Position numbers and translations under genes: made by a program
Shown here: piece after piece, positions 1 through 64,000 of the stretch
How positions within the stretch are numbered: position 1 is the first letter of the stretch
How the letters are laid out: every line of letters starts with the position of its first letter
Notes under the pieces: generated by a model
Told to the model about the DNA's origin: nothing
Databases searched by the model: none
Seen by the model: the letters and a program-made list of their open reading frames with translations, nothing else
IMG/VR virus record: IMGVR_UViG_3300008113_004357
Location: 3,285-67,284 of that record
Direction: 5' to 3' (one strand)
DNA from: a virus
Length of the DNA stretch: 64,000 nt

Positions 1-2
1 AC

Positions 3-386
3 AGCAAAGTATCAGCGCCAGTTAATATTACTAGTGCATCTAACTCGTATCCCGGATATGGTGCAGTTCCTCCACTAACTTATACAACTACAACAACTAA
101 TACCAGCGGACAATTTTTAACAAACGGCTCTAGTGGACTAACCTGGGCTAATCCAAACGAAAATGTAATGATTGTTAAAAATAGTCCGGCCGAATTAGAA
201 GTTAAAGGTCGGATGGTACTAAACGGACGTGACTTGGAAGAACGATTAAACACAATTGAAAAAGTCTTGATGATTCCTGAAAGAGATGTTAAACTAGAGG
301 CAAATTATCCGTTACTTAAACAAAAGTATGATGACTACATTAATACACTTTCTAAATATAGAATGTGGGACGAACTTAAAAAATGA
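3..386 (+). CDS. Hypothetical phage protein, 5'-partial
   Basis: The frame of ORF 168..386 is open back to position 3 (SKVSAPVNITSASNSYPGYG...), so the gene starts before the window. Confidence 0.7.
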   Translation, partial: SKVSAPVNITSASNSYPGYGAVPPLTYTTTTTNTSGQFLTNGSSGLTWANPNENVMIVKNSPAELEVKGRMVLNGRDLEERLNTIEKVLMIPERDVKLEANYPLLKQKYDDYINTLSKYRMWDELKK

Positions 387-907
387 AAAAAACATATTAT
401 AATTGGTCGCAAATAGAAGGAGCATGTTTAGATATTGCTCGACAAATTAACAACAGCGACTGGCGACCAAATTACATTGTAGGCATTACCCGAGGCGGGC
501 TAGTGCCTGCTATCTTATTAAGCCAGTATTTAGAAGTTCCAATGCAATCGTTAGATGTTAGTTTACGTGACGGAGGATCTTGTGTTAGTAACTGCGGAAT
601 GGCCGAGGACGCCTACGGATTTAATGCCGCAGAAAAAGATGGAGACCCATTATGCAAAAACATTTTAATAGTAGACGATATTAATGATCAAGGATCTACT
701 ATTGCTTGGATTAAACAAGACTGGCAATCAAATTGTTTGCCCAATGACGAACGTTGGAATTATGTATGGGGACAAAATGTACGCTTTGCTACGCTTACTA
801 ACAATTTGGCTAGTAAAGAATCAGTTGACTATTCTGTCTGGGAAGTTAACAAAGCAGAGGATGACTGTTGGTTGGTCTATCCCTGGGAAGAGTACTGGCT
901 AAAATGA
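383..907 (+). CDS. Type I phosphoribosyltransferase (xanthine/hypoxanthine-guanine PRT-like)
   Basis: IVGITRGGLVPA, PRPP-binding motif ILIVDDINDQGST, C-terminal WLVYPWE. Confidence 0.9.
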   Translation: MKKTYYNWSQIEGACLDIARQINNSDWRPNYIVGITRGGLVPAILLSQYLEVPMQSLDVSLRDGGSCVSNCGMAEDAYGFNAAEKDGDPLCKNILIVDDINDQGSTIAWIKQDWQSNCLPNDERWNYVWGQNVRFATLTNNLASKESVDYSVWEVNKAEDDCWLVYPWEEYWLK

Positions 908-1095
908 AATTTTTTCTTGGCTTTTTAATAGCTACTATAATTTGGGTAGGTGTATTGGCTGCTATTCCCATGCCTGAAGAACGAGTTCGTATCTATGACT
1001 GTGGCATGGCAGAATGGCATCCTGATATTCCAGCAGACGTAAAAGAAGCATGTAGAAAAAGATTTAAAAATATGCAGCCTGGGCCAACCACATGA
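904..1095 (+). CDS. Small membrane-anchored hypothetical protein
   Basis: ATG at 904 overlaps the upstream stop (ATGA); hydrophobic N-terminus followed by YDC..AEWHPDIP..VKEAC. Confidence 0.65.
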   Translation: MKFFLGFLIATIIWVGVLAAIPMPEERVRIYDCGMAEWHPDIPADVKEACRKRFKNMQPGPTT

Positions 1096-1370
1096 TCAAT
1101 TTTAATATAACTATTAATAATTTTTTTAATAAAGATTTTAAACACTTGTGGGGTGGATGTTTTAGTACTGTATTTTTGCACAAGTTTATTGAATATCAAC
1201 TGTATAGAGACTCTACTATACTAGCAATTAGCTTTGATTGGTCCATTAGAAGAGACCACGCTGGATTAAACATTTGTATTGGTTTATTAAGTTACTGTTT
1301 TGATTTTAATTTCTACGATAATCGTCACTGGAATCATCAGGAGAGACGATATGAAACACACAAAGAATGA
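1092..1370 (+). CDS. Hypothetical protein
   Basis: ATGA overlaps with both neighbours; no recognisable motif. Confidence 0.6.
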   Translation: MINFNITINNFFNKDFKHLWGGCFSTVFLHKFIEYQLYRDSTILAISFDWSIRRDHAGLNICIGLLSYCFDFNFYDNRHWNHQERRYETHKE

Positions 1371-2182
1371 ATACAATGAATTTATTTCCAGGTCCTAAAA
1401 TTGGCATAGTAGGTGCAGGATATGTAGGCGGTGCTATTGCTCGAGCATATCAAGATGTTACAGGAAACATAATCTGCGTAGATGCAGATCCTAGTAAATC
1501 TACTGGCACTTATCAAGACCTTATAGACTGCGAAGCTGTATTTGTCTGTGTTCCTAGTCCTAGTAAAGACAATGGCGAATGCGATACTAGTATACTAAAT
1601 TCTGTTTTATATCTTCTTAAAGATTATAAAAACGTTATTATTAGTAAAACTACCGCTACTCCTGATTTTTATCAAAGAATTCAAGAAGTATACCCTAATC
1701 TAGTTCATGTTCCAGAGTTTTTAACTGCGGCTAATGCAGTACATGACTTTCTTACACAAGAGCATGTTATAATTGGCGGTGCGGTGTTGGCCTATCAACG
1801 AGAAGCTGAAAGAATACTAAAATTTGTACAACCAATTAAAGCGGCTGCATATACATCAATAGGTGAGGCTGCTTTAACAAAATATATTATCAATTCATTT
1901 CTTGCTACCAAAGTAGTGTTCATGAATGAAATGTACGAACTAGCAGACAGTCTAGGCTATGACTGGCGCAAAATGTCTATACTGTTAATGAGTGACTCTA
2001 GATTAGGCGGCAGTCATATGGCTGTACCAGGTCCGGATGGGCAATTTGGTTTTGGCGGTGCATGTTTTCCAAAAGACACAGATGCTTTAATTAAATTTGC
2101 CTCTAAAAAAGGTGTAAACCTAAATACTTTGAAGGCAGCAGTAAAGAAAAACGATCTTTTGAGGTTGCATAAACCTAAATAA
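1367..2182 (+). CDS. UDP-glucose/GDP-mannose dehydrogenase family protein, short form lacking the C-terminal domain
   Basis: Rossmann motif IGIVGAGYVG, FVCVPSP, PEFL, KY..NSFLATKV.F.NE, catalytic GFGGACFPKD; only 271 aa. Confidence 0.85.
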   Translation: MNTMNLFPGPKIGIVGAGYVGGAIARAYQDVTGNIICVDADPSKSTGTYQDLIDCEAVFVCVPSPSKDNGECDTSILNSVLYLLKDYKNVIISKTTATPDFYQRIQEVYPNLVHVPEFLTAANAVHDFLTQEHVIIGGAVLAYQREAERILKFVQPIKAAAYTSIGEAALTKYIINSFLATKVVFMNEMYELADSLGYDWRKMSILLMSDSRLGGSHMAVPGPDGQFGFGGACFPKDTDALIKFASKKGVNLNTLKAAVKKNDLLRLHKPK

Positions 2183-2193
2183 GTCTGTATAAT
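2165..2193 (+). promoter_or_regulatory. Sigma70-like promoter (TTGCAT-17-TATAAT) with an embedded late-type TAAATA, upstream of folE
   Basis: TTGCAT 2165-2170, 17-nt spacer containing TAAATA (2176-2181), TATAAT 2188-2193. Confidence 0.6.
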
Positions 2194-2234
2194 AACGCAT
2201 AGACATCCACGTCTATAACTCGGAGAAAACTATA

Positions 2235-3071
2235 ATGACAGCAAAATTTAAACCAGACCCCGTAATTAATACAAAAATTGATAAAGACTTTGTCAAGGAT
2301 GAGTACAAAGACGATTATGTACCTTTGAACAAGGAAGTCTATATTAAAGCGGGGGAAATGATGAGTGACAAAGGCTACGAAGAAGCGTATCTTGGTGATC
2401 ATCTTCGCTTTAAAATGAAACGTGATAAGAAACGTTTCTGGGCAGGCGACAATATCAGTGACTACTTACATGAAGGTGATGTAGAAAAACTAATTGACGA
2501 GGCAACAGAAGCGTTTGAACTTGTATTAGATCGATTGCTTATTGATAGAGAAAACGATCCTAACAGTAAAGGTACAGCAAGACGTCTTGCTAAAATGTAC
2601 TTTAATGAAATAATGGCAGGAAGATATGAACCATCACCAGACGCAACAGCGTTCCCAAATGATTCGGAGGACCGTTACGAAGGTATGTTGGTTGTCCGTA
2701 GCGAGCTTCGCAGTATGTGTAGTCATCATCACCAACCCGTTACTGGCGTTGCTTACATTGGCCTTATTGCTGCCGAGAAACTTATTGGTCTCTCAAAGTA
2801 CACACGTATCGCACAGTGGTGCGCCAGACGTGGTACTCTCCAGGAGGAACTTTGCAATGACATTGCTAGGGAGATCGAAAAAGCCACAGGTGCCAAAGAT
2901 CTAGGAGTATATATTCAAGCAGTACATGGATGCTGTGAGAATCGCGGCATTATGGCACACAGTTCACTGACTCAGACTACAGTATTGAAAGGTGCGTTTA
3001 AAGAAGACGGCAATACAAAGAAAGAGTTTTTTGACAATATTAAACTACAACAAGAATTTGCACCGAGGTAA
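2235..3071 (+). CDS. folE: GTP cyclohydrolase I
   Basis: GTARRLAKMY, SMCSHHHQP, IGLSKYTRI, R..LQEEL, HGCCENRG; GGAG SD at 2222. Confidence 0.95.
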   Translation: MTAKFKPDPVINTKIDKDFVKDEYKDDYVPLNKEVYIKAGEMMSDKGYEEAYLGDHLRFKMKRDKKRFWAGDNISDYLHEGDVEKLIDEATEAFELVLDRLLIDRENDPNSKGTARRLAKMYFNEIMAGRYEPSPDATAFPNDSEDRYEGMLVVRSELRSMCSHHHQPVTGVAYIGLIAAEKLIGLSKYTRIAQWCARRGTLQEELCNDIAREIEKATGAKDLGVYIQAVHGCCENRGIMAHSSLTQTTVLKGAFKEDGNTKKEFFDNIKLQQEFAPR

Positions 3072-3076
3072 CTACT

Positions 3077-3490
3077 ATGGCTATTTGGAAAATTACTAAT
3101 TATCATAAAAAGAATGCTGTCGAACGCCAATTTTGGTATAAAGACGGTATAACTGTAACTAAAGACGAAGGGTTTCGTTGGGGAAATTGGACCTGTGAAA
3201 GTGACGAACGTCCTGACATTGACCTAGATAATCCTGACGGGTATGATGTTTTATGTACCGACTATGATTGGGAAATGGAAGATATGAACGACGGTTGTTG
3301 GGTCGAATGGACATTCCCTGATGACATGCCTGAAGAAGAACGTGAGCGTATTCAAGCACTTTGGGATGAAGATTGGTACGAAGGAATGGAAGGCGATGGC
3401 TGGACTAACGATGATACTGAACATTGGATTTACGGTCCAATTCAACTGACTAATGTAGACACAGGTGAAGAATGGCACGGTAAGGATTAA
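3077..3490 (+). CDS. Highly acidic, Trp-rich hypothetical protein
   Basis: GAGG SD; about 38 D/E and 12 W in 137 aa (hand count). Confidence 0.75.
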   Translation: MAIWKITNYHKKNAVERQFWYKDGITVTKDEGFRWGNWTCESDERPDIDLDNPDGYDVLCTDYDWEMEDMNDGCWVEWTFPDDMPEEERERIQALWDEDWYEGMEGDGWTNDDTEHWIYGPIQLTNVDTGEEWHGKD

Positions 3491-3492
3491 CA

Positions 3493-3879
3493 ATGACAGA
3501 TAAATTTTTTGAAGGCCCCGATGATATTGACGATAGTGAAGCACCTTGGGACAATATTGTTCGAGAAGACTTTCATGTTGCTGTGTACAAAGACAAGTAT
3601 CCAGTAACTGAAGGCCACTTGTTATTTGTTCCCAAGTACAATACTATCACTATTGTAATGCAGGCTATGGAAGACGCTCTTCGAGAAGGCCGTAGAGGTG
3701 TAGAGTTAAAAGAGTGGGACGGCTTTAATGTAGGTATTAACTACGGAGAAGCAAGTGGGCAGACTGTTATGTGGCCACACATTCATATGATTCCAAGACG
3801 CAATGGTGATATGGAAGATCCTAGAGGAGGCGTAAGACATGTTATTCCAGAACGTGGAAACTACAAAAAAGAAACATAA
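3493..3879 (+). CDS. HIT family hydrolase
   Basis: DKYPVTEGHLLFVPK, GFNVGINYGEASGQTV, WPHIHMIPRR.GD. Confidence 0.9.
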   Translation: MTDKFFEGPDDIDDSEAPWDNIVREDFHVAVYKDKYPVTEGHLLFVPKYNTITIVMQAMEDALREGRRGVELKEWDGFNVGINYGEASGQTVMWPHIHMIPRRNGDMEDPRGGVRHVIPERGNYKKET

Positions 3880-4126
3880 AAAGTTAGACATTCCTCCTAA
3901 ACCAGATTGGTGGCAAAACAACCTGCCCGATGATCAAGTGATCACAATTAAGTGGCATAATCAAAACAATCAATGGTGGAATGAAACGTGTGCTAGTGTA
4001 CTAGAAGTATTTGGATTACCTGGAAATAGATTTTATTATAAACCTTATCCAGACTTTATGACATTTACTTTTAAAACAAAAAAAGACGCCAATCTGTGTC
4101 GTATATTATTAAGTGAAAAATTATGA
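3839..4126 (+). CDS. Hypothetical phage protein
   Basis: Fits the operon packing; start codon uncertain. Confidence 0.55.
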   Translation: MLFQNVETTKKKHKKLDIPPKPDWWQNNLPDDQVITIKWHNQNNQWWNETCASVLEVFGLPGNRFYYKPYPDFMTFTFKTKKDANLCRILLSEKL

Positions 4127-4419
4127 AGTGGTTTAAAAAATTATTGTGGCGTTGGGCTTACCAAGGACAAGAATTAGAAGAGAATATTAAGATGTCTACT
4201 GGCAATAGGTTAATTAGTAGAGACGAGGCTGCAACATGCGGAGACGATCCTATCTTAAACTTCAAAGTGTATAGTGCAGTAGGTGGAAAGGTTGTAGAGT
4301 TTAGACGTTACGATCGTAAAAATGATTATAACGATACTACTACCTATATCATTACTAATGATCAAGACTTTGGAGATCGTATTGCTAAAATTGCAATGAT
4401 GGAGAATCTAAAACTATGA
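4123..4419 (+). CDS. Hypothetical phage protein
   Basis: ATGA overlaps on both sides. Confidence 0.7.
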   Translation: MKWFKKLLWRWAYQGQELEENIKMSTGNRLISRDEAATCGDDPILNFKVYSAVGGKVVEFRRYDRKNDYNDTTTYIITNDQDFGDRIAKIAMMENLKL

Positions 4420-4757
4420 TAGCTCAAGAGCCAGCAAAAGGTGTATTGCTAGTAAGTGAATGGGGTTCTAGCAAAATGTACAAAGCCGTATGTGAGTGCG
4501 GCGACAACGATTGTACTCACACTATAGATGTTGAGGCAGAAGATACTGGCGTTACTGTAACCATTTACACAACTACTAGAACCAATTTTTGGAGTAAGTC
4601 ACGTTGGAGTCATATTTGGCAATTGCTAACCAAAGGACATACTAATTTTGAAACTTGTATTATGATGAATAAACAGGTTGCTCTTAACTATGCTAATGTG
4701 TTACAATTAGCAGTAAAGGACGTAGAAGAATTTAGGAACAAGCATGGAAAAAATTAA
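4416..4757 (+). CDS. Hypothetical phage protein, possibly metal-binding
   Basis: GGAG SD; CECGDNDCTH motif. Confidence 0.7.
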   Translation: MIAQEPAKGVLLVSEWGSSKMYKAVCECGDNDCTHTIDVEAEDTGVTVTIYTTTRTNFWSKSRWSHIWQLLTKGHTNFETCIMMNKQVALNYANVLQLAVKDVEEFRNKHGKN

Positions 4758-5616
4758 AATAAGTGAAATGTTTTATTCTGCTCAAGGAGAAGGACGCTTT
4801 GTAGGCGTGCCTTCTATTTTCTTGCGTACATTTGGTTGTAACTTTAAGTGTGCTGGGTTTGGCATGCCTAAAGGAGAATTAAGTACAGAAGCAGATGTTG
4901 TAGCAGAACAACAGGTTTCTTTTAATAAATGGAAAACTTTTGAAGAGCTACCTTTAGTAAACACAGGGTGTGACAGTTATGCTAGCTGGCATCCTGCATT
5001 CAAAGAGTTAAGTCCGTACTATACACTAGACGAATGTATAGACAAAATGTTAGATTACACTCCTAACAAACGATGGACACAGGACAATGGCAATGACGTT
5101 CATTTAGTTATTACTGGAGGGGAGCCATTACTTGGCTGGCAACAACTATACACACCGTTGTTGAAAAATCCTCGTATGCAAGATCTGTGGAATGTAACTT
5201 TTGAGACTAATGGTACTCAACATCTTTACAAAGAGTTAAAAACATTCATTGCTTGGAATTGGAATGAATATACTGGTAGAGAAGTAACCTTTAGCGTAAG
5301 TCCAAAGTTAAGTGCCAGCGGAGAAGATTGGGCTGACACTATTAAACCAGAAGTAATTCTTGACTATCAAGAAGTTGGTTTTGTTTATCTTAAATTTGTA
5401 GTGTCTACGTTAGAGCATTTAGAAGAAGTAGATCGCGCAGTTGGTGTGTACAGACGTGCAGGATTTAAAGGCCCTGTATATGTTATGCCAGTTGGGGGCG
5501 TTGTCAGTGTCTATGACAATAACAGAATTCATATTGCTGATGAAGCATTAAAAAGAGGTTACTACTATAGTCCACGATTACACGTAGACTTGTGGGGTAA
5601 CGGATGGGGGAAATAA
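4744..5616 (+). CDS. queE: 7-carboxy-7-deazaguanine synthase (QueE/NrdG-like radical SAM)
   Basis: SEMFYSAQGEGRFVGVPSIFLRTFGCNFKC...CDS, VITGGEPLL, FETNGT, SVSPK, LKFVV, SPRLH; folE nearby. Confidence 0.85.
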   Translation: MEKIKISEMFYSAQGEGRFVGVPSIFLRTFGCNFKCAGFGMPKGELSTEADVVAEQQVSFNKWKTFEELPLVNTGCDSYASWHPAFKELSPYYTLDECIDKMLDYTPNKRWTQDNGNDVHLVITGGEPLLGWQQLYTPLLKNPRMQDLWNVTFETNGTQHLYKELKTFIAWNWNEYTGREVTFSVSPKLSASGEDWADTIKPEVILDYQEVGFVYLKFVVSTLEHLEEVDRAVGVYRRAGFKGPVYVMPVGGVVSVYDNNRIHIADEALKRGYYYSPRLHVDLWGNGWGK

Positions 5617-6065
5617 TGAAGAAACTTTTAAAGAAAGTATTTGGACTTGATAAGATAGAGGAAGAAGTTGAGATTGCTCGTCAAAAGCTTGAAGAAGCAG
5701 AGAAGGCTAGATTAGAAGCAGAAGCGTCTGTTCAAAAAGCTCTGGAAGAAGAAGAACTGGCTAAACTTACTCCCAAAGAACGTGCTACAGCCAAAGGTGA
5801 ACCTTGGGTAGCTGTACTGGACACACATGTTAACAAAGACAATATTCGTAACGGCTTTTTTGAACTTGACTGGAATGAACATTTTGTGTTAGAATTAAAA
5901 CGTGCAGGCTACGGCTTTGACGGTGATCCAGATGAAGAAATTGTGGATCGTTGGTTTAGAGATTTGGCTAGAAACATTTTAGGTGAAGAAGGTCAAGACA
6001 CTACTCGCGGTGCCGGTTTTATAAATGTTGTTCCAATTTCAAAAGGCAAATCAGAGGTTTCATGA
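5616..6065 (+). CDS. Hypothetical phage protein with an N-terminal coiled coil
   Basis: TAATG overlap with queE; E/K/A-rich helix, then GEPWVAVL...GFFELDWN. Confidence 0.7.
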   Translation: MKKLLKKVFGLDKIEEEVEIARQKLEEAEKARLEAEASVQKALEEEELAKLTPKERATAKGEPWVAVLDTHVNKDNIRNGFFELDWNEHFVLELKRAGYGFDGDPDEEIVDRWFRDLARNILGEEGQDTTRGAGFINVVPISKGKSEVS

Positions 6066-7027
6066 CTTATATTTTAGTAGATACTGCTAACACATTTTTT
6101 CGTGCTAGGCACGTTATTCGTGGCGATGCTGACATTAAGTTAGGCATGGCACTACACATTACTTTTAACAGTATCAAAAAGGCATGGCAAGACTTTGATG
6201 GCAGTCATGTTGTATTCTGTCTCGAAGGTCGCTCGTGGCGCAAGGACTATTACAAGCCCTATAAAGCTAACCGTGCAGAAACTCGTGCGGCTATGACTGT
6301 AAAAGAACAAGAAGAAGACAAACTATTCTGGGAAACGTTTGATTCGTTTAAAGATTTTGTTATTAACAAAACTAATTCCACAGTACTTCAAAACTCTGTG
6401 CTAGAAGCAGATGATCTTATTGCAGGTTGGATTGCTAATCATCCCGATGATGACCATGTGATCATTTCGACAGACAGCGACTTTCATCAGTTAATTGCGC
6501 CTAATGTCAAACAATATAACGGTGTAGCAGAAACATTGACTACACACGAAGGCATCTTTGACAAAAAAGGCAAAATGGTTAAGGATACTAAAACTGGCGA
6601 GCCTAAAGACATTCCCAATCCAGAGTGGATCTTGTTTGAGAAATGTATGCGTGGCGACAGCAGTGATAACGTATTCTCAGCATATCCAAAGGTACGTAAA
6701 AACAAGCTTGAAGAAGCTTTTAAAGATCGTACTAGCAAGGGATTCGCGTGGAACAACATGATGTTGCAACGCTGGGTCGACCATGAAGGCAAAGAACACC
6801 GAGTATTAGACGACTACGAACGTAATCGTCAACTGATTGATTTGAAACATCAGCCTGACGATATTAAAGCCATTATTAAACAAACTATTGCTGAAAACAG
6901 CAAACCTAAAAATATTGATCAAGTAGGCATTCGTCTTCTTAAGTTTTGTCAACTATATGATATGAAAAGAATGATGGACAGTATTCAACAATATGCAGAA
7001 CCGTTACAGGCAAAATACAAGGAGTAA
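6062..7027 (+). CDS. rnh: T4 RNase H-like 5'-3' exonuclease / flap endonuclease
   Basis: ILVD..N, SWRKDYYKPYKANR, LEADDLIA, IISTDSDFHQL, RGDSSDNV. Confidence 0.88.
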   Translation: MTYILVDTANTFFRARHVIRGDADIKLGMALHITFNSIKKAWQDFDGSHVVFCLEGRSWRKDYYKPYKANRAETRAAMTVKEQEEDKLFWETFDSFKDFVINKTNSTVLQNSVLEADDLIAGWIANHPDDDHVIISTDSDFHQLIAPNVKQYNGVAETLTTHEGIFDKKGKMVKDTKTGEPKDIPNPEWILFEKCMRGDSSDNVFSAYPKVRKNKLEEAFKDRTSKGFAWNNMMLQRWVDHEGKEHRVLDDYERNRQLIDLKHQPDDIKAIIKQTIAENSKPKNIDQVGIRLLKFCQLYDMKRMMDSIQQYAEPLQAKYKE

Positions 7028-7031
7028 CCTT

Positions 7032-7511
7032 ATGACAGAATTTCAAGCTAAACCTATTGTAGATGGAAAATTTTGGATCGTTGAAAAAGACGGAGAAAAA
7101 ATTGGTACGCTATCTAAAAAAGAAAATAATAAATTTGTCTTAAGTAGCAAAGACGGATCAAGTTTTTTTGGAAAGAAAGAAGAAATTATCAAAGCATTTG
7201 GTAAAGATTTTTTTCAAACAAAAATTAAAACTACTGTAAGTAATGAGTCCATAAGAGATGTTTACGGATACCCGACTAGCTGTCATCCGTATAACCCAAT
7301 GTTTAATGTTCAAAAGAAATTACCATTGTTTACAAAAAGTCCAGATAGCAAAAGTCTGTACTGTGCAGGATACTATATTATTAGATTTGACAAAGGATGG
7401 GTCAAAAGCTTTTGTCCCAAGCTAATTACTATTGAACGCTACGAAAACAAAGGTCCTTTTAAAACTGAATTAGAAATGAAGCAGGTGCTATCAAATGCCA
7501 GATCCGATTAA
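7032..7511 (+). CDS. Hypothetical phage protein
   Basis: GGAG SD before ATG 7032. Confidence 0.7.
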   Translation: MTEFQAKPIVDGKFWIVEKDGEKIGTLSKKENNKFVLSSKDGSSFFGKKEEIIKAFGKDFFQTKIKTTVSNESIRDVYGYPTSCHPYNPMFNVQKKLPLFTKSPDSKSLYCAGYYIIRFDKGWVKSFCPKLITIERYENKGPFKTELEMKQVLSNARSD

Positions 7512-7737
7512 TACTATTCCTATTCAGCAGTTTATACAACAGGTAAAGGCCGCTGAATTAGCTCAACAAAGAGAAATAAAAATAGACATTAAAAATGCTA
7601 AACTTTTGGCATTATGTCTTGCAGAATTAAGTGCAAAGCTTTTAGAAGACTACGATGCAATTTTAAGCAAAGTCCAGTCTACACAATCCGAAGAAATTGT
7701 CATTAAGCTAGATGGCGGTGGTTTTAGCAATACCTAA
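7495..7737 (+). CDS. Hypothetical phage protein
   Basis: 80-aa ORF in the operon, ending LDGGGF. Confidence 0.65.
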   Translation: MPDPINTIPIQQFIQQVKAAELAQQREIKIDIKNAKLLALCLAELSAKLLEDYDAILSKVQSTQSEEIVIKLDGGGFSNT

Positions 7738-7742
7738 TTATG

Positions 7743-7781
7743 GATAAATATATGCGTAGTTAAAAGGACGCATATAACATG
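7743..7781 (+). promoter_or_regulatory. Late-promoter-like GATAAATA plus a hairpin over the translation-initiation region
   Basis: GATAAATA 7743-7750; perfect inverted repeat TATATGCGT (7749-7757) / ACGCATATA (7768-7776) flanking and partly overlapping SD AAGGA (7764-7768); ATG at 7779. Confidence 0.6.
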
Positions 7782-8063
7782 AGTAGACCAAAACCAAAAG
7801 TTTTGCTCGAGTACACAAACAAAAAAACGTATAAGACAGAACAAGTATTAGATTCAGACGCTATCTGGGCTGTATTTTACAAAAATCAGCCATTTAATCT
7901 TAAGAGCTTTAACAGCCTTACGAGCTATCCTGGACCAAAATACAAAAAAGTCAGTTTTAGTAATCCCGGACATGCTATTAATCTAGCTAAAAAGCTTAAT
8001 AGAATGTTTAGCAGTGACGAATTTCAAGTAGTTAAACTTACTGCTGGCGAAATAATTAAATGA
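7779..8063 (+). CDS. Basic hypothetical phage protein
   Basis: SD AAGGA; MSRPKPKVLLE...YPGPKYKKVSFSNPGHA. Confidence 0.75.
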   Translation: MSRPKPKVLLEYTNKKTYKTEQVLDSDAIWAVFYKNQPFNLKSFNSLTSYPGPKYKKVSFSNPGHAINLAKKLNRMFSSDEFQVVKLTAGEIIK

Positions 8064-8458
8064 TATCTAGAGAGACATTTACTAAAATTTTTCTTAAAGA
8101 AATGAACCGTAGTACGGATGCGGCAAATGTAAGATTGCATCTAAACGAATGGTGGCAAAGTAAACGCACTAAAGAGGGCGGCGGCTTAAGATTGAGCCTT
8201 AAAGGTTACGAGTTTTTAGTAAGTGAATTAAATCTCAAAGAATACGAAATCCCTTTTAACGAAAAAATTGAACTGAGTCCTCAAACTATAATATTTTTTG
8301 ATCAGTTTTTGGATAGTCCGTATTTTTTAACCAACCAAAGTCTTACCGTTTTTAACGAGAAAAAAGCATTTGAACTCTACATGTTTTCAGACGACATTCG
8401 AAAATATGGACTTATCAAGGCCATAAATAATCAAAAACATATTGCTCAAAACGACTAA
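8060..8458 (+). CDS. Hypothetical phage protein
   Basis: ATGA overlap; 132 aa. Confidence 0.7.
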   Translation: MISRETFTKIFLKEMNRSTDAANVRLHLNEWWQSKRTKEGGGLRLSLKGYEFLVSELNLKEYEIPFNEKIELSPQTIIFFDQFLDSPYFLTNQSLTVFNEKKAFELYMFSDDIRKYGLIKAINNQKHIAQND

Positions 8459-8474
8459 ATCCCCCAAAAAGGCG

Positions 8475-8503
8475 TTGACAACTAGAAGCAATGACACTAT
8501 AAT
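8475..8503 (+). promoter_or_regulatory. Consensus sigma70 (early) promoter
   Basis: TTGACA 8475-8480, 17-nt spacer, TATAAT 8498-8503, in the intergenic gap before the AAA gene. Confidence 0.9.
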
Positions 8504-8555
8504 AGATACATAGACAGTTAGTTCTATCAAGTGTTTAACCTAACTAGGAGTTTTT

Positions 8556-9647
8556 ATGAGCGAAATTAGTTCACGTACCGTTGGCCCAAAGGCCGCTAAA
8601 AAGAGTCTGCGCCGTGCCTTTAAAGCCAATCGTCCGTTGTTCCTTTGGGGGCCTCCGGGTATTGGCAAGTCAGATATTGTCAAACAAATGGGCGAGGAAC
8701 TCAACGCTCATGTTATTGATATCCGTTTGAGTCTTTGGGAACCCACTGACATCAAAGGTATTCCGTATTTTGATGCCAATCAAAGCAAGATGCTTTGGGC
8801 TCCTCCTATTGAATTGCCTGATGCCGAAATGGCAGCAAAGCATAACAAGATCATCTTGTTCATGGACGAAATGAACTCTGCGGCTCCTGCTGTACAGGCA
8901 GCGGCTTATCAGTTGGTTTTGAATCGTCGTGTTGGTACTTACAAGTTGCCAGACAATGTACTCATTGTTGCTGCCGGTAACCGTGAAACTGACAAGGGCG
9001 TTACTTATCGTATGCCTGCTCCGTTGGCTAACCGTTTCGTTCACTTGGAAATGAAAGTGGATTGGGAAGACTACTTTACTTGGGCTACTGAGAACCGTAT
9101 CCATAAAGACGTTGTAGGCTTTTTGACCTTCAGCAAGAAAGACTTGTACGACTTTGATCCAAAGGCCGCTAGTCGTGCATTTGCTACTCCCCGCTCTTGG
9201 ACTTTTGTGTCTGAGCTGTTGTTTGACGATGATGAGGATGTTGGCACGTTAACTGATCTGGTTGCAGGTGCAGTTGGTGAAGGTCTTGCTGTTAAGTTTA
9301 TGGCTCATCGCAAGATTGCGTCTAAACTTCCTGATCCTACAGACATCCTTAAGGGCAAAGTTAAGAAGATGGACACTAAAGAAATCAGTGCCATGTACTC
9401 TTTGACTGTGTCATTGTGCTATGAGCTCAAAGATGCCGCTGACAAGAATGTCAAAGATTGGAACGATCAGGTTAACTGCTTCTTCGAATTTATGATGAAT
9501 AATTTTGAAACTGAATTGGTTGTTATGGGTACTAAACTTGCTCTTACCCAATATCAATTGCCGCTGGATCCAGACGAGATCAAATGCTTTGATGACTTCC
9601 ATGCCAAATACGGTCGCTTCATTGCTGCCGCTACTGAGAAGCGTTAA
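8556..9647 (+). CDS. MoxR/AAA_5-type AAA+ ATPase
   Basis: Walker A GPPGIGKS, Walker B LFMDEMN, AAGNR, PLANRF, TPRSW. Confidence 0.92.
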   Translation: MSEISSRTVGPKAAKKSLRRAFKANRPLFLWGPPGIGKSDIVKQMGEELNAHVIDIRLSLWEPTDIKGIPYFDANQSKMLWAPPIELPDAEMAAKHNKIILFMDEMNSAAPAVQAAAYQLVLNRRVGTYKLPDNVLIVAAGNRETDKGVTYRMPAPLANRFVHLEMKVDWEDYFTWATENRIHKDVVGFLTFSKKDLYDFDPKAASRAFATPRSWTFVSELLFDDDEDVGTLTDLVAGAVGEGLAVKFMAHRKIASKLPDPTDILKGKVKKMDTKEISAMYSLTVSLCYELKDAADKNVKDWNDQVNCFFEFMMNNFETELVVMGTKLALTQYQLPLDPDEIKCFDDFHAKYGRFIAAATEKR

Positions 9648-9664
9648 TTTGGTTGTAGCACCAT

Positions 9665-9693
9665 TTGACAGGGTCTTCGGACCCTGTTATAAT
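9665..9693 (+). promoter_or_regulatory. Consensus sigma70 promoter whose spacer is a cUUCGg hairpin
   Basis: TTGACA 9665-9670, TATAAT 9688-9693, 17-nt spacer; ACAGGGTC-TTCG-GACCCTGT at 9668-9687. Confidence 0.85.
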
Positions 9694-9719
9694 ATATACT
9701 ATATAAACAGGAGCAAATT

Positions 9720-10889
9720 ATGACTCAACTAGATCCAGTCATCGACAAAATTGTAGTAGCCCGTGTTGGACTACTTCTTCGTCATCCATTTTTTGGCAAC
9801 ATGGCTACTCGTCTTAAGATTGAGGAAGCTAGCGATTGGTGCATGACTGCCGCCACAGACGGGCGTCACTTGTATTTTAATCGTGAGTTTTTTGAAAAGA
9901 TGAGTGTTAAAGAAGTTGAGTTTGTTGTAGCTCACGAAATCTTACACAATGTATTTGAACACATGTTAAGGGTTGAAGGTCGCGATCCACGTATTTGGAA
10001 TGCCGCGGCAGACTTTAGCGTTAACGGTACTCTTGTTCGTGATCGAATTGGCGACAGTCCTAAAGGCATTAAAATTTTCCACGATGCTAAACACTACGGC
10101 AAAAGCACTGAACAAATCTATGACGAAATTTTTAACGACATGGATGAGCAAGAACTTGCCGCATTGGGCCAACTACTAGACGAACACATTGACTGGGAAA
10201 AGGACGGCAAAGATGGACGTCCTCAGTACAGCAAAGATGAACTTAAAAAGATTCGTGATGAGATCAAAGAACAGATGATGCAGGCTGCTCAGGCTGCGGG
10301 TGCGGGAAATACGCCTGCTGAGATCCAGCGTATGATCCGTGAACTCACTGAGCCCAAGATGAACTGGCGTGAAATTCTGCGTCAGCAAATTCAAAGTACT
10401 ATTAAAAACGATTACACCTTTATGCGTCCTAATCGTAAGGCATGGCATATGAATGCTATTTTGCCAGGTACTAACTTTGATGAGACCATTGATATTTGTA
10501 TTGCTATTGACATGTCAGGCTCTATCGGAGACGACCAGGCTAAAGATTTTATTTCAGAAATCAAAGGCATTATGGATGAATACAAAGACTATAAGATTAA
10601 ATTATGGTGCTTTGATACCAAAGTCTATAACGAGGCTGACTTCGATGGCTACGGTGATGACATTATGGAATACGAAGTAATGGGCGGTGGTGGCACTGAG
10701 TTTGATGCCAACTGGGAATACATGAAAGAACACGATATTAACCCTAAAAAGTTTATCATGTTTACAGACGGTTACCCTTGGGGTTCATGGGGTGATGAGA
10801 ACTACTGTGATACAGTATTCATTATCCACGGCAACGATAAAATTGTTCCGCCATTTGGTGCTTATGCTTATTACGAGTCAAAGAATTAA
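9720..10889 (+). CDS. Putative metallopeptidase (HEXXH) plus vWA domain protein (DUF2201-like), partner of the MoxR ATPase
   Basis: TAATDG, AHEILH, WN.AAD, MIDAS motif IDMSGS, GGGGTEF, FTDGY. Confidence 0.88.
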   Translation: MTQLDPVIDKIVVARVGLLLRHPFFGNMATRLKIEEASDWCMTAATDGRHLYFNREFFEKMSVKEVEFVVAHEILHNVFEHMLRVEGRDPRIWNAAADFSVNGTLVRDRIGDSPKGIKIFHDAKHYGKSTEQIYDEIFNDMDEQELAALGQLLDEHIDWEKDGKDGRPQYSKDELKKIRDEIKEQMMQAAQAAGAGNTPAEIQRMIRELTEPKMNWREILRQQIQSTIKNDYTFMRPNRKAWHMNAILPGTNFDETIDICIAIDMSGSIGDDQAKDFISEIKGIMDEYKDYKIKLWCFDTKVYNEADFDGYGDDIMEYEVMGGGGTEFDANWEYMKEHDINPKKFIMFTDGYPWGSWGDENYCDTVFIIHGNDKIVPPFGAYAYYESKN

Positions 10890-11167
10890 TGGCACTGAAA
10901 AACGGAAAAGTAAATCCACTTAATGCTCTGGGCTTGAGGAAGGTTAACTTCCCAGCCCATCATTTTCACTATACAGCACACAATAGATACACTCCGGCTG
11001 TAGTAAAGATGTTAGACACTTGGATATACCACAATCTTAACGGAAGATACTATGTAGGACAGTCAATTGATTTAATTGATAACACTATAGTATTTGTTAC
11101 TAAAATTGGATTTGAGCAAGAAAAAGAACTCAGCTTTTTCAGACTTGCCTGTCCACATTTAACTTAA
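10889..11167 (+). CDS. Hypothetical phage protein
   Basis: TAATG overlap; 92 aa. Confidence 0.7.
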   Translation: MALKNGKVNPLNALGLRKVNFPAHHFHYTAHNRYTPAVVKMLDTWIYHNLNGRYYVGQSIDLIDNTIVFVTKIGFEQEKELSFFRLACPHLT

Positions 11168-11208
11168 TAGATAAATTATAAGCATATATAATGATATAAG
11201 GAGATATC

Positions 11209-11424
11209 ATGACTGAAGAAGTTACCAATGTAGAAAATACCGCCCAAGCTGAATCTGCACAACTTACACTTAATGACTTGGCCGCACTTAAAAGTATTAT
11301 AGATGTTGCTTCATCTAGAGGCGCATTCAAGCCAAATGAGATGATGGCAGTTGGGCAAGCATATAGTAGACTAACTAGTTTTTTAGACACAATTTCTAAA
11401 CAACCACCACAAGGGGGAAAATAA
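11209..11424 (+). CDS. Small hypothetical protein, paralog 1
   Basis: AAGGAG SD; LTLNDLAALKSIIDVASSRGAFK. Confidence 0.75.
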   Translation: MTEEVTNVENTAQAESAQLTLNDLAALKSIIDVASSRGAFKPNEMMAVGQAYSRLTSFLDTISKQPPQGGK

Positions 11425-11663
11425 TGAGTGAAGAAAATAACGTAGTAGATCAAACCGAAGCAACTCAAGCACCGGTTGCTAATCCAGATTTAACCATTTC
11501 TGATTTAGCCGCTATTAAAAATTTGATCGATGTAGTTACTACAAGAGGTGCGTTCAAAGGCGAAGAACTTTCAAGCGTCGGAGTTTTATACGACAAGCTT
11601 AATAAGTTTTTAACTGCCGTTCAAGCACAGGCACAGCAACAACAAACTGCTGAGTCAAATTAA
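11424..11663 (+). CDS. Small hypothetical protein, paralog 2
   Basis: LTISDLAAIKNLIDVVTTRGAFK, clearly similar to the upstream gene. Confidence 0.75.
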   Translation: MSEENNVVDQTEATQAPVANPDLTISDLAAIKNLIDVVTTRGAFKGEELSSVGVLYDKLNKFLTAVQAQAQQQQTAESN

Positions 11664-11672
11664 GGAGATAAT

Positions 11673-12323
11673 ATGGTAGATCTTAAACACGTAGGTAGAA
11701 TAAAGGCCACAGGAAGAAAATGTCTTGTAGCTTTTAGAACTCTACCAGGTGATGCATATCACTGTCTAGTAGTACCCACAGAAAACTTACCTGATGATTA
11801 TCACGATTCACTTATTCAATTAGTTGAATCTGCATCTGGACAAAGTTCTAACGAATTCGCAGAAGTTTTAGCAAGAGCTAAATTCCCTGACGGAAGCACT
11901 ATGTTGCCTGCATTGCACACGCAAGGTCGCCTAGTTCGATTGCCAACTGATGCAATTGAAATGACTCCTAACTTCCAAGCAAAAATTGGATTAGACGAGT
12001 TAAACACTATCATTGCTGAACAGCGTGGTATAGCTGTTGACGATTTAGCAGTTAAAGATGCCAACAATCCAAATGTTGAAGTCTCTGAAGTTGCTACAGT
12101 CAAAGATATATCCACCCCTGGTAACGCCGATAATGTTGCAAAAACAACGTCTTCTAGCGTTACACAAGATGAACAACCAGCAGTAAGTGCCTTAAATGAA
12201 AATGCATCAGCCGAAGAAAAGGCAAAGTTCTATCGAAGCCAAGCAGACAAATTGGCAAAAGAAGCAGCTCAATTTAGACGATTGGCTGAAGACCTTGTTC
12301 CGACTAAAAAGAAAAGTGGTTAA
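11673..12323 (+). CDS. Hypothetical phage protein
   Basis: AAGGAG SD; LKHVGR N-terminus; C-terminal coiled coil. Confidence 0.75.
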   Translation: MVDLKHVGRIKATGRKCLVAFRTLPGDAYHCLVVPTENLPDDYHDSLIQLVESASGQSSNEFAEVLARAKFPDGSTMLPALHTQGRLVRLPTDAIEMTPNFQAKIGLDELNTIIAEQRGIAVDDLAVKDANNPNVEVSEVATVKDISTPGNADNVAKTTSSSVTQDEQPAVSALNENASAEEKAKFYRSQADKLAKEAAQFRRLAEDLVPTKKKSG

Positions 12324-12633
12324 TGGAAGAACATTACCCAAAGATGCAATAGACAAATGGCCAGAAGTATTTGGTGAGATTACGTGTAACGTAGTTCCAC
12401 TAACGTACTTACACACCATAACTATTACATTTAAAAACGCAAAAGTTTGGGAAATACGAGCTAATAAAATTATGACTGATGATTGGGATTCTTTTGAATC
12501 CCATATCAAAGAAGTAATTAAAGAATACGAATCAAATATTGAAAGTATAGATTTTCAGCTCGACACAGACAGAATTAAAAAAGACATTACTAAACACACT
12601 AAACGTTTTTTAGATAAAAGAAAATTAAAATGA
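12316..12633 (+). CDS. Hypothetical phage protein
   Basis: Same frame as ORF 12196..12633; GTG at 12316 avoids a long overlap. Confidence 0.6.
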   Translation: MVNGRTLPKDAIDKWPEVFGEITCNVVPLTYLHTITITFKNAKVWEIRANKIMTDDWDSFESHIKEVIKEYESNIESIDFQLDTDRIKKDITKHTKRFLDKRKLK

Positions 12634-13310
12634 AAGTTAAGTTAGTTTCTTATAGCCAACCTACAGAAGAATTTCGTCAACAAAACATAGACGATGCACT
12701 AGATCTAGTAGCTTACTGCGCTCGTGTAAGTAACCCTGCTAATCAGTTCAATACAGAAACTAGCGAAAAGCTAATCAAGTATTTGATCAAGCATCAACAT
12801 TGGAGTCCTCTCGAGATGGTTAGTGCTTGTATAGAGATCACTACTACTAGAGATATTGCAAGACAAATCCTACGCCATCGTAGCTTTAGCTTTCAAGAGT
12901 TTAGTCAACGCTATGCTGATCCAACCGCAGAACTAGATGAAGCTTTTGTACTGCGTGAAGCACGATTCCAAGATACAAAGAATCGTCAAAATAGTGTAGA
13001 ATTTGACATGAACGACGAGCAACAAAAACTTCTTGCCTATGAATGGGAACGTGCTCAGAAGCGTGTACTATTTTCAGTTAAACAAGAGTATTCTTGGGCT
13101 ATTAAAAACGGTATTGCCAAAGAACAAGCTCGTGCTGTTCTACCAGAAGGCCTTACTGTTAGTCGTATGTATATGAACGGTACTATTCGTAGTTGGATTC
13201 ATTACATTGAACTTCGTAGTGCCAATGGAACACAAAAAGAGCATATGGATATTGCTCGTGCCTGTGGTCAAGTTATTGCAGAAGTATTTCCGCTGTCTAA
13301 ATCATTGTAA
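12630..13310 (+). CDS. thyX: Flavin-dependent thymidylate synthase
   Basis: ARVS, HWSPLE, signature RHRSFSFQEFSQRY, KEQARAVLP, TQKEH. Confidence 0.96.
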   Translation: MKVKLVSYSQPTEEFRQQNIDDALDLVAYCARVSNPANQFNTETSEKLIKYLIKHQHWSPLEMVSACIEITTTRDIARQILRHRSFSFQEFSQRYADPTAELDEAFVLREARFQDTKNRQNSVEFDMNDEQQKLLAYEWERAQKRVLFSVKQEYSWAIKNGIAKEQARAVLPEGLTVSRMYMNGTIRSWIHYIELRSANGTQKEHMDIARACGQVIAEVFPLSKSL

Positions 13311-14200
13311 TGGAGAACATTATCTGATTTCCTTGTTATATTGAAATCAAATGTTTTAAACCACTTACTTTGAATAGCTGTTAACGGTTCATCATCTATA
13401 GGGAGCTCATGCTTAATGAGATTCCCTATTTTTTTGGCCAGTGCTAGTGGGTCTTCATTTTTAACTTTATCATAAAAGAAAGTATTGAGATAATCAAAGT
13501 CTCGAACATTAATAAAATCCCAATCAGTAAAATGTGTCATGTAACAACCCTGACGAGCTCCTAGTATACTCCAAATGCCGTTTGATACATCTGCGCCTAC
13601 CATTGACCAAATTCCTAATCGTTGGTAGTTACCTGGCCATACATCTTTTAATTGATTAACTCGTTGACCCTGTTCAAGTGACATCTTGACGCCTTCACGA
13701 AAGCCAGCTCTCCATGCTTGTAGTGGACTGCCGTTATTATGTATTTGACTAAAGGCTTTGTCTAAAGGCAAATATTCTAAATCCCAGCAAAAGTCTATTT
13801 GGCTTTTTACATTGTCATTAGGAGCAGCTTCATGTGTTTGCATGTTAAGGACAACGTGCTTCGGCCAGCATTTAATGCCGCCATTGCCGTACATAAGTCC
13901 GTTGATAATATTATAACTAGGCCAACTTACTACACAATTATCAAAATTAACATCTTCAGGTACTTCAATTACTTGATTAAGAAACTTTCCTGTAAGTACA
14001 TTGTCACCGTCAATGGTGACAAATCTGTTTGTTTCAGATAAGTTTGCGGCAGCTTTATGAGCAGCATCACTGCCTTTAACACCGTGAACACGTTTTGCCC
14101 AAGGTATCTTTGAACAAAGATCTGCATAGTTACGATCAGCATCTGGCTCATCGTAACTGATATAGATTACATCATATTCACTTACTGTTATTTTTTTCAT
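13268..14200 (-). CDS. Putative glycosyltransferase-like protein (family A, paralog 1)
   Basis: YISYDEPDAD.NY, RVHGVKGSDAAH, DxD motif TIDGDN, YGNGG, AWRAGFREG. Confidence 0.65.
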   Translation of the reverse strand: MKKITVSEYDVIYISYDEPDADRNYADLCSKIPWAKRVHGVKGSDAAHKAAANLSETNRFVTIDGDNVLTGKFLNQVIEVPEDVNFDNCVVSWPSYNIINGLMYGNGGIKCWPKHVVLNMQTHEAAPNDNVKSQIDFCWDLEYLPLDKAFSQIHNNGSPLQAWRAGFREGVKMSLEQGQRVNQLKDVWPGNYQRLGIWSMVGADVSNGIWSILGARQGCYMTHFTDWDFINVRDFDYLNTFFYDKVKNEDPLALAKKIGNLIKHELPIDDEPLTAIQSKWFKTFDFNITRKSDNVLHYNDLDSGNTSAIT

Positions 14201-17200
14201 TTAAGAATTGCTCGTATAACCAATCAAAGTCGTTGATCTTAAATAAGTTGTCAGGATTTTCTGTGGCAAACTTACGTCCGGCGAGTGCGCCTTTTATGGC
14301 AAATTCACCGTAGGGTTTATCTGCTCCTTGTGTACACCACACATTTAGACGTTCTTCTGTTTCACTATCTACTTGACGATCAATAGTTTTACCTGCTAGT
14401 TTAGCACATTCACGGAACGCTGACTTCCATGTTGAAAATTCATCAGTGTTAAAGGAAGTAACGTTACTGACAACTTGTACTGGTTTAAATTTATCGCTGA
14501 TGCTAGTTGTCATATCAGGACGAGTTACATCCATACTCAATGTAAGTTGACGAGGTAACAGTTTAACACCACCATAACCGTAGACTAGATTATTAACAGG
14601 GTTTTGACTGCGCCATACATGAACTGTATCTCTTTCCCATACAGGTATTTCATAATCAAACTTGAAGTCATCAACTACAACTGCGTCACCATCAACTACC
14701 CAGAAGTTATCTGTATCTGCCTGTTCGGCTGCTTTGATGTGAGCTTGATGAATGCCTTTAACTCCGTGTACACGTTTGACCCTTGGATACAGCGTTTTAA
14801 CTCTGTCAAAGTTTTCATCAGCATTACTTTCGTTATAACTAATAAACACAATGTCATATGGTTTAACTTTACTAGCTGTAATATTCCATTCTTTACGCTC
14901 AACTAGATAACGGAAAGTAATTTCCTTTTCACTTACAGGGGCATGTTTACTCATCAGGTTAATACCATTATAGTTTTCTTCGCCTCTAAATAAGTGTTTA
15001 AAACTGTGATTCATATTTCTATCATAGGTATTATGATGACTGAAATAAGTGTCAAATGTAAATGTATCTAATACTTGAACTTCTTTTGGTACTACCCAGA
15101 ACATGTCTGTAGTAGACTCTTCAAGAGCAACTAGATAATCTCTATAAGTGCTTACTGTAAACTTATCAAATTGTTTTGGATTACTTGCTATTGTTTCAAT
15201 TTCTTTTTTCTCTATAAAGAATCTTGTTTTAAATTCTCTTTCAGAGATTTGTTCTTCTTTTGAAAATAAACAAATGCCGTCCCAATGTTCACCATTCTTA
15301 AAAATATGTGTAACATGTTGATTGTAACGAGGAACATAATAATCAAAGTTAAAATCTTCAACAACTTCTACATCTGGCCAGACGCACCAGAACATGTTAG
15401 ACTCAGATAGTTTACAAGCTTGTTCGTAGTCCTTGTATGTTGAAATATTAAATTTATCAAACATTTTAGGCGTGCTAGCAACTTCGTCCCATTCCTTACG
15501 ATCTGAAATGTGTCTAAATTTAAATTCTTTTTCAGAAATTAATTTTTTCTTGCTGGCAAGAATGACACCGTCATATGTGTCTCCGTTGAGGAACATATGA
15601 TTTTCTTCTCTTTCGTAGCTGTTGTGGTAGCTGAAGTAAACATCAAACTTAAATTCATCAGATACAATTACGTCACTAGGAACTATCCAGAATAGATCAG
15701 TATCTGATTTTTCAACTGCATCCATGTATTCATTGTAGCTGTCAATGTAAAATATATCGTATTTCTTTGGATAACTTGCGACTAATTCAACTATTATTTC
15801 TTTATCAGCAAAGAATCTATATCTAAATTCTTTTTCAGAAACAAGTACTTCGGTTGAAAATAAACAAATACCGTCATAATGTTTGCTATTCTTAAACACA
15901 TGAGTTAAGTGTTGATTATAACGAGGCACATAGTAATCAAAGTCAAAATCTTCAACAACTTCTACATCATGCCATACACACCAGAACATCTTTGATGTTG
16001 AATTTTTTACAGCATTAAGATAATCGTCATAGGTTTTTATATTAAAGAATCTACTAAATTCTTTTGGTCTACTTGCAAGAACTTCCCACTCTTTTCTGTC
16101 GCTTAAAAATCTATATTTGAATTCTTTTTCGCTTATGGATTTAAACTTACTGGCAAGTATAATTCCGTCATATGTATCTCCGTTGAGGAACATATGATTT
16201 TCTTCTCGTTCGTAGCTGTTGTGATAACTGAAATAAAGATCAAACTTAAATTCTTCAGCAGTAATAACATCGCTAGGAACTATCCAGAATAGATCAGTAT
16301 TTGAGTTCTCAACTGCATCAATGTATTCATTGTAGCTGTCAATGTAAAATATATCGTATTTCTTTGGATAACTTGCTAGGTAGTCAATTTCTTTCTTTTC
16401 TGTAAAGAATCTGTACTTGAATTCTTTTTCGCTTACCTGTGAAGTTTTGCTGAATAAACAAATACCATCAAAATGATCTCCGTTCTTAAAAACGTGTGTA
16501 ATGTGTTGATTGTATCGAGGTACATAGTAATCAAAGTCAAAATCTTCTACAACGTCTACATCATGCCATATGCACCAAAACATATTGCTTTTAGATTCTT
16601 TGCAAGCATTAAGATACTGTTCATACGTTTTAATATAAAATTTATCAAACTCTTGTGGTATACTTACAAGTGTATCCCATTCTTTTCTTTCATTTAAGAA
16701 TCTATATCTAAATTCTTTTTCACTTATAGGTCTAAACTTACTGGCAAGAATAACACCGTCATATGTATCTCCGTTAAGGAACATATGATTTTCTTGTCGA
16801 CTATAGGTGTCATGGTGGCTAAAATAAAGATCAAACTTGTAGTCATTAACTACTGTAACGTCACTAGGTATTAACCAGAGCAAGTCTGTAATAGAAGATT
16901 GAACAGCATTTAAATATTCATCGTATGTGTTAACATAAAATATATCATAATTTTTAGGATAGCTGATAGTATAGTCAACTTCTTTTTTGTCAGTAAAGAA
17001 TCTGTACTTAAATTCTTTTTCACTTACTTTAGTGTGCTTACTAAACAGACAAACACCGTCATAGTACTCGCCGTTTTTAAAAATATGAGTAATATGTTGA
17101 TTATAACGAGGAACATAATATTCAAAGTCAAAATCTTCTACAACATCAATGTCGGGCCATATTGCCCAGAACATATCAGTTGTTGACTGTTCACAGGCTG

Positions 17201-18788
17201 TGAGATATTCTTCAAAAGAACTTATATTAAAAATTTCAAACTTAACCGGCGTACTTACTAATAACTCTTCTTCTTTTTTCTCAATGACAAATTTATTATC
17301 AAATTCCTTTTTAGAAATTTCTAAAGATTTTGGAGTTAATAATACTCCGTCATAGAAATCACCGTTAAGAAAAGCATGATGTACAGATCTATCAAAGACA
17401 TTGTCATGAGTATAATAAACATCAAATTTAAAATCATCTTTGAGATTAATACCGGAAGGTATAATATAAAACAGTTCTGTTCTTGATTTTGATTTAGCTT
17501 CTAAATATTGCTCGTAAGAATCAACATAAAATTTATCGTACTGGCAGGGAACACTGGCTAAAAGATCCCATTCTTTACGCTCGACAATATATCTATGTTC
17601 TATTTCTTTGGCGCTAACTGGCTTGTACTTACTTAATAAGAAGATACCGTTATATAATTTGTCATTATTAACTAGGTGTACAAATGCGTGATTTTCTTGT
17701 CGTTCGTAGGCATTATGATATGTAATGTATAGATCAAATTTAAAATCATCGACTACTTTTAAGTTAGGACTAGTCATCCAAAACAAATCTGTAGTCGACT
17801 GCTTTACTGCTTCTAAATATTGATCATACGTTTCTATTTCAAAAATATCGTATGATTTTGGAACGCTGGCAACATAATCAACTTCTTTTTTGTCAGTGAA
17901 GAATCTATATTTAAATTCTTTTTCAGTTACTTTGTTGTGTTTACTAAACAGACAAAGTCCATCATAATATTCTCCATTTTTAAATACATGGGTAACATTC
18001 TGATTATAACGAGGTGCATAGTAATCAAAAGTAAAATCTTCTAAAAGTTCTATGTCATACCATATTGCCCAGAACATATTTGTTGTTGAATTTTCGCAGG
18101 CAGCAAGATAATCGTCGTAGGTTTTTATATTAAACTTTTCAAACTCTTTAGGACGACTTGCAAGAATTTCCCATTCTTTTTTGTCGCTTAAGAATCTATA
18201 TCTAAATTCTTTTTCACTTATAGGTTTAAATTTTGATGCTAAAATGATTCCGTCATATGTATCTCCGTTAAGGAACATATGATTTTCTTGTCTCTCATAA
18301 CTATTATGATGACTAAAATACAGATCAAATTTAAATTCTTCAACGACTGTAACATCGCTAGGAACTATCCAAAACAAATCAGTGGTTGCATTTTCCAGTG
18401 CGTTGATATATTCTTCATAGGTATCTATGTAAAAAATATCGTACTGTTTAGGAATACTTGCTACTAAATCAATTTCTTTTTTATCAGTAAAGAATCTATA
18501 TTTGATTTCTTTATCGCTAATATACTTGTGGCGGGGGACCAAAGACAATCCGTCAAAGTATTCGTTATTTTTAAAAATATGCACATAGTCTTCGTCCCAT
18601 TTAGGGATTGAATAAGAAGAAAAATCAAAATCGTCTTTTAGTTCTATGTCGTCCCACACTGTCCAGAACATAGAAGTAAGAGCTTTTGATTTAGCTTCGT
18701 CGAAGTTTTTGGCTTTTTTAGCAAACGGATATTTTGATTTAATGACTTTCCAATTTGGATTATTTCCAATAACAAAAATATCGTACAT
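14178..18788 (-). CDS. 1536-aa protein: 13 degenerate ~100-aa repeats plus a C-terminal family A glycosyltransferase-like domain
   Basis: Repeats YDIF...FW...D..V..F.FD.Y...H.F.NG..YDG..L.SK...SEKEF.YRF...KE...AS.PK; C-terminal RVHGVKGIHQAH, VVDGDA, YGYGG. Confidence 0.75.
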   Translation of the reverse strand: MYDIFVIGNNPNWKVIKSKYPFAKKAKNFDEAKSKALTSMFWTVWDDIELKDDFDFSSYSIPKWDEDYVHIFKNNEYFDGLSLVPRHKYISDKEIKYRFFTDKKEIDLVASIPKQYDIFYIDTYEEYINALENATTDLFWIVPSDVTVVEEFKFDLYFSHHNSYERQENHMFLNGDTYDGIILASKFKPISEKEFRYRFLSDKKEWEILASRPKEFEKFNIKTYDDYLAACENSTTNMFWAIWYDIELLEDFTFDYYAPRYNQNVTHVFKNGEYYDGLCLFSKHNKVTEKEFKYRFFTDKKEVDYVASVPKSYDIFEIETYDQYLEAVKQSTTDLFWMTSPNLKVVDDFKFDLYITYHNAYERQENHAFVHLVNNDKLYNGIFLLSKYKPVSAKEIEHRYIVERKEWDLLASVPCQYDKFYVDSYEQYLEAKSKSRTELFYIIPSGINLKDDFKFDVYYTHDNVFDRSVHHAFLNGDFYDGVLLTPKSLEISKKEFDNKFVIEKKEEELLVSTPVKFEIFNISSFEEYLTACEQSTTDMFWAIWPDIDVVEDFDFEYYVPRYNQHITHIFKNGEYYDGVCLFSKHTKVSEKEFKYRFFTDKKEVDYTISYPKNYDIFYVNTYDEYLNAVQSSITDLLWLIPSDVTVVNDYKFDLYFSHHDTYSRQENHMFLNGDTYDGVILASKFRPISEKEFRYRFLNERKEWDTLVSIPQEFDKFYIKTYEQYLNACKESKSNMFWCIWHDVDVVEDFDFDYYVPRYNQHITHVFKNGDHFDGICLFSKTSQVSEKEFKYRFFTEKKEIDYLASYPKKYDIFYIDSYNEYIDAVENSNTDLFWIVPSDVITAEEFKFDLYFSYHNSYEREENHMFLNGDTYDGIILASKFKSISEKEFKYRFLSDRKEWEVLASRPKEFSRFFNIKTYDDYLNAVKNSTSKMFWCVWHDVEVVEDFDFDYYVPRYNQHLTHVFKNSKHYDGICLFSTEVLVSEKEFRYRFFADKEIIVELVASYPKKYDIFYIDSYNEYMDAVEKSDTDLFWIVPSDVIVSDEFKFDVYFSYHNSYEREENHMFLNGDTYDGVILASKKKLISEKEFKFRHISDRKEWDEVASTPKMFDKFNISTYKDYEQACKLSESNMFWCVWPDVEVVEDFNFDYYVPRYNQHVTHIFKNGEHWDGICLFSKEEQISEREFKTRFFIEKKEIETIASNPKQFDKFTVSTYRDYLVALEESTTDMFWVVPKEVQVLDTFTFDTYFSHHNTYDRNMNHSFKHLFRGEENYNGINLMSKHAPVSEKEITFRYLVERKEWNITASKVKPYDIVFISYNESNADENFDRVKTLYPRVKRVHGVKGIHQAHIKAAEQADTDNFWVVDGDAVVVDDFKFDYEIPVWERDTVHVWRSQNPVNNLVYGYGGVKLLPRQLTLSMDVTRPDMTTSISDKFKPVQVVSNVTSFNTDEFSTWKSAFRECAKLAGKTIDRQVDSETEERLNVWCTQGADKPYGEFAIKGALAGRKFATENPDNLFKINDFDWLYEQFLNEKNNSK
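14860..18788 (-). repeat. Intragenic tandem repeat array, ~300-bp units with a ~600-bp A/B higher-order period
   Basis: For example, an identical 56-nt block occurs at 15724-15779 and 16321-16376 (offset 597). Confidence 0.9.
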
Positions 18789-18794
18789 ATCATT

Positions 18795-19526
18795 CTACCA
18801 TGTAATAAACTTATATAGCTCTTTTGCGTAGAGCTCGTGAGGTTTTTCTCCGTGATGCCAATATTTTGCTAAAGAATTCTGATGACCTTCTCGCTGGTAC
18901 TTGAGATAAAAAGAGTTATTTGAATTATCAAAATCCATATATCGAGAACCGTCTATTAACTTTAAGTAAAAATCAGTCCATCGATCTCGTTTGACAAAGT
19001 GCATGGTATTACACATGACATACTGAATACCCATTGACTTAAAATAAGACTGTAGTTGATGTACAAGATTTAAACTTTGAATTTCTAAATATGACTGATT
19101 TGATGCCATGAACTTTTGATAAAATGGTATTAATCTTTTTTCCCAATCTGAATTTCCATTAAAGCCAGGATTTAATCTATAGAATACATTATTAGTATTT
19201 CCAAACCAAGAATTAGTTTCAGATATAATATATTTTGTTCCTAATTCTGACGGTATCTCCATACGCACACTTTCGGTCCATGCTACGCAGACAAATAGGT
19301 CCATACTTTCAGGATCATATTCTCTATGCATCCATTCTAATATTGATCTAGCTATAGTAGGGTTAGCCGATCCTGGAGAAGAAATATTAATAGGTCTATA
19401 CCCTAGCATCTCAGCTAATATGTTTCCAAATGATTTGCTTCTATTAAAATCAGAATCTAATTGCCCATCTATCTCTGATCCCGATGCGTGGCTGCATCCA
19501 GAGATTAACATTACTTTCTCTTTCAT
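18795..19526 (-). CDS. SGNH/GDSL-like hydrolase or acyltransferase
   Basis: ISGCSH (block I), GSAN (block II), C-terminal WHHGEKPH. Confidence 0.65.
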   Translation of the reverse strand: MKEKVMLISGCSHASGSEIDGQLDSDFNRSKSFGNILAEMLGYRPINISSPGSANPTIARSILEWMHREYDPESMDLFVCVAWTESVRMEIPSELGTKYIISETNSWFGNTNNVFYRLNPGFNGNSDWEKRLIPFYQKFMASNQSYLEIQSLNLVHQLQSYFKSMGIQYVMCNTMHFVKRDRWTDFYLKLIDGSRYMDFDNSNNSFYLKYQREGHQNSLAKYWHHGEKPHELYAKELYKFITW

Positions 19527-20779
19527 TTTACTAACCTTTGAACAGTTTTAAAAGTTGTTTTAGACAATAAACATTGATAATTATGATCTAATATTGATTG
19601 CATTTGATCGTACATGTCACGCAGTTCGTTAATAGATTTAGAATTTATATAATTTATAAGATTTAAAATTTTAATAGTTCGTACTTCATGATTAGATTCT
19701 TCATCATAACTTTCATCCCAGAAATCGCTAAATGTTTTAAATCCCATCCTTTTAGCATATTCTAAAGTGTACGGTGGTGCTACTAATATAAATGGTTTTT
19801 TATATCTTATAGCTTGATATAATTTTTCACTGTAATTTCCACAATGTTGCGCGAAACGTGTTTCATTAATTACATCACAAAAACTATCATTATAAAAATC
19901 TCCCAGTGGATTTAATTTAAAATTATTAATAGCAGGGGTTTCATAATTATCATAGCTTTCTGTTATAGGATAATAAGATGGATTTTCATTGTTTATATCA
20001 ACAGCATTAGTTGCTTTAATATCTAAACAAACAGGAGAATGATAATTTAAAATTTCAAATCCAGACATTAGTTGTTCGTATAATTCTTTATTTGTTTTTT
20101 TCCAATTGTGTATTGGAAAAAATAAATCATGTGCAAATGCTTGACCATTGCAATTAAAATACCAACTGTAGTTAGAAGAAACTGTTGATAAAAATGCTGT
20201 AATTAGATGACGGTGTTTTGTATATCTCCAATTTACACAAATAAACTTTTTAGTAAATTTGTTGTTAGGAAAACTTTCAAATAACGAGTAATTTTTTAAA
20301 AACAAATCATTTGTTACTAGTTTCATTATTTTAGTGTAATGTGGATGATAGTAGGCTACCTTATAATCGCAAGTATTCACTATTACTCTTTTTAATCCAT
20401 TACGTATAACATACTCTTTAATGCTGTCTAATTCGTCAGCTCTTATTTCGTTTAGATTTGTTTCAAAAGGAAACTCGCTGTAGAATCCTCTATTATGATG
20501 ATAATTCTCCCTACGAGAACAAATAGGCTCATATAAGAAAAAATATAAACCCAATCTATTCATAGTTTCCACATCACTGGCACTATGATTAATATTTTTT
20601 AATCCTGTCAATTCCCCGTTACCCATATAGACAAAAACAGGAATATGAGGAGCTAGGCCGGAAGAATTTCTAACTTGGGTCATGAATACATTTGCATCTG
20701 TTTCAGGGCGATTTTTCATGCCAGGAATACTAAACCAATGTAACTGAGTCAATTCGTGATCTGGCGGATTAGAGCTCAT
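19523..20779 (-). CDS. Putative glycosyltransferase (family B, GT10-like C-terminus), paralog 1
   Basis: KKFICVNWR..KHR, VINET, YSEKLY..I..KKPFIL, GFKTFSDFWDESYD. Confidence 0.55.
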   Translation of the reverse strand: MSSNPPDHELTQLHWFSIPGMKNRPETDANVFMTQVRNSSGLAPHIPVFVYMGNGELTGLKNINHSASDVETMNRLGLYFFLYEPICSRRENYHHNRGFYSEFPFETNLNEIRADELDSIKEYVIRNGLKRVIVNTCDYKVAYYHPHYTKIMKLVTNDLFLKNYSLFESFPNNKFTKKFICVNWRYTKHRHLITAFLSTVSSNYSWYFNCNGQAFAHDLFFPIHNWKKTNKELYEQLMSGFEILNYHSPVCLDIKATNAVDINNENPSYYPITESYDNYETPAINNFKLNPLGDFYNDSFCDVINETRFAQHCGNYSEKLYQAIRYKKPFILVAPPYTLEYAKRMGFKTFSDFWDESYDEESNHEVRTIKILNLINYINSKSINELRDMYDQMQSILDHNYQCLLSKTTFKTVQRLVK

Positions 20780-21275
20780 TAAGTTCTCCTGTAATTTGAA
20801 GTGTGTACCTATCTGCTATTCCAATATTACTAGCTGCATGGGGAACATCGTACTGCCAGAAAAAATAATCTCCTGCTTTCCAATTTACATAACCAACATC
20901 TGCTATTTCTAAATAATGTCCAGGTTTCCAATCTTCTAACATGATTAACACTCTACACACATTACTTGGAACTGCGTTAAATAATTTAGTGTAAGTTCTA
21001 AAATGATCTGTGTGCATGGGCATTATTTCTAAAGTACTCATTTTATAAAAATTATAGGTTTGATTTTTTAGACCGAACATATTATTAAATTTTTGTACCC
21101 AGTCTGGTAAAAGATTTTTACTGTCGTACATTGATCCTGTAAAACTTTTTACATAGTCGTAACCCTTTTCTTTCCATTGAGAAACTTCTTGTTCAGTAAC
21201 TGGTTGTTTAATATATGAAAAAGTTCTATAACTGTGATCCCAAAAAGGATTAACATGACCGGTATAAAAATTCAT
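20769..21275 (-). CDS. 2OG-Fe(II) oxygenase / cupin-fold protein
   Basis: HxD motif (PMHTD), distal His (VPHAASN) and Arg in RYTLQITG. Confidence 0.75.
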   Translation of the reverse strand: MNFYTGHVNPFWDHSYRTFSYIKQPVTEQEVSQWKEKGYDYVKSFTGSMYDSKNLLPDWVQKFNNMFGLKNQTYNFYKMSTLEIMPMHTDHFRTYTKLFNAVPSNVCRVLIMLEDWKPGHYLEIADVGYVNWKAGDYFFWQYDVPHAASNIGIADRYTLQITGELNEL

Positions 21276-22246
21276 GTGTGTTTCCTTTTTATATCAAGAG
21301 TAACGCAGTGAAATCCACCACCTAGTGTACGCTGTTGTCGCATAGGCAACATAGCACTATCAATATTATACTTTTCTAATTCTTTACGTAAATTATCTTG
21401 ATTTTCTTCTAATGCTACTAGATTAGGATTGACACTAAACAAGTTCATATTGATCCAAGTGCTGGCATTACAATAACCTGGATAGTGTCCAATATCTACA
21501 GGCTCAGGGCACCAAATATAATCCCAGCTTTGTAACGGTTTAGGCAATTGATCAATGCTCTTAATTCTACTAGGATTTAACAGCATTAGCCCTTCACGTA
21601 ATAGACAAATAGTACTGTCAAGATGCATATAACTATACACACCCTCGATAGTCCAAACTTTTTTATTTGGCATTAGTTCTTGAAGATATTCAGCACCTTT
21701 CTTGTTACCACTGTTGCTGACTAGATAATATAAGTTGTCGTTATCTCTTAATATATTAGCAGCATCAAATGCAGGTTCTGTTTCATTAAGTGCTAGTGTA
21801 TCAGGATCGCCGAGACAATTTAAATTGTATAAACTTTCATCGTATGAACACTTGGTAATCGTTACATAATTATTTTCAAAATGTTCTTGTAGGGCATAAT
21901 ATTCGTTATGTCTTGCTTTTAACGGCTGAGGAGTTGATAAGATTAGATTGTCATGTACTAACACTCCGTCTCTAGGACAATAGTTATAATAACTAGGAAC
22001 AACATTTTTATTTGGTCTCAATACAGACACATTACAAGATTTTAAAAACTCAACAAATTTTTCTAAATCTTCGTTGGCTTCGTTGATAACTTGTTGAGGA
22101 TAAGGTCCAACTAAAATTTCATCAATATTTTTTACATCTGCATAATTAACAGTTCGCAAACTAGTATCAATAGCAGGAATTTTAGCGTCATCTGCAACGC
22201 CAACTATAACTGTTTCTAATGGATCCCATTCGTTCTTACTTAACAT
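21272..22246 (-). CDS. Amidinotransferase (glycine / inosamine-phosphate amidinotransferase family)
   Basis: NEWDPLETVIVG, YCPRD, FDAAN, HLDST, GGGFHCVTLD (Asp-His-Cys triad). Confidence 0.9.
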   Translation of the reverse strand: MLSKNEWDPLETVIVGVADDAKIPAIDTSLRTVNYADVKNIDEILVGPYPQQVINEANEDLEKFVEFLKSCNVSVLRPNKNVVPSYYNYCPRDGVLVHDNLILSTPQPLKARHNEYYALQEHFENNYVTITKCSYDESLYNLNCLGDPDTLALNETEPAFDAANILRDNDNLYYLVSNSGNKKGAEYLQELMPNKKVWTIEGVYSYMHLDSTICLLREGLMLLNPSRIKSIDQLPKPLQSWDYIWCPEPVDIGHYPGYCNASTWINMNLFSVNPNLVALEENQDNLRKELEKYNIDSAMLPMRQQRTLGGGFHCVTLDIKRKHT

Positions 22247-22826
22247 TAAACACTCTCATTTTACTAATGTCAGGATAATCTTTATCACTCCAACATTTTG
22301 GTTTTAAATCTTTTATTTGTTCAAATCGTTGTATCCCTAACTCTGCAGATTCAGGTGTCATATAATAATGATATCCTAACAGATCAACATCTTGTTCTTT
22401 CCACAGTACGTCGGGCAATCTACCATCATAGCTCATTTTTTTTAAAATATTAGCAGCTTCTTGGTTGTCAGTTAAAATCATTCCGCCGCGGCCCAAATTA
22501 AGATGCTTTCTAAATTGAAAACTCAAACACATAAATGTGCCAGGAATATAACTATCTTTTTTCCATAAGACTGCTGCATCAATGATATTTGTATTACCAA
22601 TAAAATAATAGTCTTGCCATTGCGATTCAACAAACTCCCACGACAGTCCTAGTTTTTCAAATGTCATTGGTATAGATAGATATGTGTGTGCAGGGCAAGT
22701 TACTGACTTGGGAGTTGTGTAACGCAAGCAAAGTTCTACGGCATGAGTACAACTGTCTGTTGCAACTGCATACTCAGAACCAAAATAGTTTGCGATAATA
22801 TTTTCAAAGTCAGTTACTGGAGACAT
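22236..22826 (-). CDS. DegT/DnrJ/StrS-family PLP aminotransferase, compact form
   Basis: FE..IA.Y.G..YAVATDSCTHA, IIDAA, LSFQFRKHL..G.GGMILTD, GYHYYM; only 196 aa. Confidence 0.8.
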   Translation of the reverse strand: MSPVTDFENIIANYFGSEYAVATDSCTHAVELCLRYTTPKSVTCPAHTYLSIPMTFEKLGLSWEFVESQWQDYYFIGNTNIIDAAVLWKKDSYIPGTFMCLSFQFRKHLNLGRGGMILTDNQEAANILKKMSYDGRLPDVLWKEQDVDLLGYHYYMTPESAELGIQRFEQIKDLKPKCWSDKDYPDISKMRVFNVK

Positions 22827-25065
22827 TTTCTTTTGTTTTCTTAATACTAGAAATTGGAATTACTACATTAGAATGCATTGCTTGTTTTTCAGGTATGGCA
22901 TCCATGTTTGAAGCATTTGAAACTTCTACTTCGTATTCTTTAAAATTACCCCAGTGGCCTTGTCCTCTATATCTGTATTGAAAGGTGAAATTTATAGTAT
23001 TGTTTAATATTCTTTCTTCTTCTAAAAGATCATTAAAGTCATCACCACTTCTTCCGGCTTCAACATCCCATGTTGGTTTAGCTAACTTTCTTGCTCGCTT
23101 TGCAGTATTACTCATCATTCGACTATAGTCTTGAGCATAGAAAGGACCTTTACGTCCCCTAGGAGGTGGCTCTCTTTCGTCATAGGGATTATCAATTTGA
23201 TCAAATTTATATTTAAAGTCAGCAGCCCACTCACCGTCATCTGAAATTTTAAATTTAAATACTGCATTGTACATGCCTGGACCATACTGCGTTCCAAATT
23301 CTTTCAAATCAATTTCAGGATTAAATAAAATCTCAGCTTCATAGCCACCGCGAGTTTTCCATAGCATACGGAAGAATGGCCACATCTCATTTACTAGTGC
23401 GTCAGCAAAAGGATTAATGCTAGGTTTAATTATATCGTAATCAAATTTTTCATATTCAATTTCTTTTACAAGATAAGGATTGTTTAACTTTATTGAATAG
23501 TGCTCTTTAGCTAGATTAAATCTCACAGGATAACCAAACGGTACTTCTGTACAGCCTGTCATAAAATCTAGGAACATATGCATTATTTTAACACGAGACA
23601 TGACATGTGTGCCGCCCTTGGTAAAATCATTAGTGATCCAATGTCCTTGATATTTTTGCCAGCTGATATTAAACTTGTGGGGGTTTTGTCCAACAATAGT
23701 TTCTGGACCAAGTCCATATCCTACACCAGCACCTACGTTATTGATGTTCATGTTACGCATACGCCATAGTAACGTCATGCTGTCAGCAAAGTCTTGTAGT
23801 GTCTCTGTAGGGAATCCTACAATCCAATTAGTAGCTGCATAGATACCAACTTCTTTGCCATGCTTAAAGTTGTCTTCCATTTCTTTAATAGTAACACCTT
23901 TGGCCATGTCATCTAGAACATGTTGACTGCCGCTTTCGATTCCGTAGTTTAACATAATACAGCCGCCGGCCTTTAAATCTTTAAAGTACTCAAGGTCCAT
24001 GCGACCATCACAGCGAGCATAGCCTGTCCAGTTAATTTTTAGACCTTTGGCTTCAACTGCTTTACAAAAGGCACGTAGTTCTTTTAGGTTACCGTTAACT
24101 AGGCTATCAATGAACCAGATAACATCTACACCTTTGTTATAGTATAACCACTCTATTTCAGAAATTAAATCTACTGATTGACGTTGACGATATTTCCAAA
24201 AGTGTGTTTCTTCACAGAATGTACACTTGGCTGTACAACCTCGACTAATCTCTGTGTTAACTCCGTTAGGCAAATCGTAGAGACTAAAGTCAATGCTTTC
24301 GTAATCAGGCATTGGAAGTCCGTTAATATTGACACGTTCATATTCGTCTTGTGTTAATACAACAGGTTCAGTATGTTCTACTCCGTTTTCTACATCTTCT
24401 AATAACTTTAATAGATTAATTTCACCCTCACCTACTACAACATAATCATAATAAGGATGTACAGTAAACCAACTTTTGTGTGCGTTAGGTCCGCCAACTG
24501 CAATTTTAATATGCGGAGCACGGCGTTTTAATTCTTGGGCCATCCATTTAGTAGGTTCTTCACTGATGTAGTACATACTAAAACCGACAACCTGCGGATT
24601 CATTTCTATTATTTCTTCTATTGCCTGTTCAAGAATAGGTTGTAGAATAGGATGTATATCTTTCATATACGTTTCCCCTAACCAGTGCCAACTGGCTGCA
24701 GGGTCCCACAATCTAAAAGGAAGTTTATTATTAGGGATCCAATCTTCTTGATGAGCGCGATATGCTTTAACATTAAGATCCATAATATGAGTTTCATATC
24801 CTGCACTTTTAGCAACACCGCTTAATCTAGCAAGACTAAACGGAGGCATATAAGGACTCCATTCTGGACATAGTACTAAAACTAATTTGGTATTTCTAGT
24901 CTTGTAGTCTACGTAAACAGGAGTAAGATTTTTTTGTACAGTTGCTTTAGCATAGGGAGCAATGGCCTTCATCATAGACATATGACGTGCATCAGCTAAA
25001 TCTTCGGGCGGCTTTTCGGGCAGGACTACTTCTTTTTTAGCAAGTCCTTGTAGATTAAAATCCAA
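22810..25065 (-). CDS. B12-binding radical SAM enzyme (class B methyltransferase-like)
   Basis: PPFSLARL, VGFS, VGGP, VVGEGE, LP.PDY, SRGCTAKCTFC, GIESGS, IVGFPTET; TTG start after GGAG. Confidence 0.9.
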   Translation of the reverse strand: MDFNLQGLAKKEVVLPEKPPEDLADARHMSMMKAIAPYAKATVQKNLTPVYVDYKTRNTKLVLVLCPEWSPYMPPFSLARLSGVAKSAGYETHIMDLNVKAYRAHQEDWIPNNKLPFRLWDPAASWHWLGETYMKDIHPILQPILEQAIEEIIEMNPQVVGFSMYYISEEPTKWMAQELKRRAPHIKIAVGGPNAHKSWFTVHPYYDYVVVGEGEINLLKLLEDVENGVEHTEPVVLTQDEYERVNINGLPMPDYESIDFSLYDLPNGVNTEISRGCTAKCTFCEETHFWKYRQRQSVDLISEIEWLYYNKGVDVIWFIDSLVNGNLKELRAFCKAVEAKGLKINWTGYARCDGRMDLEYFKDLKAGGCIMLNYGIESGSQHVLDDMAKGVTIKEMEDNFKHGKEVGIYAATNWIVGFPTETLQDFADSMTLLWRMRNMNINNVGAGVGYGLGPETIVGQNPHKFNISWQKYQGHWITNDFTKGGTHVMSRVKIMHMFLDFMTGCTEVPFGYPVRFNLAKEHYSIKLNNPYLVKEIEYEKFDYDIIKPSINPFADALVNEMWPFFRMLWKTRGGYEAEILFNPEIDLKEFGTQYGPGMYNAVFKFKISDDGEWAADFKYKFDQIDNPYDEREPPPRGRKGPFYAQDYSRMMSNTAKRARKLAKPTWDVEAGRSGDDFNDLLEEERILNNTINFTFQYRYRGQGHWGNFKEYEVEVSNASNMDAIPEKQAMHSNVVIPISSIKKTKENVSSN

Positions 25066-25116
25066 GTTAATTCTCCTATCAAATATTTAACAGTTTTAAT
25101 TTTAGCCGTTTTTTTT

Positions 25117-26283
25117 CTAAACATTTACTGTGTCTAAACGATAACACGTTTTTTCCATCAATACTTGATAATTATGATCAAGAATTTCTTTGACAGCTTT
25201 CTGCCATTCAATCCATTGGCTATCGCTGAATTCGCACAACCTTAAAACTTCTTTCCAAATCATGTCCAGTCGTGCATGATCGTCAATTTCATTATCGTAA
25301 CTTTCGTCTATTAAGGGATCAAATGTTTTGTATCCTAATTTTTTTAAATGCTGCAATGAAAAGGGTCTTGACGCTAAAATGAAAGGGTGTTTTAATGCAA
25401 TTGGCCTAAATGTTTTTTCTGTTAAAAATATAGAATCCCTAGCATCTATATACGGAAAAAAGTCATTGTGCTCTTTGAAAAACAGAGTTTCAGTAACCAA
25501 ACTAAAATAACTGTCATTGTGATAGTGTATATCGTCAAGTCGTACATCAATTGGATTGTATCTATCATCAGGGACATTAAGGCGAAGCGGGAATATGTCT
25601 TGGTATCTCGTAAATAATTTACGCATTCTTTTATATTTCTGCGAATTACCTATACGATTTATCACATCTATACCATATTCAAAAGACGAATAAGTTTTTT
25701 CTAAAAGATTACTGTCAAGTATTTTGTAAAAAAGAAGTACTCTGTGTTCCCTTAACTGTTTGTTAAGACAACAAAATAATTTAGATTTTTTTTGAATTAA
25801 GTATTCAATTGTTGGATGATTAGTTTCACGATAGAAAACAGAAAGATTTTCTTTCATTACATTTTCAAAAACACTACTGCAACAAATCTCAAGTAATGGT
25901 TCTATATTTTGTTCTAAACAATAGTTTTGATATACTTCTTTTCCATTTTGTGCTGAGGTCAGATATATGTAAGAAACGCTGTAATCATTTATTTGTCTAA
26001 TAATTCTATGAATTTTTCTTATATGATCAAAGTAAACTGCTTCATTAACATTGTCAAATAAAATTCTTTTATATCCAGCACTGATTGCCGATTTGATAGA
26101 ATCTATTATTGGATCTGTTTCTATTTTAGGAAAGGGATAATTGAAATATGTTCCAGCATAAACATAGAAAGTCTTGCTGTCTATCTCGCCAATAACTTCT
26201 GTTAAAAATTTAATGCTTAAATCAATTTTACTTTGTTCTAAAATTAATTTTTTTTTTGGCGAGAATTGCCGTAGTGTATTAAT
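25117..26283 (-). CDS. Putative glycosyltransferase (family B), paralog 2; the frame is open ~140 codons upstream of its first ATG (25857)
   Basis: FCCLNK..REHR, SLVTET, FLTEKTFRPI..KHPFIL, GYKTF.PLIDESYD; no stop between 25858 and 26283. Confidence 0.65.
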   Translation of the reverse strand: MNTLRQFSPKKKLILEQSKIDLSIKFLTEVIGEIDSKTFYVYAGTYFNYPFPKIETDPIIDSIKSAISAGYKRILFDNVNEAVYFDHIRKIHRIIRQINDYSVSYIYLTSAQNGKEVYQNYCLEQNIEPLLEICCSSVFENVMKENLSVFYRETNHPTIEYLIQKKSKLFCCLNKQLREHRVLLFYKILDSNLLEKTYSSFEYGIDVINRIGNSQKYKRMRKLFTRYQDIFPLRLNVPDDRYNPIDVRLDDIHYHNDSYFSLVTETLFFKEHNDFFPYIDARDSIFLTEKTFRPIALKHPFILASRPFSLQHLKKLGYKTFDPLIDESYDNEIDDHARLDMIWKEVLRLCEFSDSQWIEWQKAVKEILDHNYQVLMEKTCYRLDTVNV

Positions 26284-27437
26284 TCAAAATTGGCACCATC
26301 TACAGTTTGCAATTTGCGCCACGGGTCTATTACAATAGATCCATTAGGGAATTCTACATATTTTACCCATTCTTCCCAGTAACCAATGAGATATACTTCA
26401 GTCCACTCAGATTTTAAATCTAAATCGCCTGTGTTTTTATCATAATAATTTACATTGCCACCTAGCTGTTCAATGTAATGGCCTACTAATAAACTGGGGC
26501 TTCCGATAGTATAATGTACACCCGGTTTGTATGCTTTACCTACTATGGTAACATTTTTACCTTGAGAGATACATTTTTTAGCAATGCGTTCAGATTGTAC
26601 TTCTCTAGCTGTCATAATAGCATCGAATAAATCATACCCCAGGTCAAGCTTGTCAGCTAGATATCTTAATGCTATGTTATCTCTTGGATGGCATGCGCCG
26701 CCATCACCGAGTCCTGCTGTCATATATGCAGGCCCCATAATACGATAAGAACTTTTTGCCAATGCATTAGTGACAACATCAACATTGATATTTCCATTTG
26801 TTTCTGCAACATCTTGTATCATATTAACCAGTGCTAGTTTTGTACTGATAAAAGTATTGTAAAAGATTTTAATGCTTTCTGCTTCGTCCCAAGTCCCAAC
26901 TTCATACCGTGGGTTATTTTTCATAAGAGGGTTATAAAAATCAATTAACTCTTGTGCATCACCAGTTAAACTGCCGTCTTCTGTACCTATGATAACCATT
27001 TCAGGATTAATCATATCATACTTAACTGTACCCATGGCAATAAGATACGGATTATAGATAAAACGAGCATTAGTTATTAAGGGCTCTAATTGAGATCTTA
27101 CAGTACCTGGTAAAACTGTACTGATTAAAACAACTAGTTGTTTTTTGTTAACATGTCTATTAACTTCTTGTAAAATATTCTTAACAATAGTGTAATCAAA
27201 ATCTTTATTTGGTAAATGACTTGTCGGTGTTTCGCCGCCGTACATAGGGTCATGTGGTGTAGGTGCCGCAATAAAAATAAAATTGCTGTCTTCTACTGCA
27301 TCTTTTATTGAAGACATCATAGGAAAAGCAGGCGATCTAGGCTCAACGTCATAGCCTACTACTTGGTAGTGTTCTGCCATTACTTCGGCGCAATCTTGCC
27401 CAAGTTTTCCAACACCAATCATAGCAACTTTAGTCAT
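26244..27437 (-). CDS. ugd: UDP-glucose 6-dehydrogenase family protein, full length
   Basis: IGVGKLG, AAPTP, STVLPGT, YNP, AESIKIFYN, GGACHPRDN, GKAYKPG, IDPWR. Confidence 0.88.
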   Translation of the reverse strand: MTKVAMIGVGKLGQDCAEVMAEHYQVVGYDVEPRSPAFPMMSSIKDAVEDSNFIFIAAPTPHDPMYGGETPTSHLPNKDFDYTIVKNILQEVNRHVNKKQLVVLISTVLPGTVRSQLEPLITNARFIYNPYLIAMGTVKYDMINPEMVIIGTEDGSLTGDAQELIDFYNPLMKNNPRYEVGTWDEAESIKIFYNTFISTKLALVNMIQDVAETNGNINVDVVTNALAKSSYRIMGPAYMTAGLGDGGACHPRDNIALRYLADKLDLGYDLFDAIMTAREVQSERIAKKCISQGKNVTIVGKAYKPGVHYTIGSPSLLVGHYIEQLGGNVNYYDKNTGDLDLKSEWTEVYLIGYWEEWVKYVEFPNGSIVIDPWRKLQTVDGANFELIHYGNSRQKKN

Positions 27438-27466
27438 TTATATTCCTCAAAAAACTATTTATTAAG

Positions 27467-28264
27467 TTAAAACCAATCTATTTTTATTTCTTTATTCATC
27501 ACAACTGGAGGGTTATTAGCGTCTAAATTAAACGTGTGATGAATATCATCAACAGTTGGACAAGCTTTTAAAAGTTTAGTAGATTGTATAGCGTACTTGT
27601 AGGTTTCTTGTGATATGTCAAAACCCACTTTTTTTAAATATGCATAATATCTTGCCGGAGACGGATGGTAATCTTGAAATTTAATTCCCTGTTGCGGGTG
27701 ATCATAAACGTGCCCATGGTCCCAATGTCCTCTCATTTCTGTTTGAAATAAGTTAGGCAAACATATGCTAGTTACAGGTTTATATACATTCAATATTTTA
27801 CCAATATCTTGTGTTTCTTCATTTTGATAATTCCAAGGAACACTAGTAAGAAAAATATAATCACATGGCAAACTATCAAGTAATCCTTTGGTCAAACTTA
27901 CAACATTTAAATCTCTTAAAATATAGCCTTTTGTATCGCAGAATTTTTTAACAAAATTTTCAGGATAATATGCTTGAGTGAATATGTTTCCTGGTGTCTG
28001 CCAATGATCGTTTACGTATCTATCTTCTCTACAAAAAGTTGTCCACATTACCACAACTAGATCATCCTCTGTATAATTTAATTTAGTGTTACCTTCAGCT
28101 ACTTTATACGAAATAAAAGGGTTGCCAGCTCCAGATTTTCCTAGGTTAATAAACTCTGTGTCTGGCATAGTATGTGCAAGAATATCTGCCCAGGTTGGCC
28201 AAATATATTTTGTAAAACTACATCCAACTGTAATTAATCTTTTATATTTTTTTAAATTTAACAT
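27467..28264 (-). CDS. SGNH/GDSL-like protein
   Basis: TVGCSFT, GKSGAGN, DYHPS; TTG start overlaps the upstream stop. Confidence 0.7.
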   Translation of the reverse strand: MLNLKKYKRLITVGCSFTKYIWPTWADILAHTMPDTEFINLGKSGAGNPFISYKVAEGNTKLNYTEDDLVVVMWTTFCREDRYVNDHWQTPGNIFTQAYYPENFVKKFCDTKGYILRDLNVVSLTKGLLDSLPCDYIFLTSVPWNYQNEETQDIGKILNVYKPVTSICLPNLFQTEMRGHWDHGHVYDHPQQGIKFQDYHPSPARYYAYLKKVGFDISQETYKYAIQSTKLLKACPTVDDIHHTFNLDANNPPVVMNKEIKIDWF

Positions 28265-29397
28265 AATTTTGTTGTAAAGGTCGATTTTGAAAGCAAAGTA
28301 TCAAAATTATATTTGCATATAGATTTAGAAAAATCTAAAAACTCTGCTAGCTCAGTTGTATTTAAGTTAGATAAACGCTCAATTTCATCTACTATGGCTA
28401 TCATACGTTTTACATCGTCTTCAATAAGATCGTATGCTTCATTAATATACGGATGAAAAGTTTTATAACCTATAGACCTAATTGCTTCTAGACTGTTAGG
28501 TCTACTTACAATTATAAAAGGATGGAAATTTGCAATTGGTTTAAAAAGTTTTTCGCTTAAAAATCTTCCCTTTTCTAGAAAATCATAATAATTTGTTTCG
28601 CTTACTACACTAAAATAAGTTTCTTCATAAAATTTAGTAGTACTTTGCAATAAGGTAACATGGTTAATCTCCATGTCTGTCCTATCTACAAATAACTCTG
28701 GCAATGATAAAATTTTATCTTTATTATTTTTTAAAAACTCTAATTCTGTATAATGATTTCTATGGATATCTAAAATGTCGTTCCAAACTTTATCCCAAGT
28801 TTTGTTATCGTCCGATTTTGCTAAACTTACATATCCATAATCTAGCAAATTTCTAGCAGCCAAAAATGCTACTAACGCAGGTCGATGAAATCTCCATCTT
28901 CTGTTTAAATTTAAAAACTTTTTAGAATAATTTTTTATATTAAGAGTATCCGGTAAAACATAACCCATACTAGTTACATCGCACTTTGTTGATAGTTCAA
29001 AAACTCTTGACCATTCGGATGTAATAGGTTTACAATTATATTTTTTAGATACTATACCAATTTCAACAGCTATATCCGCAGACTCGCTTAATAGTAATAT
29101 TTGTTCTTCGGGAATTTTAAATTTAATAACAACAAATTTATAAATTCCATCAACTACAGAATGAAACGCTTCATGGCTGTTATTTAAAATTAACTTGATT
29201 CGTTTACGTCGAATTGAAATCAAAATATTAGACGGAACAACTTTGTTTAAATGCTCAAGTCCTTCACCTGTCATAAAGTCGACACAAAAATACTGTGCAT
29301 CATTAAACTTTCTCATTCGAGGAAGAACAGTTTCGTCCCGCATAGAGATTTCACTATTTCCGTCAATATAAGGAACTACGTTGTTTACTATAGACAT
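28258..29397 (-). CDS. Putative glycosyltransferase (family B), paralog 3
   Basis: KKFLNLNRRWRFHR, FSVVSET, FLSEKLFKPI..FHPFII, GYKTFHPYINEAYD. Confidence 0.6.
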   Translation of the reverse strand: MSIVNNVVPYIDGNSEISMRDETVLPRMRKFNDAQYFCVDFMTGEGLEHLNKVVPSNILISIRRKRIKLILNNSHEAFHSVVDGIYKFVVIKFKIPEEQILLLSESADIAVEIGIVSKKYNCKPITSEWSRVFELSTKCDVTSMGYVLPDTLNIKNYSKKFLNLNRRWRFHRPALVAFLAARNLLDYGYVSLAKSDDNKTWDKVWNDILDIHRNHYTELEFLKNNKDKILSLPELFVDRTDMEINHVTLLQSTTKFYEETYFSVVSETNYYDFLEKGRFLSEKLFKPIANFHPFIIVSRPNSLEAIRSIGYKTFHPYINEAYDLIEDDVKRMIAIVDEIERLSNLNTTELAEFLDFSKSICKYNFDTLLSKSTFTTKLC

Positions 29398-30363
29398 TTA
29401 AATCATTTCAAATTTAGGAATTATAATATCTGTTCCGCAATGGCAATGTTCTTTACCGCACATAATCTTTTTAGGACCAACTGCACTAATATCTTGCAAT
29501 ATATGACCAATTTTGTCGCCTTGGCCGCAACTGGCTAAACTTACATCACCTGACGGATTTATAAAGATTGAGTCTCCAACACTACATATCCAATCTTTAA
29601 AAAAGTTTTGGCCGTTAACAATAATCTCATTACTATTAGTCGGAGATTTTGTTCCGTCAGAATATCTATTATAACTTACTGCTTTACTTTCTTTGCGAGG
29701 TTTATTAATAGTAAAATTCATTTCTACATTATGTTCATCAATAAACTTTTTCTTTTCAGGATCTTTGTATTCCCACGGTCCAGCGTTAACACTCATTTCA
29801 TCAAACAACGGAGTCCATTCAATAAAATAGTTAGGCATTACAGTTTTCAAATGCTCGCCATATTCTACAACTTCCCAAAATCTTTCTTCGTGCATTAACA
29901 TTTTTGTACAAAGGTAATTTACTTTATCGCAGAGAAAAATGTTGTTTTCTTTATATTTTTCTTTGTCAGAAAATTCTACATGAAAACTAGCTACTATGTC
30001 ATCAAAGAGGTGATAATGTTTTTCCCACCAGGCCAAAGGTCTACTGAGGTTAGTATTAACTGCTAGGGTGCAATTAGGCAACTGTTCTCTTAACCATTCG
30101 CAAATGGGAATAAAATTTTTCCACGCAGTTGGTTCTCCGCCGCTAAAGAAAAACTTATAATGTTTGTACCCAACACTTTTATACCTATCAATAATAATTT
30201 TAAGATTTTTTAAATAGACATCTAAATTATCGTCATTGCGAAAATTTCCTCCCCAGTTGCCGGGATTACAATAACTACATTTAAAATTACAAAAATTATT
30301 AACTTGCCATGTAACCGCTAGATAAGGCTCAGGAGCAAATATAGATATTAATTTTTTGCCCAT
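29398..30363 (-). CDS. Radical SAM protein with a C-terminal Cys-rich twitch-like domain
   Basis: CNFKCSYC, SGGEPT, C-terminal C..G...SC...C..C.CGTD. Confidence 0.9.
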   Translation of the reverse strand: MGKKLISIFAPEPYLAVTWQVNNFCNFKCSYCNPGNWGGNFRNDDNLDVYLKNLKIIIDRYKSVGYKHYKFFFSGGEPTAWKNFIPICEWLREQLPNCTLAVNTNLSRPLAWWEKHYHLFDDIVASFHVEFSDKEKYKENNIFLCDKVNYLCTKMLMHEERFWEVVEYGEHLKTVMPNYFIEWTPLFDEMSVNAGPWEYKDPEKKKFIDEHNVEMNFTINKPRKESKAVSYNRYSDGTKSPTNSNEIIVNGQNFFKDWICSVGDSIFINPSGDVSLASCGQGDKIGHILQDISAVGPKKIMCGKEHCHCGTDIIIPKFEMI

Positions 30364-31607
30364 CTATAGACCTCTTTAAGTTCTGGAATAACATCTAAAA
30401 TACTTTCGTTGCGAGCGGCGTCTAACTCGTCATTAAATTTAATAAACTCTTGTATACCACCTTTGTTAGGATCTCCGCTTTTTAAATTTTGACTTATCAT
30501 TTTAAACCCGTTGCTAATCTCAGGATTATACGAATACTTGTGAATGTATTCTCGATATAATCTACCTAACTTTTCTTTTGAGAATTCAGGGAGAATCATA
30601 ATATTGGAATACCAAGGACTGGTAGCAAGATTAAATCTAGGCACAGTATTCTTGTCAATTAGTTCGTTGTCGATCAAGTAGTCAAAGAATTTAGGAAATT
30701 GAAATACGTTCCAAATACTAATAGTAGGAGTTATTTGGAACTGTGCGTGGGGTACTAGTTCTTTTAGTTCTCTTAAGTTTTTCTCTATCCTATCCCAATC
30801 AGTACCTTTACGAATTAATTCGCTATGTGGTCCCATGCCGTCTAGGCTAGCCCAAATAATTAAGTTAGGAAATTTTTTCCAATAATCAATTAAGTCTTTA
30901 TCTTTAAACTTAAGGCTGCTAAAGTTTGTTGTATAACTTAACTCAATAGTTTCATTTATACCATTTTCAATCCAGTAGTCTAAACACTCATAATGTTCTG
31001 GAGTGATAATAATTTCGCCGCCTGCAAAATATACTTCAACTACATCTTTAAGGTACGGTTTTAATTTAGTCATTAACACTTGATCATCGTTGTTACTAAC
31101 TACCATTTTAGTCATGTTAAAATGTTTGTTTAAAACTTCAACACCTTTTTGGTCAATAAATTCCTGTGCCCATTGACTAGAACAGCTTGGTCCGCAACTA
31201 CGACATTTCATATTGCAGAGATTACTAAAACGAATGTCCATGTACTTTAACTTAAATTCGTTTAAACTTCCATCGTCATTAGTGTCCTCAACTGTGTCAA
31301 CAAAATCAAGTCCTCTGCGTCTGTTATGACTTTGTCTCATAGTCCACGTGCCTAATTTTTCGAGATCGTAGCATCGTTGGCATGCTTCAACTGGTTCGTC
31401 ATTGAGCATGTTTAATCGCATTTTCTTATACTCTTCACTGTTCATCATTTCAAGTATAGATTCATTTGATTTGATTTCACCTACTGGTTTATTACTGTCA
31501 GCTACACAGCATGGCAACACCCTGCGATCTGGCCAGGCATGAAAATGAATCCAAGGAAGGATACAAAAGTGTTTTCCATTTTCAACAAGCTCTGTTACGT
31601 TTTTCAT
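30348..31607 (-). CDS. Radical SAM protein with an N-terminal SPASM/twitch-like Cys cluster
   Basis: FCILPW...PCC...CQRCY, then SNLCNMKCRSC and FAGGE. Confidence 0.9.
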   Translation of the reverse strand: MKNVTELVENGKHFCILPWIHFHAWPDRRVLPCCVADSNKPVGEIKSNESILEMMNSEEYKKMRLNMLNDEPVEACQRCYDLEKLGTWTMRQSHNRRRGLDFVDTVEDTNDDGSLNEFKLKYMDIRFSNLCNMKCRSCGPSCSSQWAQEFIDQKGVEVLNKHFNMTKMVVSNNDDQVLMTKLKPYLKDVVEVYFAGGEIIITPEHYECLDYWIENGINETIELSYTTNFSSLKFKDKDLIDYWKKFPNLIIWASLDGMGPHSELIRKGTDWDRIEKNLRELKELVPHAQFQITPTISIWNVFQFPKFFDYLIDNELIDKNTVPRFNLATSPWYSNIMILPEFSKEKLGRLYREYIHKYSYNPEISNGFKMISQNLKSGDPNKGGIQEFIKFNDELDAARNESILDVIPELKEVYRWAKN

Positions 31608-31609
31608 TG

Positions 31610-32848
31610 TTACTCCGTTAGATTCATAAGTCTATTTAATTCTGGGAAAGTTTTAATGAAACTTTCACCTCTAATTTTATCAGTTGACAAGACATGCATA
31701 AAAAATGTCTTTTTATTTTCATCCCAAGTGTTGCTTTCATCTGCAAATTTTATTGCATCTGTTACAAGATTGTTTAACAGCACCCATTCAGGACCGTTAG
31801 AAGATATAAATTTTTCTGCATTTTCTTTTGCAGCTGCCTTTAAAATTTTTGGCATACTTTTAGCAGAATAATAACTAGGATGAACGGCAAGATATAAACT
31901 GTGATACCAGTCGTCCAATCTTACAATATTTTTTTCCTTAAGATAGTTATAAAAATCTCCAATAGTCAGATAATTGAAAATACTGAATACTGTGTTTATT
32001 TGAAAATGTACATAGTCTAATTGTCTAAAAGTAAGCAGGTTACTTTCAACTTTACCCCAATCTGTACCGTGACGTAACCACTCTGCTCGTTCGCCGTAAT
32101 GGTCAATTGAACAGCTTAATTCAACACGTTTAAAATGTTTCCACAAGTCTAGTATGTCATGATTTTTATATTTAATATTGCTGGCATTAGTGTTATAACG
32201 TAAAGTTACATCAGTTCTACCCTTACGAATCATTTCTTCAAGGATAGTGTAGTGCTCATCTGTGATTAAAGGTTCGCCTCCAGCAAAGTAAGCAAGATCG
32301 ATGTGTTCAATGTGTGTTAGTACTTCATTAAGCAAATCGCCTTTACCGTCATCGGCATGAATAACTATAGGATGATTAGGATCAAAATTTGCTTTTTGTT
32401 CGGCGGCCCATTGACTGCTAAATTCAGCACCACAGGTTCTACATTTAAAATTACAAATATTACTAAAACGTATGTCGTAATATTTCATTTTAAAATCTGG
32501 CATTGTGCCATCTACTTGTGTTTGTGGCACTAGTTCGTCAAAATCTTTTCCCCAATGTTCTTTGCTATAATTTCTAAAACTGTGAGGACCTGCTTCTTCA
32601 TGCTTATAACAAAACGTACAAATTTCACTTTTAGTTTCGTTTAACATGTTAAGACGAATAGTTTTCATCTTGTCGTTATTAAACGCATCTTTTAATGTTG
32701 TTTGCTTTGTATTACCAAATGGAGTAGTATAGTTGTTACTACAGCAAGGGTATATGTCTCCTTTTGGTGTTACATTTAAATGCATCCATGGAAACATGCA
32801 AAATACTTTGCTTTCATTTAATAAAAAATCTTTATCTATATTGTTCAT
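31610..32848 (-). CDS. Radical SAM protein with an N-terminal SPASM/twitch-like Cys cluster
   Basis: FCMFPW...PCC...CTFCY, then SNICNFKCRTC and FAGGEP. Confidence 0.9.
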   Translation of the reverse strand: MNNIDKDFLLNESKVFCMFPWMHLNVTPKGDIYPCCSNNYTTPFGNTKQTTLKDAFNNDKMKTIRLNMLNETKSEICTFCYKHEEAGPHSFRNYSKEHWGKDFDELVPQTQVDGTMPDFKMKYYDIRFSNICNFKCRTCGAEFSSQWAAEQKANFDPNHPIVIHADDGKGDLLNEVLTHIEHIDLAYFAGGEPLITDEHYTILEEMIRKGRTDVTLRYNTNASNIKYKNHDILDLWKHFKRVELSCSIDHYGERAEWLRHGTDWGKVESNLLTFRQLDYVHFQINTVFSIFNYLTIGDFYNYLKEKNIVRLDDWYHSLYLAVHPSYYSAKSMPKILKAAAKENAEKFISSNGPEWVLLNNLVTDAIKFADESNTWDENKKTFFMHVLSTDKIRGESFIKTFPELNRLMNLTE

Positions 32849-34220
32849 TGGCTATTTCGCAAAGTTTGTAAAAGCTTTCCATTTCTGGAAATGCTTGTAA
32901 AAAGTTAGTATCTCGTCTTTTATCCATGGCGCTAAACCAATTGAAAAAATCTTTTCGACCTTCAACTAATTTTTCCATAGTATAATTTGTTGACTCCATA
33001 TAATCGACTACACGTTTAAATTTTTCATATTCAACGCTGGTAAACTTATCGCTGGCATTATCGTCAACATTCTCTTCCATAAATTTAAGATGCTCGTGCA
33101 TATAGGGCATAAACTCTTGTTTTGGTAGTATGTTCATATCATATTGAATAGGATCTCTGAGATAGGGTGTGTCAAATCTTACGCGATGTTCTTTACGATC
33201 CTCGTACCATCCATATTGTTTACGCCATTCAAGAATTTTTTCTAATAAAGATTTAAATGTTGTTACACTTAAAATATTAAATGTAATCATAAAAGTTATC
33301 GGACTAGTAGTATTTGTAAGATATGTGTGAAAATTTTGTTCCCATAACGAAAGATCTAAACCTGTACGAATGTACTCAGCACGAGGACCCCATGTGTCCA
33401 TACTAGTAAACAATTTAAAATTTTTAATTTTATCGTTAACTTTTAAATTTTCAACTTCGGTAGATAATCGATCTACTAAACTGCTCTTGACACCAAGATT
33501 ACTGTTAACATTAAGTTCAAGCCAGGGCATTGGTTCTTTGTTAATTTTATCTAATAATCTCCACGTGCTTACGTGCATCAATGGCTCTCCGCCAGTAACA
33601 CGCATAATATTCAATGTCTTACGTAACTGAGGCCACCAACGCCAAAACGCATCTACATATGGATTATCTTCTTCTCGACTATACAGCTTCATCCAGTCAA
33701 TGTCGCAACGATGATTTTTAACTGTGGTCACTGGACCGTGTTCTTTAATCTCATTAAAGAATCTTGAACTGTATTTGGGATGGCAGTATCCGCATTTGAA
33801 ATTACATTCATTGCCAAAATTGATTTCAATATACTCAGGATTAATGTTTTGGTCCCAAGAGCCTTTGGCTGTTTGCTCGTAGCGTTCTTCCGTAAAAATA
33901 CTGGCATTGCGAATATGTCTATCGCTAATATAATCGGGACCCATTGCTTCGATGTTCCAGCAGTATTGACAACCTTCGGGCTTTTTGCCTTCTAGCATCA
34001 TTTTACGTTCTTGCTTCTTATGTTCAGTGTTGTGCAACGCACTGGGATTGTCAAATACTTCAATTAAAGGAATCTTATGAGGAGCAGGATGATAACAACT
34101 ATGTGTTTCTCCTGTTTGTAGATACATGGTCACGTGATGCCATTTGGCTAGACAAAATGTAGAGCTTACTTCATTCTCTACTTTAATCTTGATTGTTTTG
34201 ATCTTTTCTTGTTCATTCAT
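32832..34220 (-). CDS. Radical SAM protein with an N-terminal Cys/His cluster
   Basis: FCLAKW...HSCYHP...CQYCW, then CNFKCGYC and TGGEP. Confidence 0.9.
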   Translation of the reverse strand: MNEQEKIKTIKIKVENEVSSTFCLAKWHHVTMYLQTGETHSCYHPAPHKIPLIEVFDNPSALHNTEHKKQERKMMLEGKKPEGCQYCWNIEAMGPDYISDRHIRNASIFTEERYEQTAKGSWDQNINPEYIEINFGNECNFKCGYCHPKYSSRFFNEIKEHGPVTTVKNHRCDIDWMKLYSREEDNPYVDAFWRWWPQLRKTLNIMRVTGGEPLMHVSTWRLLDKINKEPMPWLELNVNSNLGVKSSLVDRLSTEVENLKVNDKIKNFKLFTSMDTWGPRAEYIRTGLDLSLWEQNFHTYLTNTTSPITFMITFNILSVTTFKSLLEKILEWRKQYGWYEDRKEHRVRFDTPYLRDPIQYDMNILPKQEFMPYMHEHLKFMEENVDDNASDKFTSVEYEKFKRVVDYMESTNYTMEKLVEGRKDFFNWFSAMDKRRDTNFLQAFPEMESFYKLCEIANEQYR

Positions 34221-35113
34221 TTGAAATAGTTTCTCAGTGTATCGTGCATTTTTTTATAGTAAATAGATCCATCAGCATCAAGGTCAGCAATTTCAATTCC
34301 GTGTGCTTGCTTGATTTCGTTACCGTAAAATTTAATTTTTTCTTCTGCATGATCAATAGTTTTATCTGACCATTGTTCTTTCCAATACTCAGTTAAGTAC
34401 TCAAAATCTCTTACGTTAGCGTACTCCCAATTTGTACAATTTGTAAGATAGCAGCCTTCTCTGGCGCCTAGCAGACTGTACAAACCATTATCAACATCAC
34501 GCCCAACAGAGCACCATGTAATTAATCTATAATAGTTTTCCCACCAAATTTGTTTTTTCATATCCGTAACTTTGGCACCTTGGTCTAGGCTCATCTTTAC
34601 ACCTTCACGAAAGCCCGCTCGCCATGCTTGAAATGGCGTAGCATTAGTAAAGGTAGTGCTATAATTGCCCCCAAACTGATGATACCTATGATCAAAACAA
34701 AACTCTACTAAACCTTTATGATCTGCAGGGTCTGAATTTTCATGGGTTTTCATTTCGTTGACAAATTTACGTGTCCACATTTTAAGGCCACCATTGCCAT
34801 ACATAAGATGATTGACATGTACACGACCAGCCCAGCTAAAAACATAGCTATCATCAAAACCTAGTTCGTCTAAATCAACAACTACTTGAAAAAATTTACT
34901 GTCAACAATATTGTCAGCATCAACAGTGACAAAATATTCTGTTTCACTTTTTGCAGCACAAGCTTTATGTGCGGCGTCGCTGCCTTTGACTCCGTGTACA
35001 CGTTTAGCCCATGGCACTTTCTTTAATAGGTCAGCATAATTTTTTTCAGCATTAGGTTCATCATAACTTAAAAATACAATGTCCTGATCAATGACTTTAA
35101 TTTTATTACTCAT
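34217..35113 (-). CDS. Putative glycosyltransferase-like protein (family A, paralog 3)
   Basis: FLSYDEPNAEKNY, RVHGVKGSDAAH, TVDADN, YGNGG, AWRAGFREGVKMSL. Confidence 0.65.
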   Translation of the reverse strand: MSNKIKVIDQDIVFLSYDEPNAEKNYADLLKKVPWAKRVHGVKGSDAAHKACAAKSETEYFVTVDADNIVDSKFFQVVVDLDELGFDDSYVFSWAGRVHVNHLMYGNGGLKMWTRKFVNEMKTHENSDPADHKGLVEFCFDHRYHQFGGNYSTTFTNATPFQAWRAGFREGVKMSLDQGAKVTDMKKQIWWENYYRLITWCSVGRDVDNGLYSLLGAREGCYLTNCTNWEYANVRDFEYLTEYWKEQWSDKTIDHAEEKIKFYGNEIKQAHGIEIADLDADGSIYYKKMHDTLRNYFK

Positions 35114-35681
35114 ATTTTTCCTTAATTCCGTAATTAGGAAATCTTTTTAATGTTGCTACACTTATTTGTCCGAGATTCTCTTCGTAATTAGTTTCAAAAC
35201 TGTAATCTATCTTACCGTCAATAATATTACTAGCGTCAACTGTAAAATATCTGTACAAATAATGTGGGTCGTCTTTTTTACAAATATAAAATGTAATTGG
35301 AGGCAATACTTCTAATTTTTCTAACGCTTCTTCATCAAAATATACTGTCCATTTATGATCAATTGTGTTGTGCTCAAGTATAACAGTATCATTAACATTG
35401 TATGTTAGAGGTAAAATTTGAAATAATGGCTTACTGTATTCTACAGTATCATTTTCAGAAATTCTAATACCTTTACTTAAATTATAAAAATATTCTATAT
35501 TATATTTTCTAAAATCTTTTTTACCATTAATAAAATCATCTATCAAAAAAAGATCAATTTCAAATACTTTATACTTGTCTTCTTTAACATTACTCAATAA
35601 ATGTACAGTACCTTCATTGTCATAATGAACATAGAAAGAATTATATACCATTCCTGATGTTGAACGTTCTTTTCTACTCAT
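35106..35681 (-). CDS. Hypothetical protein
   Basis: Overlaps both neighbours; 191 aa. Confidence 0.65.
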   Translation of the reverse strand: MSRKERSTSGMVYNSFYVHYDNEGTVHLLSNVKEDKYKVFEIDLFLIDDFINGKKDFRKYNIEYFYNLSKGIRISENDTVEYSKPLFQILPLTYNVNDTVILEHNTIDHKWTVYFDEEALEKLEVLPPITFYICKKDDPHYLYRYFTVDASNIIDGKIDYSFETNYEENLGQISVATLKRFPNYGIKEKYE

Positions 35682-36508
35682 AGATTTTCCAATTTTTTAA
35701 TTATATCGTCAGTAAGAAATTCGTTTTCTACATAATGAAATAAGCCGTGTTGCTGAAAATTGCCAACTTTTAAATTTCCACTTTCACTAAAATAAGAAGA
35801 AATAGCCGAAGTCCATTTACTTGGAATATTTTTCCAACCCTGTATTGCCGGTTTCATATGTGTAAAACTTGGCACTAGTGTATCTTTAGTAGTAAATTCT
35901 TCCTCGCATCCCATAAATTTAAGGGCCAATGCTACACTGACATCCATACTACAAAATGTTTGAGGAGAATTTTTAAGATGTAGTGGATAAAATTTTCTCC
36001 ACTGGTCAATAATAATTTCTACCCATTTAAAAAATTCATAAGTTCTATCAACCTTTTTAAAATAAAAGGCACCACTATATGTGTTGACTAGATTATTAGC
36101 CGTGAATGTTTTTCTATAGTAATCATTGTTAATTACGTTTCCTCGATAGTCTAAAACATTCGAAGTAAAAAATAAATCTTTTTGTTCTAAATATTTCCAC
36201 CAATGATCGTTACTGTTTAATAACAACATATCAGTATCGTAGACAATGTTTTCAATAAACGGACTTACATGTATTACTTTCCATCTATTTTCAATTTTCC
36301 AAGATGACCCTTCTGCATCATCACCCCACGGAATTGGTAGTATATGATCAAATGCATGTCTATAAGATTCCGGTACTTCGTTATTAGTAATTAAACATGT
36401 TTCACGATATAACTTATTATTCTTTTTAATGCTTAATGCCAATGCGTAAGCTTGTCTTACATAATCAACATTAGAATTTTGTGCTACAAAAATATGACCA
36501 TTAGACAT
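35678..36508 (-). CDS. Nucleotide-diphospho-sugar transferase-like protein (GT8/GT-A-like)
   Basis: YALALSIK, SPF....YDTDML (DxD), YSGAFYFKK, HMK. Confidence 0.65.
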   Translation of the reverse strand: MSNGHIFVAQNSNVDYVRQAYALALSIKKNNKLYRETCLITNNEVPESYRHAFDHILPIPWGDDAEGSSWKIENRWKVIHVSPFIENIVYDTDMLLLNSNDHWWKYLEQKDLFFTSNVLDYRGNVINNDYYRKTFTANNLVNTYSGAFYFKKVDRTYEFFKWVEIIIDQWRKFYPLHLKNSPQTFCSMDVSVALALKFMGCEEEFTTKDTLVPSFTHMKPAIQGWKNIPSKWTSAISSYFSESGNLKVGNFQQHGLFHYVENEFLTDDIIKKLENL

Positions 36509-37337
36509 TGTTAATCTGCCTTAATAAACTATACTTGTTCATTACATGAACATCCACGGTTGATGTCTTTACTGGGGTAAAATCTGAAGCTTGATCTTGC
36601 TTTTGTACTAAAAATTTCATCACCGATTCTTTAATTTCAAAAAGAATATCAGAATCTCTTATATAAAAAAGTTTACCAGGTAAATGATGTGCAAACGTGC
36701 CTAGACTAAATCCATTAAGCATATGGATTGCAATACTAAATGCGTAATCATTTCTAAAATTAGTACTGTGTATTTGATACACTAACTTATAATAAGTCCA
36801 ATTTTCTTTAACATGTTTTACTAACGCAAACAACAATTCAGTATTTTTAGTTTTCTTAAAGAAAAATACCGTAGCCCAGTAAAATGGAATGCCGTGCTCA
36901 CCGACTGTGGTGAATTCAGACACATCTCGCCACTGTGCTAGGTCAAATCCTTTTTGGTAAATTAGGAAGTCGTGGGGCTGATCCCAGCAGTAGTTTAATG
37001 TTTTTGAGTTTACAATATAATCTGAATCAATTACTAGAGTATTTTCATATGGGGTAAGATCAAAAACACTATGTCGTGTGCTGTTTTTCCAAGGAAGCTT
37101 GACGCTTTTACTAGCACCGTCATAGAAATATTTTGAATTAGAGTGTTCTTCTTGCTCTAATTCTATAATTTTATCGAATACCGAAGTGTCTAACTTGTCA
37201 AAGATAGATTTATCATCTGTGATAACTGTTACTGGCACTTCTAGAAATTTTGCTACCTTTTTTGCCGCAAACCAGGCCAGTTGTGCATAATCAATTTCTT
37301 GATTATTATAGGCAAACAGCACTACTCCGTTAGTCAT
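36501..37337 (-). CDS. Nucleotide-diphospho-sugar transferase-like protein, paralog of the neighbour
   Basis: TPYENTLVIDSDY (DxD), WATVFFFKK, FRNDYAFSIA, HVMNK. Confidence 0.65.
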   Translation of the reverse strand: MTNGVVLFAYNNQEIDYAQLAWFAAKKVAKFLEVPVTVITDDKSIFDKLDTSVFDKIIELEQEEHSNSKYFYDGASKSVKLPWKNSTRHSVFDLTPYENTLVIDSDYIVNSKTLNYCWDQPHDFLIYQKGFDLAQWRDVSEFTTVGEHGIPFYWATVFFFKKTKNTELLFALVKHVKENWTYYKLVYQIHSTNFRNDYAFSIAIHMLNGFSLGTFAHHLPGKLFYIRDSDILFEIKESVMKFLVQKQDQASDFTPVKTSTVDVHVMNKYSLLRQINNV

Positions 37338-37681
37338 GCTACAAGAGTCTCCACTGATCTGCTATTCTTAAGTTGTGAATACTTGGTATAATACTCGTTA
37401 ATAGAACTTTGATAAATCACTATCAGTGTGTCTAAAAAGTTTTTAAGATTTTCAATGTTAATAGGAGTATGGTTGTCATCAACTAACACCATATCTTCAT
37501 CGTAACCTAGATCAATTAGTGTTTTAACAAAATTTATAAGGTCACGGGTTACAGTAAATGTTCCACCGTTTTGATAATGGATCAAATTTTGAAGAAATTC
37601 TTCTTTGAGTATGTGTTTTTGGTTTGACAACGTAGTCATATAATTGGCTACGTCAAAGGCTTTTTGGACGATTGGATCCAT
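37334..37681 (-). CDS. Hypothetical phage protein, first gene of the modification operon
   Basis: AGGAG SD; directly downstream of a sigma70 promoter. Confidence 0.75.
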   Translation of the reverse strand: MDPIVQKAFDVANYMTTLSNQKHILKEEFLQNLIHYQNGGTFTVTRDLINFVKTLIDLGYDEDMVLVDDNHTPINIENLKNFLDTLIVIYQSSINEYYTKYSQLKNSRSVETLVA

Positions 37682-37704
37682 GACAACTCCTAGATTTAAT
37701 AGTT

Positions 37705-37733
37705 ATTATACTATTTTATCTAAAAATTGTCAA
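37705..37733 (-). promoter_or_regulatory. Consensus sigma70 promoter heading the modification operon
   Basis: Minus strand TTGACA (37733-37728), 17-nt spacer, TATAAT (37710-37705). Confidence 0.88.
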
Positions 37734-38582
37734 GTAGTTATCTGTGAAAGTAACAGTAAATGCTAATGTGTTAGCAGTAGGTCTACTTACTGCAACCGTA
37801 TATCGATTTTCAGCATACTGTGTTACACTAGAAGATTGAGTAAGAATGTTCGTAGCACCTGCACCAGTTACAAGGGTTTGAAATCCTACAGCAGATCCTA
37901 CACTGCCGCCGGCATTTACTGAACCTGTAATGTTAGTGCTAGATGCTCTAAAATTAAGTGTACCAAAACCACTTAACATATTAGACCAATCTGTATCTTT
38001 TGTAGTTGCGGCTGCGCCTGTTCTTGAACCGGTAATTTGAATTGACCCACCGGCGTTGAAGAAACAGCGAATATGATCAGCTGCTGGTACTGTAAGGCTT
38101 CCCGAAGTGTATCCTGCAAACGTTAAAGTGATAGTATGAGAAATACTAGTTCCTAAACCAGTCGTACCCCAGTTTGATGACCTAGTTGTTGATGTCAATG
38201 ACACTCCTGGAGTAGTCTGAGCAGCGGCGACCGTTGCTCGATTGGCGTTTACTCCATTGTCTGCAAAGTCCTGATATTGGAATCGAATAGCTTCACTGAC
38301 CACTGTTGACGGTGTAACGTCAAATAGTGTCTGCCATGGGCTTCCGCTAGTAGTGCTGGCGGTAGAAACTGCGGTATTGGTTTGGTGTATTCTAGCCTTG
38401 GATAAGTCATCTCGCAATGCGTCCCATTGAGTAGAAGTCATTGTAGTACTTTGACTTACTGGACTACTAGCAATTGGTTGCCCGTAGCCAGTTGTTCCAG
38501 TGCCGATGCCCATCACTGACGCAATAACAGACTGAATGTTATTATAATCTTGAGCCGTTGCTCTTGTTCCTGATCCTGCCAT
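37716..38582 (-). CDS. Ser/Thr/Gly-rich virion structural protein, possibly C-terminally truncated
   Basis: DYN.IQS.IA.V.G.G.G..GYGQ, FFNAGG; the last codons run through the downstream promoter. Confidence 0.65.
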   Translation of the reverse strand: MAGSGTRATAQDYNNIQSVIASVMGIGTGTTGYGQPIASSPVSQSTTMTSTQWDALRDDLSKARIHQTNTAVSTASTTSGSPWQTLFDVTPSTVVSEAIRFQYQDFADNGVNANRATVAAAQTTPGVSLTSTTRSSNWGTTGLGTSISHTITLTFAGYTSGSLTVPAADHIRCFFNAGGSIQITGSRTGAAATTKDTDWSNMLSGFGTLNFRASSTNITGSVNAGGSVGSAVGFQTLVTGAGATNILTQSSSVTQYAENRYTVAVSRPTANTLAFTVTFTDNYLTIFR

Positions 38583-38592
38583 TTTATATTCC

Positions 38593-40377
38593 TTACAATA
38601 TTATTGCTTCGATTAGTTTTACATCTTCAGATTCGCTAGTTTCTAAAGCTATAGCAAAAGTATCTGGAAAATTACCTGCTAAAATAGCTGTGTTTCTCAA
38701 AACATTTCTAGCTGCGCCTGCGCATCCGTTTCCTGCTGCTACTAATTTATCACCTTTCTTTACGGTTCCGACAACTTTTACAGGAACACGGCCTTTAAGA
38801 GCAACATACGTACCGCCTTCTAACCCTGCATTCATCATATATGCAGGGTTTGCACTCACTGCACCAAATGCTCTATCACCAAATCTACATGCTGTAACTT
38901 CAGCATCGCCACCAACAGTTACTACTGTTCCTACTTCATACTCTTCATCAGCTAGATATTTTTCTGCAAGGTCAGCAAATAGCGCACTAGTAGCAGTACC
39001 TTGGAACAACACAGCATTAAGATTTCCTTCGCTGTCTCTACAGGGAACTGTAAAAGGTGTACCGTTACTAGCTGTGTCAATTGCTGTTGATCTATAGTTT
39101 GTACCAACTAACAATGTATTAGCTTGAGTTGCAGTCACAGCAGTTGTAGCTGAAGTTGCGTTACCTAAAAATGCAGCAGCACATAGTCTACCTGAAGAAT
39201 CTCTTACTGCAACTGTATTAACAGTCCCAACTCCTGCTGAGTCTACAGCGGCACTTCTATAGTTTGCTCCAACTTTTAATTCATCCGCTCTTGAAGTTGT
39301 TCCAACAAACTCATTAGCATAAACTTTGTTAAAAACTGCACCAGGTGCTCCAAGATTAGTATTTCCAGCAATATCAGGAACCAACGCAGGTGCTGTTAAC
39401 CCGTTGTACGGTGCAGATGATGCTTGCGAAGCTGTTATAAATCTAAATTTTGTAAGATTGCTTGGCTGTGTGTTATCTGCTAATCTTACGTCGATACCTT
39501 GGTTTAAAGTTTTTCTTTCAATAATAACGTCATTACTTAAAACTTTAACTTCTAAATCGTCATCATTACCAAGAGTATACCCTACATCTCCAAACTTAAC
39601 ATTAATATTTGGAGGTCCAATAAAAGAAGTTGTGCCTGTGCCTTTTTCAATAAAGTCATCAGCAGTTCTTGTTTGCCCAGCACTATTAATTAATCTTCTA
39701 GAAGCACTAGCAGTACCCCAGAAAGCAATAGTAGGAACAGGGCCGCCGGGGCTTACATCACCTGGTTGTAGGTTAGCTAGAGTAATACCTTTCTTAATTG
39801 CTGTAAAAGCTCCTGCATTTCCTACGTTTAAAATATCTTGACTAGCTGAATTAAGTGTGTATTCGTTAGAAGTTGAAATAGTGTAAGCAACTTTGCCGTC
39901 TACAAAAGCAGCAACCACAGGGTAAGGGTTGTTAGATGTATCAAATACCTTGATAGATTTTAGCTGAGTAGTACCTACTCCAGCAAGACCTTGCGGACCA
40001 ACAAGCACAAAACTAGTTCCGTTATATACATAAAGTTGATTGTTAGCTGTATCAAACCAAAAATCTCCAGAACTTAATCCTGTTGGTTCACTGCTACCTG
40101 CTTCCGAACCACCGCTAGTTTTCCATTTAGTAGTGCTTTGATCGTAAAATTTAATCTTTTTAGCTGAGCTATCGTACCAAATTTGTCCATTAATTGGACG
40201 CGGTGGCGCACTAGGGCCAGCAAAATTTTCTAGCATATGAACTAGATTTTCATTTTGCGCTTCTCCGTAGCCAGCATAGTTTTTTCCTATGAGTTTGATA
40301 TCTAACGTACTATCAATAGTACCATCTTCAACAACAGCTACAGTAGTTCCGTTATACTTATCTATGGTGTATGCCAT
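38593..40377 (-). CDS. Tail fibre protein with a C-terminal ADLAEKY (peptidase G2 / intramolecular-chaperone-like) domain
   Basis: Shared N-terminal module MAY.I.K...LIGKNYAGYGE..NEN..HMLENFA...GQIWYD; C-terminal ADLAEKY...VALKGRVPVKV.G.VKKGD. Confidence 0.75.
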   Translation of the reverse strand: MAYTIDKYNGTTVAVVEDGTIDSTLDIKLIGKNYAGYGEAQNENLVHMLENFAGPSAPPRPINGQIWYDSSAKKIKFYDQSTTKWKTSGGSEAGSSEPTGLSSGDFWFDTANNQLYVYNGTSFVLVGPQGLAGVGTTQLKSIKVFDTSNNPYPVVAAFVDGKVAYTISTSNEYTLNSASQDILNVGNAGAFTAIKKGITLANLQPGDVSPGGPVPTIAFWGTASASRRLINSAGQTRTADDFIEKGTGTTSFIGPPNINVKFGDVGYTLGNDDDLEVKVLSNDVIIERKTLNQGIDVRLADNTQPSNLTKFRFITASQASSAPYNGLTAPALVPDIAGNTNLGAPGAVFNKVYANEFVGTTSRADELKVGANYRSAAVDSAGVGTVNTVAVRDSSGRLCAAAFLGNATSATTAVTATQANTLLVGTNYRSTAIDTASNGTPFTVPCRDSEGNLNAVLFQGTATSALFADLAEKYLADEEYEVGTVVTVGGDAEVTACRFGDRAFGAVSANPAYMMNAGLEGGTYVALKGRVPVKVVGTVKKGDKLVAAGNGCAGAARNVLRNTAILAGNFPDTFAIALETSESEDVKLIEAIIL

Positions 40378-40399
40378 CTTTTAACCTCTTAATCTTATG

Positions 40400-40407
40400 T
40401 ATTTATA
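40400..40407 (-). promoter_or_regulatory. T4-type late promoter TATAAATA
   Basis: Exact TATAAATA on the minus strand in the gap before the tail-fibre gene; GAGG SD follows. Confidence 0.75.
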
Positions 40408-40417
40408 TCTTACTGCT

Positions 40418-43400
40418 TTAGTGCAGATCTACCCACGAGCCCGGAGCAACATAGGCTTGTATCTTATTAACATCACTATTGTAAATTAATTCCCCATAAT
40501 TTAAGAAATTAAGAACCCTAGCTCCTAGTTGTGCATTTGTATAAGTTGGTAATCTAAAACTAGAACCGTTAATGTTGCTAGTACTAGAGTTAGAAACAAC
40601 GATATCCCCAAACAAGTTAGTAGTTGGACGAAGTCCAAACGCTGCACCAGGAGTGACCTGCATTACATATTGCTCTTGTACACTAGTATTGTCAAATGCA
40701 CTTATTCGAAGACCGGATCCACCAGAACGAATAGTTATAGCATTAGTTCCAGAAATAAGGTTAAGTGTACTGGTTCCAGTTACATTAAGTGCTGGATTTG
40801 TGATGTTACCAGTTACGTTACCCGACACATTACCTGATAAATTACCGTTGATACCGCCTGATACTGTTAAACTTGTAAGTGTTCCTAAACTTGTAATATT
40901 AGGCTGTGCTGGTGTAAGCACATTACCTGTAAGGTTACCAGATACACTACCTGTTAATGATCCAGTTACTGCACCACTTAAATTACCTACAAACTGTGCT
41001 ACAGGTCCAACAGTACTAATTACTGTGCCACCTGTGTTTGTTGACAGCATGTTACCCCTTAAATTACCTATAACATCTACTAAAATTGTATTAGGCAAAG
41101 GTAACGTTTCAAGATATTTCCAACCAATTGATCCGCCTGTATAGATGAATCCTAGAGCAGTATCTTTTTCATTTAATATAACATCGTCGTCAGCACCTAG
41201 TAACATATCTAAAACTAGTTTGAATGATAGGTCGTTACCATCATACATAGTAAATGCCAACCCAGGTGCAAAACTATATGTACCGGCTACATCAAATCTA
41301 AATGCAGTGCCTGTGTCAACAAAATTTGTTGGGGTTAAAACTGTTGACTCTCCAGTAAATGTAACACCTATTGGACTTGGATGATCAATTAAGAAATTAG
41401 GATATGTAACTTTGTTAACTGTGATTCTTGTAATTCCAGGAGAAGGATTAGTTGAAGATACTAATACATAATCTTTAAATCCTCCGCTGACACCACCTAC
41501 TGGATCTATTAATGCTCCGTCTATGGTAATCGTGTCGTTTGTTCTATATGCATATCCGTGACTGTTAGGCGCAATGTTAATGTTAACTTCAGAATAAATT
41601 CCAGTTACGCTTATGTCTAAATTAATAGTAAGACCTGAACCAGAAATAGAATCAGTTGTTGTAGCTAAATTTAGTTTTGAGAATGGTGTTGTAACATTTG
41701 GAGATATGCCTTTAATTGTTCCTGGATCATAATCTCTATATCGTATTAAACGTAAATTATCTGTATCAAATGCTGAATCAGCATCAATAATTCTTATCGT
41801 ACTACCAATAGCTCTTAAAGAATCTTTTGGTAAGACAAAGTCTCTGCCGCCGGTGCTTCTTGTTCTAGCCAAAATTCTATCAGAAACATTTAAGTTATAA
41901 TCTGCTGATTGCTCGTCCCAAGGTCTGTTAAAATCGTCAACATACTTTTTAGTAACTAGCGTATCATCAGTGTCACCACCGATAGTGATAATTCCTGAGC
42001 CAACAATTTTAGAACCTAATAAGTCAACTTGCCCTGTACTTGGAAGAAGTTGCAGGTCTCCACGAGCATAAATTTTTTCATCTGTAATTGTAAGGTTGGC
42101 AGTATGGATAGTTTTAATACCAATAGTTCTTACATTGTTAATGTTGCCTTCTGTTGGTAGTGTTCCGCCTGTGGCAACTACTGATAAAGTTGACGATGTT
42201 TTTGCAGTAACAATATGATAGTTATTTGCACCAAGACTTCCTGCACCACTGTCAGCAGTAATATAAGACCCAACAACAAATTCAGCAGTTGAACTTAATC
42301 CTGTGATATTGTAGTTATAGATCTGAGAACCAGTGTCAACCAAGTCGGTGATAAATCCGCTACTTACAGGAGCTGAGGTAATACCAGTAATACCAAAACC
42401 GGCGGCTTTTGTAATACTGTTAGCGATTACACTTGCTGAAAGAACTGTTACATCATTAATTCTATATTCTTTACCAAACGCAACATTAAAATGTTCTGAA
42501 CTGTGCCAGGATTCTTCTGTATTATTGTAAATCAATTCAATGTTAGCTGATGTTACACCATCTCCGCCCTTTAATATAATACCGCCGTTGTCGGCCAGAG
42601 CGTTGTCATTATTACCGTCAGCTAAAATAATATTTTTATCTTTTACAACTAGATCATTAGTAGTGATAGTTGTTGTTGAACCTGTTATTGTAAGATTACC
42701 GTCAATGATAGCATTGCCGCCAACATGCAAGGTAGCGTTTGGAACTGTTTTAAATACACCCAAGTACTGCGAACTTGCATCGATAGAAATAGCATCATAT
42801 TGTGTTCCAGCATTAAGCGTGGTAATTTTAATATCTTGTCCGTTTCTATTGCTTTGTAATCTAAATGTAGCTGCATCTACTAAAATTGTATTCTCTTGGT
42901 TAACACCTAACTTTAACGGAGTAATGTTTTGAATTGACAATGTACCGAATACAGTATTATTTTGTGTAGCTAGCAACACATCCGCAGGTGTAATTAGAGT
43001 ACCGTTTGCAGCAACAAGAGCATCAGCACTAGATGCCCGTGTGTTAAATTTAAAAACATTTAACGGGTCATTAAACACGCCTTGGGTGAATCCTGTTTTA
43101 ATTATACCAGAAAAATCACCAATTTGACCAACTAATGTAAATTGTTCGTGTTTACTAAAAATGCCCATGACCTTACCAGCAGACCAAAGCACAGTTACAG
43201 TACGTTGGTTGCCTCGACTGTCGGAAACTGTTTCTACTGTGAAACCGCTTTTTCCTTGGCTATCTTTCCAAATCTTACCAGCAGGGAATTGACCTACGCC
43301 TGTGTAAAAATATAATTGGTTTTCAATATTGTCGATCCAAAAGTCGCCTTGACCGGGTGTAATTGGTGCTGTGTTACTTACGATTGGTCCGGCACCAATT

Positions 43401-43654
43401 CTAAATACTGTACCGTCATAGACTTTTAATCTATTATCACTAGTGTCATACCATACTTGCCCTACAATTGGATTATTTGGTTCAGTTGTTGAAGCAAAAT
43501 TTTCTAATAATCTTACAAAGTTTTCGTTAATGTATTCGCCATAACCGACTACGTTTTTGCCAATTAATGTTAAATCTGTGGCGCTGGTGTCTAGTCCGTT
43601 GTCAACTAATTCTGCTAGTAAGCTTCCGTCAGTTTTATTAATCTTGTACGCCAT
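40418..43654 (-). CDS. Tail fibre protein, 1078 aa
   Basis: Same N-terminal module (LIGKN..GYGE..NENFV.LLENFA...GQVWYD); G-N/S-L/V-T/S tetrapeptide repeats. Confidence 0.75.
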   Translation of the reverse strand: MAYKINKTDGSLLAELVDNGLDTSATDLTLIGKNVVGYGEYINENFVRLLENFASTTEPNNPIVGQVWYDTSDNRLKVYDGTVFRIGAGPIVSNTAPITPGQGDFWIDNIENQLYFYTGVGQFPAGKIWKDSQGKSGFTVETVSDSRGNQRTVTVLWSAGKVMGIFSKHEQFTLVGQIGDFSGIIKTGFTQGVFNDPLNVFKFNTRASSADALVAANGTLITPADVLLATQNNTVFGTLSIQNITPLKLGVNQENTILVDAATFRLQSNRNGQDIKITTLNAGTQYDAISIDASSQYLGVFKTVPNATLHVGGNAIIDGNLTITGSTTTITTNDLVVKDKNIILADGNNDNALADNGGIILKGGDGVTSANIELIYNNTEESWHSSEHFNVAFGKEYRINDVTVLSASVIANSITKAAGFGITGITSAPVSSGFITDLVDTGSQIYNYNITGLSSTAEFVVGSYITADSGAGSLGANNYHIVTAKTSSTLSVVATGGTLPTEGNINNVRTIGIKTIHTANLTITDEKIYARGDLQLLPSTGQVDLLGSKIVGSGIITIGGDTDDTLVTKKYVDDFNRPWDEQSADYNLNVSDRILARTRSTGGRDFVLPKDSLRAIGSTIRIIDADSAFDTDNLRLIRYRDYDPGTIKGISPNVTTPFSKLNLATTTDSISGSGLTINLDISVTGIYSEVNINIAPNSHGYAYRTNDTITIDGALIDPVGGVSGGFKDYVLVSSTNPSPGITRITVNKVTYPNFLIDHPSPIGVTFTGESTVLTPTNFVDTGTAFRFDVAGTYSFAPGLAFTMYDGNDLSFKLVLDMLLGADDDVILNEKDTALGFIYTGGSIGWKYLETLPLPNTILVDVIGNLRGNMLSTNTGGTVISTVGPVAQFVGNLSGAVTGSLTGSVSGNLTGNVLTPAQPNITSLGTLTSLTVSGGINGNLSGNVSGNVTGNITNPALNVTGTSTLNLISGTNAITIRSGGSGLRISAFDNTSVQEQYVMQVTPGAAFGLRPTTNLFGDIVVSNSSTSNINGSSFRLPTYTNAQLGARVLNFLNYGELIYNSDVNKIQAYVAPGSWVDLH

Positions 43655-46296
43655 TATAAAATCCTACCAGTAAAAATAACATAATTAATTGCTTGATAAG
43701 GGTTCATAATATCAAACGGTTGTCCAACTGCTCCAACGACATCAATGTCACCGGTTGTTGGTAATAGCTGAGCGTTAGTAAGAGTGTTGTTAATGTTAGT
43801 TGTAATAGCTCCAGAGTCTGCCGGAGCTCCGATTGCAAATCGCAAAGCATAATACTGATTACCTGCACTACCTATTAAATCATGAGAGTGTTGAGGTAAT
43901 TGATTTACAGTCAGTGTTTGTTGTCTTGATCCGCCAACTATGCCAGGTGCATTAGCTGAAGGTACTCTAGGTACTGCCGGTGCTCCACCACCACCGTCAA
44001 TATTGCCCAGCGAAGTAAGTGTAAGTCCTGACAAGGATGGGTATGTTACAGGCTGAGGTTGGCAACTACAGACAATAGTTGTGAATCCAGGACTTGGAGT
44101 ATTGTTAGTTATAGAAGTAATAACAACAGGAGCATTAGTAGTTACTAGGCCGTGTCCTAGAACAACTTTACCTAGCTGGAACGGTCCGTTGATTACTAAA
44201 GAATTTTGAACTACAAACTCTACAGAAATAGCACTAATTGTGGTAATTGCATTACGTGTTCCAGAAGTTACTGACGTTTCAATATTAACAGTATTATTAT
44301 TGTCCATATTTTCAACACCAATTGCAAAACGACCTCTGAGATCAGGTAGAGCAAAAGTTTGATAACCTTGTAACAATACTTGGGATCTATAAGTGTACCC
44401 AATTGCAGCAAATAGTTCAGGATATAAAGACTGACGCTGTTCGCTGCCATCACATAACAAATATCCTGGAGGAGGTGTTGCACCTGCAAAGGGGAACACC
44501 GCGCCTGGCGGCACTGTACCTAAATTTTGAAATAAGGTAGTCTTGCTTATTTTTCTTAATGGTGGAGATAACGATGCTCTGTACACCAAGAAGTAATCAC
44601 TGTTTAAAGAATCAGCTACTGGTTCTTTTGTGTTAATAATTTCATCACTGATTGTAGTAACAAACACACCACCGGACTGCGGTGTCACTGTTCCAGTAAC
44701 TGTTGCTGCCGCAATAGTACCAGCAACTGCTGTTGTATACTCAAACCAGTAACCAAAAGTTATGTCTTGACCTATAGCTGTAATAGGTTGATTAGTTATA
44801 CTAAATTGTGAATTACTACAAGATACGTTGATAAACCAACTTACTTGAAACTGATGATCTACTGCGCCTGTAAAAACTCTAGCAGTAAAGTTTGATCTCT
44901 GTGCTCTAGTAAGTGTTCTTGTAGGTGTAGGTTGGCTACCGTTAAATTGAATCAATGTACTGTTAACGTCGCCAGTTAGTCTAAACACAGTATTGGCTGC
45001 TAATCGAGCAGCAGATCCTGTAATACTGCCTGTTAAGTTTCCTGTGAAACTTCCTGTGAAACTGTCGCCAAAATAATTTTTAGCGTAGACATTTCTAAAT
45101 CTTTTGTTACCGCTGCCAACAATACTTGAATCAGCTCCAAGATCGTGTGCTTCATTTGTTCTAGGATTAATAGCAACGCCACCAAGTTGTGTTCCTACTG
45201 TAAGGTGTCCAGTAACATTGATGTCGCCGCCAACATAGGCATTGCCAGTTATGCCTATTCCACCAGTAGTTACAATACTACCAGTAATTGTTGATGTTGA
45301 ATTAGTGTTATCAGTAGTATAAATTTGTCCGTTTAACAACAAATTTCCGTTGATGTCTAAACTAGATCTCTCACTTTGATACGGGGCTGGCATAAAGTCT
45401 GGATTGCTTTTATTAATACCAACTTGACTTAAACCGGTTATAGTAACAACATCTTTAGGTGCATTATTTAGATCGTTAGTTCTTAATACAATAGAAGAAC
45501 CTAATGCTTTGTTTCCTAAAATTGTTTGTTTGTTAGTTGTTGAAATCAGTGTAGTTTCTAACGAATCTCCAATTCTTACACCTGCGGCATTTCGAATATT
45601 AAAAGGAAAGTTAGTAGTACTAGACTGGTCATTTCTTAAAAAATTTGCGGCAGGAACAGTATCGTTACCTACAATCAAAGAGTTAGATTTTTCACTTATT
45701 CCCCAGAACTTAACCGAGTTAATACCGTCAGTGTCAAAGTCTTCTGTGGTTAAATTAACACCCTGTCTTATTTTTTCAAAGCCTGTGATAACTGATTTTG
45801 GAAAGAATTCGTCTTTGCTGATAATAGCAACACGTAGGCCGTTTATATATAATGTAAGAACAGTTCTTTTAGTGTTAGTATCTCTATCGTCAATTTCTTC
45901 TGCTTTGAGTCCCGATGCTGTTCCGCCTTTGAACTCAGGACCAACTAGCACCCATAAAGATCCATTATACAAATAAAGTTGTTGATTAGTTGTATCGACC
46001 CATAAGTCGCCTGTTACACTTTTATCTGACCCTGGAGCAGTATTGGCTTTAATAATATTACCTGCTTCTCTCCAGTTTGTGCCGTCAAACAATCTTAACT
46101 GAGGGCGAGGTGGAGACGAATCTGAATCAGTGTCGTACCATAATTGTCCGACTATAGGATTAGGAGGAGAATTTTTGTTTGCAAAATTTTCTAGTAAATG
46201 TAAGAAATTTTTCCCTACTGGAATAGCAAATTCTGGATAATTTTTTCCTACAAAAGTAAGACTGCGTGTGTAAGCAATCTTGGATTGCCTGTTGTA
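43654..46296 (-). CDS. Tail fibre with collar domain (T4 gp12-like); 5' end disrupted
   Basis: Collar VPPGAVFPFAG...GYLLCDG...YPELFAAIG...FALPDLRGRF; LPQHSH; NPYQAINYVI. The frame is open to 46296 and encodes SLTFVGKNY...FLHLLENFA...GQLWYD upstream of the called TTG (46092) but has no ATG. Confidence 0.75.
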   Translation of the reverse strand, partial: YNRQSKIAYTRSLTFVGKNYPEFAIPVGKNFLHLLENFANKNSPPNPIVGQLWYDTDSDSSPPRPQLRLFDGTNWREAGNIIKANTAPGSDKSVTGDLWVDTTNQQLYLYNGSLWVLVGPEFKGGTASGLKAEEIDDRDTNTKRTVLTLYINGLRVAIISKDEFFPKSVITGFEKIRQGVNLTTEDFDTDGINSVKFWGISEKSNSLIVGNDTVPAANFLRNDQSSTTNFPFNIRNAAGVRIGDSLETTLISTTNKQTILGNKALGSSIVLRTNDLNNAPKDVVTITGLSQVGINKSNPDFMPAPYQSERSSLDINGNLLLNGQIYTTDNTNSTSTITGSIVTTGGIGITGNAYVGGDINVTGHLTVGTQLGGVAINPRTNEAHDLGADSSIVGSGNKRFRNVYAKNYFGDSFTGSFTGNLTGSITGSAARLAANTVFRLTGDVNSTLIQFNGSQPTPTRTLTRAQRSNFTARVFTGAVDHQFQVSWFINVSCSNSQFSITNQPITAIGQDITFGYWFEYTTAVAGTIAAATVTGTVTPQSGGVFVTTISDEIINTKEPVADSLNSDYFLVYRASLSPPLRKISKTTLFQNLGTVPPGAVFPFAGATPPPGYLLCDGSEQRQSLYPELFAAIGYTYRSQVLLQGYQTFALPDLRGRFAIGVENMDNNNTVNIETSVTSGTRNAITTISAISVEFVVQNSLVINGPFQLGKVVLGHGLVTTNAPVVITSITNNTPSPGFTTIVCSCQPQPVTYPSLSGLTLTSLGNIDGGGGAPAVPRVPSANAPGIVGGSRQQTLTVNQLPQHSHDLIGSAGNQYYALRFAIGAPADSGAITTNINNTLTNAQLLPTTGDIDVVGAVGQPFDIMNPYQAINYVIFTGRIL

Positions 46297-46778
46297 CTAT
46301 AACTTACAAGTCCTAATTCATCAAATACAAATTTACTTTCGTTGTCGCTTGTATTATCAAACGCATCTTGTCCTGCTGGTTCGCCGTAGTCTAACAGACA
46401 AGTTACAAATACATCAGTGTAATATTTTCCAGAAACGTGTCTAGTTTCTATTCTATTTCGTGTAGGGTCTAGATTAGATGAAGATCTATCATTTACAATT
46501 TTAGAATATGTTTGATTATACAAACTCGCATTTGTACCAATCGAATTTGGAGTGAGGTAGGTAATAATACCGGTTGGGTCAACTGTAGTTCCCCCGTTCC
46601 CAAATGCCATCGAATTTATAAATCCTTGACCTGTATCAGCAATACTTTCTGCTAGCGCAATACTCATATTTTCATAATGAATAGCATTACGCTTATTAAC
46701 AAAAACTTGTTCCGATACAGGGTCAAAAATCTTTATGTGGCCTTCAATATGAATTCCTGATAGATCTTTACCTTGCAT
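46248..46778 (-). CDS. Virion structural (baseplate/tail-associated) protein, probably C-terminally truncated
   Basis: IEGHIKIFDP, KRNAIHYEN, MAFGNGGT, CLLDYGEP, FDELGL; ends LLTHAVLLL across the junction into the fibre gene. Confidence 0.6.
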   Translation of the reverse strand: MQGKDLSGIHIEGHIKIFDPVSEQVFVNKRNAIHYENMSIALAESIADTGQGFINSMAFGNGGTTVDPTGIITYLTPNSIGTNASLYNQTYSKIVNDRSSSNLDPTRNRIETRHVSGKYYTDVFVTCLLDYGEPAGQDAFDNTSDNESKFVFDELGLVSYSTTGNPRLLTHAVLLL

Positions 46779-46793
46779 ATTAGACTCTTTAAA

Positions 46794-47333
46794 TTATAGA
46801 CGACCAACTACGATTTCAATAACACCTTCTTCGCCATTAAAATCTTCTAACGCTTTTCCAATAACTGAACCTAGTTTTGGATTTTCAGCAGCCTTGGCTC
46901 GGCCGTTGCCAGCACTGACCATAAGATCGCCTTTCTTAACTGAACCGTAAATACCAACAGGAACTCGGCCTTGTAAAGCTACCACTGCGGTATGCTCTCC
47001 AAGACTTACAGCACATTCTAGTTGGCTGTTCATAATAAATCCTGGATTAAAAGAAACAACTCCTGCAACTCTTGCTGTATCTTCTGTTGCTACTGTAACT
47101 TCTTGGGCGCCGCCAAACATTAAAACTGTGCCAGGCTCGTAAACTGCATCGGCAACATATTTTTCAGCTAAATCGGCGTAACGGCTTGACGTTGCAGTTC
47201 CTTGAAACAGTCCTGCATTTAAGTTTCCATCAGCATCTCTACATGCTATGGTGAATGGTGTACCGGTGCTTGCGGTATCGATGCTAGCTTCTCTGTAAAG
47301 CTGGCCTACTTTTAGTGTATCTGCTTGAGACAT
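46794..47333 (-). CDS. Free-standing tail-fibre C-terminal (ADLAEKY chaperone-like) module
   Basis: Own AGGAG SD and upstream CTAAATA; aligns by eye with the last ~180 aa of 38593..40377. Confidence 0.75.
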   Translation of the reverse strand: MSQADTLKVGQLYREASIDTASTGTPFTIACRDADGNLNAGLFQGTATSSRYADLAEKYVADAVYEPGTVLMFGGAQEVTVATEDTARVAGVVSFNPGFIMNSQLECAVSLGEHTAVVALQGRVPVGIYGSVKKGDLMVSAGNGRAKAAENPKLGSVIGKALEDFNGEEGVIEIVVGRL

Positions 47334-47415
47334 AATAAAGACTCCTAATATTTTATATTTAGTTAAATCAAAAACTACGGTTTTTGTCGTGATAAACTGC
47401 TACTTTGATTCCTTT

Positions 47416-50400
47416 TTAATATTTATCTTGATACTTATTTGGCCAAACTGACGGGGTATCTTTTAAGAAACTAGCTATCGTATTATTAGATTTAGCCAGT
47501 CTCTGTCCTAGATCGTTCCATAGTTTGCCCTGCTTTTTAACTACTACAACTTTAAGCTCAACTTTTGCATTATTAGCTAAAGTTTTAATAGGTAACTCAG
47601 TTAATTGTAAACGAGTCGTTCCAGTTGTGTTAAATTCTTTAACAACTGTTTGATCTCCTTCAGGGCTGTACGGATATTCAGTGTTAAGATACTCTGTGTA
47701 TTCAGATTTTCTTAATCTTCTTCCGCCTACAAAAATTTCAATTTCATTGATTTTTGGAATATAGGGTAACTCTATAATACCCTGAGTGTACAATAACGGA
47801 TCGTCAATTGGATTGCCTGTTTTAACTATTTCAGTATCTTTATAAGGAATTGTTTCAGAAGCACCAATGCCCTGAACTACGCTACCTGATTCGTGATAAA
47901 CCGGCAGGCCTGTTCCTAGTGTACCTCGACGCAACTGTCCTAGATTATTACCAGTCTTGCTAAAATATTCAATACGTTCTCCGTTAATTTCAATAATTCC
48001 AGGAATATTTTTAGCAGGATTTGGATCATCTAACGCTGAAGAATCTACAACAGATATTGTGTTATCACCCTGATATAGATTTCGTGTTAGTGTTGTGGCT
48101 TTATTCTTATTAAGTCTCTTATAATGAACTCTGTTCAATATATCCTTAAACTGCATGTAGCCAAAACTTTCACTTACTACGGTATTTGTAAAGGCAATAA
48201 TCTGAATAGCATCAGCATCTGTTAGATAATTTGCTAATCTTATAGTGATATGATCTTTATCAAGATAGTAATCAACATTGTTGATTAGTAAATTACCATT
48301 CTTAATTACCCATACAAAATCACCGGACACCGCAGTTTTACGCAGTCTAAAACTGCCGCCTAGCTTGCCTGCAAGTTCATAAAAATCTGGAGTGCCTGGA
48401 GCAATTTGTGTAATCGGAATAAGCGTATCGATTGTTCTTTCTACATCTAAAATATTATGATTATAGAAACTAACAATTTCAAATTTAGTTCCGTTTGTAT
48501 ATGTATTTTTAAATGTAATTGAATTAGTAGTTGTGATATAATCTCCAGTATTATCTATCACTACAGAAAAATCTTTACCTTCTTGATATCTAATTTGATT
48601 GAGAATTACTGTAATATTTGGAGGATTTTGTCTTACAACAAAATTAGCAGAAATAGTTGCACCACTGCCTGTGCCGCCTGAAATTGCAAACGGACTTGTA
48701 GGAGGTGTAACATATACGCCCAATCCTACTACAATAACTTCTTGAATCTCTCCAGTAAATTGATTAATACGTGTAACTTCTAATTTAACAGGAGAGCCAG
48801 CAATGCCTTGATCACCACCAATTGCATCAATAATGTCACCTACAATATAACCAGTTCCGCCGGAAGGAACAACTGAATCTTTTTCAACTTCATAGGTAAA
48901 AATTGTATAATCTAGTTCAACATTAAAGTCAGGACCTTGTACTAGCTCTTCTTCATCAATATAAACTTTTACATCGTTAGTATTAATTAAACTAGGATCG
49001 TACTTGTGATCTTTTAAACTATATGATAACAGATTGTTTGTCATAGTGAAATAATCAGCTGCTCTAGGAGTAAGAAAACTTTGACCTTGTTTTACTAACA
49101 CATTTTGGTCGTAAGGTTTGTTTGTGCCAATCTTGTTAGAAAGATTGTATGTAGATTGTCCTGTTAGATATACTATCTCTTCCGATCTAACAATAGTAGC
49201 ATTATTTTCTACATTTCCAGAGTCAATAATATAATTTATTAGTGCGCCCATTGCCGGCGGAGTAGCAAATTGGATTCCTATTCTTGATCTCCAAGATTGA
49301 TCTATCTTATCTGTATACTCGTCGTCTGTGCTGAACAGCGAATATTCTGCTAATTCACCGTTGACTAGTACAATGGCTGTAGCAGTTACAAACCATCCTG
49401 CTTTAGTAATAAATTCTTTAGTAACTCCATCGCCAACAAAATAATCAGTATCTAACATGTTAGACGATGAAAATCCAATACTTATAATTGAAATTACCTG
49501 ATTTGCTGGCGGCATTGTTGTAAATTCTATTTTGTTATTTTGATAATCAATTATATAATCATCATCTATTTTTTTAATTTGATCATCAATTTTAACAATT
49601 ACTGAAGTATCAATTTGTCCAGGAACAAGTTCTTCTGTTCCGCCATTGCGTTCAACAGAAACAAAATCATCTCCATCTAATACAATATCATCAGGTGATA
49701 AACCTGTTGCACTGGTTAACGCACCGTTATTGAACGAACCTCCAGACAACTGTGTGTCGTAGGTATCTTCGTCCATTGGGTAACTACCATCCGATTCTTG
49801 CTTTCTAAATATGATTCTATCACCATATTTTCCAGCAAACTGTGTAGTTTGAATTTCTCTTAATTGTAAATTTACAGATACAGGAACATTAATAATGTCA
49901 AAAGCATTATTTCCAGTAAATGTTAACATCACTGCATCTGCATTTGTCTGTAATGGAGTACTGTAATAAGGATCATCAATTCGTACTGGAGTATCGTACT
50001 TGTTACCCCAAACATAACCTCCTATACCTAGTTGAGGTGTTTCTTCTAAAATAATAATAAACTCTTTGTTTGACACAAGTCGTTTAACAATATGAATACC
50101 ATTACAGTTAGGATCAGGATCACTAGGATTAGCTTTAACTACTCCTTCAATAATAATAGTTGCGCCAAGATCTAATTTATGATCTTCTTGCGTTACAATT
50201 TTTACTGCATTTGATTCGCTGTTAAACACAGTAATTGAATTAATTAGCGAAACATTAAACCTAGAAACGTAGGTGTTTACCTGTTGATTATTTGACGGAA
50301 TATAAGGCAATCTAAACTCTGTGACGCCAGATTGTGTAACTGTGACTATATAATCGGTAAATTTTGGATTATAATTATCCCATAACCCAACACCCCACGG

Positions 50401-53400
50401 AACTGCATTCCAACCATAGTTAATACCTAGGTCAATTCCGTTAATGGTTACTCCACCGTAGTCTACGCCCTGCATCAACTGATCTAAATCTTTTCCTAGT
50501 TGTCCAGTTACAGGATTGTAATAATAATTAATTCTGTCAGTTGCTGATAGATGATTAAAGTTTTTAGTGTACTCAATAGTAATTACACTACCAACTGCTG
50601 GAGCAATTGTAAATGTAAGTAGTCCTGAATAGCTGGTATATCCTCTAGTTGTAGATGTTATTGTAGTTAATGTATAATCACTACGTAGCATTTCTACACC
50701 ATTAATTGTAACATAAGAATTACCGTAGGTAATATCAGGACTCCATCTCAACGGAAACTGTGTCTTTGATCCTGAAACAATGTTTCCAGAGAACGTTTCA
50801 TTTTCAATAAGGTCAGTTAATAGATATGTTCCAGAAATTCGATCAAACTTAACAGTAATTTGATTTGATCTTATTAACGGATTTCCTATAATGGCTATTG
50901 CTTTAGCAGGTGTTCCTGTTGGGCTTAATCCGCCTTTGATTTCAATTACAGGTGCTTTACTAAAATAGCCACCATAGTTAGTAATTTCAATTCTATTAAT
51001 TTTACCATTAGAAATATAAGCTTTTGCTGTTGGATTGATTGTAACTAGCTGTTGATTACTTTCATTAGTGCTTACGCCAGTTCCTGTTATTTTTATCACA
51101 GGCGGAGTTACATATCCGCTGCCTGCATCTAATACTTTAATTTCGATTAAAGAAAATCCAATATGTTTTACAGTAAAACTATTAAAATAATCTAGACTGT
51201 CTAAATTAGTTGTCTGACTGGTAACGATTCCGTTTTCATCTACTAAAATATTTTTATTCTGAATCTGATACGAGTCTGTGACAGTTGGCAATAAATCAAA
51301 ATCTGATACAAATGTTCTAGTTGGATCTATTGCATTGTAGTTACTGACAAATTCTCTTACCTTTGTTCTATAAGGTTTTACTTCTTTAATATATTCTTCA
51401 AAGAATTCAAGATTATCACTGTTGTATGTGACTTTCTGTTTGAGTTCGCCTACATTATGTTGACCTTTAACAAAACTTGTTTTAAATGCCCAGTCAATGT
51501 ATAGTTGTTCTGTAAGAGCATATCTTACACCGGCAAAGAATAATTTTAAGTATTCGCCTTGCAATTCGTCAACTAAAATTTTATTTTTAATTGTGTTTAA
51601 AATAATTCTTAATTCAGCTTCTGGGTTTCCGTCAAAGCTAAACGTATCGTATAACGGTCCATCGTAGCCCAATGTATTTGTAGTAAATTTATAAAGGGTC
51701 GAATTAAACTGAATTGAACCTTGTTGTCTACCAACTACTACATAATTGTTTTCTGTAAGGAAAAAAGATTGTGCTATCTTTTTAAATAATACCCAGCCGC
51801 CTGATCCAATATTGGCAACTTTGACTATGCTTCCAGTAGGAATTTCTGTAGTAATTAACTCATAAGTGTTGCTGACTAGATAATCGATCTTTGTAAATTC
51901 ATTGTAAGTTTCAATTATTCCAGTTGTAGGATCTGTATAAGATCCATACCAATCTATATAAGACCAATATTTTCTTACATCATAACTTTGTGCTTTAATT
52001 TTACTCCAAATTCTGTTAACAGTATCCCAAGTATAAATTGTCCAAGCATCGCTGTTAGTAGAATCAGACTGTACTAGTACACAGAAATTTCTTACTACTA
52101 TTCGTGTGCCGGACGCATATCCTTCTCCAGAATTTTCAATAAGTATCTCAATAATTTTACCTTCAGCATCAATAACTGATTTTAATGCAGCGCCCGTGCC
52201 GCTGCCACTGATAGTTAGAGCTGGACCAAACCAGCTTATAGGATCGTTGTTTACATCTACTTTATAGACTTTAAGTCTACCATAGTTTTTACCAGGATTG
52301 ACAATATTAGCAGAAACTATTCTACCATTGAGCAACACTGGGGTAATAACAGCCTGTCGAATTAGAGTTGTTTGTACAAACTGTAATTCTTCTTCAGTGT
52401 CAATCTTCTGGTCCCACAGTCCAGATACAATAGTTGGTTGTGCTTCAAATTTTTGCAGGTCTGATAGATCGTAATCATCAGCTAACAGTTTATCTTTAAG
52501 AACTAGGTTAACTCTTTCTACAAATTGTTTTAAAGCTTCAATTCTGTTGGCAAACATACCCTGTCTAGGTCTAAACTCAATACCGTATTTTTTCTTTTCA
52601 GGTAAAGAGATATCTGGAACTGGTCTTCCATTTTCATCTCTGCCAACTAAACTATGGAACCATTTTTGTTCAATGGCAAATGGAATCTCTGTGCTTCGAT
52701 TAGTGCTTAATAATTTCCATTCACTGTGATAGTTACTTTCTTTATAATCAGACTTCCAATATTGAATATTAACTGCAACATTTTTTGCGTTTAAGTATTT
52801 TTTACAATTTACTAAACTAAAACTGTTTGGTCCTGTGAATGCAATATAGCTATACCCGTATGAAGTTGGATCGGCAATTAGTTGCGAAATATTAAGAGCT
52901 GTAAAAGTTCTGCCTTCAATATTTGGTATTGTTGTTTTATTCTTTACCCAGAAATAGTAAGTTTCTTTAAATGTCTGACTTACTGAATCGTAGCGTTTCT
53001 TTACACTATAAACTGAATCGTCATATTTTGTAGTGCCAGTAACACCCTGAGCAAGACCTTTATCTGTGCCAGACACTTTATTCCATTGAGAAGGAAGGAT
53101 GGAACTTTCTACCCATTCATAGATATCAATGCTGGCAAATGGATGAGGTTTATTCCAGTTTGTTGTTCTGTAACTTACATCCCCTGACTGAGAATCTATG
53201 AACCTTGCAGTGGATAAATCCCACCATAAAGCTCCAACAGCTGATTTAGTCCAATTTGATGTTTCGTCAACTGTTACAGAATCCGTTCCTACAGAATAAT
53301 TTGCAGGATCAAAGTAAGTTTTATATTTGATTTCTTGATCAGCGATGCCGGGAATTTTACCGTAAACTGGATCTACTACATCAAGATATCTAATAAGTTT

Positions 53401-56400
53401 TCCAGTTTCTGTGCTATACAAATAAACTTTTTTAATTTTAGTTACATCAACGTTTGGTATTTGTTCGTAATGTTTTTGCCAACTGCTTTCAGTAGCAGAT
53501 TTAACATAAGAATATACTCTACCAGATCCAGTGTAATTAATAGAAGACACTACTCTATCAACATCAGATTCTGCCGCAAATGATAATAGTAGAGTGTTAT
53601 TATAACTAGAAATGTTTGTAATGTTTATTGTTCGTTTAGCAGTCAACGCACCTACAACAAAAGTTCTTGGTGCTGCAATATTATATGTACCTGTTAATCC
53701 ATTGCCTGTGCCATTAGAAACAATTTTTACAGGTTGGAGATTATTTCCGTAGACGGTAGCACCTACTTCAATTCTTCCCAAAGTAACATTAGTCACAGTT
53801 AGTGTTGTACCAGAGATAGAACCGACAAACGCAGCATCGGACGTTGGAGTAATTGTTTCTCCAAAGATAAATGTTGAATCTAGCAGATCAAAAATATCAA
53901 CTTTGTTTTCGTTTGAAGTTCTTTCAAATACTGTTAAGTTAGAATCAAAGGTAGTTGAATTTGAATCAAATAAGGTAGCATCAATTCCCGAGCTTACAGA
54001 ATAAGAATATAAACTCTTGTCATTGTTTAAAAATCCAATGTCTGTACCAAACTGCTCTGATCTGTATTCTCTAGGACTTCTTAAAACTTGTCCTATTCCT
54101 GCTGCCGGATCATGTACAAAACTAGCGTTTACATATTTGTAAATTCTTATTTCACCTACGTCAGTTTTTCCGTTCACATCTGTTCTAGATACTCCAATAG
54201 CTAGAGTAAGACCATCACCGGACAACGCCACTGATTGACCTAATCTTTCTTGATTTAATCCTGAAAAAGATACCAGACTACTATAAGTAAGTTCATATTC
54301 ATAGACAAATACTTTTCCAGAGTTTAAGTTATCTCCGGGAGCAGATATTGCTAATATTCTTCCACTATTAGAACAGGCAATATCAAATCCAAAATATTCA
54401 TTTGTTGATATACCTGCCGGTGCTGGTATTGTTGCTCCTGCTAGCCAACCACCACCAGTAATAATAAAATATTCGTAGACTCTGCCTGTATTACTAGCAT
54501 AGCCTGTAGCTGCTACAAACAATTTATATTCAATATCAGTTGCTTTGATCAAAGCAAGACTACTGCCAAATTTATCGCCGGCTGTTTGTCCTACTAATGT
54601 TTCAGTTATTTCAAATGCTCCAGACTGTTGTCTATAGTAAATTTGTACTTGGCCTTTGTCAGAATCGTGTGTAGGTATACCTACTGCTAACCAACGTCCG
54701 TCAGGACTAAATTTTAAAGTAGAGGCAACTACATCCGGAATTCTATCAAATAGCGACCATGAATTATCGTTTGATCCTTTTTGGTATAGTGCTACATATT
54801 CGGCAGTAGCTACTGCGGCTAAATTACCAGATCCGTCTATTGCCATGCAACGGCCAAAGTTAAAAGAATTAGCAGGTTCTAAATTAACTAAATCATCTTT
54901 TCTATAAACAGGATTGTTTTTATAAACAATATAGTTACCTGCTTGATTACTATCGATCCATGCTAACTCACCTGGCTTAAACTCTTCTGGAAGATAAGAA
55001 TTTAAAGTAGTAATATGCGGAGAACGTTGTTTAAAAATTTTATATGTTACGATTGTACTGCTATCAGCAAAAGACTGCCAGCCCTGCACATCTTTAACAA
55101 ATTTAAATTGATTCCCAGTTACTGCTGTAACCTTATGGAATCCGTTTAATTTTTCTGTTCCTTTAATACCAATTATATCACCAACTGCCAGCGGAGGTAG
55201 TGCAAAAGAAGTTACAGTTACTTGTTTAGTGGAATTTTCGTAAGTTACTGTTTTAACTTTTAAATCATACAAGCTAAATCTATACACTGACCAATCTCTA
55301 GACTCAAATGCTGCCCAGATGTAGTCACCATTAGAAAACTCATCTATGTTTAAAGTAAGAACATTGGCTATTGACTTTACTGTAGTTTTTACATCTTCAG
55401 ATCTTACATAACCACTGGTTCTTAAAAATCTATTAGTTGTACGAGTTGGCCATATGTTGTTTGTATAACCTAACGGTTTGATATAAAGATCGGTAGGCTT
55501 ATATCTATAGACAAAATCTTTTTCATTAATATCAATAGAATCAACTAATTCAAATGATTGAGGATTTATTTTAAATTTATTTTCATCTAGAATAAATTCG
55601 ACTTCGTCAAAAGTATCTACTGCTCCGTATTCTCCAACACGGAAGGCCCACTCTTCATCAAAAGTTAGACTTTCTTGATCTGCTGCGCTTAACACATCAA
55701 AAAGTTTATTTAGAACATTTTGTGTGCCTTTTTCAATGATCATACCTTGATAGAACTTATACTGACTTACATCATTTTGAATAATGTTTTCAAGGTACTG
55801 TCGCTTCTGATAACCAATCAAATGTTGTGCAACTTTTTGCTGTCCAGCATCAAAGTTGTCTGTGTCAAGATCATAGAAGTCTGTAAACTGCTCTGCTCTA
55901 TAATCCCAGTTAGGCAATAGTTGAGGCGTAGGTGTTTCTTCTAAAACGACCCAAGTGTCATCGTTGAATTCTTTAACTCCTTGGATTCGCTCTTTTGCAG
56001 CATAATAGAATTGTTTGTATTTTACAATGTCACCAAGGTTATAATCAGTCCATGGTTCCCATTCTTGAATCTTGGCTTCGTCATAGATGAATCCTTTGAT
56101 TTCAAAACCTCCAGTCCAATTAGCTGCTACATATCCTACAACTTTAATTCTTTCCTGATGGTAACCAGCTTCAATATCATAGATAGTATCGTTGAATAAA
56201 GTTTTATTGTCAATAACAACTACATGTTCTTTCTGTATTAAATGTAAAGTAATCCCGTATATACCGTAATTGGTATTCTCTGGTTCGATCACAAATTGAT
56301 TTTCGTTTCTATAAACTTTTATAAATTCTTCATCTAACTTTTGTCCGTCTACACGAAGAACACTATAATTGTAAAAATTATCTGTTAAATCAGCAACAAC

Positions 56401-59400
56401 TGAATTTTGCGATTGGAAAATAAGTTTATTGGCGCTGGGGCTTATGCTGATTACAGATCCTTCAGCCCAATTTTGTGTAGTCCAGAACGCAAATTCTTTT
56501 GCACTGGTTTCCCAGTTTGTTACTGTTCCTAGATTGTTGTTAAAATCATCGAACACAAATCCCTGGTCTTCTAAATAGGCGCCGTAGCCCATTATAATGT
56601 CAACCACTTCTTGGACTGTGGCAATTCTCTTGCCGTATGGAATTTTAACGGTGTTATTGGAATTGAAATTCTTTTTTAGTTCTATTTCTCTACCACCAAT
56701 TATAGGAAGTTCTGCAAGTCTAGAATACAAACGATCATCAAATTCTGCGGTAGTAGTATGTGTAGTTTTTACTCTGTAATATAGATTATTGTATCTTACA
56801 ATCTTGCCAGCAACATAGATTTCGCCAGATTTCCATTCTAGGAAACTTTCGCTGATGCCGCCGACTTTAATTACTCTATCTGTTAGTTTAGATTTATAAA
56901 CAATGAAATAAGGATTCTGTGTGTTGTAGCCTTTTAGTTCATAACCGTTGCCAAATCTTGTAATCAACAAGCCGCTGTAAATTACTTTTCTTACAGCACT
57001 TGATGTATTAAGATTGACTGAATAATTCTCTTCGGGTACAAAAACACCGCCGGAACTTGTTGGTGTTTTGCTGTCTAATAAAATTTTAAACTTTTCTTTA
57101 TTTGTATAAGACCCTAATCTTGTTGACATTTTATTAGTCAGAGATGCTAGGTCGTATTTGTATTGAGATAATCTTGCTGTGTTTTTACTAGTGAGATACT
57201 CAACAACATAATTGAGTAAGCCCGAAGTGTATCTTCTTCCTGTTTCAATTTCGTCTGCAATAGAAGGAAACACAAGATCCTGTAATCTAATACGAAGACC
57301 AGTCTCTGAATATACCAATTGTTGAGTATTATTTTTTACTATTCTGCTTCTGTCAATGCAGCGACCAAAAACATCATTTGGTTTTAATAGCAGAAGTGTG
57401 CTAATTAGTGCAAACGGATAATAACTGCTTTTTCTCCAAGCAGCTTCGACTGGACCTTGATCTCCAAACACATAGAATGAGTCTGTTGAATTTTGGATTG
57501 TGCCTGCTACATATCCAGCATTCAACGGATCAAGCAAGAGACCGTTAGTGTCAACCGGAGCACCTTGTTCTAAAATTGATCTAGCAAATTGTTTGTTAAT
57601 TTTAGGTGGCTTGCCAGGTTCTCTAATTAATCCTTCTTTAAGATCGTCCCATAAAAATAAATTATCTTTAGTATAAGGAGCAGGACCATAAACGTCTCTC
57701 CACCAAGAAGGTTCAATGGCAAATCCCAATGATTCCCATGGAGTAAGATGAGGAGTATCTGTATCAAAATACCATTTATAGATTCCTCTCCAGTAAGCAG
57801 GGACAGGTCTACCGTCCGGTGCTACATGATCTCTATAGTTGTAAGTAAATGGATTTTCTCTGTCATAGAACAACGGACGAGAATAGTCTTCTTGAATGTT
57901 CAGTGTCCATTGATAAAAATATTTTGATAGTACTGAATTAAACTCATCTATTGTATAATCACTATCTCTACTATAACTAGGGACATAGTTGAATATATTA
58001 AACAACTCTGCGTTGTATGATATTTTTACATTGTTAAAAATTCTTTTTTCTAATTCTAAAATTAGATCATCTCTGTAATCATCAAACGCCACAGTGATAC
58101 TACCGTCGTGACCTTTAATAACTTTTGTTTTTTCAATATACGTATCATCTTCATATATTGCAGGTTCAAATAACGGATACAAACCTAATTTACTAGGTGT
58201 AGGAGGAACAAAACAACCATCAGTTGATTCGTACTCATATACCTCAATAATATCATTTTCGCTTAATTCCGTTAGAATCGTAACAAACTCAGTGTCGCCA
58301 AAAACGTAGTCAATGCCATGTATTAATTGATTATCGTTAATATAAATTCCAACAGCACGATTAGACAATGTCTTTAAATTAAATGTCTTGCTTAATGGAT
58401 ACGATTTAGTTCTAGAATCTAATACTGTGTATTCCGTACGACTTGCAGCCGTATATCCAAACATATCCGAAAGGTAGTAAGGACTAGATTTAGGTTTATT
58501 TGCAAACATATTTTGCAATATAAAATCTACGTGTCTTCTTGGCTCAGCATCAAAACCGCTGTCTGTTGCTGCGATAATAAATGCTCTCTTAAACTGTGCG
58601 TAGTCAAGACGTGCAGTATCTAACGCTTTAAGCAAGTTGGCAGACTTGTCGCCAAGGTGATATAGTGCAAGATTCATTGGACCAGTGTGCTGAACAAATC
58701 TTGTTCCGTACTCACTTAATCGTCCAGCATCTCTTAATACTGCTTTAGGGCCGTTATTAAAAAATACCAGTGGATTGTTTCCAATGATAGAATCAACGTG
58801 ATCAATTACTTCGCCTAGAGTAAAATCTTGAATGTTATTGTTTAACGGATTGTTTTCTAAATTAATTGGTAGTTTATAATAACCGTTTTGATTTTTATGT
58901 TTTTTTGTAAAACATTCTATAGTAACAACAGAATCAACTGCATCAGTTGTTAGCCTTACTAGTTTATAAACAACGTCGTCAACAATAGAAAATTTTGACG
59001 GGATCAAGCGTGTTCCGTTAACATAAACTTTAACAAATAAATCTTCTAAATTATCTTTAGTATCAAAAACATCTAATGGAAAATCATTTACTATTGAAAC
59101 TAAAGAAGTTGTGCCAGTTTCGTCAACTACTGTGTTAGTTTCATTTTTATAAACTCTTACAATTGGTTGTACATTAGTCAGTACATTTTTAATCCATCCG
59201 TTTTCAAATTTAATACTGTCTAAATTATTAATTATTTTAAGGAATCCGTTGCTAATTGGTTTAGAAATTAAACTAGACCCTAGCTTGTATTTGAATTCAG
59301 AATCAGACGCTAAATTAAAATTAAAAAGTATATCGCCTATATTATTAATGTTTTGATAAGTTAGTGCAAAACCTAACACTGAATCGGCGGTACCCGTGCC

Positions 59401-61449
59401 TGTCTTGTAGGAAAAAATCTTATTGCCGGCAAAGGTTGATCCGCTATACTTTGTAAGATCAGAAAAACTTATACCGCTTTCGTCAAATATATCAAACAAT
59501 GGGGCTTGATTTACTGCTGTCTTTTCTTGTGCAGGTTTCCAGTTTGTTCCATCAAACCAATATGTTTTAGATTGATTTTGAATTCCTAAATTTACTGTGA
59601 CTGTTTCGTATTCTATTGGTGTTGAATCTAGAGTTTCTTCTAGATAAATTTGTTTACGTGGATATTTGAACAACTCTAACTTATGTGTTCCTTCGCCTTT
59701 GGCTAGTATGTCTGCTCTTACAGAAAGATCAGGTTTAGTGTATAATTCAATAGTCACTGCATCAATGACATTTACATAATACACCTGTCTATGTGTAAGA
59801 CCGGGAACTGAGTCTAATGTAGTGTTGTTATAAACAACTCTACTTTTTACTGTAAGGCCGTGATTAGCACCAAACGTAATAGTGTTCAATGCAGGATTAA
59901 CCTGTGTTGCATCAAATAATAATTCAGAAGTTTGAGGTGTTACATCAATAAAATTAACTTTATAAATTTTATTTTTTACTAAAGAATCTGTATCTGCTGT
60001 AAACAGTACACGCATACCCTGTATTAGATCTATGCCATCTATATTATAGCCAAGGCTTCCTTCGACTGTACTGAATACGTCTTTGGTAAATGAGTCAATT
60101 ACATCGATAGGAGTTTTAGCTGCATGGCCGTAATTAAATAATTTAATACCTGGTCTAAATTCAATAATGGGCCTAGTAGCTCTAAAATTTTGATTTAAGT
60201 CAGGTTCTTCTCCTAACACTTGAGCACTGGCAATAATAACATCTTGATGGAACCAGCGATTATATCGTGACCATGGATTTTGATCAGGACTTGCTCTGTT
60301 GATAGTTATGTAGTCTGGTCTTACAGGATATGTTCCAACTTCACTAAATGGTAATTGGTCAAATGGTGTGTCATCAAATAGAATGCTTTTATCTGCTGAA
60401 AAAGTAGATCGTATTTCAAGCTCTCGTTCTGCCACTACTCTTATACCGGTACCAACACCTTCAATGTAATAAGCACCTTCGGCATATTTGCTGGGGATAA
60501 CTTCTCCACCAAATTTTACTTTCATGCCGTTACTAACACGTAATCCTTCTGCTGTGCCATTAGGAATAATATATTCTTTCTTTCCTAAAAAATCTGTGTC
60601 AAGATTAATGATTGTGTTTTCTTCAATATCTAATACTTGAAAAACTCCGCCAGTATCAATTGAGTTTTCACTAACATAGAATAACACGCTTGGAGCATCA
60701 AGCGGTACTTCAAACGTAATAATTCCTTCTTCTACTGCTATGCCAGTAACTCCTTTGACATATCTGTCATTAGAACCGCCAGATCTTGCTGACTTGATGC
60801 TAAAAGGATGCCCAGGCGCATTGATTTCAAACTTATATGTTTGACCTCTATATAATTTTAACGTTGGATTTCTTGAAAGTCCGTTAGGTGTAAAAAGATA
60901 CGCTACGTTATCTGTTTCATCAACTCCTTCAACAGTGTAGGTACTTTGAATTTCTTTATCGGCGCCAAAGATTGTAATAGTGCTAGGACCAAATGGCAAC
61001 CAATAATACTGTTGATAGTTAACAAATTTATCCCAGCAGATGTGCGGATCCCAAGAGTAAAACTCTTGACTGTTTAATCTACTGTGATTGTTTACAATGC
61101 CATCATTTGTGTCAATGTGATTTATATGGTCAATGTAATCTTTAAAGAATGTAGTATTACCTAGATAGTCTTGTATAATAGCAGATGGTTCAAATTGATA
61201 ATTTTGTCTTGCTGCATCGGCCGCTGTTACAAAAATGTCGCTGTTTTTTACAGCCTTGGCTGTTTGGCGACCTACATAGCCGTTAACTTTTGTAACCTGT
61301 CCTGGCTGAATAAGTTGATCAAGGGTTGCCTGTAAAAATTTCTTATTACTATTTGTTCTATAGTATCTAGGTAATAGATCTGAAGAATTACGTTTTTCAG
61401 AATTTGAAATTGGCAATTTTGGCTCGTTTTGATCATTAGTGAATGCCAT
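47416..61449 (-). CDS. Giant 4677-aa virion (baseplate/tail) protein
   Basis: Uninterrupted 14-kb ORF between the baseplate wedge and fibre genes; FG-GAP-like repeats, W....Y..GDIV.Y...Y modules, GSGY...P.I.I.G repeats, GDG.T..F repeats. Confidence 0.8.
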   Translation of the reverse strand: MAFTNDQNEPKLPISNSEKRNSSDLLPRYYRTNSNKKFLQATLDQLIQPGQVTKVNGYVGRQTAKAVKNSDIFVTAADAARQNYQFEPSAIIQDYLGNTTFFKDYIDHINHIDTNDGIVNNHSRLNSQEFYSWDPHICWDKFVNYQQYYWLPFGPSTITIFGADKEIQSTYTVEGVDETDNVAYLFTPNGLSRNPTLKLYRGQTYKFEINAPGHPFSIKSARSGGSNDRYVKGVTGIAVEEGIITFEVPLDAPSVLFYVSENSIDTGGVFQVLDIEENTIINLDTDFLGKKEYIIPNGTAEGLRVSNGMKVKFGGEVIPSKYAEGAYYIEGVGTGIRVVAERELEIRSTFSADKSILFDDTPFDQLPFSEVGTYPVRPDYITINRASPDQNPWSRYNRWFHQDVIIASAQVLGEEPDLNQNFRATRPIIEFRPGIKLFNYGHAAKTPIDVIDSFTKDVFSTVEGSLGYNIDGIDLIQGMRVLFTADTDSLVKNKIYKVNFIDVTPQTSELLFDATQVNPALNTITFGANHGLTVKSRVVYNNTTLDSVPGLTHRQVYYVNVIDAVTIELYTKPDLSVRADILAKGEGTHKLELFKYPRKQIYLEETLDSTPIEYETVTVNLGIQNQSKTYWFDGTNWKPAQEKTAVNQAPLFDIFDESGISFSDLTKYSGSTFAGNKIFSYKTGTGTADSVLGFALTYQNINNIGDILFNFNLASDSEFKYKLGSSLISKPISNGFLKIINNLDSIKFENGWIKNVLTNVQPIVRVYKNETNTVVDETGTTSLVSIVNDFPLDVFDTKDNLEDLFVKVYVNGTRLIPSKFSIVDDVVYKLVRLTTDAVDSVVTIECFTKKHKNQNGYYKLPINLENNPLNNNIQDFTLGEVIDHVDSIIGNNPLVFFNNGPKAVLRDAGRLSEYGTRFVQHTGPMNLALYHLGDKSANLLKALDTARLDYAQFKRAFIIAATDSGFDAEPRRHVDFILQNMFANKPKSSPYYLSDMFGYTAASRTEYTVLDSRTKSYPLSKTFNLKTLSNRAVGIYINDNQLIHGIDYVFGDTEFVTILTELSENDIIEVYEYESTDGCFVPPTPSKLGLYPLFEPAIYEDDTYIEKTKVIKGHDGSITVAFDDYRDDLILELEKRIFNNVKISYNAELFNIFNYVPSYSRDSDYTIDEFNSVLSKYFYQWTLNIQEDYSRPLFYDRENPFTYNYRDHVAPDGRPVPAYWRGIYKWYFDTDTPHLTPWESLGFAIEPSWWRDVYGPAPYTKDNLFLWDDLKEGLIREPGKPPKINKQFARSILEQGAPVDTNGLLLDPLNAGYVAGTIQNSTDSFYVFGDQGPVEAAWRKSSYYPFALISTLLLLKPNDVFGRCIDRSRIVKNNTQQLVYSETGLRIRLQDLVFPSIADEIETGRRYTSGLLNYVVEYLTSKNTARLSQYKYDLASLTNKMSTRLGSYTNKEKFKILLDSKTPTSSGGVFVPEENYSVNLNTSSAVRKVIYSGLLITRFGNGYELKGYNTQNPYFIVYKSKLTDRVIKVGGISESFLEWKSGEIYVAGKIVRYNNLYYRVKTTHTTTAEFDDRLYSRLAELPIIGGREIELKKNFNSNNTVKIPYGKRIATVQEVVDIIMGYGAYLEDQGFVFDDFNNNLGTVTNWETSAKEFAFWTTQNWAEGSVISISPSANKLIFQSQNSVVADLTDNFYNYSVLRVDGQKLDEEFIKVYRNENQFVIEPENTNYGIYGITLHLIQKEHVVVIDNKTLFNDTIYDIEAGYHQERIKVVGYVAANWTGGFEIKGFIYDEAKIQEWEPWTDYNLGDIVKYKQFYYAAKERIQGVKEFNDDTWVVLEETPTPQLLPNWDYRAEQFTDFYDLDTDNFDAGQQKVAQHLIGYQKRQYLENIIQNDVSQYKFYQGMIIEKGTQNVLNKLFDVLSAADQESLTFDEEWAFRVGEYGAVDTFDEVEFILDENKFKINPQSFELVDSIDINEKDFVYRYKPTDLYIKPLGYTNNIWPTRTTNRFLRTSGYVRSEDVKTTVKSIANVLTLNIDEFSNGDYIWAAFESRDWSVYRFSLYDLKVKTVTYENSTKQVTVTSFALPPLAVGDIIGIKGTEKLNGFHKVTAVTGNQFKFVKDVQGWQSFADSSTIVTYKIFKQRSPHITTLNSYLPEEFKPGELAWIDSNQAGNYIVYKNNPVYRKDDLVNLEPANSFNFGRCMAIDGSGNLAAVATAEYVALYQKGSNDNSWSLFDRIPDVVASTLKFSPDGRWLAVGIPTHDSDKGQVQIYYRQQSGAFEITETLVGQTAGDKFGSSLALIKATDIEYKLFVAATGYASNTGRVYEYFIITGGGWLAGATIPAPAGISTNEYFGFDIACSNSGRILAISAPGDNLNSGKVFVYEYELTYSSLVSFSGLNQERLGQSVALSGDGLTLAIGVSRTDVNGKTDVGEIRIYKYVNASFVHDPAAGIGQVLRSPREYRSEQFGTDIGFLNNDKSLYSYSVSSGIDATLFDSNSTTFDSNLTVFERTSNENKVDIFDLLDSTFIFGETITPTSDAAFVGSISGTTLTVTNVTLGRIEVGATVYGNNLQPVKIVSNGTGNGLTGTYNIAAPRTFVVGALTAKRTINITNISSYNNTLLLSFAAESDVDRVVSSINYTGSGRVYSYVKSATESSWQKHYEQIPNVDVTKIKKVYLYSTETGKLIRYLDVVDPVYGKIPGIADQEIKYKTYFDPANYSVGTDSVTVDETSNWTKSAVGALWWDLSTARFIDSQSGDVSYRTTNWNKPHPFASIDIYEWVESSILPSQWNKVSGTDKGLAQGVTGTTKYDDSVYSVKKRYDSVSQTFKETYYFWVKNKTTIPNIEGRTFTALNISQLIADPTSYGYSYIAFTGPNSFSLVNCKKYLNAKNVAVNIQYWKSDYKESNYHSEWKLLSTNRSTEIPFAIEQKWFHSLVGRDENGRPVPDISLPEKKKYGIEFRPRQGMFANRIEALKQFVERVNLVLKDKLLADDYDLSDLQKFEAQPTIVSGLWDQKIDTEEELQFVQTTLIRQAVITPVLLNGRIVSANIVNPGKNYGRLKVYKVDVNNDPISWFGPALTISGSGTGAALKSVIDAEGKIIEILIENSGEGYASGTRIVVRNFCVLVQSDSTNSDAWTIYTWDTVNRIWSKIKAQSYDVRKYWSYIDWYGSYTDPTTGIIETYNEFTKIDYLVSNTYELITTEIPTGSIVKVANIGSGGWVLFKKIAQSFFLTENNYVVVGRQQGSIQFNSTLYKFTTNTLGYDGPLYDTFSFDGNPEAELRIILNTIKNKILVDELQGEYLKLFFAGVRYALTEQLYIDWAFKTSFVKGQHNVGELKQKVTYNSDNLEFFEEYIKEVKPYRTKVREFVSNYNAIDPTRTFVSDFDLLPTVTDSYQIQNKNILVDENGIVTSQTTNLDSLDYFNSFTVKHIGFSLIEIKVLDAGSGYVTPPVIKITGTGVSTNESNQQLVTINPTAKAYISNGKINRIEITNYGGYFSKAPVIEIKGGLSPTGTPAKAIAIIGNPLIRSNQITVKFDRISGTYLLTDLIENETFSGNIVSGSKTQFPLRWSPDITYGNSYVTINGVEMLRSDYTLTTITSTTRGYTSYSGLLTFTIAPAVGSVITIEYTKNFNHLSATDRINYYYNPVTGQLGKDLDQLMQGVDYGGVTINGIDLGINYGWNAVPWGVGLWDNYNPKFTDYIVTVTQSGVTEFRLPYIPSNNQQVNTYVSRFNVSLINSITVFNSESNAVKIVTQEDHKLDLGATIIIEGVVKANPSDPDPNCNGIHIVKRLVSNKEFIIILEETPQLGIGGYVWGNKYDTPVRIDDPYYSTPLQTNADAVMLTFTGNNAFDIINVPVSVNLQLREIQTTQFAGKYGDRIIFRKQESDGSYPMDEDTYDTQLSGGSFNNGALTSATGLSPDDIVLDGDDFVSVERNGGTEELVPGQIDTSVIVKIDDQIKKIDDDYIIDYQNNKIEFTTMPPANQVISIISIGFSSSNMLDTDYFVGDGVTKEFITKAGWFVTATAIVLVNGELAEYSLFSTDDEYTDKIDQSWRSRIGIQFATPPAMGALINYIIDSGNVENNATIVRSEEIVYLTGQSTYNLSNKIGTNKPYDQNVLVKQGQSFLTPRAADYFTMTNNLLSYSLKDHKYDPSLINTNDVKVYIDEEELVQGPDFNVELDYTIFTYEVEKDSVVPSGGTGYIVGDIIDAIGGDQGIAGSPVKLEVTRINQFTGEIQEVIVVGLGVYVTPPTSPFAISGGTGSGATISANFVVRQNPPNITVILNQIRYQEGKDFSVVIDNTGDYITTTNSITFKNTYTNGTKFEIVSFYNHNILDVERTIDTLIPITQIAPGTPDFYELAGKLGGSFRLRKTAVSGDFVWVIKNGNLLINNVDYYLDKDHITIRLANYLTDADAIQIIAFTNTVVSESFGYMQFKDILNRVHYKRLNKNKATTLTRNLYQGDNTISVVDSSALDDPNPAKNIPGIIEINGERIEYFSKTGNNLGQLRRGTLGTGLPVYHESGSVVQGIGASETIPYKDTEIVKTGNPIDDPLLYTQGIIELPYIPKINEIEIFVGGRRLRKSEYTEYLNTEYPYSPEGDQTVVKEFNTTGTTRLQLTELPIKTLANNAKVELKVVVVKKQGKLWNDLGQRLAKSNNTIASFLKDTPSVWPNKYQDKY
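47420..47427 (-). promoter_or_regulatory. Late-promoter-like GATAAATA in the last codons (DKY) of the giant gene
   Basis: GAT AAA TAT TAA; same motif as at 7743. Confidence 0.5.
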
Positions 61450-63998
61450 TAGTTACTCCCTGAGCTGTTTACAGATTGTTTGCTTGCTAAAGTTGATTCG
61501 ATATTAATTTGACCTGCACTTTTAATTTTACTTGCAGTGATAGCTGATATAATTTCTATATCATCTATTGTGGCACCATTAATAAACAACTGGTCTTTTT
61601 CGCTTCTTATTTCATACAAACTACCAAAACTTAAATCGTTTTGTTTTGGTACAATGATAAAGTTTACAATGCTTGGAGCAAGTCTATTCATTACATAAGT
61701 TGATAACTCGCTGAAATAGAAATTATCCCCAAACTCCCAATTTTCTAAACTAAAGAACTCAGCTATGGCTGTAAGAACTCTAGATTTAATGTCGTTGTCG
61801 CTGATAACAATTTCTTCATTTTTTACAACTTTAAATGTAGCCTGTACATCCGAAGTAGCTTTGTTACCAAACAACACTTTATATTTTACAGGATGATATA
61901 TGATTTCATCGCTGATAGATTTAATTTTGTTTAATTCAGGGCTTAATAGATTAAACAATTCATCACTGCTAGGTGCTAAAGGTTCTACAAGTCTTGACCC
62001 ATTTATGTATTGACGATATTGAATGTCGTACTCTTTGGTTAACACATAGATGTCGATTAAATTTGTCAATCCTGGATCAATTCTTGCTTCATAATCAGCA
62101 TTATGAATATACTGGAATTTTAATCCACTTCTTCCTGCATAGACTCTATAATTTAAACTAGGTTCAAATTCACTGTTAGCATTTAATTGTGCTACAAAGT
62201 TTTCTTCAACAAAATAAAAATAGCTGCCTAATTTTTGTAAATCTCCAGAGCTTACAGATAGTTTGTTTTGACGAATTAAAATCTTATCATCGTCGTTAGA
62301 TACAAATCTATAATCTTCCTGACCTTGGGTTATTATATATTTTTCTAATACAATAAATTGTGCTTTTGTAGGAGGTGTAGTTACTACTGGCACTATTTCT
62401 TCAAACAAATTAGGATTATCAACTACACCGTCATCGTCACTGTCGCTGAATGTAATTTGAATTTTTTTAGTATCTACGTACCCATCGAGGCCTTTAAATT
62501 CTTCTGTAATTTCCCAATCTCTATCATAGGTAAAAGACATAATATCATTTGGCTGTGTGTTTATACTTAAAATTTTAATTTTATCTTTAACCACTGTGTT
62601 AGTTCTTGAATCATAAATCTTATCGCTAGAATCAAAATAGAATCTTACCTGTTGATTACTTTCAAAAATATATCTAATTAATCGTGAAGCAACTGTGTAT
62701 TGTTCACTGTCAGTGGTAAACAATAATAACCAACTTGAATCAACATTTTGATTTGTTGTGTCGCCGGCTCGGCCTAAACTGAATACGTTGATTGTGTTTA
62801 AGTTACTGCTGATAATAATTTTCCAAGAACGACTTTCTGAATCGTATCGTAGACCAAACGATTTATTTGCAAAAATTAAGTCAACCATTGAAGCTACTGT
62901 GGCGCTGTCTAATGCTGTTTTCCATGCTGGGATAATTTCTTCTAACTGCGGAGCTGTCTGCAATTCAGTTGAAGGCGAAGTTTTATTATAGGCTAAAGGA
63001 ATAATATCATTAAGGATAATAGGCCCTGATCCGTCTACTAGTTCTCCAGTGCCTCCGGCAGTACCGTCACCAGAAATTGCCACTACTTTGGTCCACAAAA
63101 TTTGTGTTGCGTTTGATCCTGTTGGGTTTCCCAGCACTAGTTTGTTATTATTTGCTTTGTCAAAATAGTAATTAGTTGGTGCTCTAAATTTTAATAACGA
63201 CCCAACTGTGATGTATTTTAGTGTGTTTGTACCTGTGGCAAATGTACCTACTTTCTGAATAGAAGTTGTAATATCATCTTTAAAATAACCAGTAACTTGA
63301 TTAGTGTCGGATGTTTTAAGGATCCACTTAATACCTAATTCAGCAGTATTTGGTCTATCAAATTTGCTGTAGTAAAAATGTTTTAAATTTATAGATCTTA
63401 AATTATCAGAGACTTGATTGTAAATTATAGCTTCAATGTCTGTTCTAGTTGCATAAGAAAATTTAAAACTATCAGAATATTCTTGTTTGTAAACAATACC
63501 GTCGTCAGCAAATAGATTTGTCTTTGAGTACTTGCCCGTAGGATCAACTAGATCAAAGTAGCGACTGATACCGCTGGCAGATCTGTTGACTGCTTTAATT
63601 TTACCAATCTGCTGACTTACGCTTAATGGACTAATATTATAGTCTTCAGCTGTGATCATTCTATTTTGTGTATAGTATGTTGCAGGTGCCCGTGCCTTGA
63701 TATTGTCATTGGTTTCTGCGGGACTTGAATTAGATATAGAACTTTGTAATCCTAAAGTCACAGTCAGTGTTTCAAACTGACCTGTGTTGCTGACATAAGG
63801 AACATCGATAGTGATATTTTTTACGTCTTTAGGATTAATAGTATAATTTAAGCCGTTGCTTATTCTGTAATAGATTCTAAATGTACCTAGCGGTAAGTTA
63901 CCAAATACACCGTCACTGAACACTAGACTAATTTTATCATTGGTTCTAGTAACTACACCGTAGATGTTTCTTATGCTTTTGTTTAAACTATTATAGAT
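61449..63998 (-). CDS. Baseplate wedge subunit (T4 gp6-like), 5'-partial
   Basis: FSDGVFGNLP, ET.D.IK.RAP..YYTQNRMITAEDY; frame open to the window end. Confidence 0.8.
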   Translation of the reverse strand: MYNSLNKSIRNIYGVVTRTNDKISLVFSDGVFGNLPLGTFRIYYRISNGLNYTINPKDVKNITIDVPYVSNTGQFETLTVTLGLQSSISNSSPAETNDNIKARAPATYYTQNRMITAEDYNISPLSVSQQIGKIKAVNRSASGISRYFDLVDPTGKYSKTNLFADDGIVYKQEYSDSFKFSYATRTDIEAIIYNQVSDNLRSINLKHFYYSKFDRPNTAELGIKWILKTSDTNQVTGYFKDDITTSIQKVGTFATGTNTLKYITVGSLLKFRAPTNYYFDKANNNKLVLGNPTGSNATQILWTKVVAISGDGTAGGTGELVDGSGPIILNDIIPLAYNKTSPSTELQTAPQLEEIIPAWKTALDSATVASMVDLIFANKSFGLRYDSESRSWKIIISSNLNTINVFSLGRAGDTTNQNVDSSWLLLFTTDSEQYTVASRLIRYIFESNQQVRFYFDSSDKIYDSRTNTVVKDKIKILSINTQPNDIMSFTYDRDWEITEEFKGLDGYVDTKKIQITFSDSDDDGVVDNPNLFEEIVPVVTTPPTKAQFIVLEKYIITQGQEDYRFVSNDDDKILIRQNKLSVSSGDLQKLGSYFYFVEENFVAQLNANSEFEPSLNYRVYAGRSGLKFQYIHNADYEARIDPGLTNLIDIYVLTKEYDIQYRQYINGSRLVEPLAPSSDELFNLLSPELNKIKSISDEIIYHPVKYKVLFGNKATSDVQATFKVVKNEEIVISDNDIKSRVLTAIAEFFSLENWEFGDNFYFSELSTYVMNRLAPSIVNFIIVPKQNDLSFGSLYEIRSEKDQLFINGATIDDIEIISAITASKIKSAGQINIESTLASKQSVNSSGSN

Positions 63999-64000
63999 AA

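What the first reader, a model, noticed from the sequence alone, without database searches (positions are those of the whole stretch)
14178..18788. 1536-aa protein made of 13 catalytically degenerate copies of part of its own C-terminal domain
Seen: repeat order B,A,B,A',A'',B,A,B,A,B,A,B,A', then an intact domain. Each repeat starts YDIF/FDKF like the terminal YDIVF. FWIVPSD (A) or FWxxWxD (B) stands where the terminal domain has FWVVDGD, so the DxD is lost. Repeats 9 and 11 share a 56-nt identical block, pointing to recent ~600-bp A+B duplications. Inference: an expandable array of pseudo-enzyme modules acting as a scaffold, multivalent sugar binder or glycan length ruler.
Basis: partly seen in the sequence, partly recalled or inferred. 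Interest (0 to 1): 0.75.

Follow-up and report, generated by a model that had tools for sequence, protein, structure and literature searches.

The report
Phage sugar-transferase on pseudo-enzyme stalk
An uncultured freshwater giant phage encodes a 1536-residue protein in which one intact sugar-transferase domain sits at the end of a chain of 13 shrunken, catalytically disabled copies of its own core, a length-variable design whose purpose is still untested.

Summary
The ORF (window 14178-18788, minus strand, 1536 aa) has 13 repeats of 97-114 aa in the order BABAABABABABA, then a 225-aa terminal domain T. Repeats match T by sequence (BLASTP E 4e-7 and 2e-4).

T is a GT-A glycosyltransferase-like fold (best Z 11.2) with an invariant DGD. 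Each repeat is a roughly 100-aa mini GT-A core matching the same solved chains (Z 5-6.5). In the window none of the 13 keeps the DxD.

The array is not decaying: dN/dS is 0.03-0.15, against 0.05 for T. It is not a one-off assembly: two other metagenome contigs give the same unit order.

Among 213 cleanly parsed relatives, repeat number runs from 0 to 17. The N-terminal cap, last repeat and T are conserved; the interior is reshuffled.

The gene lies in a radical-SAM and sugar-enzyme island beside tail-fibre genes of a RaK2/Atu_ph07-like jumbo phage.

Best reading: a soluble glycosyltransferase on a rigid, non-catalytic, length-tunable arm. Its function is unproven. The "recent duplication" inference is not supported: repeats are at most 80% identical in DNA.

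This scan has noted the same kind of protein on other DNA.

The parts
14178..18788 (-). Whole ORF, 1536 aa: 13 pseudo-GT-A repeats plus the catalytic-type terminal domain
18444..18785 (-). R1 (aa 2-115), the 'full' B-type N-terminal cap. It keeps the helix-1/strand-2 segment that the other repeats have lost, and is conserved (72-92% id) as the first unit in six full-length relatives
   Evidence: among relatives with an intact N-terminus and 2 or more repeats, 62 of 62 start with B
18144..18443 (-). R2 (aa 116-215), A type (FWIVPSD)
17853..18143 (-). R3 (aa 216-312), B type (FWAIWYD)
17541..17852 (-). R4 (aa 313-416), A4 subtype (FWMTSPN, HLVNN insertion)
17241..17540 (-). R5 (aa 417-516), A5 subtype (FYIIPSG)
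16950..17240 (-). R6 (aa 517-613), B type
16650..16949 (-). R7 (aa 614-713), A type
16359..16649 (-). R8 (aa 714-810), B type
16059..16358 (-). R9 (aa 811-910), A type
15762..16058 (-). R10 (aa 911-1009), B type
15462..15761 (-). R11 (aa 1010-1109), A type
15171..15461 (-). R12 (aa 1110-1206), B type
14856..15170 (-). R13 (aa 1207-1311), terminal A13 subtype. It is conserved as the last unit before T in relatives, and is predicted to pack on T
   Evidence: (pTM 0.88)
14181..14855 (-). T (aa 1312-1536): GT-A core (about aa 1312-1447) plus a C-terminal helical bundle. Conserved motifs are SYxE, KRVHGVKGIHxAH, DGD, VHVWRS, YGYGG, DMTTSIS and FREC
14685..14693 (-). DGD (aa 1366-1368), the DxD motif of T. 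Both Asp are invariant in 121-row and 23-row alignments
16321..16376 (-). 56-nt block (end of R8 / start of R9), identical to 15724-15779
15724..15779 (-). 56-nt block (end of R10 / start of R11), identical to 16321-16376
13268..14200 (-). T2: a 310-aa stand-alone paralogue of T (33% id, keeps SYxE, KRVHGVKG, DGD). Its start overlaps the array gene's end by 23 nt. A gene of this kind adjoins the array gene or its terminal-domain homologue in 19 of the 26 related loci, and it is fused to T in other phages
34217..35113 (-). T3: a 298-aa third paralogue of T (34% id, DAD), directly upstream of the radical SAM genes
18795..19526 (-). Upstream 243-aa gene, 6 nt (18789-18794) from the array gene. 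An ORF of the same length, 243 aa, sits at the same position in L013 and L015 (length and position only; no sequence comparison was run). Feature-based lead to DUF6071 only

Best explanation
The gene encodes a soluble glycosyltransferase of an uncatalogued GT-A (GT2-like, DxD) family.

Its single catalytic-type domain (T, aa 1312-1536) sits at the C-terminal end of a rigid chain of 13 miniaturised, non-catalytic copies of its own GT-A core. The chain has three parts:
- a conserved N-terminal cap (R1);
- a variable interior built from BA and BAA modules;
- a conserved last unit (R13) that packs against T.

I read the array as a structural arm. R13 plus T would form a two-lobed acceptor-binding head of the B3GLCT kind. 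The interior would be a stiff spacer whose length is tuned by gain and loss of whole modules. The cap would dock the arm to a partner.

The enzyme would work with its T2 and T3 paralogues and the neighbouring radical-SAM, NDP-sugar dehydrogenase and aminotransferase genes. Together they would build an unusual glycan late in infection, most likely on a phage-made target such as the fibres encoded just upstream.

Shown: anatomy, homology, fold, loss of motifs, purifying selection, copy-number variation, conserved genomic context.

Inferred: catalysis, rigidity (model confidence only), the docking and spacer role, and the target.
For: Anatomy and homology.

Fold of T. Model of aa 1207-1536: pLDDT 92.8, pTM 0.88. 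Foldseek gives 57 PDB matches at E <= 0.001, led by GT-A transferases (CgT, WrtF, pgant9, RmlT, SunS). VIA-align gives B4GALNT1 Z 11.2 (rmsd 2.7, 139 aligned), WrtF about 10, SpsA 9.1, STIV A197 9.5. DxD and SYxE are invariant. In two relatives the T domain itself reaches the Pfam GT2-type cut-offs (PF13641 27.4 vs 27 bits; PF00535 28.5 vs 23.3 bits).

Fold of the repeats. Model of aa 714-1109 (BABA): pLDDT 96.7, pTM 0.84. In an unbiased search of 48,161 chains, all 50 rows shown are GT-A-fold proteins. Each aligns one whole repeat (about 90-100 residues) to the same chains and ranges as T: B4GALNT1 Z 6.5, WrtF 6.2, A197 6.0, SpsA 5.6.

The repeats are non-catalytic but constrained. DxD occurs in 0 of 244 A units and 8 of 314 B units, against 169 of 213 T domains. 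dN/dS against the L015 orthologue, where computable (9 of 13 repeats), is 0.03-0.15, against 0.05 for T.

Conserved ends, variable interior. Relatives carry 0-17 repeats. Relatives whose T is 83-96% identical range from 774 to 1948 aa.

Partnering with T2. A T2-type gene (about 300-318 aa) adjoins the array gene or its terminal-domain homologue in 19 of the 26 related loci, on either side. T2-T fusion proteins exist.

Context. The window holds five radical SAM genes plus a B12-radical SAM gene, an NDP-sugar dehydrogenase, a DegT-type fragment and tail-fibre genes. All four relatives' loci scanned hold radical SAM genes. Two (L013, L031) also hold the NDP-sugar dehydrogenase and DegT-type fragment, and one (L033) a tail-collar fibre gene.

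Precedent. B3GLCT has an inactive extra GT-A domain, derived from the catalytic one, that is essential for acceptor binding (abstract of PMC13597200).
Against: No activity, donor, acceptor or localisation is known for any member. All source names seen are 'hypothetical', or stray auto-names.

The window's protein has no GT-family Pfam hit even at E <= 1; only five weak sub-threshold matches to unrelated families appeared. It has no NCBIfam hit. A profile of R13+T finds no PDB sequence at E <= 1.

For the repeat model, Foldseek found nothing at E <= 0.001. The VIA Z-scores of 5-6.5 are below the tool's own caution line of 8. The fold call for the repeats therefore rests on the concordance of hits and on sequence homology.

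T also matches IspD-type nucleotidyltransferases of the same fold at Z about 10, so a non-GT chemistry is not excluded.

Rigidity is only an AlphaFold confidence value, and the alignment was made largely of repeats. I had no coordinates, so no length, interface or pocket was measured.

Strongly conserved polar residues in every repeat (H, N, E, K, R) would also fit a binding site in each unit.

Nothing ties the enzyme to virion proteins rather than to the host envelope, which is the reading favoured for such islands in PMC7029224 (passages read).
Confidence: 0.42

Rival explanations
1. Multivalent acceptor binder. Each pseudo-GT-A unit keeps a vestigial pocket that binds one unit of a repetitive acceptor, either a polysaccharide or a fibre protein made of repeated domains. 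The array then gives avidity or processivity to the catalytic head. It is not a passive spacer.
For: Polar residues are invariant or nearly so across all 13 repeats: H69, N73, E93, K92, R97, K103, E104. Purifying selection is strong (dN/dS 0.03-0.15). In B3GLCT the inactive GT-A domain is essential for acceptor binding and keeps a vestigial active site (abstract of PMC13597200). A 4677-aa fibre-region protein with a CBM5/12 hit lies in the same gene block.
Against: The repeats lack every nucleotide-binding and metal-binding motif of T. No lectin or CBM family hit was found. The conserved polar residues could equally be inter-repeat contacts. No ligand test is possible with these tools.
Confidence: 0.22
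2. Virion structural protein. The chain of mini GT-A modules is itself a fibre or decoration of the particle, like Ig-domain arrays on other phages. T would be a glycan-binding or glycan-modifying tip used in host recognition.
For: The gene lies on the same strand and in the same block as the tail-fibre genes. Its length varies among close relatives, as is typical of host-recognition proteins. Predicted inter-repeat confidence is high (pTM 0.84). The only TATAAATA motif in the window sits upstream of the fibre gene that heads this minus-strand block.
Against: No PHROG structural family matches; the only two PHROG matches (E 1.5e-4 and 2e-3) are to families of unknown function. T keeps a full catalytic-type motif set that is also invariant in 225-aa stand-alone homologues and in two paralogues of the same island, which fits an enzyme better than an adhesin. 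About 20 kb of biosynthetic genes separate it from the fibres.
Confidence: 0.15
3. Glycan length ruler. The distance between the docked N-terminal cap and the catalytic head sets the length of the polymer that is built or capped. This would be functionally like the coiled-coil ruler of WbdD.
For: The repeat number is discrete and variable, 0-17. The ends are conserved and the interior variable. The array is predicted to be stiff. Rulers made of variable-length structural elements are known for O-antigen synthesis (search listing and abstract start of PMC5082667).
Against: No polymerase, terminator (kinase or methyltransferase of the WbdD type), ABC transporter or membrane anchor was found beside the gene. 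There is no coiled coil. The idea rests on analogy only.
Confidence: 0.1
4. Artefact or junk. The array is an assembly expansion of a short repeat, or a decaying duplication with no function.
For: Short-read assemblies break at the repeat junctions. Logan contigs end at the 56-nt blocks, and no single contig spans the gene. One related contig carries a frameshift (L011) and another a 44-aa in-frame deletion in R1 (L010).
Against: The units are 48-80% identical in DNA, so they are individually unique. Contigs from two other metagenomes give the same order, BABAABABABABAT. In 18 runs from 14 or more studies, half or more of the gene's sampled words are present. Of the four runs laid, two cover all 30 bins of the gene region and one 29, with no marked rise in depth over the array. 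The fourth run (X9) has no cover in six bins. No joint lies inside the repeat array. The frame is open for 1536 codons. dN/dS is 0.03-0.15.
Confidence: 0.02

Closest known systems
B3GLCT (beta-1,3-glucosyltransferase), a two-domain GT-A enzyme (PMC13597200; abstract and outline read)
   Same: It has a catalytic C-terminal GT-A domain preceded by an extra GT-A domain that arose from it by duplication. The extra domain has lost donor and metal binding and serves acceptor recognition. The commonest architecture in this phage family, one pseudo-unit plus T (109 of 213 parsed relatives), is the same plan. R13+T is predicted as one compact body (pTM 0.88).
   Different: B3GLCT has one full-size pseudo-domain. 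Here there are 13 (up to 17 in relatives), each shrunk to about 100 aa, of several subtypes, and variable in number. No sequence relation to B3GLCT or any PDB chain was detected. The acceptor is unknown.
GT2-type GT-A glycosyltransferases (SpsA, WrtF, SunS/ThuS, TarP/TarS, RmlT; Pfam PF00535/PF13641)
   Same: Same fold (Z 9-10). A SYNE-type motif follows strand 1 and DxD follows the central strand. Two relatives' T domains just pass the Pfam cut-offs.
   Different: The window's T has no Pfam or NCBIfam match. It ends in its own roughly 90-aa helical bundle, which the PDB matches hardly cover.
Host-recognition cluster islands of pelagimyophages and cyanomyophages (PMC7029224; passages read)
   Same: A variable island beside the tail fibres holds glycosyltransferases, UDP-glucose dehydrogenase and radical SAM cassettes in aquatic myophages.
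   Different: By its baseplate wedge, this phage is nearest to RaK2/K64-1/Atu_ph07-type jumbo phages (31-32% id). It is found in freshwater runs. In the passages I read, the paper does not describe this family or any repeat-array enzyme. It favours host O-chain modification as the role of the glycosyltransferases.
Multi-GT-domain viral and polymerising enzymes (PBCV-1 A064R, mimivirus R699, K4CP, PmHS2)
   Same: Several GT-A modules on one chain. They appear among the weak structural matches of the repeat model.
   Different: Those carry two or three active, full-size domains (recalled, not tested here). Here only one unit keeps the catalytic motifs.
WbdD coiled-coil ruler of O-antigen synthesis (PMC5082667; search listing and abstract start)
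   Same: A variable-length rigid element that sets a distance for a glycan-building enzyme. The analogy is functional only.
   Different: WbdD uses a coiled coil, not a domain array. Its partners (polymerase WbdA, membrane) are absent here. No evidence of chain-length control.

Membership tests
GT-A fold nucleotide-diphospho-sugar transferases (terminal domain T) | Single Rossmann-like alpha/beta/alpha core with a central mixed sheet | tested here: met
   Model pLDDT 92.8. VIA-align: B4GALNT1 Z 11.2, rmsd 2.7, 139 aligned; WrtF, SpsA, TarP and A197 at Z 9-10. Foldseek: 57 matches at E <= 0.001.
GT-A fold nucleotide-diphospho-sugar transferases (terminal domain T) | DxD metal and donor-binding motif after the central strand | tested here: met
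   D1366-G-D1368. Both Asp are invariant in 121 rows and 23 rows. T2 has DGD and T3 has DAD.
GT-A fold nucleotide-diphospho-sugar transferases (terminal domain T) | Glycosyl transfer from an NDP-sugar | not testable with these tools
   No assay is possible. IspD-type nucleotidyltransferases of the same fold score equally (Z about 10).
Pfam GT2 families (PF00535 Glycos_transf_2, PF13641 Glyco_tranf_2_3) | Score at or above the family's gathering cut-off | tested here: not met
   The window protein has no GT family hit at E <= 1. Two relatives' T domains reach 28.5 bits (cut-off 23.3) and 27.4 bits (cut-off 27). So T is kin of the clan, but the window's protein is not a scored member.
GT-A fold (each of the 13 repeats) | Same core fold as T | tested here: met
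   Sequence: E 4e-7 and 2e-4 to T. Model pLDDT 96.7. Of 48,161 chains, all 50 rows shown are GT-A-fold proteins, aligning 88-101 residues of one repeat at Z 4.5-6.5, apart from two rows (CHSY3-CHPF and K4CP) that span two repeats at rmsd above 12. They match the same chains and ranges as T. Caveat: Z is below 8, and Foldseek gave nothing at E <= 0.001.
GT-A fold (each of the 13 repeats) | DxD and donor-binding motifs | tested here: not met
   The first Asp is replaced by P, W or S in 13 of 13 repeats. SYxE and KRVHGVKG/AH are absent, and helix 1 and strand 2 are deleted in 12 of 13. In relatives, 0 of 244 A units and 8 of 314 B units keep DxD. These are pseudo-enzyme modules.
B3GLCT-type two-domain GT-A enzymes | Extra N-terminal GT-A domain derived from the catalytic one and inactive | tested here: met
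B3GLCT-type two-domain GT-A enzymes | Acceptor bound in the cleft between the inactive and active domains | not testable with these tools
   No coordinates or ligand were available. Only pTM 0.88 for R13+T.
B3GLCT-type two-domain GT-A enzymes | Sequence kinship with B3GLCT | tested here: not met
   A profile of R13+T finds 0 PDB sequences at E <= 1. The resemblance is of design, not of descent.
Fibre-adjacent glycan / radical-SAM islands of aquatic myophages (HRC type, PMC7029224) | Variable island next to tail-fibre genes with glycosyltransferases, sugar-nucleotide enzymes and radical SAM cassettes | tested here: met
   Window. All four relatives' loci scanned hold radical SAM genes; two also hold the NDP-sugar dehydrogenase and DegT-type fragment, and one a tail-collar fibre gene.
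WbdD-type molecular ruler | Extended coiled coil linking a chain terminator to a polymerase at the membrane | tested here: not met
   The array is alpha/beta domains. No kinase, methyltransferase terminator, polymerase or transporter lies nearby.

The most novel reading that the evidence does not exclude
The array is a length-coded molecular arm made of pseudo-enzyme domains. Module gain and loss (0-17 units, perhaps 0 to about 50 nm by a rough rule of about 3 nm per 100-aa domain, which is my estimate and not measured) would set where on a phage fibre, or how far from a docking site, the glycosyltransferase head acts. Repeat number would then be a heritable, rapidly evolving dial for the pattern or length of a phage-made glycan coat. 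This would be the first ruler or scaffold built from tandem dead copies of the enzyme's own catalytic fold.
Probability: 0.15. Interest if true: 0.85.

Novelty: new variant of a known kind. Interest (0 to 1): 0.6.

Why it matters
Pseudo-enzyme domains are usually single accessory lobes. Here a catalytic fold has been miniaturised and multiplied into a long, selected, copy-number-variable array.

The family is large. The terminal domain has 4818 relatives of 123-394 aa and 2457 of 395-2000 aa at E <= 0.001. Yet it has no Pfam or NCBIfam model. It matches only one of 50,697 GenBank phage records.

It sits in a recurrent radical-SAM and sugar island beside the tail fibres of abundant aquatic jumbo phages, whose product and target are unknown.

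Working out what the arm does could show how phages place glycans on themselves or on their hosts. It would also give a compact, about 100-aa, stackable alpha/beta module of practical interest for protein design.

Tried and rejected
- Tandem Repeats Finder found no array. The units are too diverged in DNA, so protein-level and seed-based repeat finding were used instead.
- Pfam and PHROGs on the whole protein gave only sub-threshold noise (Phosphonate-bd, DUF4198 and others). NCBIfam gave nothing for T, T2 or T3.
- phmmer of T, and a profile of R13+T, against PDB sequences gave nothing meaningful.
- Foldseek on the four-repeat model gave no match at E <= 0.001. The wide VIA search was used instead.
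- Complex prediction of T with T2 gave 'no answer' (score 0.00 against a mark of 0.32). This is neither support for nor evidence against binding.
- The annotated region of the only GenBank hit (Ralstonia phage RsoM2USA) lists only hypothetical proteins.
- Sigma-70 promoter and terminator scans around the gene were no richer than shuffles.
- A scan of this genome's earlier notes returned nothing.
- Three literature searches found no description of a tandem pseudo-GT-A array in phages (68, 2 and 0 papers held the terms). The library lacks most subscription journals.
- Logan contigs cannot prove the unit order across the 56-nt identical blocks, and no raw or long reads were offered. Two skips reported (13720>14753 and 14026>14124) lie outside the repeat array. 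One (13720>14753) has only 25 letters on its short side and the other stands in a single contig of one run. I read them as cross-matches between the T and T2 paralogues.
- Rejected: a nucleotidyltransferase reading of T as the first choice. T has DxD and a GT2-like SYNE motif, and by my reading of the printed sequence it lacks the glycine-rich N-terminal motif I recall for IspD-type enzymes. The motif is recalled; no pattern search was run.

Full report
WHAT IS THERE

The finding's coordinates hold one ORF on the minus strand, window 18788 down to 14178, 1536 codons, with no internal stop.

A motif scan and a MAFFT alignment cut it into 13 units of 97-114 aa. They start at aa 2, 116, 216, 313, 417, 517, 614, 714, 811, 911, 1010, 1110 and 1207. 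A 225-aa terminal domain T follows at aa 1312-1536.

All 13 units begin with a YDIF/FDKF-type strand.
- Four A units carry FWIVPSD or LWLIPSD; R4, R5 and R13 carry FWMTSPN, FYIIPSG and FWVVPKE.
- B units carry FWxxWxD.
- T carries FWVVDGD.

At DNA level the units are 48-80% identical. Tandem Repeats Finder therefore sees nothing. Seed-based repeat finding gives families with 291-300 and 591-597 nt spacing.

The 56-nt identical block between units 9 and 11 is real. It lies at window 16321-16376 and 15724-15779 and is the longest exact repeat in the gene.

HOMOLOGY OF REPEATS AND TERMINAL DOMAIN

R1 aligns to T at BLASTP E 4e-7 (30% over 94 aa). R9 aligns at E 2e-4.

R1 alone keeps the segment that in T forms helix 1 and strand 2. 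The other 12 units have lost it.

T-invariant motifs are absent from the repeats. These are SYxE after strand 1, KRVHGVKGIHxAH, and D1366-G-D1368.

STRUCTURE

A model of R13+T (aa 1207-1536, 121-row alignment) has pLDDT 92.8 and pTM 0.88.
- Foldseek against the PDB gives 57 matches at E <= 0.001. They are led by GT-A glycosyltransferases: CgT, WrtF, pgant9, RmlT and SunS.
- VIA-align places model residues 102-241 on B4GALNT1 (Z 11.2, rmsd 2.7, 139 aligned), WrtF (about 10), SpsA (9.1) and STIV A197 (9.5).
- It also places them on IspD-type nucleotidyltransferases of the same fold, at about Z 10.
- The last roughly 90 residues form a helical bundle that the PDB matches hardly cover.

A model of four units (aa 714-1109, BABA, 82-row alignment) has pLDDT 96.7 and pTM 0.84.
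- Foldseek finds nothing at E <= 0.001, though its weak rows are mostly GT-A enzymes.
- The Foldseek-independent search of 48,161 chains lists 50 rows, all GT-A-fold proteins.
- Each of these aligns one whole unit (model 1-97, 195-297 or 294-396; 88-101 residues) to the same chains and chain ranges that T matched, except two rows (CHSY3-CHPF and K4CP) that span two units at rmsd above 12. Examples are B4GALNT1 273-485 at Z 6.5, WrtF 4-193 at Z 6.2, A197 at Z 6.0 and SpsA 2-216 at Z 5.6.
- These Z values are under the tool's caution line of 8. I rely on their concordance with the sequence homology and with the parallel secondary-structure order.

So each unit is a stripped, roughly 100-aa GT-A core, not an arbitrary fragment.

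IS IT REAL AND SELECTED?

IMG/VR contigs from two other metagenomes (L010 and L011, 97-99% identical) give the same 13-unit order. L011 has a frameshift, and L010 has a 44-aa in-frame deletion in R1.

In 18 public runs of at least 14 studies, half or more of the gene's sampled words are present. All are labelled freshwater, lake or 'fungus' metagenomes.

Contigs of four such runs were laid on the gene. The long pieces shown lie on it without differences in three runs (X1, X3, X9); X8 shows a few.
- They break at the repeat junctions.
- No joint lies inside the repeat array.
- Depth over the array shows no marked rise. X1 and X8 cover all 30 bins, X3 29 and X9 24.
- No long read was available, so the order across the 56-nt blocks is supported but not proven.

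Against the 14-unit orthologue in L015, dN/dS of the repeats, where dS could be computed (9 of 13), is 0.03-0.15, and T gives 0.05. The dead copies are under purifying selection as strong as that on the live one.

VARIATION IN RELATIVES

The T family is very large and unnamed.
- 4818 proteins of 123-394 aa and 2457 of 395-2000 aa match at E <= 0.001.
- The nearest Atlas clusters are 95-100% viral and uncharacterised.
- The two best BFVD matches are 'uncharacterized protein, uncultured Caudovirales phage'.
- One of 50,697 GenBank phage records matches, the Ralstonia jumbo phage RsoM2USA, and only in its T domain.

The repeat profile finds 179 representative clusters among 1.84 billion proteins, with up to 16 matched stretches.

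| n | 0 | 1 | 2 | 3 | 4 | 5 | 6 | 7 | 10 | 11 | 12 | 13 | 14 | 15 | 16 | 17 |
|---|---|---|---|---|---|---|---|---|---|---|---|---|---|---|---|---|
| proteins | 19 | 109 | 22 | 15 | 15 | 6 | 9 | 5 | 1 | 1 | 1 | 2 | 2 | 3 | 2 | 1 |

. This sample is biased: it holds the best 120 rows of each of two searches plus the best 150 of the repeat profile. The other 174 proteins (176 with the window's own two entries) are fragments or other architectures and were left out.

Relatives whose T is 83-96% identical to the window's range from 774 to 1948 aa. Their unit orders differ, for example BABABABABABABAT, BAABAABAABABAT and BAABAAAAABABABAAAT.

Unit-by-unit comparison and a tree of 92 units from 7 proteins show six clades: cap B1, internal B, terminal A13 type, and the A2, A4 and A5 types.
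- The cap and the terminal A clades each hold at most one unit per protein. Six of the seven proteins have a cap unit and all seven a terminal A unit; P0133 lacks the cap.
- The window's internal units pair with positional partners in P0123.
- Other lineages show within-genome clusters at a period of three units, that is, amplified BAA modules.

So the array does expand and contract by whole modules. The window's own duplications are old, however: DNA identity is at most 80% and dS is near saturation. The 56-nt block is better read as local conversion or constraint.

CONTEXT

The window is part of a 67-kb IMG/VR virus record rated 19% complete.

Its baseplate wedge is 31-32% identical to those of Agrobacterium phage Atu_ph07 and the Klebsiella phages RaK2 and K64-1. 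It is therefore probably a jumbo myophage.

The gene ends a minus-strand block that starts with tail-fibre genes (38593-46092, and a 4677-aa ORF at 47416-61449). The block runs through:
- three N-terminal-twitch radical SAM genes, plus two more radical SAM genes;
- a B12-radical SAM gene;
- an NDP-sugar dehydrogenase;
- a short DegT-type ORF;
- many unknowns.

Two further full T paralogues lie in the block.
- T2 (13268-14200) overlaps the array gene's end by 23 nt.
- T3 (34217-35113) sits next to the radical SAM genes.
- Both keep the catalytic-type motifs.

A T2-type gene (about 300-318 aa) adjoins the array gene or its terminal-domain homologue in 19 of the 26 related loci, on either side. 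In other phages T2 and T are fused into one roughly 530-aa protein, P0186 for example. The Pfam GT2-type hits of those proteins fall on their T domain.

All four divergent loci scanned (L013, L021, L031, L033) carry radical SAM genes. L013 and L031 also carry the NDP-sugar dehydrogenase and DegT-type genes, and L033 a tail-collar gene.

Such islands were described for pelagimyophages and cyanomyophages. There the authors favour modification of the host O-chain (PMC7029224, passages read).

HOW IT PROBABLY WORKS

Shown:
- one catalytic-type GT-A domain;
- 13 constrained pseudo-copies;
- conserved ends and a variable interior;
- confident predicted packing between neighbouring units and between R13 and T;
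- a conserved partner paralogue;
- a sugar-tailoring neighbourhood.

Inferred: T transfers a sugar. [quoted passage not shown] The interior is a stiff spacer tuned by module number, and R1 docks the arm.

I put this at about 0.42. The rivals are a multivalent acceptor binder (0.22), a virion fibre or decoration (0.15), a glycan ruler (0.10) and an artefact (0.02).

I could not get model coordinates, so lengths and interfaces are unmeasured.

COMPARISON AND NOVELTY

- The fold and the DxD place T in the GT-A superfamily, near GT2. The window's protein is not a scored member of any Pfam or NCBIfam family.
- The design of an inactive duplicate of the catalytic domain is known from B3GLCT. That is a single, full-size domain with no detectable sequence kinship.
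- Three literature searches found no description of a long, copy-number-variable array of miniaturised pseudo-GT-A modules.
- I rate it a new variant of a known kind.
- Earlier notes of this scan describe the same type of protein and the same island on other genomes (e1-5879279, e1-5697561 and others). I reached the reading before seeing them, and they agree with it.

Noticed in passing
window 13268-14200 (-) and 34217-35113 (-); P0186, P0214: Two stand-alone paralogues of the terminal domain lie in the same island. In other phages the T2-type and T-type domains are fused into one roughly 530-aa protein, a Rosetta-stone hint that they act together.
   Followed up: partly
window 40400-40407 (-): TATAAATA, which I recall as the T4-type late-promoter motif, occurs once in 64 kb where shuffles give 11.3 +/- 3.3. 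It lies about 23 nt upstream of the fibre gene 38593-40377 that heads the minus-strand block containing the island.
   Followed up: no
window 29398-34220 (-) and 22810-25065 (-): Three paralogous N-terminal-twitch radical SAM genes (NF033640, E 1e-93 to 1e-111), a further radical SAM gene and a 751-aa B12-binding radical SAM gene. Radical SAM genes recur next to T-family genes in all four relatives' loci scanned.
   Followed up: partly
window 22236-22826 (-); L013:5979-6572; L031:7172-7759: A DegT/PseC-type aminotransferase ORF of only about 196 aa, matching only part of the 360-position profile. Relatives keep it at the same short length, so it is a conserved short form and not a fresh pseudogene.
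   Followed up: no
window 47416-61449 (-): A 4677-aa ORF between the baseplate wedge and the fibre genes. Its only hits are a CBM5/12 and an FG-GAP repeat.
   Followed up: no
window 1367-5616 (+): A second UDP-glucose-dehydrogenase-like gene, a GTP cyclohydrolase-like gene and a QueE-like radical SAM gene. The last two suggest 7-deazaguanine chemistry (recalled link). ThyX lies at 12630-13310.
   Followed up: no
L010:555-5033 and L011:3-4950: Near-identical copies from other metagenomes differ by a 44-aa in-frame deletion inside R1 (L010) and by a frameshift that splits the gene after unit 10 (L011). Whether these are natural variants or assembly errors is open.
   Followed up: partly
L019-L024, L029, L032 (for example L021:9998-13169) versus window 34217-35113: In another clade the array gene (755 aa, BBAAAT) follows the T-paralogue directly, ahead of the radical SAM genes. 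That is where the window has T3 alone. The array gene has therefore moved or been duplicated within the island.
   Followed up: partly
window 18795-19526 (-): The 243-aa gene just upstream of the array gene resembles DUF6071 clusters by language-model features (score 0.97-0.98; 30-40% of members carry the family). One cluster has 11% Lipase_GDSL. This is a lead only.
   Followed up: no
window 8556-10889 (+): A MoxR-type AAA ATPase next to a DUF2201 metallopeptidase/VWA protein. The DUF2201/VWA gene is also seen, cut by the locus end, in the relative L013.
   Followed up: no

Follow-up and report, generated by a model that had tools for sequence, protein, structure and literature searches.

How can a coding region without any start codon of its own be expressed? 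This question is raised by a locus on the minus strand of the window, i.e. the whole 64,000-nucleotide stretch of viral DNA that was analysed, in which the gene for a nucleotide-sugar dehydrogenase (ugd) ends in a run of ten adenines (A10) and is followed in the -1 frame by a coding region termed X. The likely answer is programmed slippage on the A run, transcriptional or by a -1 ribosomal shift, which would produce Ugd alone and a 773-aa fusion of Ugd with a glycosyltransferase (GT). This answer rests on comparison only, without reads or RNA over the tract. The features of the locus are as follows.

26244 to 27437, minus strand: ugd, nucleotide-sugar dehydrogenase gene, 397 aa, TAA stop at 26246-26244 (ORF list, translation, Pfam, PHROG).
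26248 to 26257, minus strand: A10 slippery tract, read as CAA AAA AAA AAT in the ugd frame and as CCA AAA AAA AAA in the X frame.
25858 to 26247, minus strand: N-terminal 130 codons of X, start-less, in the -1 frame relative to ugd (homologs, dN/dS, model).
25117 to 26247, minus strand: X, complete coding region predicted to be GT-B fold glycosyltransferase-like, 376 codons plus the stop at 25117-25119 (homologs, model).
25117 to 25857, minus strand: ATG-started 246-aa ORF as reported by gene callers, a truncated reading of X.
25117 to 27437, minus strand: predicted 773-aa Ugd-X fusion, inferred to arise if the RNA gains one A or the ribosome shifts by -1.
28258 to 29397, minus strand: 379-aa paralog of X (BLASTP E 4e-25, 32% identity over 230 aa).
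19523 to 20779, minus strand: 418-aa paralog of X (BLASTP E 9e-15, 24% identity over 364 aa).

The 3' end of ugd reads ...GGC AAT TCT CGC CAA AAA AAA AAT TAA, and the Ugd C-terminus is ...HYGNSRQKKN. The -1 frame has no stop from 26280 (INTLRQFSPKKKLILEQSK...) until 25117-25119 and continues into the ORF 25117-25857. Between 26247 and 25858, none of the 130 codons is ATG, GTG or TTG, and the first canonical start in the X frame is the ATG at 25857; in the ORF listing, each ORF was begun at the first ATG, GTG or TTG after the preceding stop. Read from the junction, X comprises 376 aa and is paralogous to the 379- and 418-aa ORFs of the window. A sequence-only reading of the locus had claimed the A10 at 26257-26248, the start-less -1 frame open for 130 codons into 25117-25857 and the paralogy of the extended X; all of this held, the last by BLASTP, and its fusion of about 770 aa was refined by count to 773 aa. 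An A11 at the junction would read ...CAA AAA AAA AAA TTA ATT TTA GAA (QKKKLILE) and place X in frame. In addition, the tract contains the zero-frame heptamers CA[A AAA AAA] and [A AAA AAT], which are of the X_XXY_YYZ form.

The domain matches show that the product of 26244-27437 belongs to the UDP-glucose/GDP-mannose dehydrogenase family, while its substrate is not established. The central (E 5.9e-17, 62 bits) and N-terminal (E 5.8e-16, 59 bits) domains of Pfam UDPG_MGDP_dh both exceed their cutoffs, and the protein matches phrog_9148, 'UDP-glucose dehydrogenase', with an E of 2.4e-100. The C-terminal UDP-binding domain (17.4 bits, Pfam cutoff 30) and the NCBIfam model TIGR03026 (156.5 bits, cutoff 189.8) remain below threshold.

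Homolog alignment, dN/dS and a structural model show that the 130 codons without a start are genuinely coding. X has 349 homologs with E <= 0.001, among them P0003, which is the 246-aa ATG-started product itself, and homologs of 325-385 aa align through the start-less codons with the conserved blocks FYVYAG and ILFDNxNEAVYFDxIRKIHRI. Comparison of the window with the related contig L004 gives a dN/dS of 0.196 for codons 1-130 (dS 0.80) and of 0.275 for codons 1-43 (dS 1.03), whereas the two other frames over the start-less part give 0.83 and 1.42 and contain 13-15 stops. For the whole of X, dN/dS is 0.13 at a dS of about 1.0, and the 376 codons are stop-free in both lineages. These data bear on the possibility that X is dead or dying, i.e. 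that loss of one base from the run broke up an ancestral fusion and left a start-less remnant. Such a decay would be in line with fusions being the neighbouring state in the tree and with homopolymers being hot spots for indels. It is nevertheless very unlikely, because purifying selection acts on the whole of X as well as on its start-less part, both lineages are free of stops, and the same arrangement persists in at least seven start-less lineages.

The AlphaFold2 model of X (pLDDT 93.7, pTM 0.92) shows two Rossmann-like alpha/beta domains in tandem. The start-less codons form the whole N-terminal domain, including all four of its beta strands, and the product of the ATG at 25857 would begin within helix 126-142, without the N-terminal domain. 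All 11 Foldseek matches with E <= 0.001 are GT-B enzymes (probability 0.91-1.00), with TM-scores of only 0.26-0.43. In VIA-align, T4 beta-glucosyltransferase scored best (Z 10.0), followed by alpha1,3-fucosyltransferases (Z 9.2-9.5), the phage HY126 GT (Z 8.9) and T4 alpha-glucosyltransferase (Z 8.9). Searches of Pfam, NCBIfam and PHROGs provided no credible match for X. We consider the fold as shown, and the model predicts that X is a glycosyltransferase-like protein of the GT-B type; fold likeness alone does not reveal a function. Gene callers report X in truncated form, with 246-335 aa (P0003, P0002 and, judged by their start positions, probably P0007, P0011, P0018 and P0022), and such calls miss an entire domain.

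In the slippage model, X would be expressed via ugd. The majority of transcripts or ribosomes would yield the 397-aa dehydrogenase, terminating at the TAA one codon past the A10. On the tract, a fraction would change to the -1 frame: RNA polymerase could insert a single extra A, so that the RNA carries A11, or the ribosome could slip by -1 on A_AAA_AAA or A_AAA_AAT. Shifted reading would lead to the 773-aa Ugd-X fusion (...SRQKKK-LILEQSK...). Free dehydrogenase and fusion would then be made in a fixed ratio, and the transferase would be tied to the sugar-nucleotide of Ugd. The occurrence of slippage, its rate and the slipping machine are inferred, and there is no direct evidence for the fusion product or for slipped RNA.

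Support for this model comes from relatives of the locus. Of 557 matched relatives, 80 were retained. The distinct ugd-X junctions number 29 and fall into three forms. Natural in-frame Ugd-X fusions exist: in nine of the 29 junctions (L013, L014, L045, L047, L051, L053, L057, L060 and L065), both parts constitute a single ORF, and none of these carries an A run at the junction. Six database proteins of 759-790 aa (P0123-P0128) likewise consist of the Ugd Pfam domains plus X. The fusion proteins share their domain order with the predicted product of the window, join at HYG(N/D)(T/S)R and have a similar linker length, as illustrated by the spacing in P0126 (HYGNTRPNKKKIEDQEF...YYVNA) and in the window product (HYGNSRQKKKLILEQSK...FYVYA). 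Four of the fusions (L013, L014, L053 and L060) bear an additional C-terminal domain.

In the second form, comprising 16 distinct junctions, X lies in the -1 frame, and at least eight A's (A8-A10) are present at the ugd end in 15 of them and at least nine in 14. The third form consists of four junctions at which X is in the +1 frame; in every one, an ATG or GTG that could serve as its start precedes the conserved N-terminus of X. Only one of these junctions (L009/L011, A10) has a run. When ugd is not followed by X, a run of seven or more A's at its 3' end is found in none of 17 cases. The run thus goes with the -1 arrangement, which is kept among lineages whose X proteins share only 33-50% identity. 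Conservation in relatives had been proposed as a check by the sequence-only reading; with the run at 15 of the 16 -1 junctions, its claim that the A10 links ugd to a start-less GT-like frame by -1 frameshifting or slippage is supported by comparison, without direct evidence for the product. No ugd was found directly upstream of X at the 44 X loci of bacterial genomes, which are all distant (their best segments reach at most 46% identity, and matches of more than about 120 residues at most 34%). Among 50,697 records of cultured phages, a set from which near-identical entries may be missing, no match was obtained by megablast of 24000-29000 or by tblastn of X.

A referee may object that the run was simply miscounted during sequencing or assembly and that the true gene is an in-frame A11 fusion. 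Homopolymers are error-prone, and the evidence on the tract consists of consensus sequences (contigs of four runs) and not of raw reads, so that minor alleles are not excluded. Nonetheless, this explanation can be practically dismissed. The junction with A10 is identical in five contigs from different samples (the window, L002, L003, L004 and L007, the latter lineage at a dS of about 1), and a Logan contig of sequencing run X10, from an independent study, spans the tract as A10 without gaps. The 15 distinct run-bearing junctions all put X at -1, irrespective of whether the run is A8, A9 or A10. Miscounting would predict that in-frame fusion loci with a long run are commonest, but a long run occurs in 0/9 of the fusion loci, and the A10 of L009/L011, with X in the +1 frame, is incompatible with a one-base undercount. 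DNA of this stretch occurs in 19 sequencing runs. In the other runs compared, the tract was poorly covered: two contigs of run X12 meet at it (25778-26269 and 26246-27500), the contigs of run X8 provide no cover from 25924 to 26594, and the only RNA run, X20, covers just 26496-26707, with the tract outside.

The same data speak against phase variation at the DNA level, in which replication slippage would toggle between A10 (X off) and A11 (fusion formed, X on). Poly-A tracts are indeed known to slip in replication, transcription and translation (PMC3711429), and the X12 contigs that break at the tract could reflect length heterogeneity, which is a weak hint. Yet no ON allele was found: the window and the contig of run X10 have A10, as do 4/4 matching viral contigs in a pattern scan for A8-A12, with the reservation that these are consensus sequences and minor alleles are possible. 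Moreover, none of the fusion proteins is a close relative (at most 38% identity to the X of the window), and the -1 state persists across divergent lineages. Phase variation is thus very improbable. The sequence-only reading had offered both 'ratio control' and an 'on/off switch' as inferences; the former is the better-fitting half, and the latter finds no support in the consensus sequences.

A more serious competitor of the slippage model is self-initiation of X. In this scenario, termination-reinitiation at a near-cognate codon, best the ATT at 26244-26242, would produce a separate 375-aa transferase and no fusion. This ATT overlaps the ugd stop as TAATT, an analogue of the common TAATG, and the overlap is kept in the window, L002, L003, L004 and L007. 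In addition, the homologs P0036 and P0048 start with MVTLE(A/Q) exactly opposite the KLILEQ of the window, and AUU is a proven, if rare, bacterial start codon (infC, pcnB; bioRxiv 10.1101/063800). Three observations argue against it and make it unlikely. In E. coli, initiation at AUU reaches only 1-2% (0.02-3%) of that at AUG (bioRxiv 10.1101/063800). An SD-like motif is present for 17 of 28 same-strand ORFs, but is absent before the ATT at 26244 and before all seven near-cognate codons within the first 45 codons. Finally, L005, L006, L008, L042 and L044 have no near-cognate codon at the matching place, and still the run is kept in all of them. Overall, seven distinct lineages (the window, the L002-4/7 group and the five just named) lack a canonical start before the conserved X N-terminus; the run is common to all seven, whereas no near-cognate codon is.

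The slippage model does not need to apply to every run-bearing locus. In seven run-bearing -1 lineages (L012, L017, L046, L048, L049, L050 and L119), an ATG for X is located 10-22 codons past the run, and single-sequence folds place this AUG in a hairpin in six of them. The consensus fold of the AUG-masking hairpin is weak in seven sequences (5 pairs, -1.7 kcal/mol), for which the alignment is probably at fault. An AUG within a hairpin is an arrangement typical of translational coupling, and a run may therefore not always signify dependence on slippage.

As for the slipping machine, known systems define a run-length threshold of 8-9 or more for slippage (PMC5009743, PMC3711429, PMC6260861): bacterial transcription slips on runs of nine A or T, e.g. 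in Thermus thermophilus dnaX (PMC5009743), and E. coli RNA polymerase has no slippage activity below eight A's (PMC6260861). The present locus meets the criteria for transcriptional slippage with respect to run length, the placement of X in frame by one inserted base and the maintenance of the run in frame-broken homologs. For ribosomal slippage, the exact heptamer A_AAA_AAG (AGA AAA AAA AAG) is found in L017, L046, L049, L050, L067 and L119, and AAG is used as third Lys codon only where the preceding AGA keeps an A9, with the exception of L067 (A8), which has an ATGA start. A dnaX-type shift would call for a stem-loop or pseudoknot 5-9 nt downstream. In the window, a downstream stimulatory structure was not significant over 70 nt (z = -0.75) or 100 nt (z = -1.47), and 41/200 and 16/200 shuffles, respectively, folded as well. 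L004 was similar (z = -0.33); a strong hairpin, located 4 nt past the run, is present in L005 alone (z = -4.05). No SD-like motif is present in the 22 nt before 26244. Across 13 aligned upstream regions, a conserved hairpin of the IS630 type was not detected (0 predicted pairs), nor was a conserved purine-rich block recognized by eye. Because the runs are 9-10 and not 7 long and the window has no stimulatory structure, we slightly prefer transcription over the ribosome as the slipping machine.

Away from the junction, these phages largely avoid long A runs. The A10 tract is the sole A or T run of at least nine in the 64-kb window; it accounts for both 9-mer matches, which overlap within one A10, against 8.7 +/- 4.7 expected from shuffles. 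Outside the junction, such runs are absent from 103.6 kb of 15 run-bearing loci and occur once in 77.6 kb of the 13 loci that are fused or lack a run. Where KKK occurs at other sites, its codons never form a run of nine or more A's, neither in the loci (0/13) nor in the window (0/4). Part of the run is compositional, because AAA is preferred over AAG for Lys (372 to 80). The association between run and frame is strong in a Fisher test that ignores kinship (p = 3e-6), but this value overstates the case, because the association is not phylogenetically independent. The starred branches of the Ugd tree force only two changes of the '-1 with run' state, and an independent-pairs test had no power (3 usable pairs, 1 concordant and 2 uninformative, p = 1).

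On the slippage model, the locus would be a further case of an already known type of recoding. One close counterpart is tssM1 of Citrobacter rodentium, in which an A11 precedes the stop; there, the two products are required, and so is their ratio (PMC4256274). Both loci have a poly-A run (A11 there, A10 here) directly before the stop of the upstream frame, and in both, extra A's in the RNA extend, or here would extend, the protein into the downstream frame, with two products whose ratio matters. In contrast to tssM1, where slippage restores one canonical protein, slippage here would join enzymes that are encoded separately in some relatives, and the present locus resides in uncultured freshwater phages and its slippage is experimentally untested. 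The dnaX genes of T. thermophilus and of the two-ORF type, for which A10 has been described (PMC3711429), also contain A9-A10 within the coding sequence, and the other frames have stops close by (PMC5009743, PMC3711429); the run is conserved in homologs together with the frame break, and the two-ORF type needs the shift for its long product. They differ in protein family and in that the Thermus shift leads to the short product, whereas the shift here would lead to the long one. E. coli dnaX uses a -1 frameshift on A_AAA_AAG (PMC5009743), with an SD-like element before the slippery site and a stem-loop after it; the window offers A_AAA_AAA or A_AAA_AAT in zero frame and neither stimulatory element, and the present runs exceed what a heptamer requires. 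The tail assembly chaperones G/GT of phages are made by a conserved -1 shift near the end of the upstream gene, which sets a fixed ratio of short to fusion product. The likeness lies in a phage-encoded, conserved -1 shift at this position, but G/GT are structural chaperones and not enzymes, and the shift there usually takes place on a heptamer that contains no long homopolymer. A full-text literature search, judged on titles and abstract openings, revealed no prior description of ugd-X slippage.

To date, most known cases of programmed slippage concern transposases, dnaX, secretion-system genes and tail chaperones. If the slippage model is true, a conserved recoding site would be added to the auxiliary glycan genes of phages. 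As a Rosetta-stone link, the fusion points to the product of Ugd, UDP-uronic acid or a similar compound, as the predicted donor of this unnamed GT-B family. The occurrence of fused, slippage-coupled and separate forms in related phages would furthermore provide a comparative system for selection on a fixed enzyme ratio. On balance, we lean towards a bolder reading, in which mostly freshwater, uncultured tailed phages make a bifunctional dehydrogenase-glycosyltransferase at a set ratio via conserved poly-A slippage, and in which the gene pair has repeatedly moved among hard-wired fusion, slippage-coupled and separately initiated states, with some starts masked by hairpins. If this holds true, these phages would offer a natural series for studying how gene fusion gives rise to recoding, or how recoding ends in gene fusion.

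The window, which encodes tail-fibre and baseplate genes, comes from an IMG/VR virus record of 67,284 bp with a CheckV completeness of 19%. In its glycan gene cluster, a nucleotide-sugar dehydrogenase gene (ugd) ends at a poly-A tract and is followed in the -1 frame by a glycosyltransferase-like coding region (X).

26244-27437, minus strand: ugd, encoding a 397-aa product (Ugd) with the C-terminus HYGNSRQKKN before the stop
26257-26248, minus strand: A10 tract in the terminal ugd codons CGC CAA AAA AAA AAT TAA
25117-26247, minus strand: X, 376 codons

Ugd contains the N-terminal and central UDPG_MGDP_dh domains (Pfam profile search) and matches phrog_9148, 'UDP-glucose dehydrogenase' (E 2.4e-100). 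From 26280 onwards no stop interrupts the -1 frame until the one at 25117-25119; this frame reads ...SPKKKLILEQSKIDLSIKFLTEV.... An ORF list that takes the first ATG, GTG or TTG past a stop as the start opens this frame only at ATG 25857, and therefore 130 codons lack a canonical start. The tract is the sole A or T run of at least nine within the 64-kb window, giving two overlapping nine-mer matches versus 8.7 +/- 4.7 in dinucleotide shuffles. A sequence-only reading had described the A10, the open -1 frame and the start-less 130 codons, all of which held, and its interpretation that slippage or -1 frameshifting joins Ugd to X is supported.

A search with the 376-aa reading of X retrieved 349 proteins at E <= 0.001 among 2560 candidates; a Pfam domain was present in only one row among the homologs. 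In a 23-sequence alignment, homologs cover the start-less region, which includes the conserved blocks FYVYAG and ILFDNxNEAVYFDxIRKIHRI, and their N-termini align opposite the first 35 residues past the ugd stop. Compared with L004, the nearest other lineage (X protein 78% identical), dN/dS was 0.13 for the whole of X (dS 1.01), 0.196 for codons 1-130 upstream of the window's ATG (dS 0.80) and 0.275 for codons 1-43 upstream of the first ATG of the L004 lineage (dS 1.03). The two other frames of the same bases gave 0.83 and 1.42, with 13-15 stops. Beside these values, the rival view that X is a decaying gene is hardly tenable. An AlphaFold2 model based on an alignment of 65 sequences (pLDDT 93.7, pTM 0.92) comprises two Rossmann-like domains, and all four strands of the first (26-30, 61-66, 92-97 and 120-124) lie inside the start-less part; a product started at ATG 25857 (residue 131) is predicted to be devoid of this domain. 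On homolog alignment, dN/dS and model together, the start-less 130 codons are coding sequence.

Foldseek returned 11 matches at E <= 0.001, all of them GT-B glycosyltransferases, with probabilities of 0.91-1.00 and TM-scores of only 0.26-0.43. An independent structural aligner matched the model to T4 beta-glucosyltransferase (Z 10.0), alpha1,3-fucosyltransferases (Z 9.2-9.5), the phage HY126 glycosyltransferase (Z 8.9) and T4 alpha-glucosyltransferase (Z 8.9). The earlier label 'GT-like' thus held at the fold level only, and donor and acceptor are not established; the claimed 379-aa and 418-aa paralogs of X were confirmed (E 4e-25 and 9e-15, respectively). Database proteins include an X-X tandem (P0122, 750 aa) and two fusions in which an NAD-dependent epimerase/dehydratase precedes X (P0129 and P0130, 706-728 aa); this family is repeatedly fused with sugar-nucleotide enzymes.

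The glycan gene cluster lies immediately beside the tail module. Other genes of note in the window are listed here.

30348-31607 and 31610-32848, minus strand: adjacent paralogs of 419 and 412 aa, SPASM N-terminal (15-80), radical SAM core after it (126-287)
22236-22826, minus strand: 196-aa ORF, aligned to the 360-position DegT/DnrJ/EryC1 aminotransferase profile at positions 163-240 alone
47416-61449, minus strand: single 4677-aa ORF adjoining the baseplate-wedge homolog and tail-fibre-like genes
61449-63923: baseplate-wedge homolog (phrog_10646, E 1.5e-161)

The SPASM-before-radical-SAM order is the reverse of the usual one. The 196-aa ORF could be a fragment, or it and the 324-aa ORF next to it (21272-22246, minus strand) may form one split gene.

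Related loci (41 viral, 80 metagenomic of 557 matching, and 44 from bacterial genomes) were sorted by tblastn with Ugd and X. In 33 loci and the window, ugd immediately precedes X, which amounts to 29 distinct junction sequences.

Distinct ugd-X junctions by frame of X and poly-A run at the ugd 3' end
In-frame, single fusion ORF: 9 junctions, A>=8 in 0 (L013, L014, L045, L047, L051, L053, L057, L060, L065)
-1 frame: 16 junctions, A>=8 in 15 and A>=9 in 14
-1 frame, A10: window, L002/3/4/7 group, L005 (contig shared with L043), L012, L042
-1 frame, A9: L006, L008, L017, L044, L046, L048, L049, L050, L119
-1 frame, A8: L067, with an ATGA start at the ugd stop
-1 frame, no run: L069, with the usual TAATG overlap
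+1 frame: 4 junctions, A>=8 in 1 (L009/L011, A10; L010; L055; L068)

All four +1 junctions have an ATG or GTG upstream of the conserved X N-terminus, either in the ugd 3' overlap or, in L009/L011, at MSGP. A search for longer proteins revealed six further in-frame fusions (P0123-P0128, 759-790 aa) with the Ugd Pfam domains. No A run of at least seven was found at the 3' end in any of 17 loci in which ugd lacks a downstream X, and the 44 bacterial loci contain only distant X relatives, never with ugd directly upstream. L009 (1221-1234, identical to L011) is nested in the -1 clade and combines A10 at the ugd end with a +1 X that has its own ATG; its X frame is open across the run, and a one-base deletion or two-base insertion in the RNA would join the genes. 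Four fusion ORFs of ~1030-1070 aa carry a third C-terminal domain (L013:2729-5809, L014:2816-5950, L053:1169-4354, L060:1250-4459) with an NPPH-like motif, which by analogy suggests a methyltransferase.

In seven lineages (window, L002-4/7 group, L005, L006, L008, L042 and L044), the stretch ahead of the conserved X N-terminus contains no ATG, GTG or TTG; all share the run, and they have no near-cognate codon in common at any position. X could nonetheless be translated without slippage, by initiation or reinitiation at ATT. The window's ATT 26244 forms a TAATT overlap with the ugd stop and is a fair candidate, but no SD-like motif precedes it, whereas one precedes 17 of 28 same-strand ORFs, and AUU initiates at only ~1-2% of the AUG level in E. 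coli (bioRxiv 10.1101/063800). We consider this route unlikely.

Seven other -1 lineages (L012, L017, L046, L048, L049, L050, L119) contain an ATG 10-22 codons past the run, with the -1 frame open between. In six of them the AUG lies inside a GC-rich hairpin (z -2.1 to -4.5; 0-8 of 200 shuffles as stable): L012:3905-3960, L017:3930-3986, L046:1732-1788, L048:2405-2460, L049:1550-1604 and L050:2546-2600. The masked AUG (M[ST/Q]GP... clade) occupies the 3' arm, ~25 nt past the A run. Stems vary among loci (GCCCAGACA/UGUCUGGGC versus GGCCCC/GGGGCC), and the consensus fold from a MAFFT alignment is weak. Judged on sequence alone, these hairpins might mask the start codon and so couple translation of X to ugd. 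In this clade the run may not be the sole route to X, which weakens a simple equation of run with slippage and counts against the slippage reading favoured here.

A miscounted homopolymer in a true in-frame fusion can be all but ruled out. Four sister-lineage contigs from other samples match the window exactly over the 26-nt junction, A10 included, while their flanks vary at synonymous sites, and a 652-nt contig from sequencing run X10 spans the tract without difference or gap; miscounting cannot account for this pattern. In-frame fusion was seen in no close relative: the fusion protein nearest to X is 38% identical to it. Lake and freshwater metagenomes from 13 studies contain the stretch, in 19 public runs altogether. 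These data are assembled contigs without raw reads, so that minor alleles and RNA heterogeneity are not excluded; run X8 has no cover at the tract, and coverage by the sole RNA run is confined to 26496-26707. In run X12, one Logan contig stops at the tract (26246-26269) and another starts there; such a break could reflect read-level length heterogeneity, though it is a mere hint. DNA-level phase variation, proposed earlier as an on/off switch, appears less probable still than ATT initiation: a scan for A8-A12 patterns found four viral contigs, all A10, and no ON allele was seen in consensus sequences, the only ones available.

Outside the junctions, 15 run-bearing loci (103.6 kb) contain eight runs of exactly eight and none of nine or more, and a single A9 occurs in the 77.6 kb of the 13 loci that are fused or lack the run. 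KKK away from the junction is never encoded by at least nine A (0/13 in the loci, 0/4 in the window), despite a preference for AAA over AAG as the Lys codon (372 versus 80). At junctions, AAG occurs only as the third Lys codon where a preceding AGA keeps A9 (AGA AAA AAA AAG), with L067 as the sole exception. In-frame fusions do not retain KKK (e.g., RKRETRY, RLKHKYE, RPKGNFQ), and therefore the lysine tail is not required by the dehydrogenase. It is inferred from these sequence patterns that the run is probably selected beyond composition alone.

Unshifted reading of ugd would stop one codon past the run. If the RNA gained one A, or the ribosome shifted by -1 in CA_A_AAA_AAA_AAT, the outcome would be ...RQKKK-LILEQSK... 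and a 773-aa Ugd-X, with 41 residues from HYGN to the first X strand versus 40 in the natural fusion P0126. Downstream structure in the window is not significant (z = -0.75 for 70 nt, -1.47 for 100 nt), no SD-like stimulator was found there, and 13 aligned upstream regions share no conserved hairpin. Runs of 9-10 exceed the ribosomal heptamer requirement and agree in length with bacterial RNA-polymerase slippage, reported at nine A or T (PMC5009743) and for An tracts with n > 7 (PMC3711429); E. coli RNAP is inactive below eight A's, and T7 RNAP is strongly insertion-biased on poly(A) (PMC6260861). Run length and missing stimulators therefore slightly favour transcriptional slippage, and we lean towards transcription rather than the ribosome as the slipping machine, with the same product either way. 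L005 (4033-4102) has a hairpin 4 nt past A10 (-16.9 kcal/mol, z = -4.05, 0/200 shuffles as stable), placed as a -1 frameshift stimulator would be; its sister L006 (z = -1.36) and the window have none. Among worked examples, C. rodentium tssM1 comes closest: there, A11 before a stop gives two products by slippage in a required ratio (PMC4256274).

On the Ugd tree, the state '-1 with run' requires 6 changes on the best tree, only 2 of them forced by starred branches, and an independent-pairs test was uninformative in two of three usable pairs and concordant in one (p = 1). A Fisher test (15/16 versus 1/13, p = 3e-6) ignores kinship by treating junctions as independent and so overstates the case. 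Because the lineages are related, the argument rests mainly on four points: a start-less, selected X has long been kept behind a run otherwise avoided in these phages; the same Ugd-X protein exists as a hard-wired fusion; the run is missing wherever no frame change is needed; and no alternative start is common to the start-less lineages. Programmed slippage yielding Ugd and a Ugd-GT fusion is thus the likely reading, inferred from sequence comparison without RNA or product data. No earlier report of recoding in this protein pair and phage group was found in the literature searched (titles and abstract starts only), and ugd-X would add a further case to an established type of recoding.
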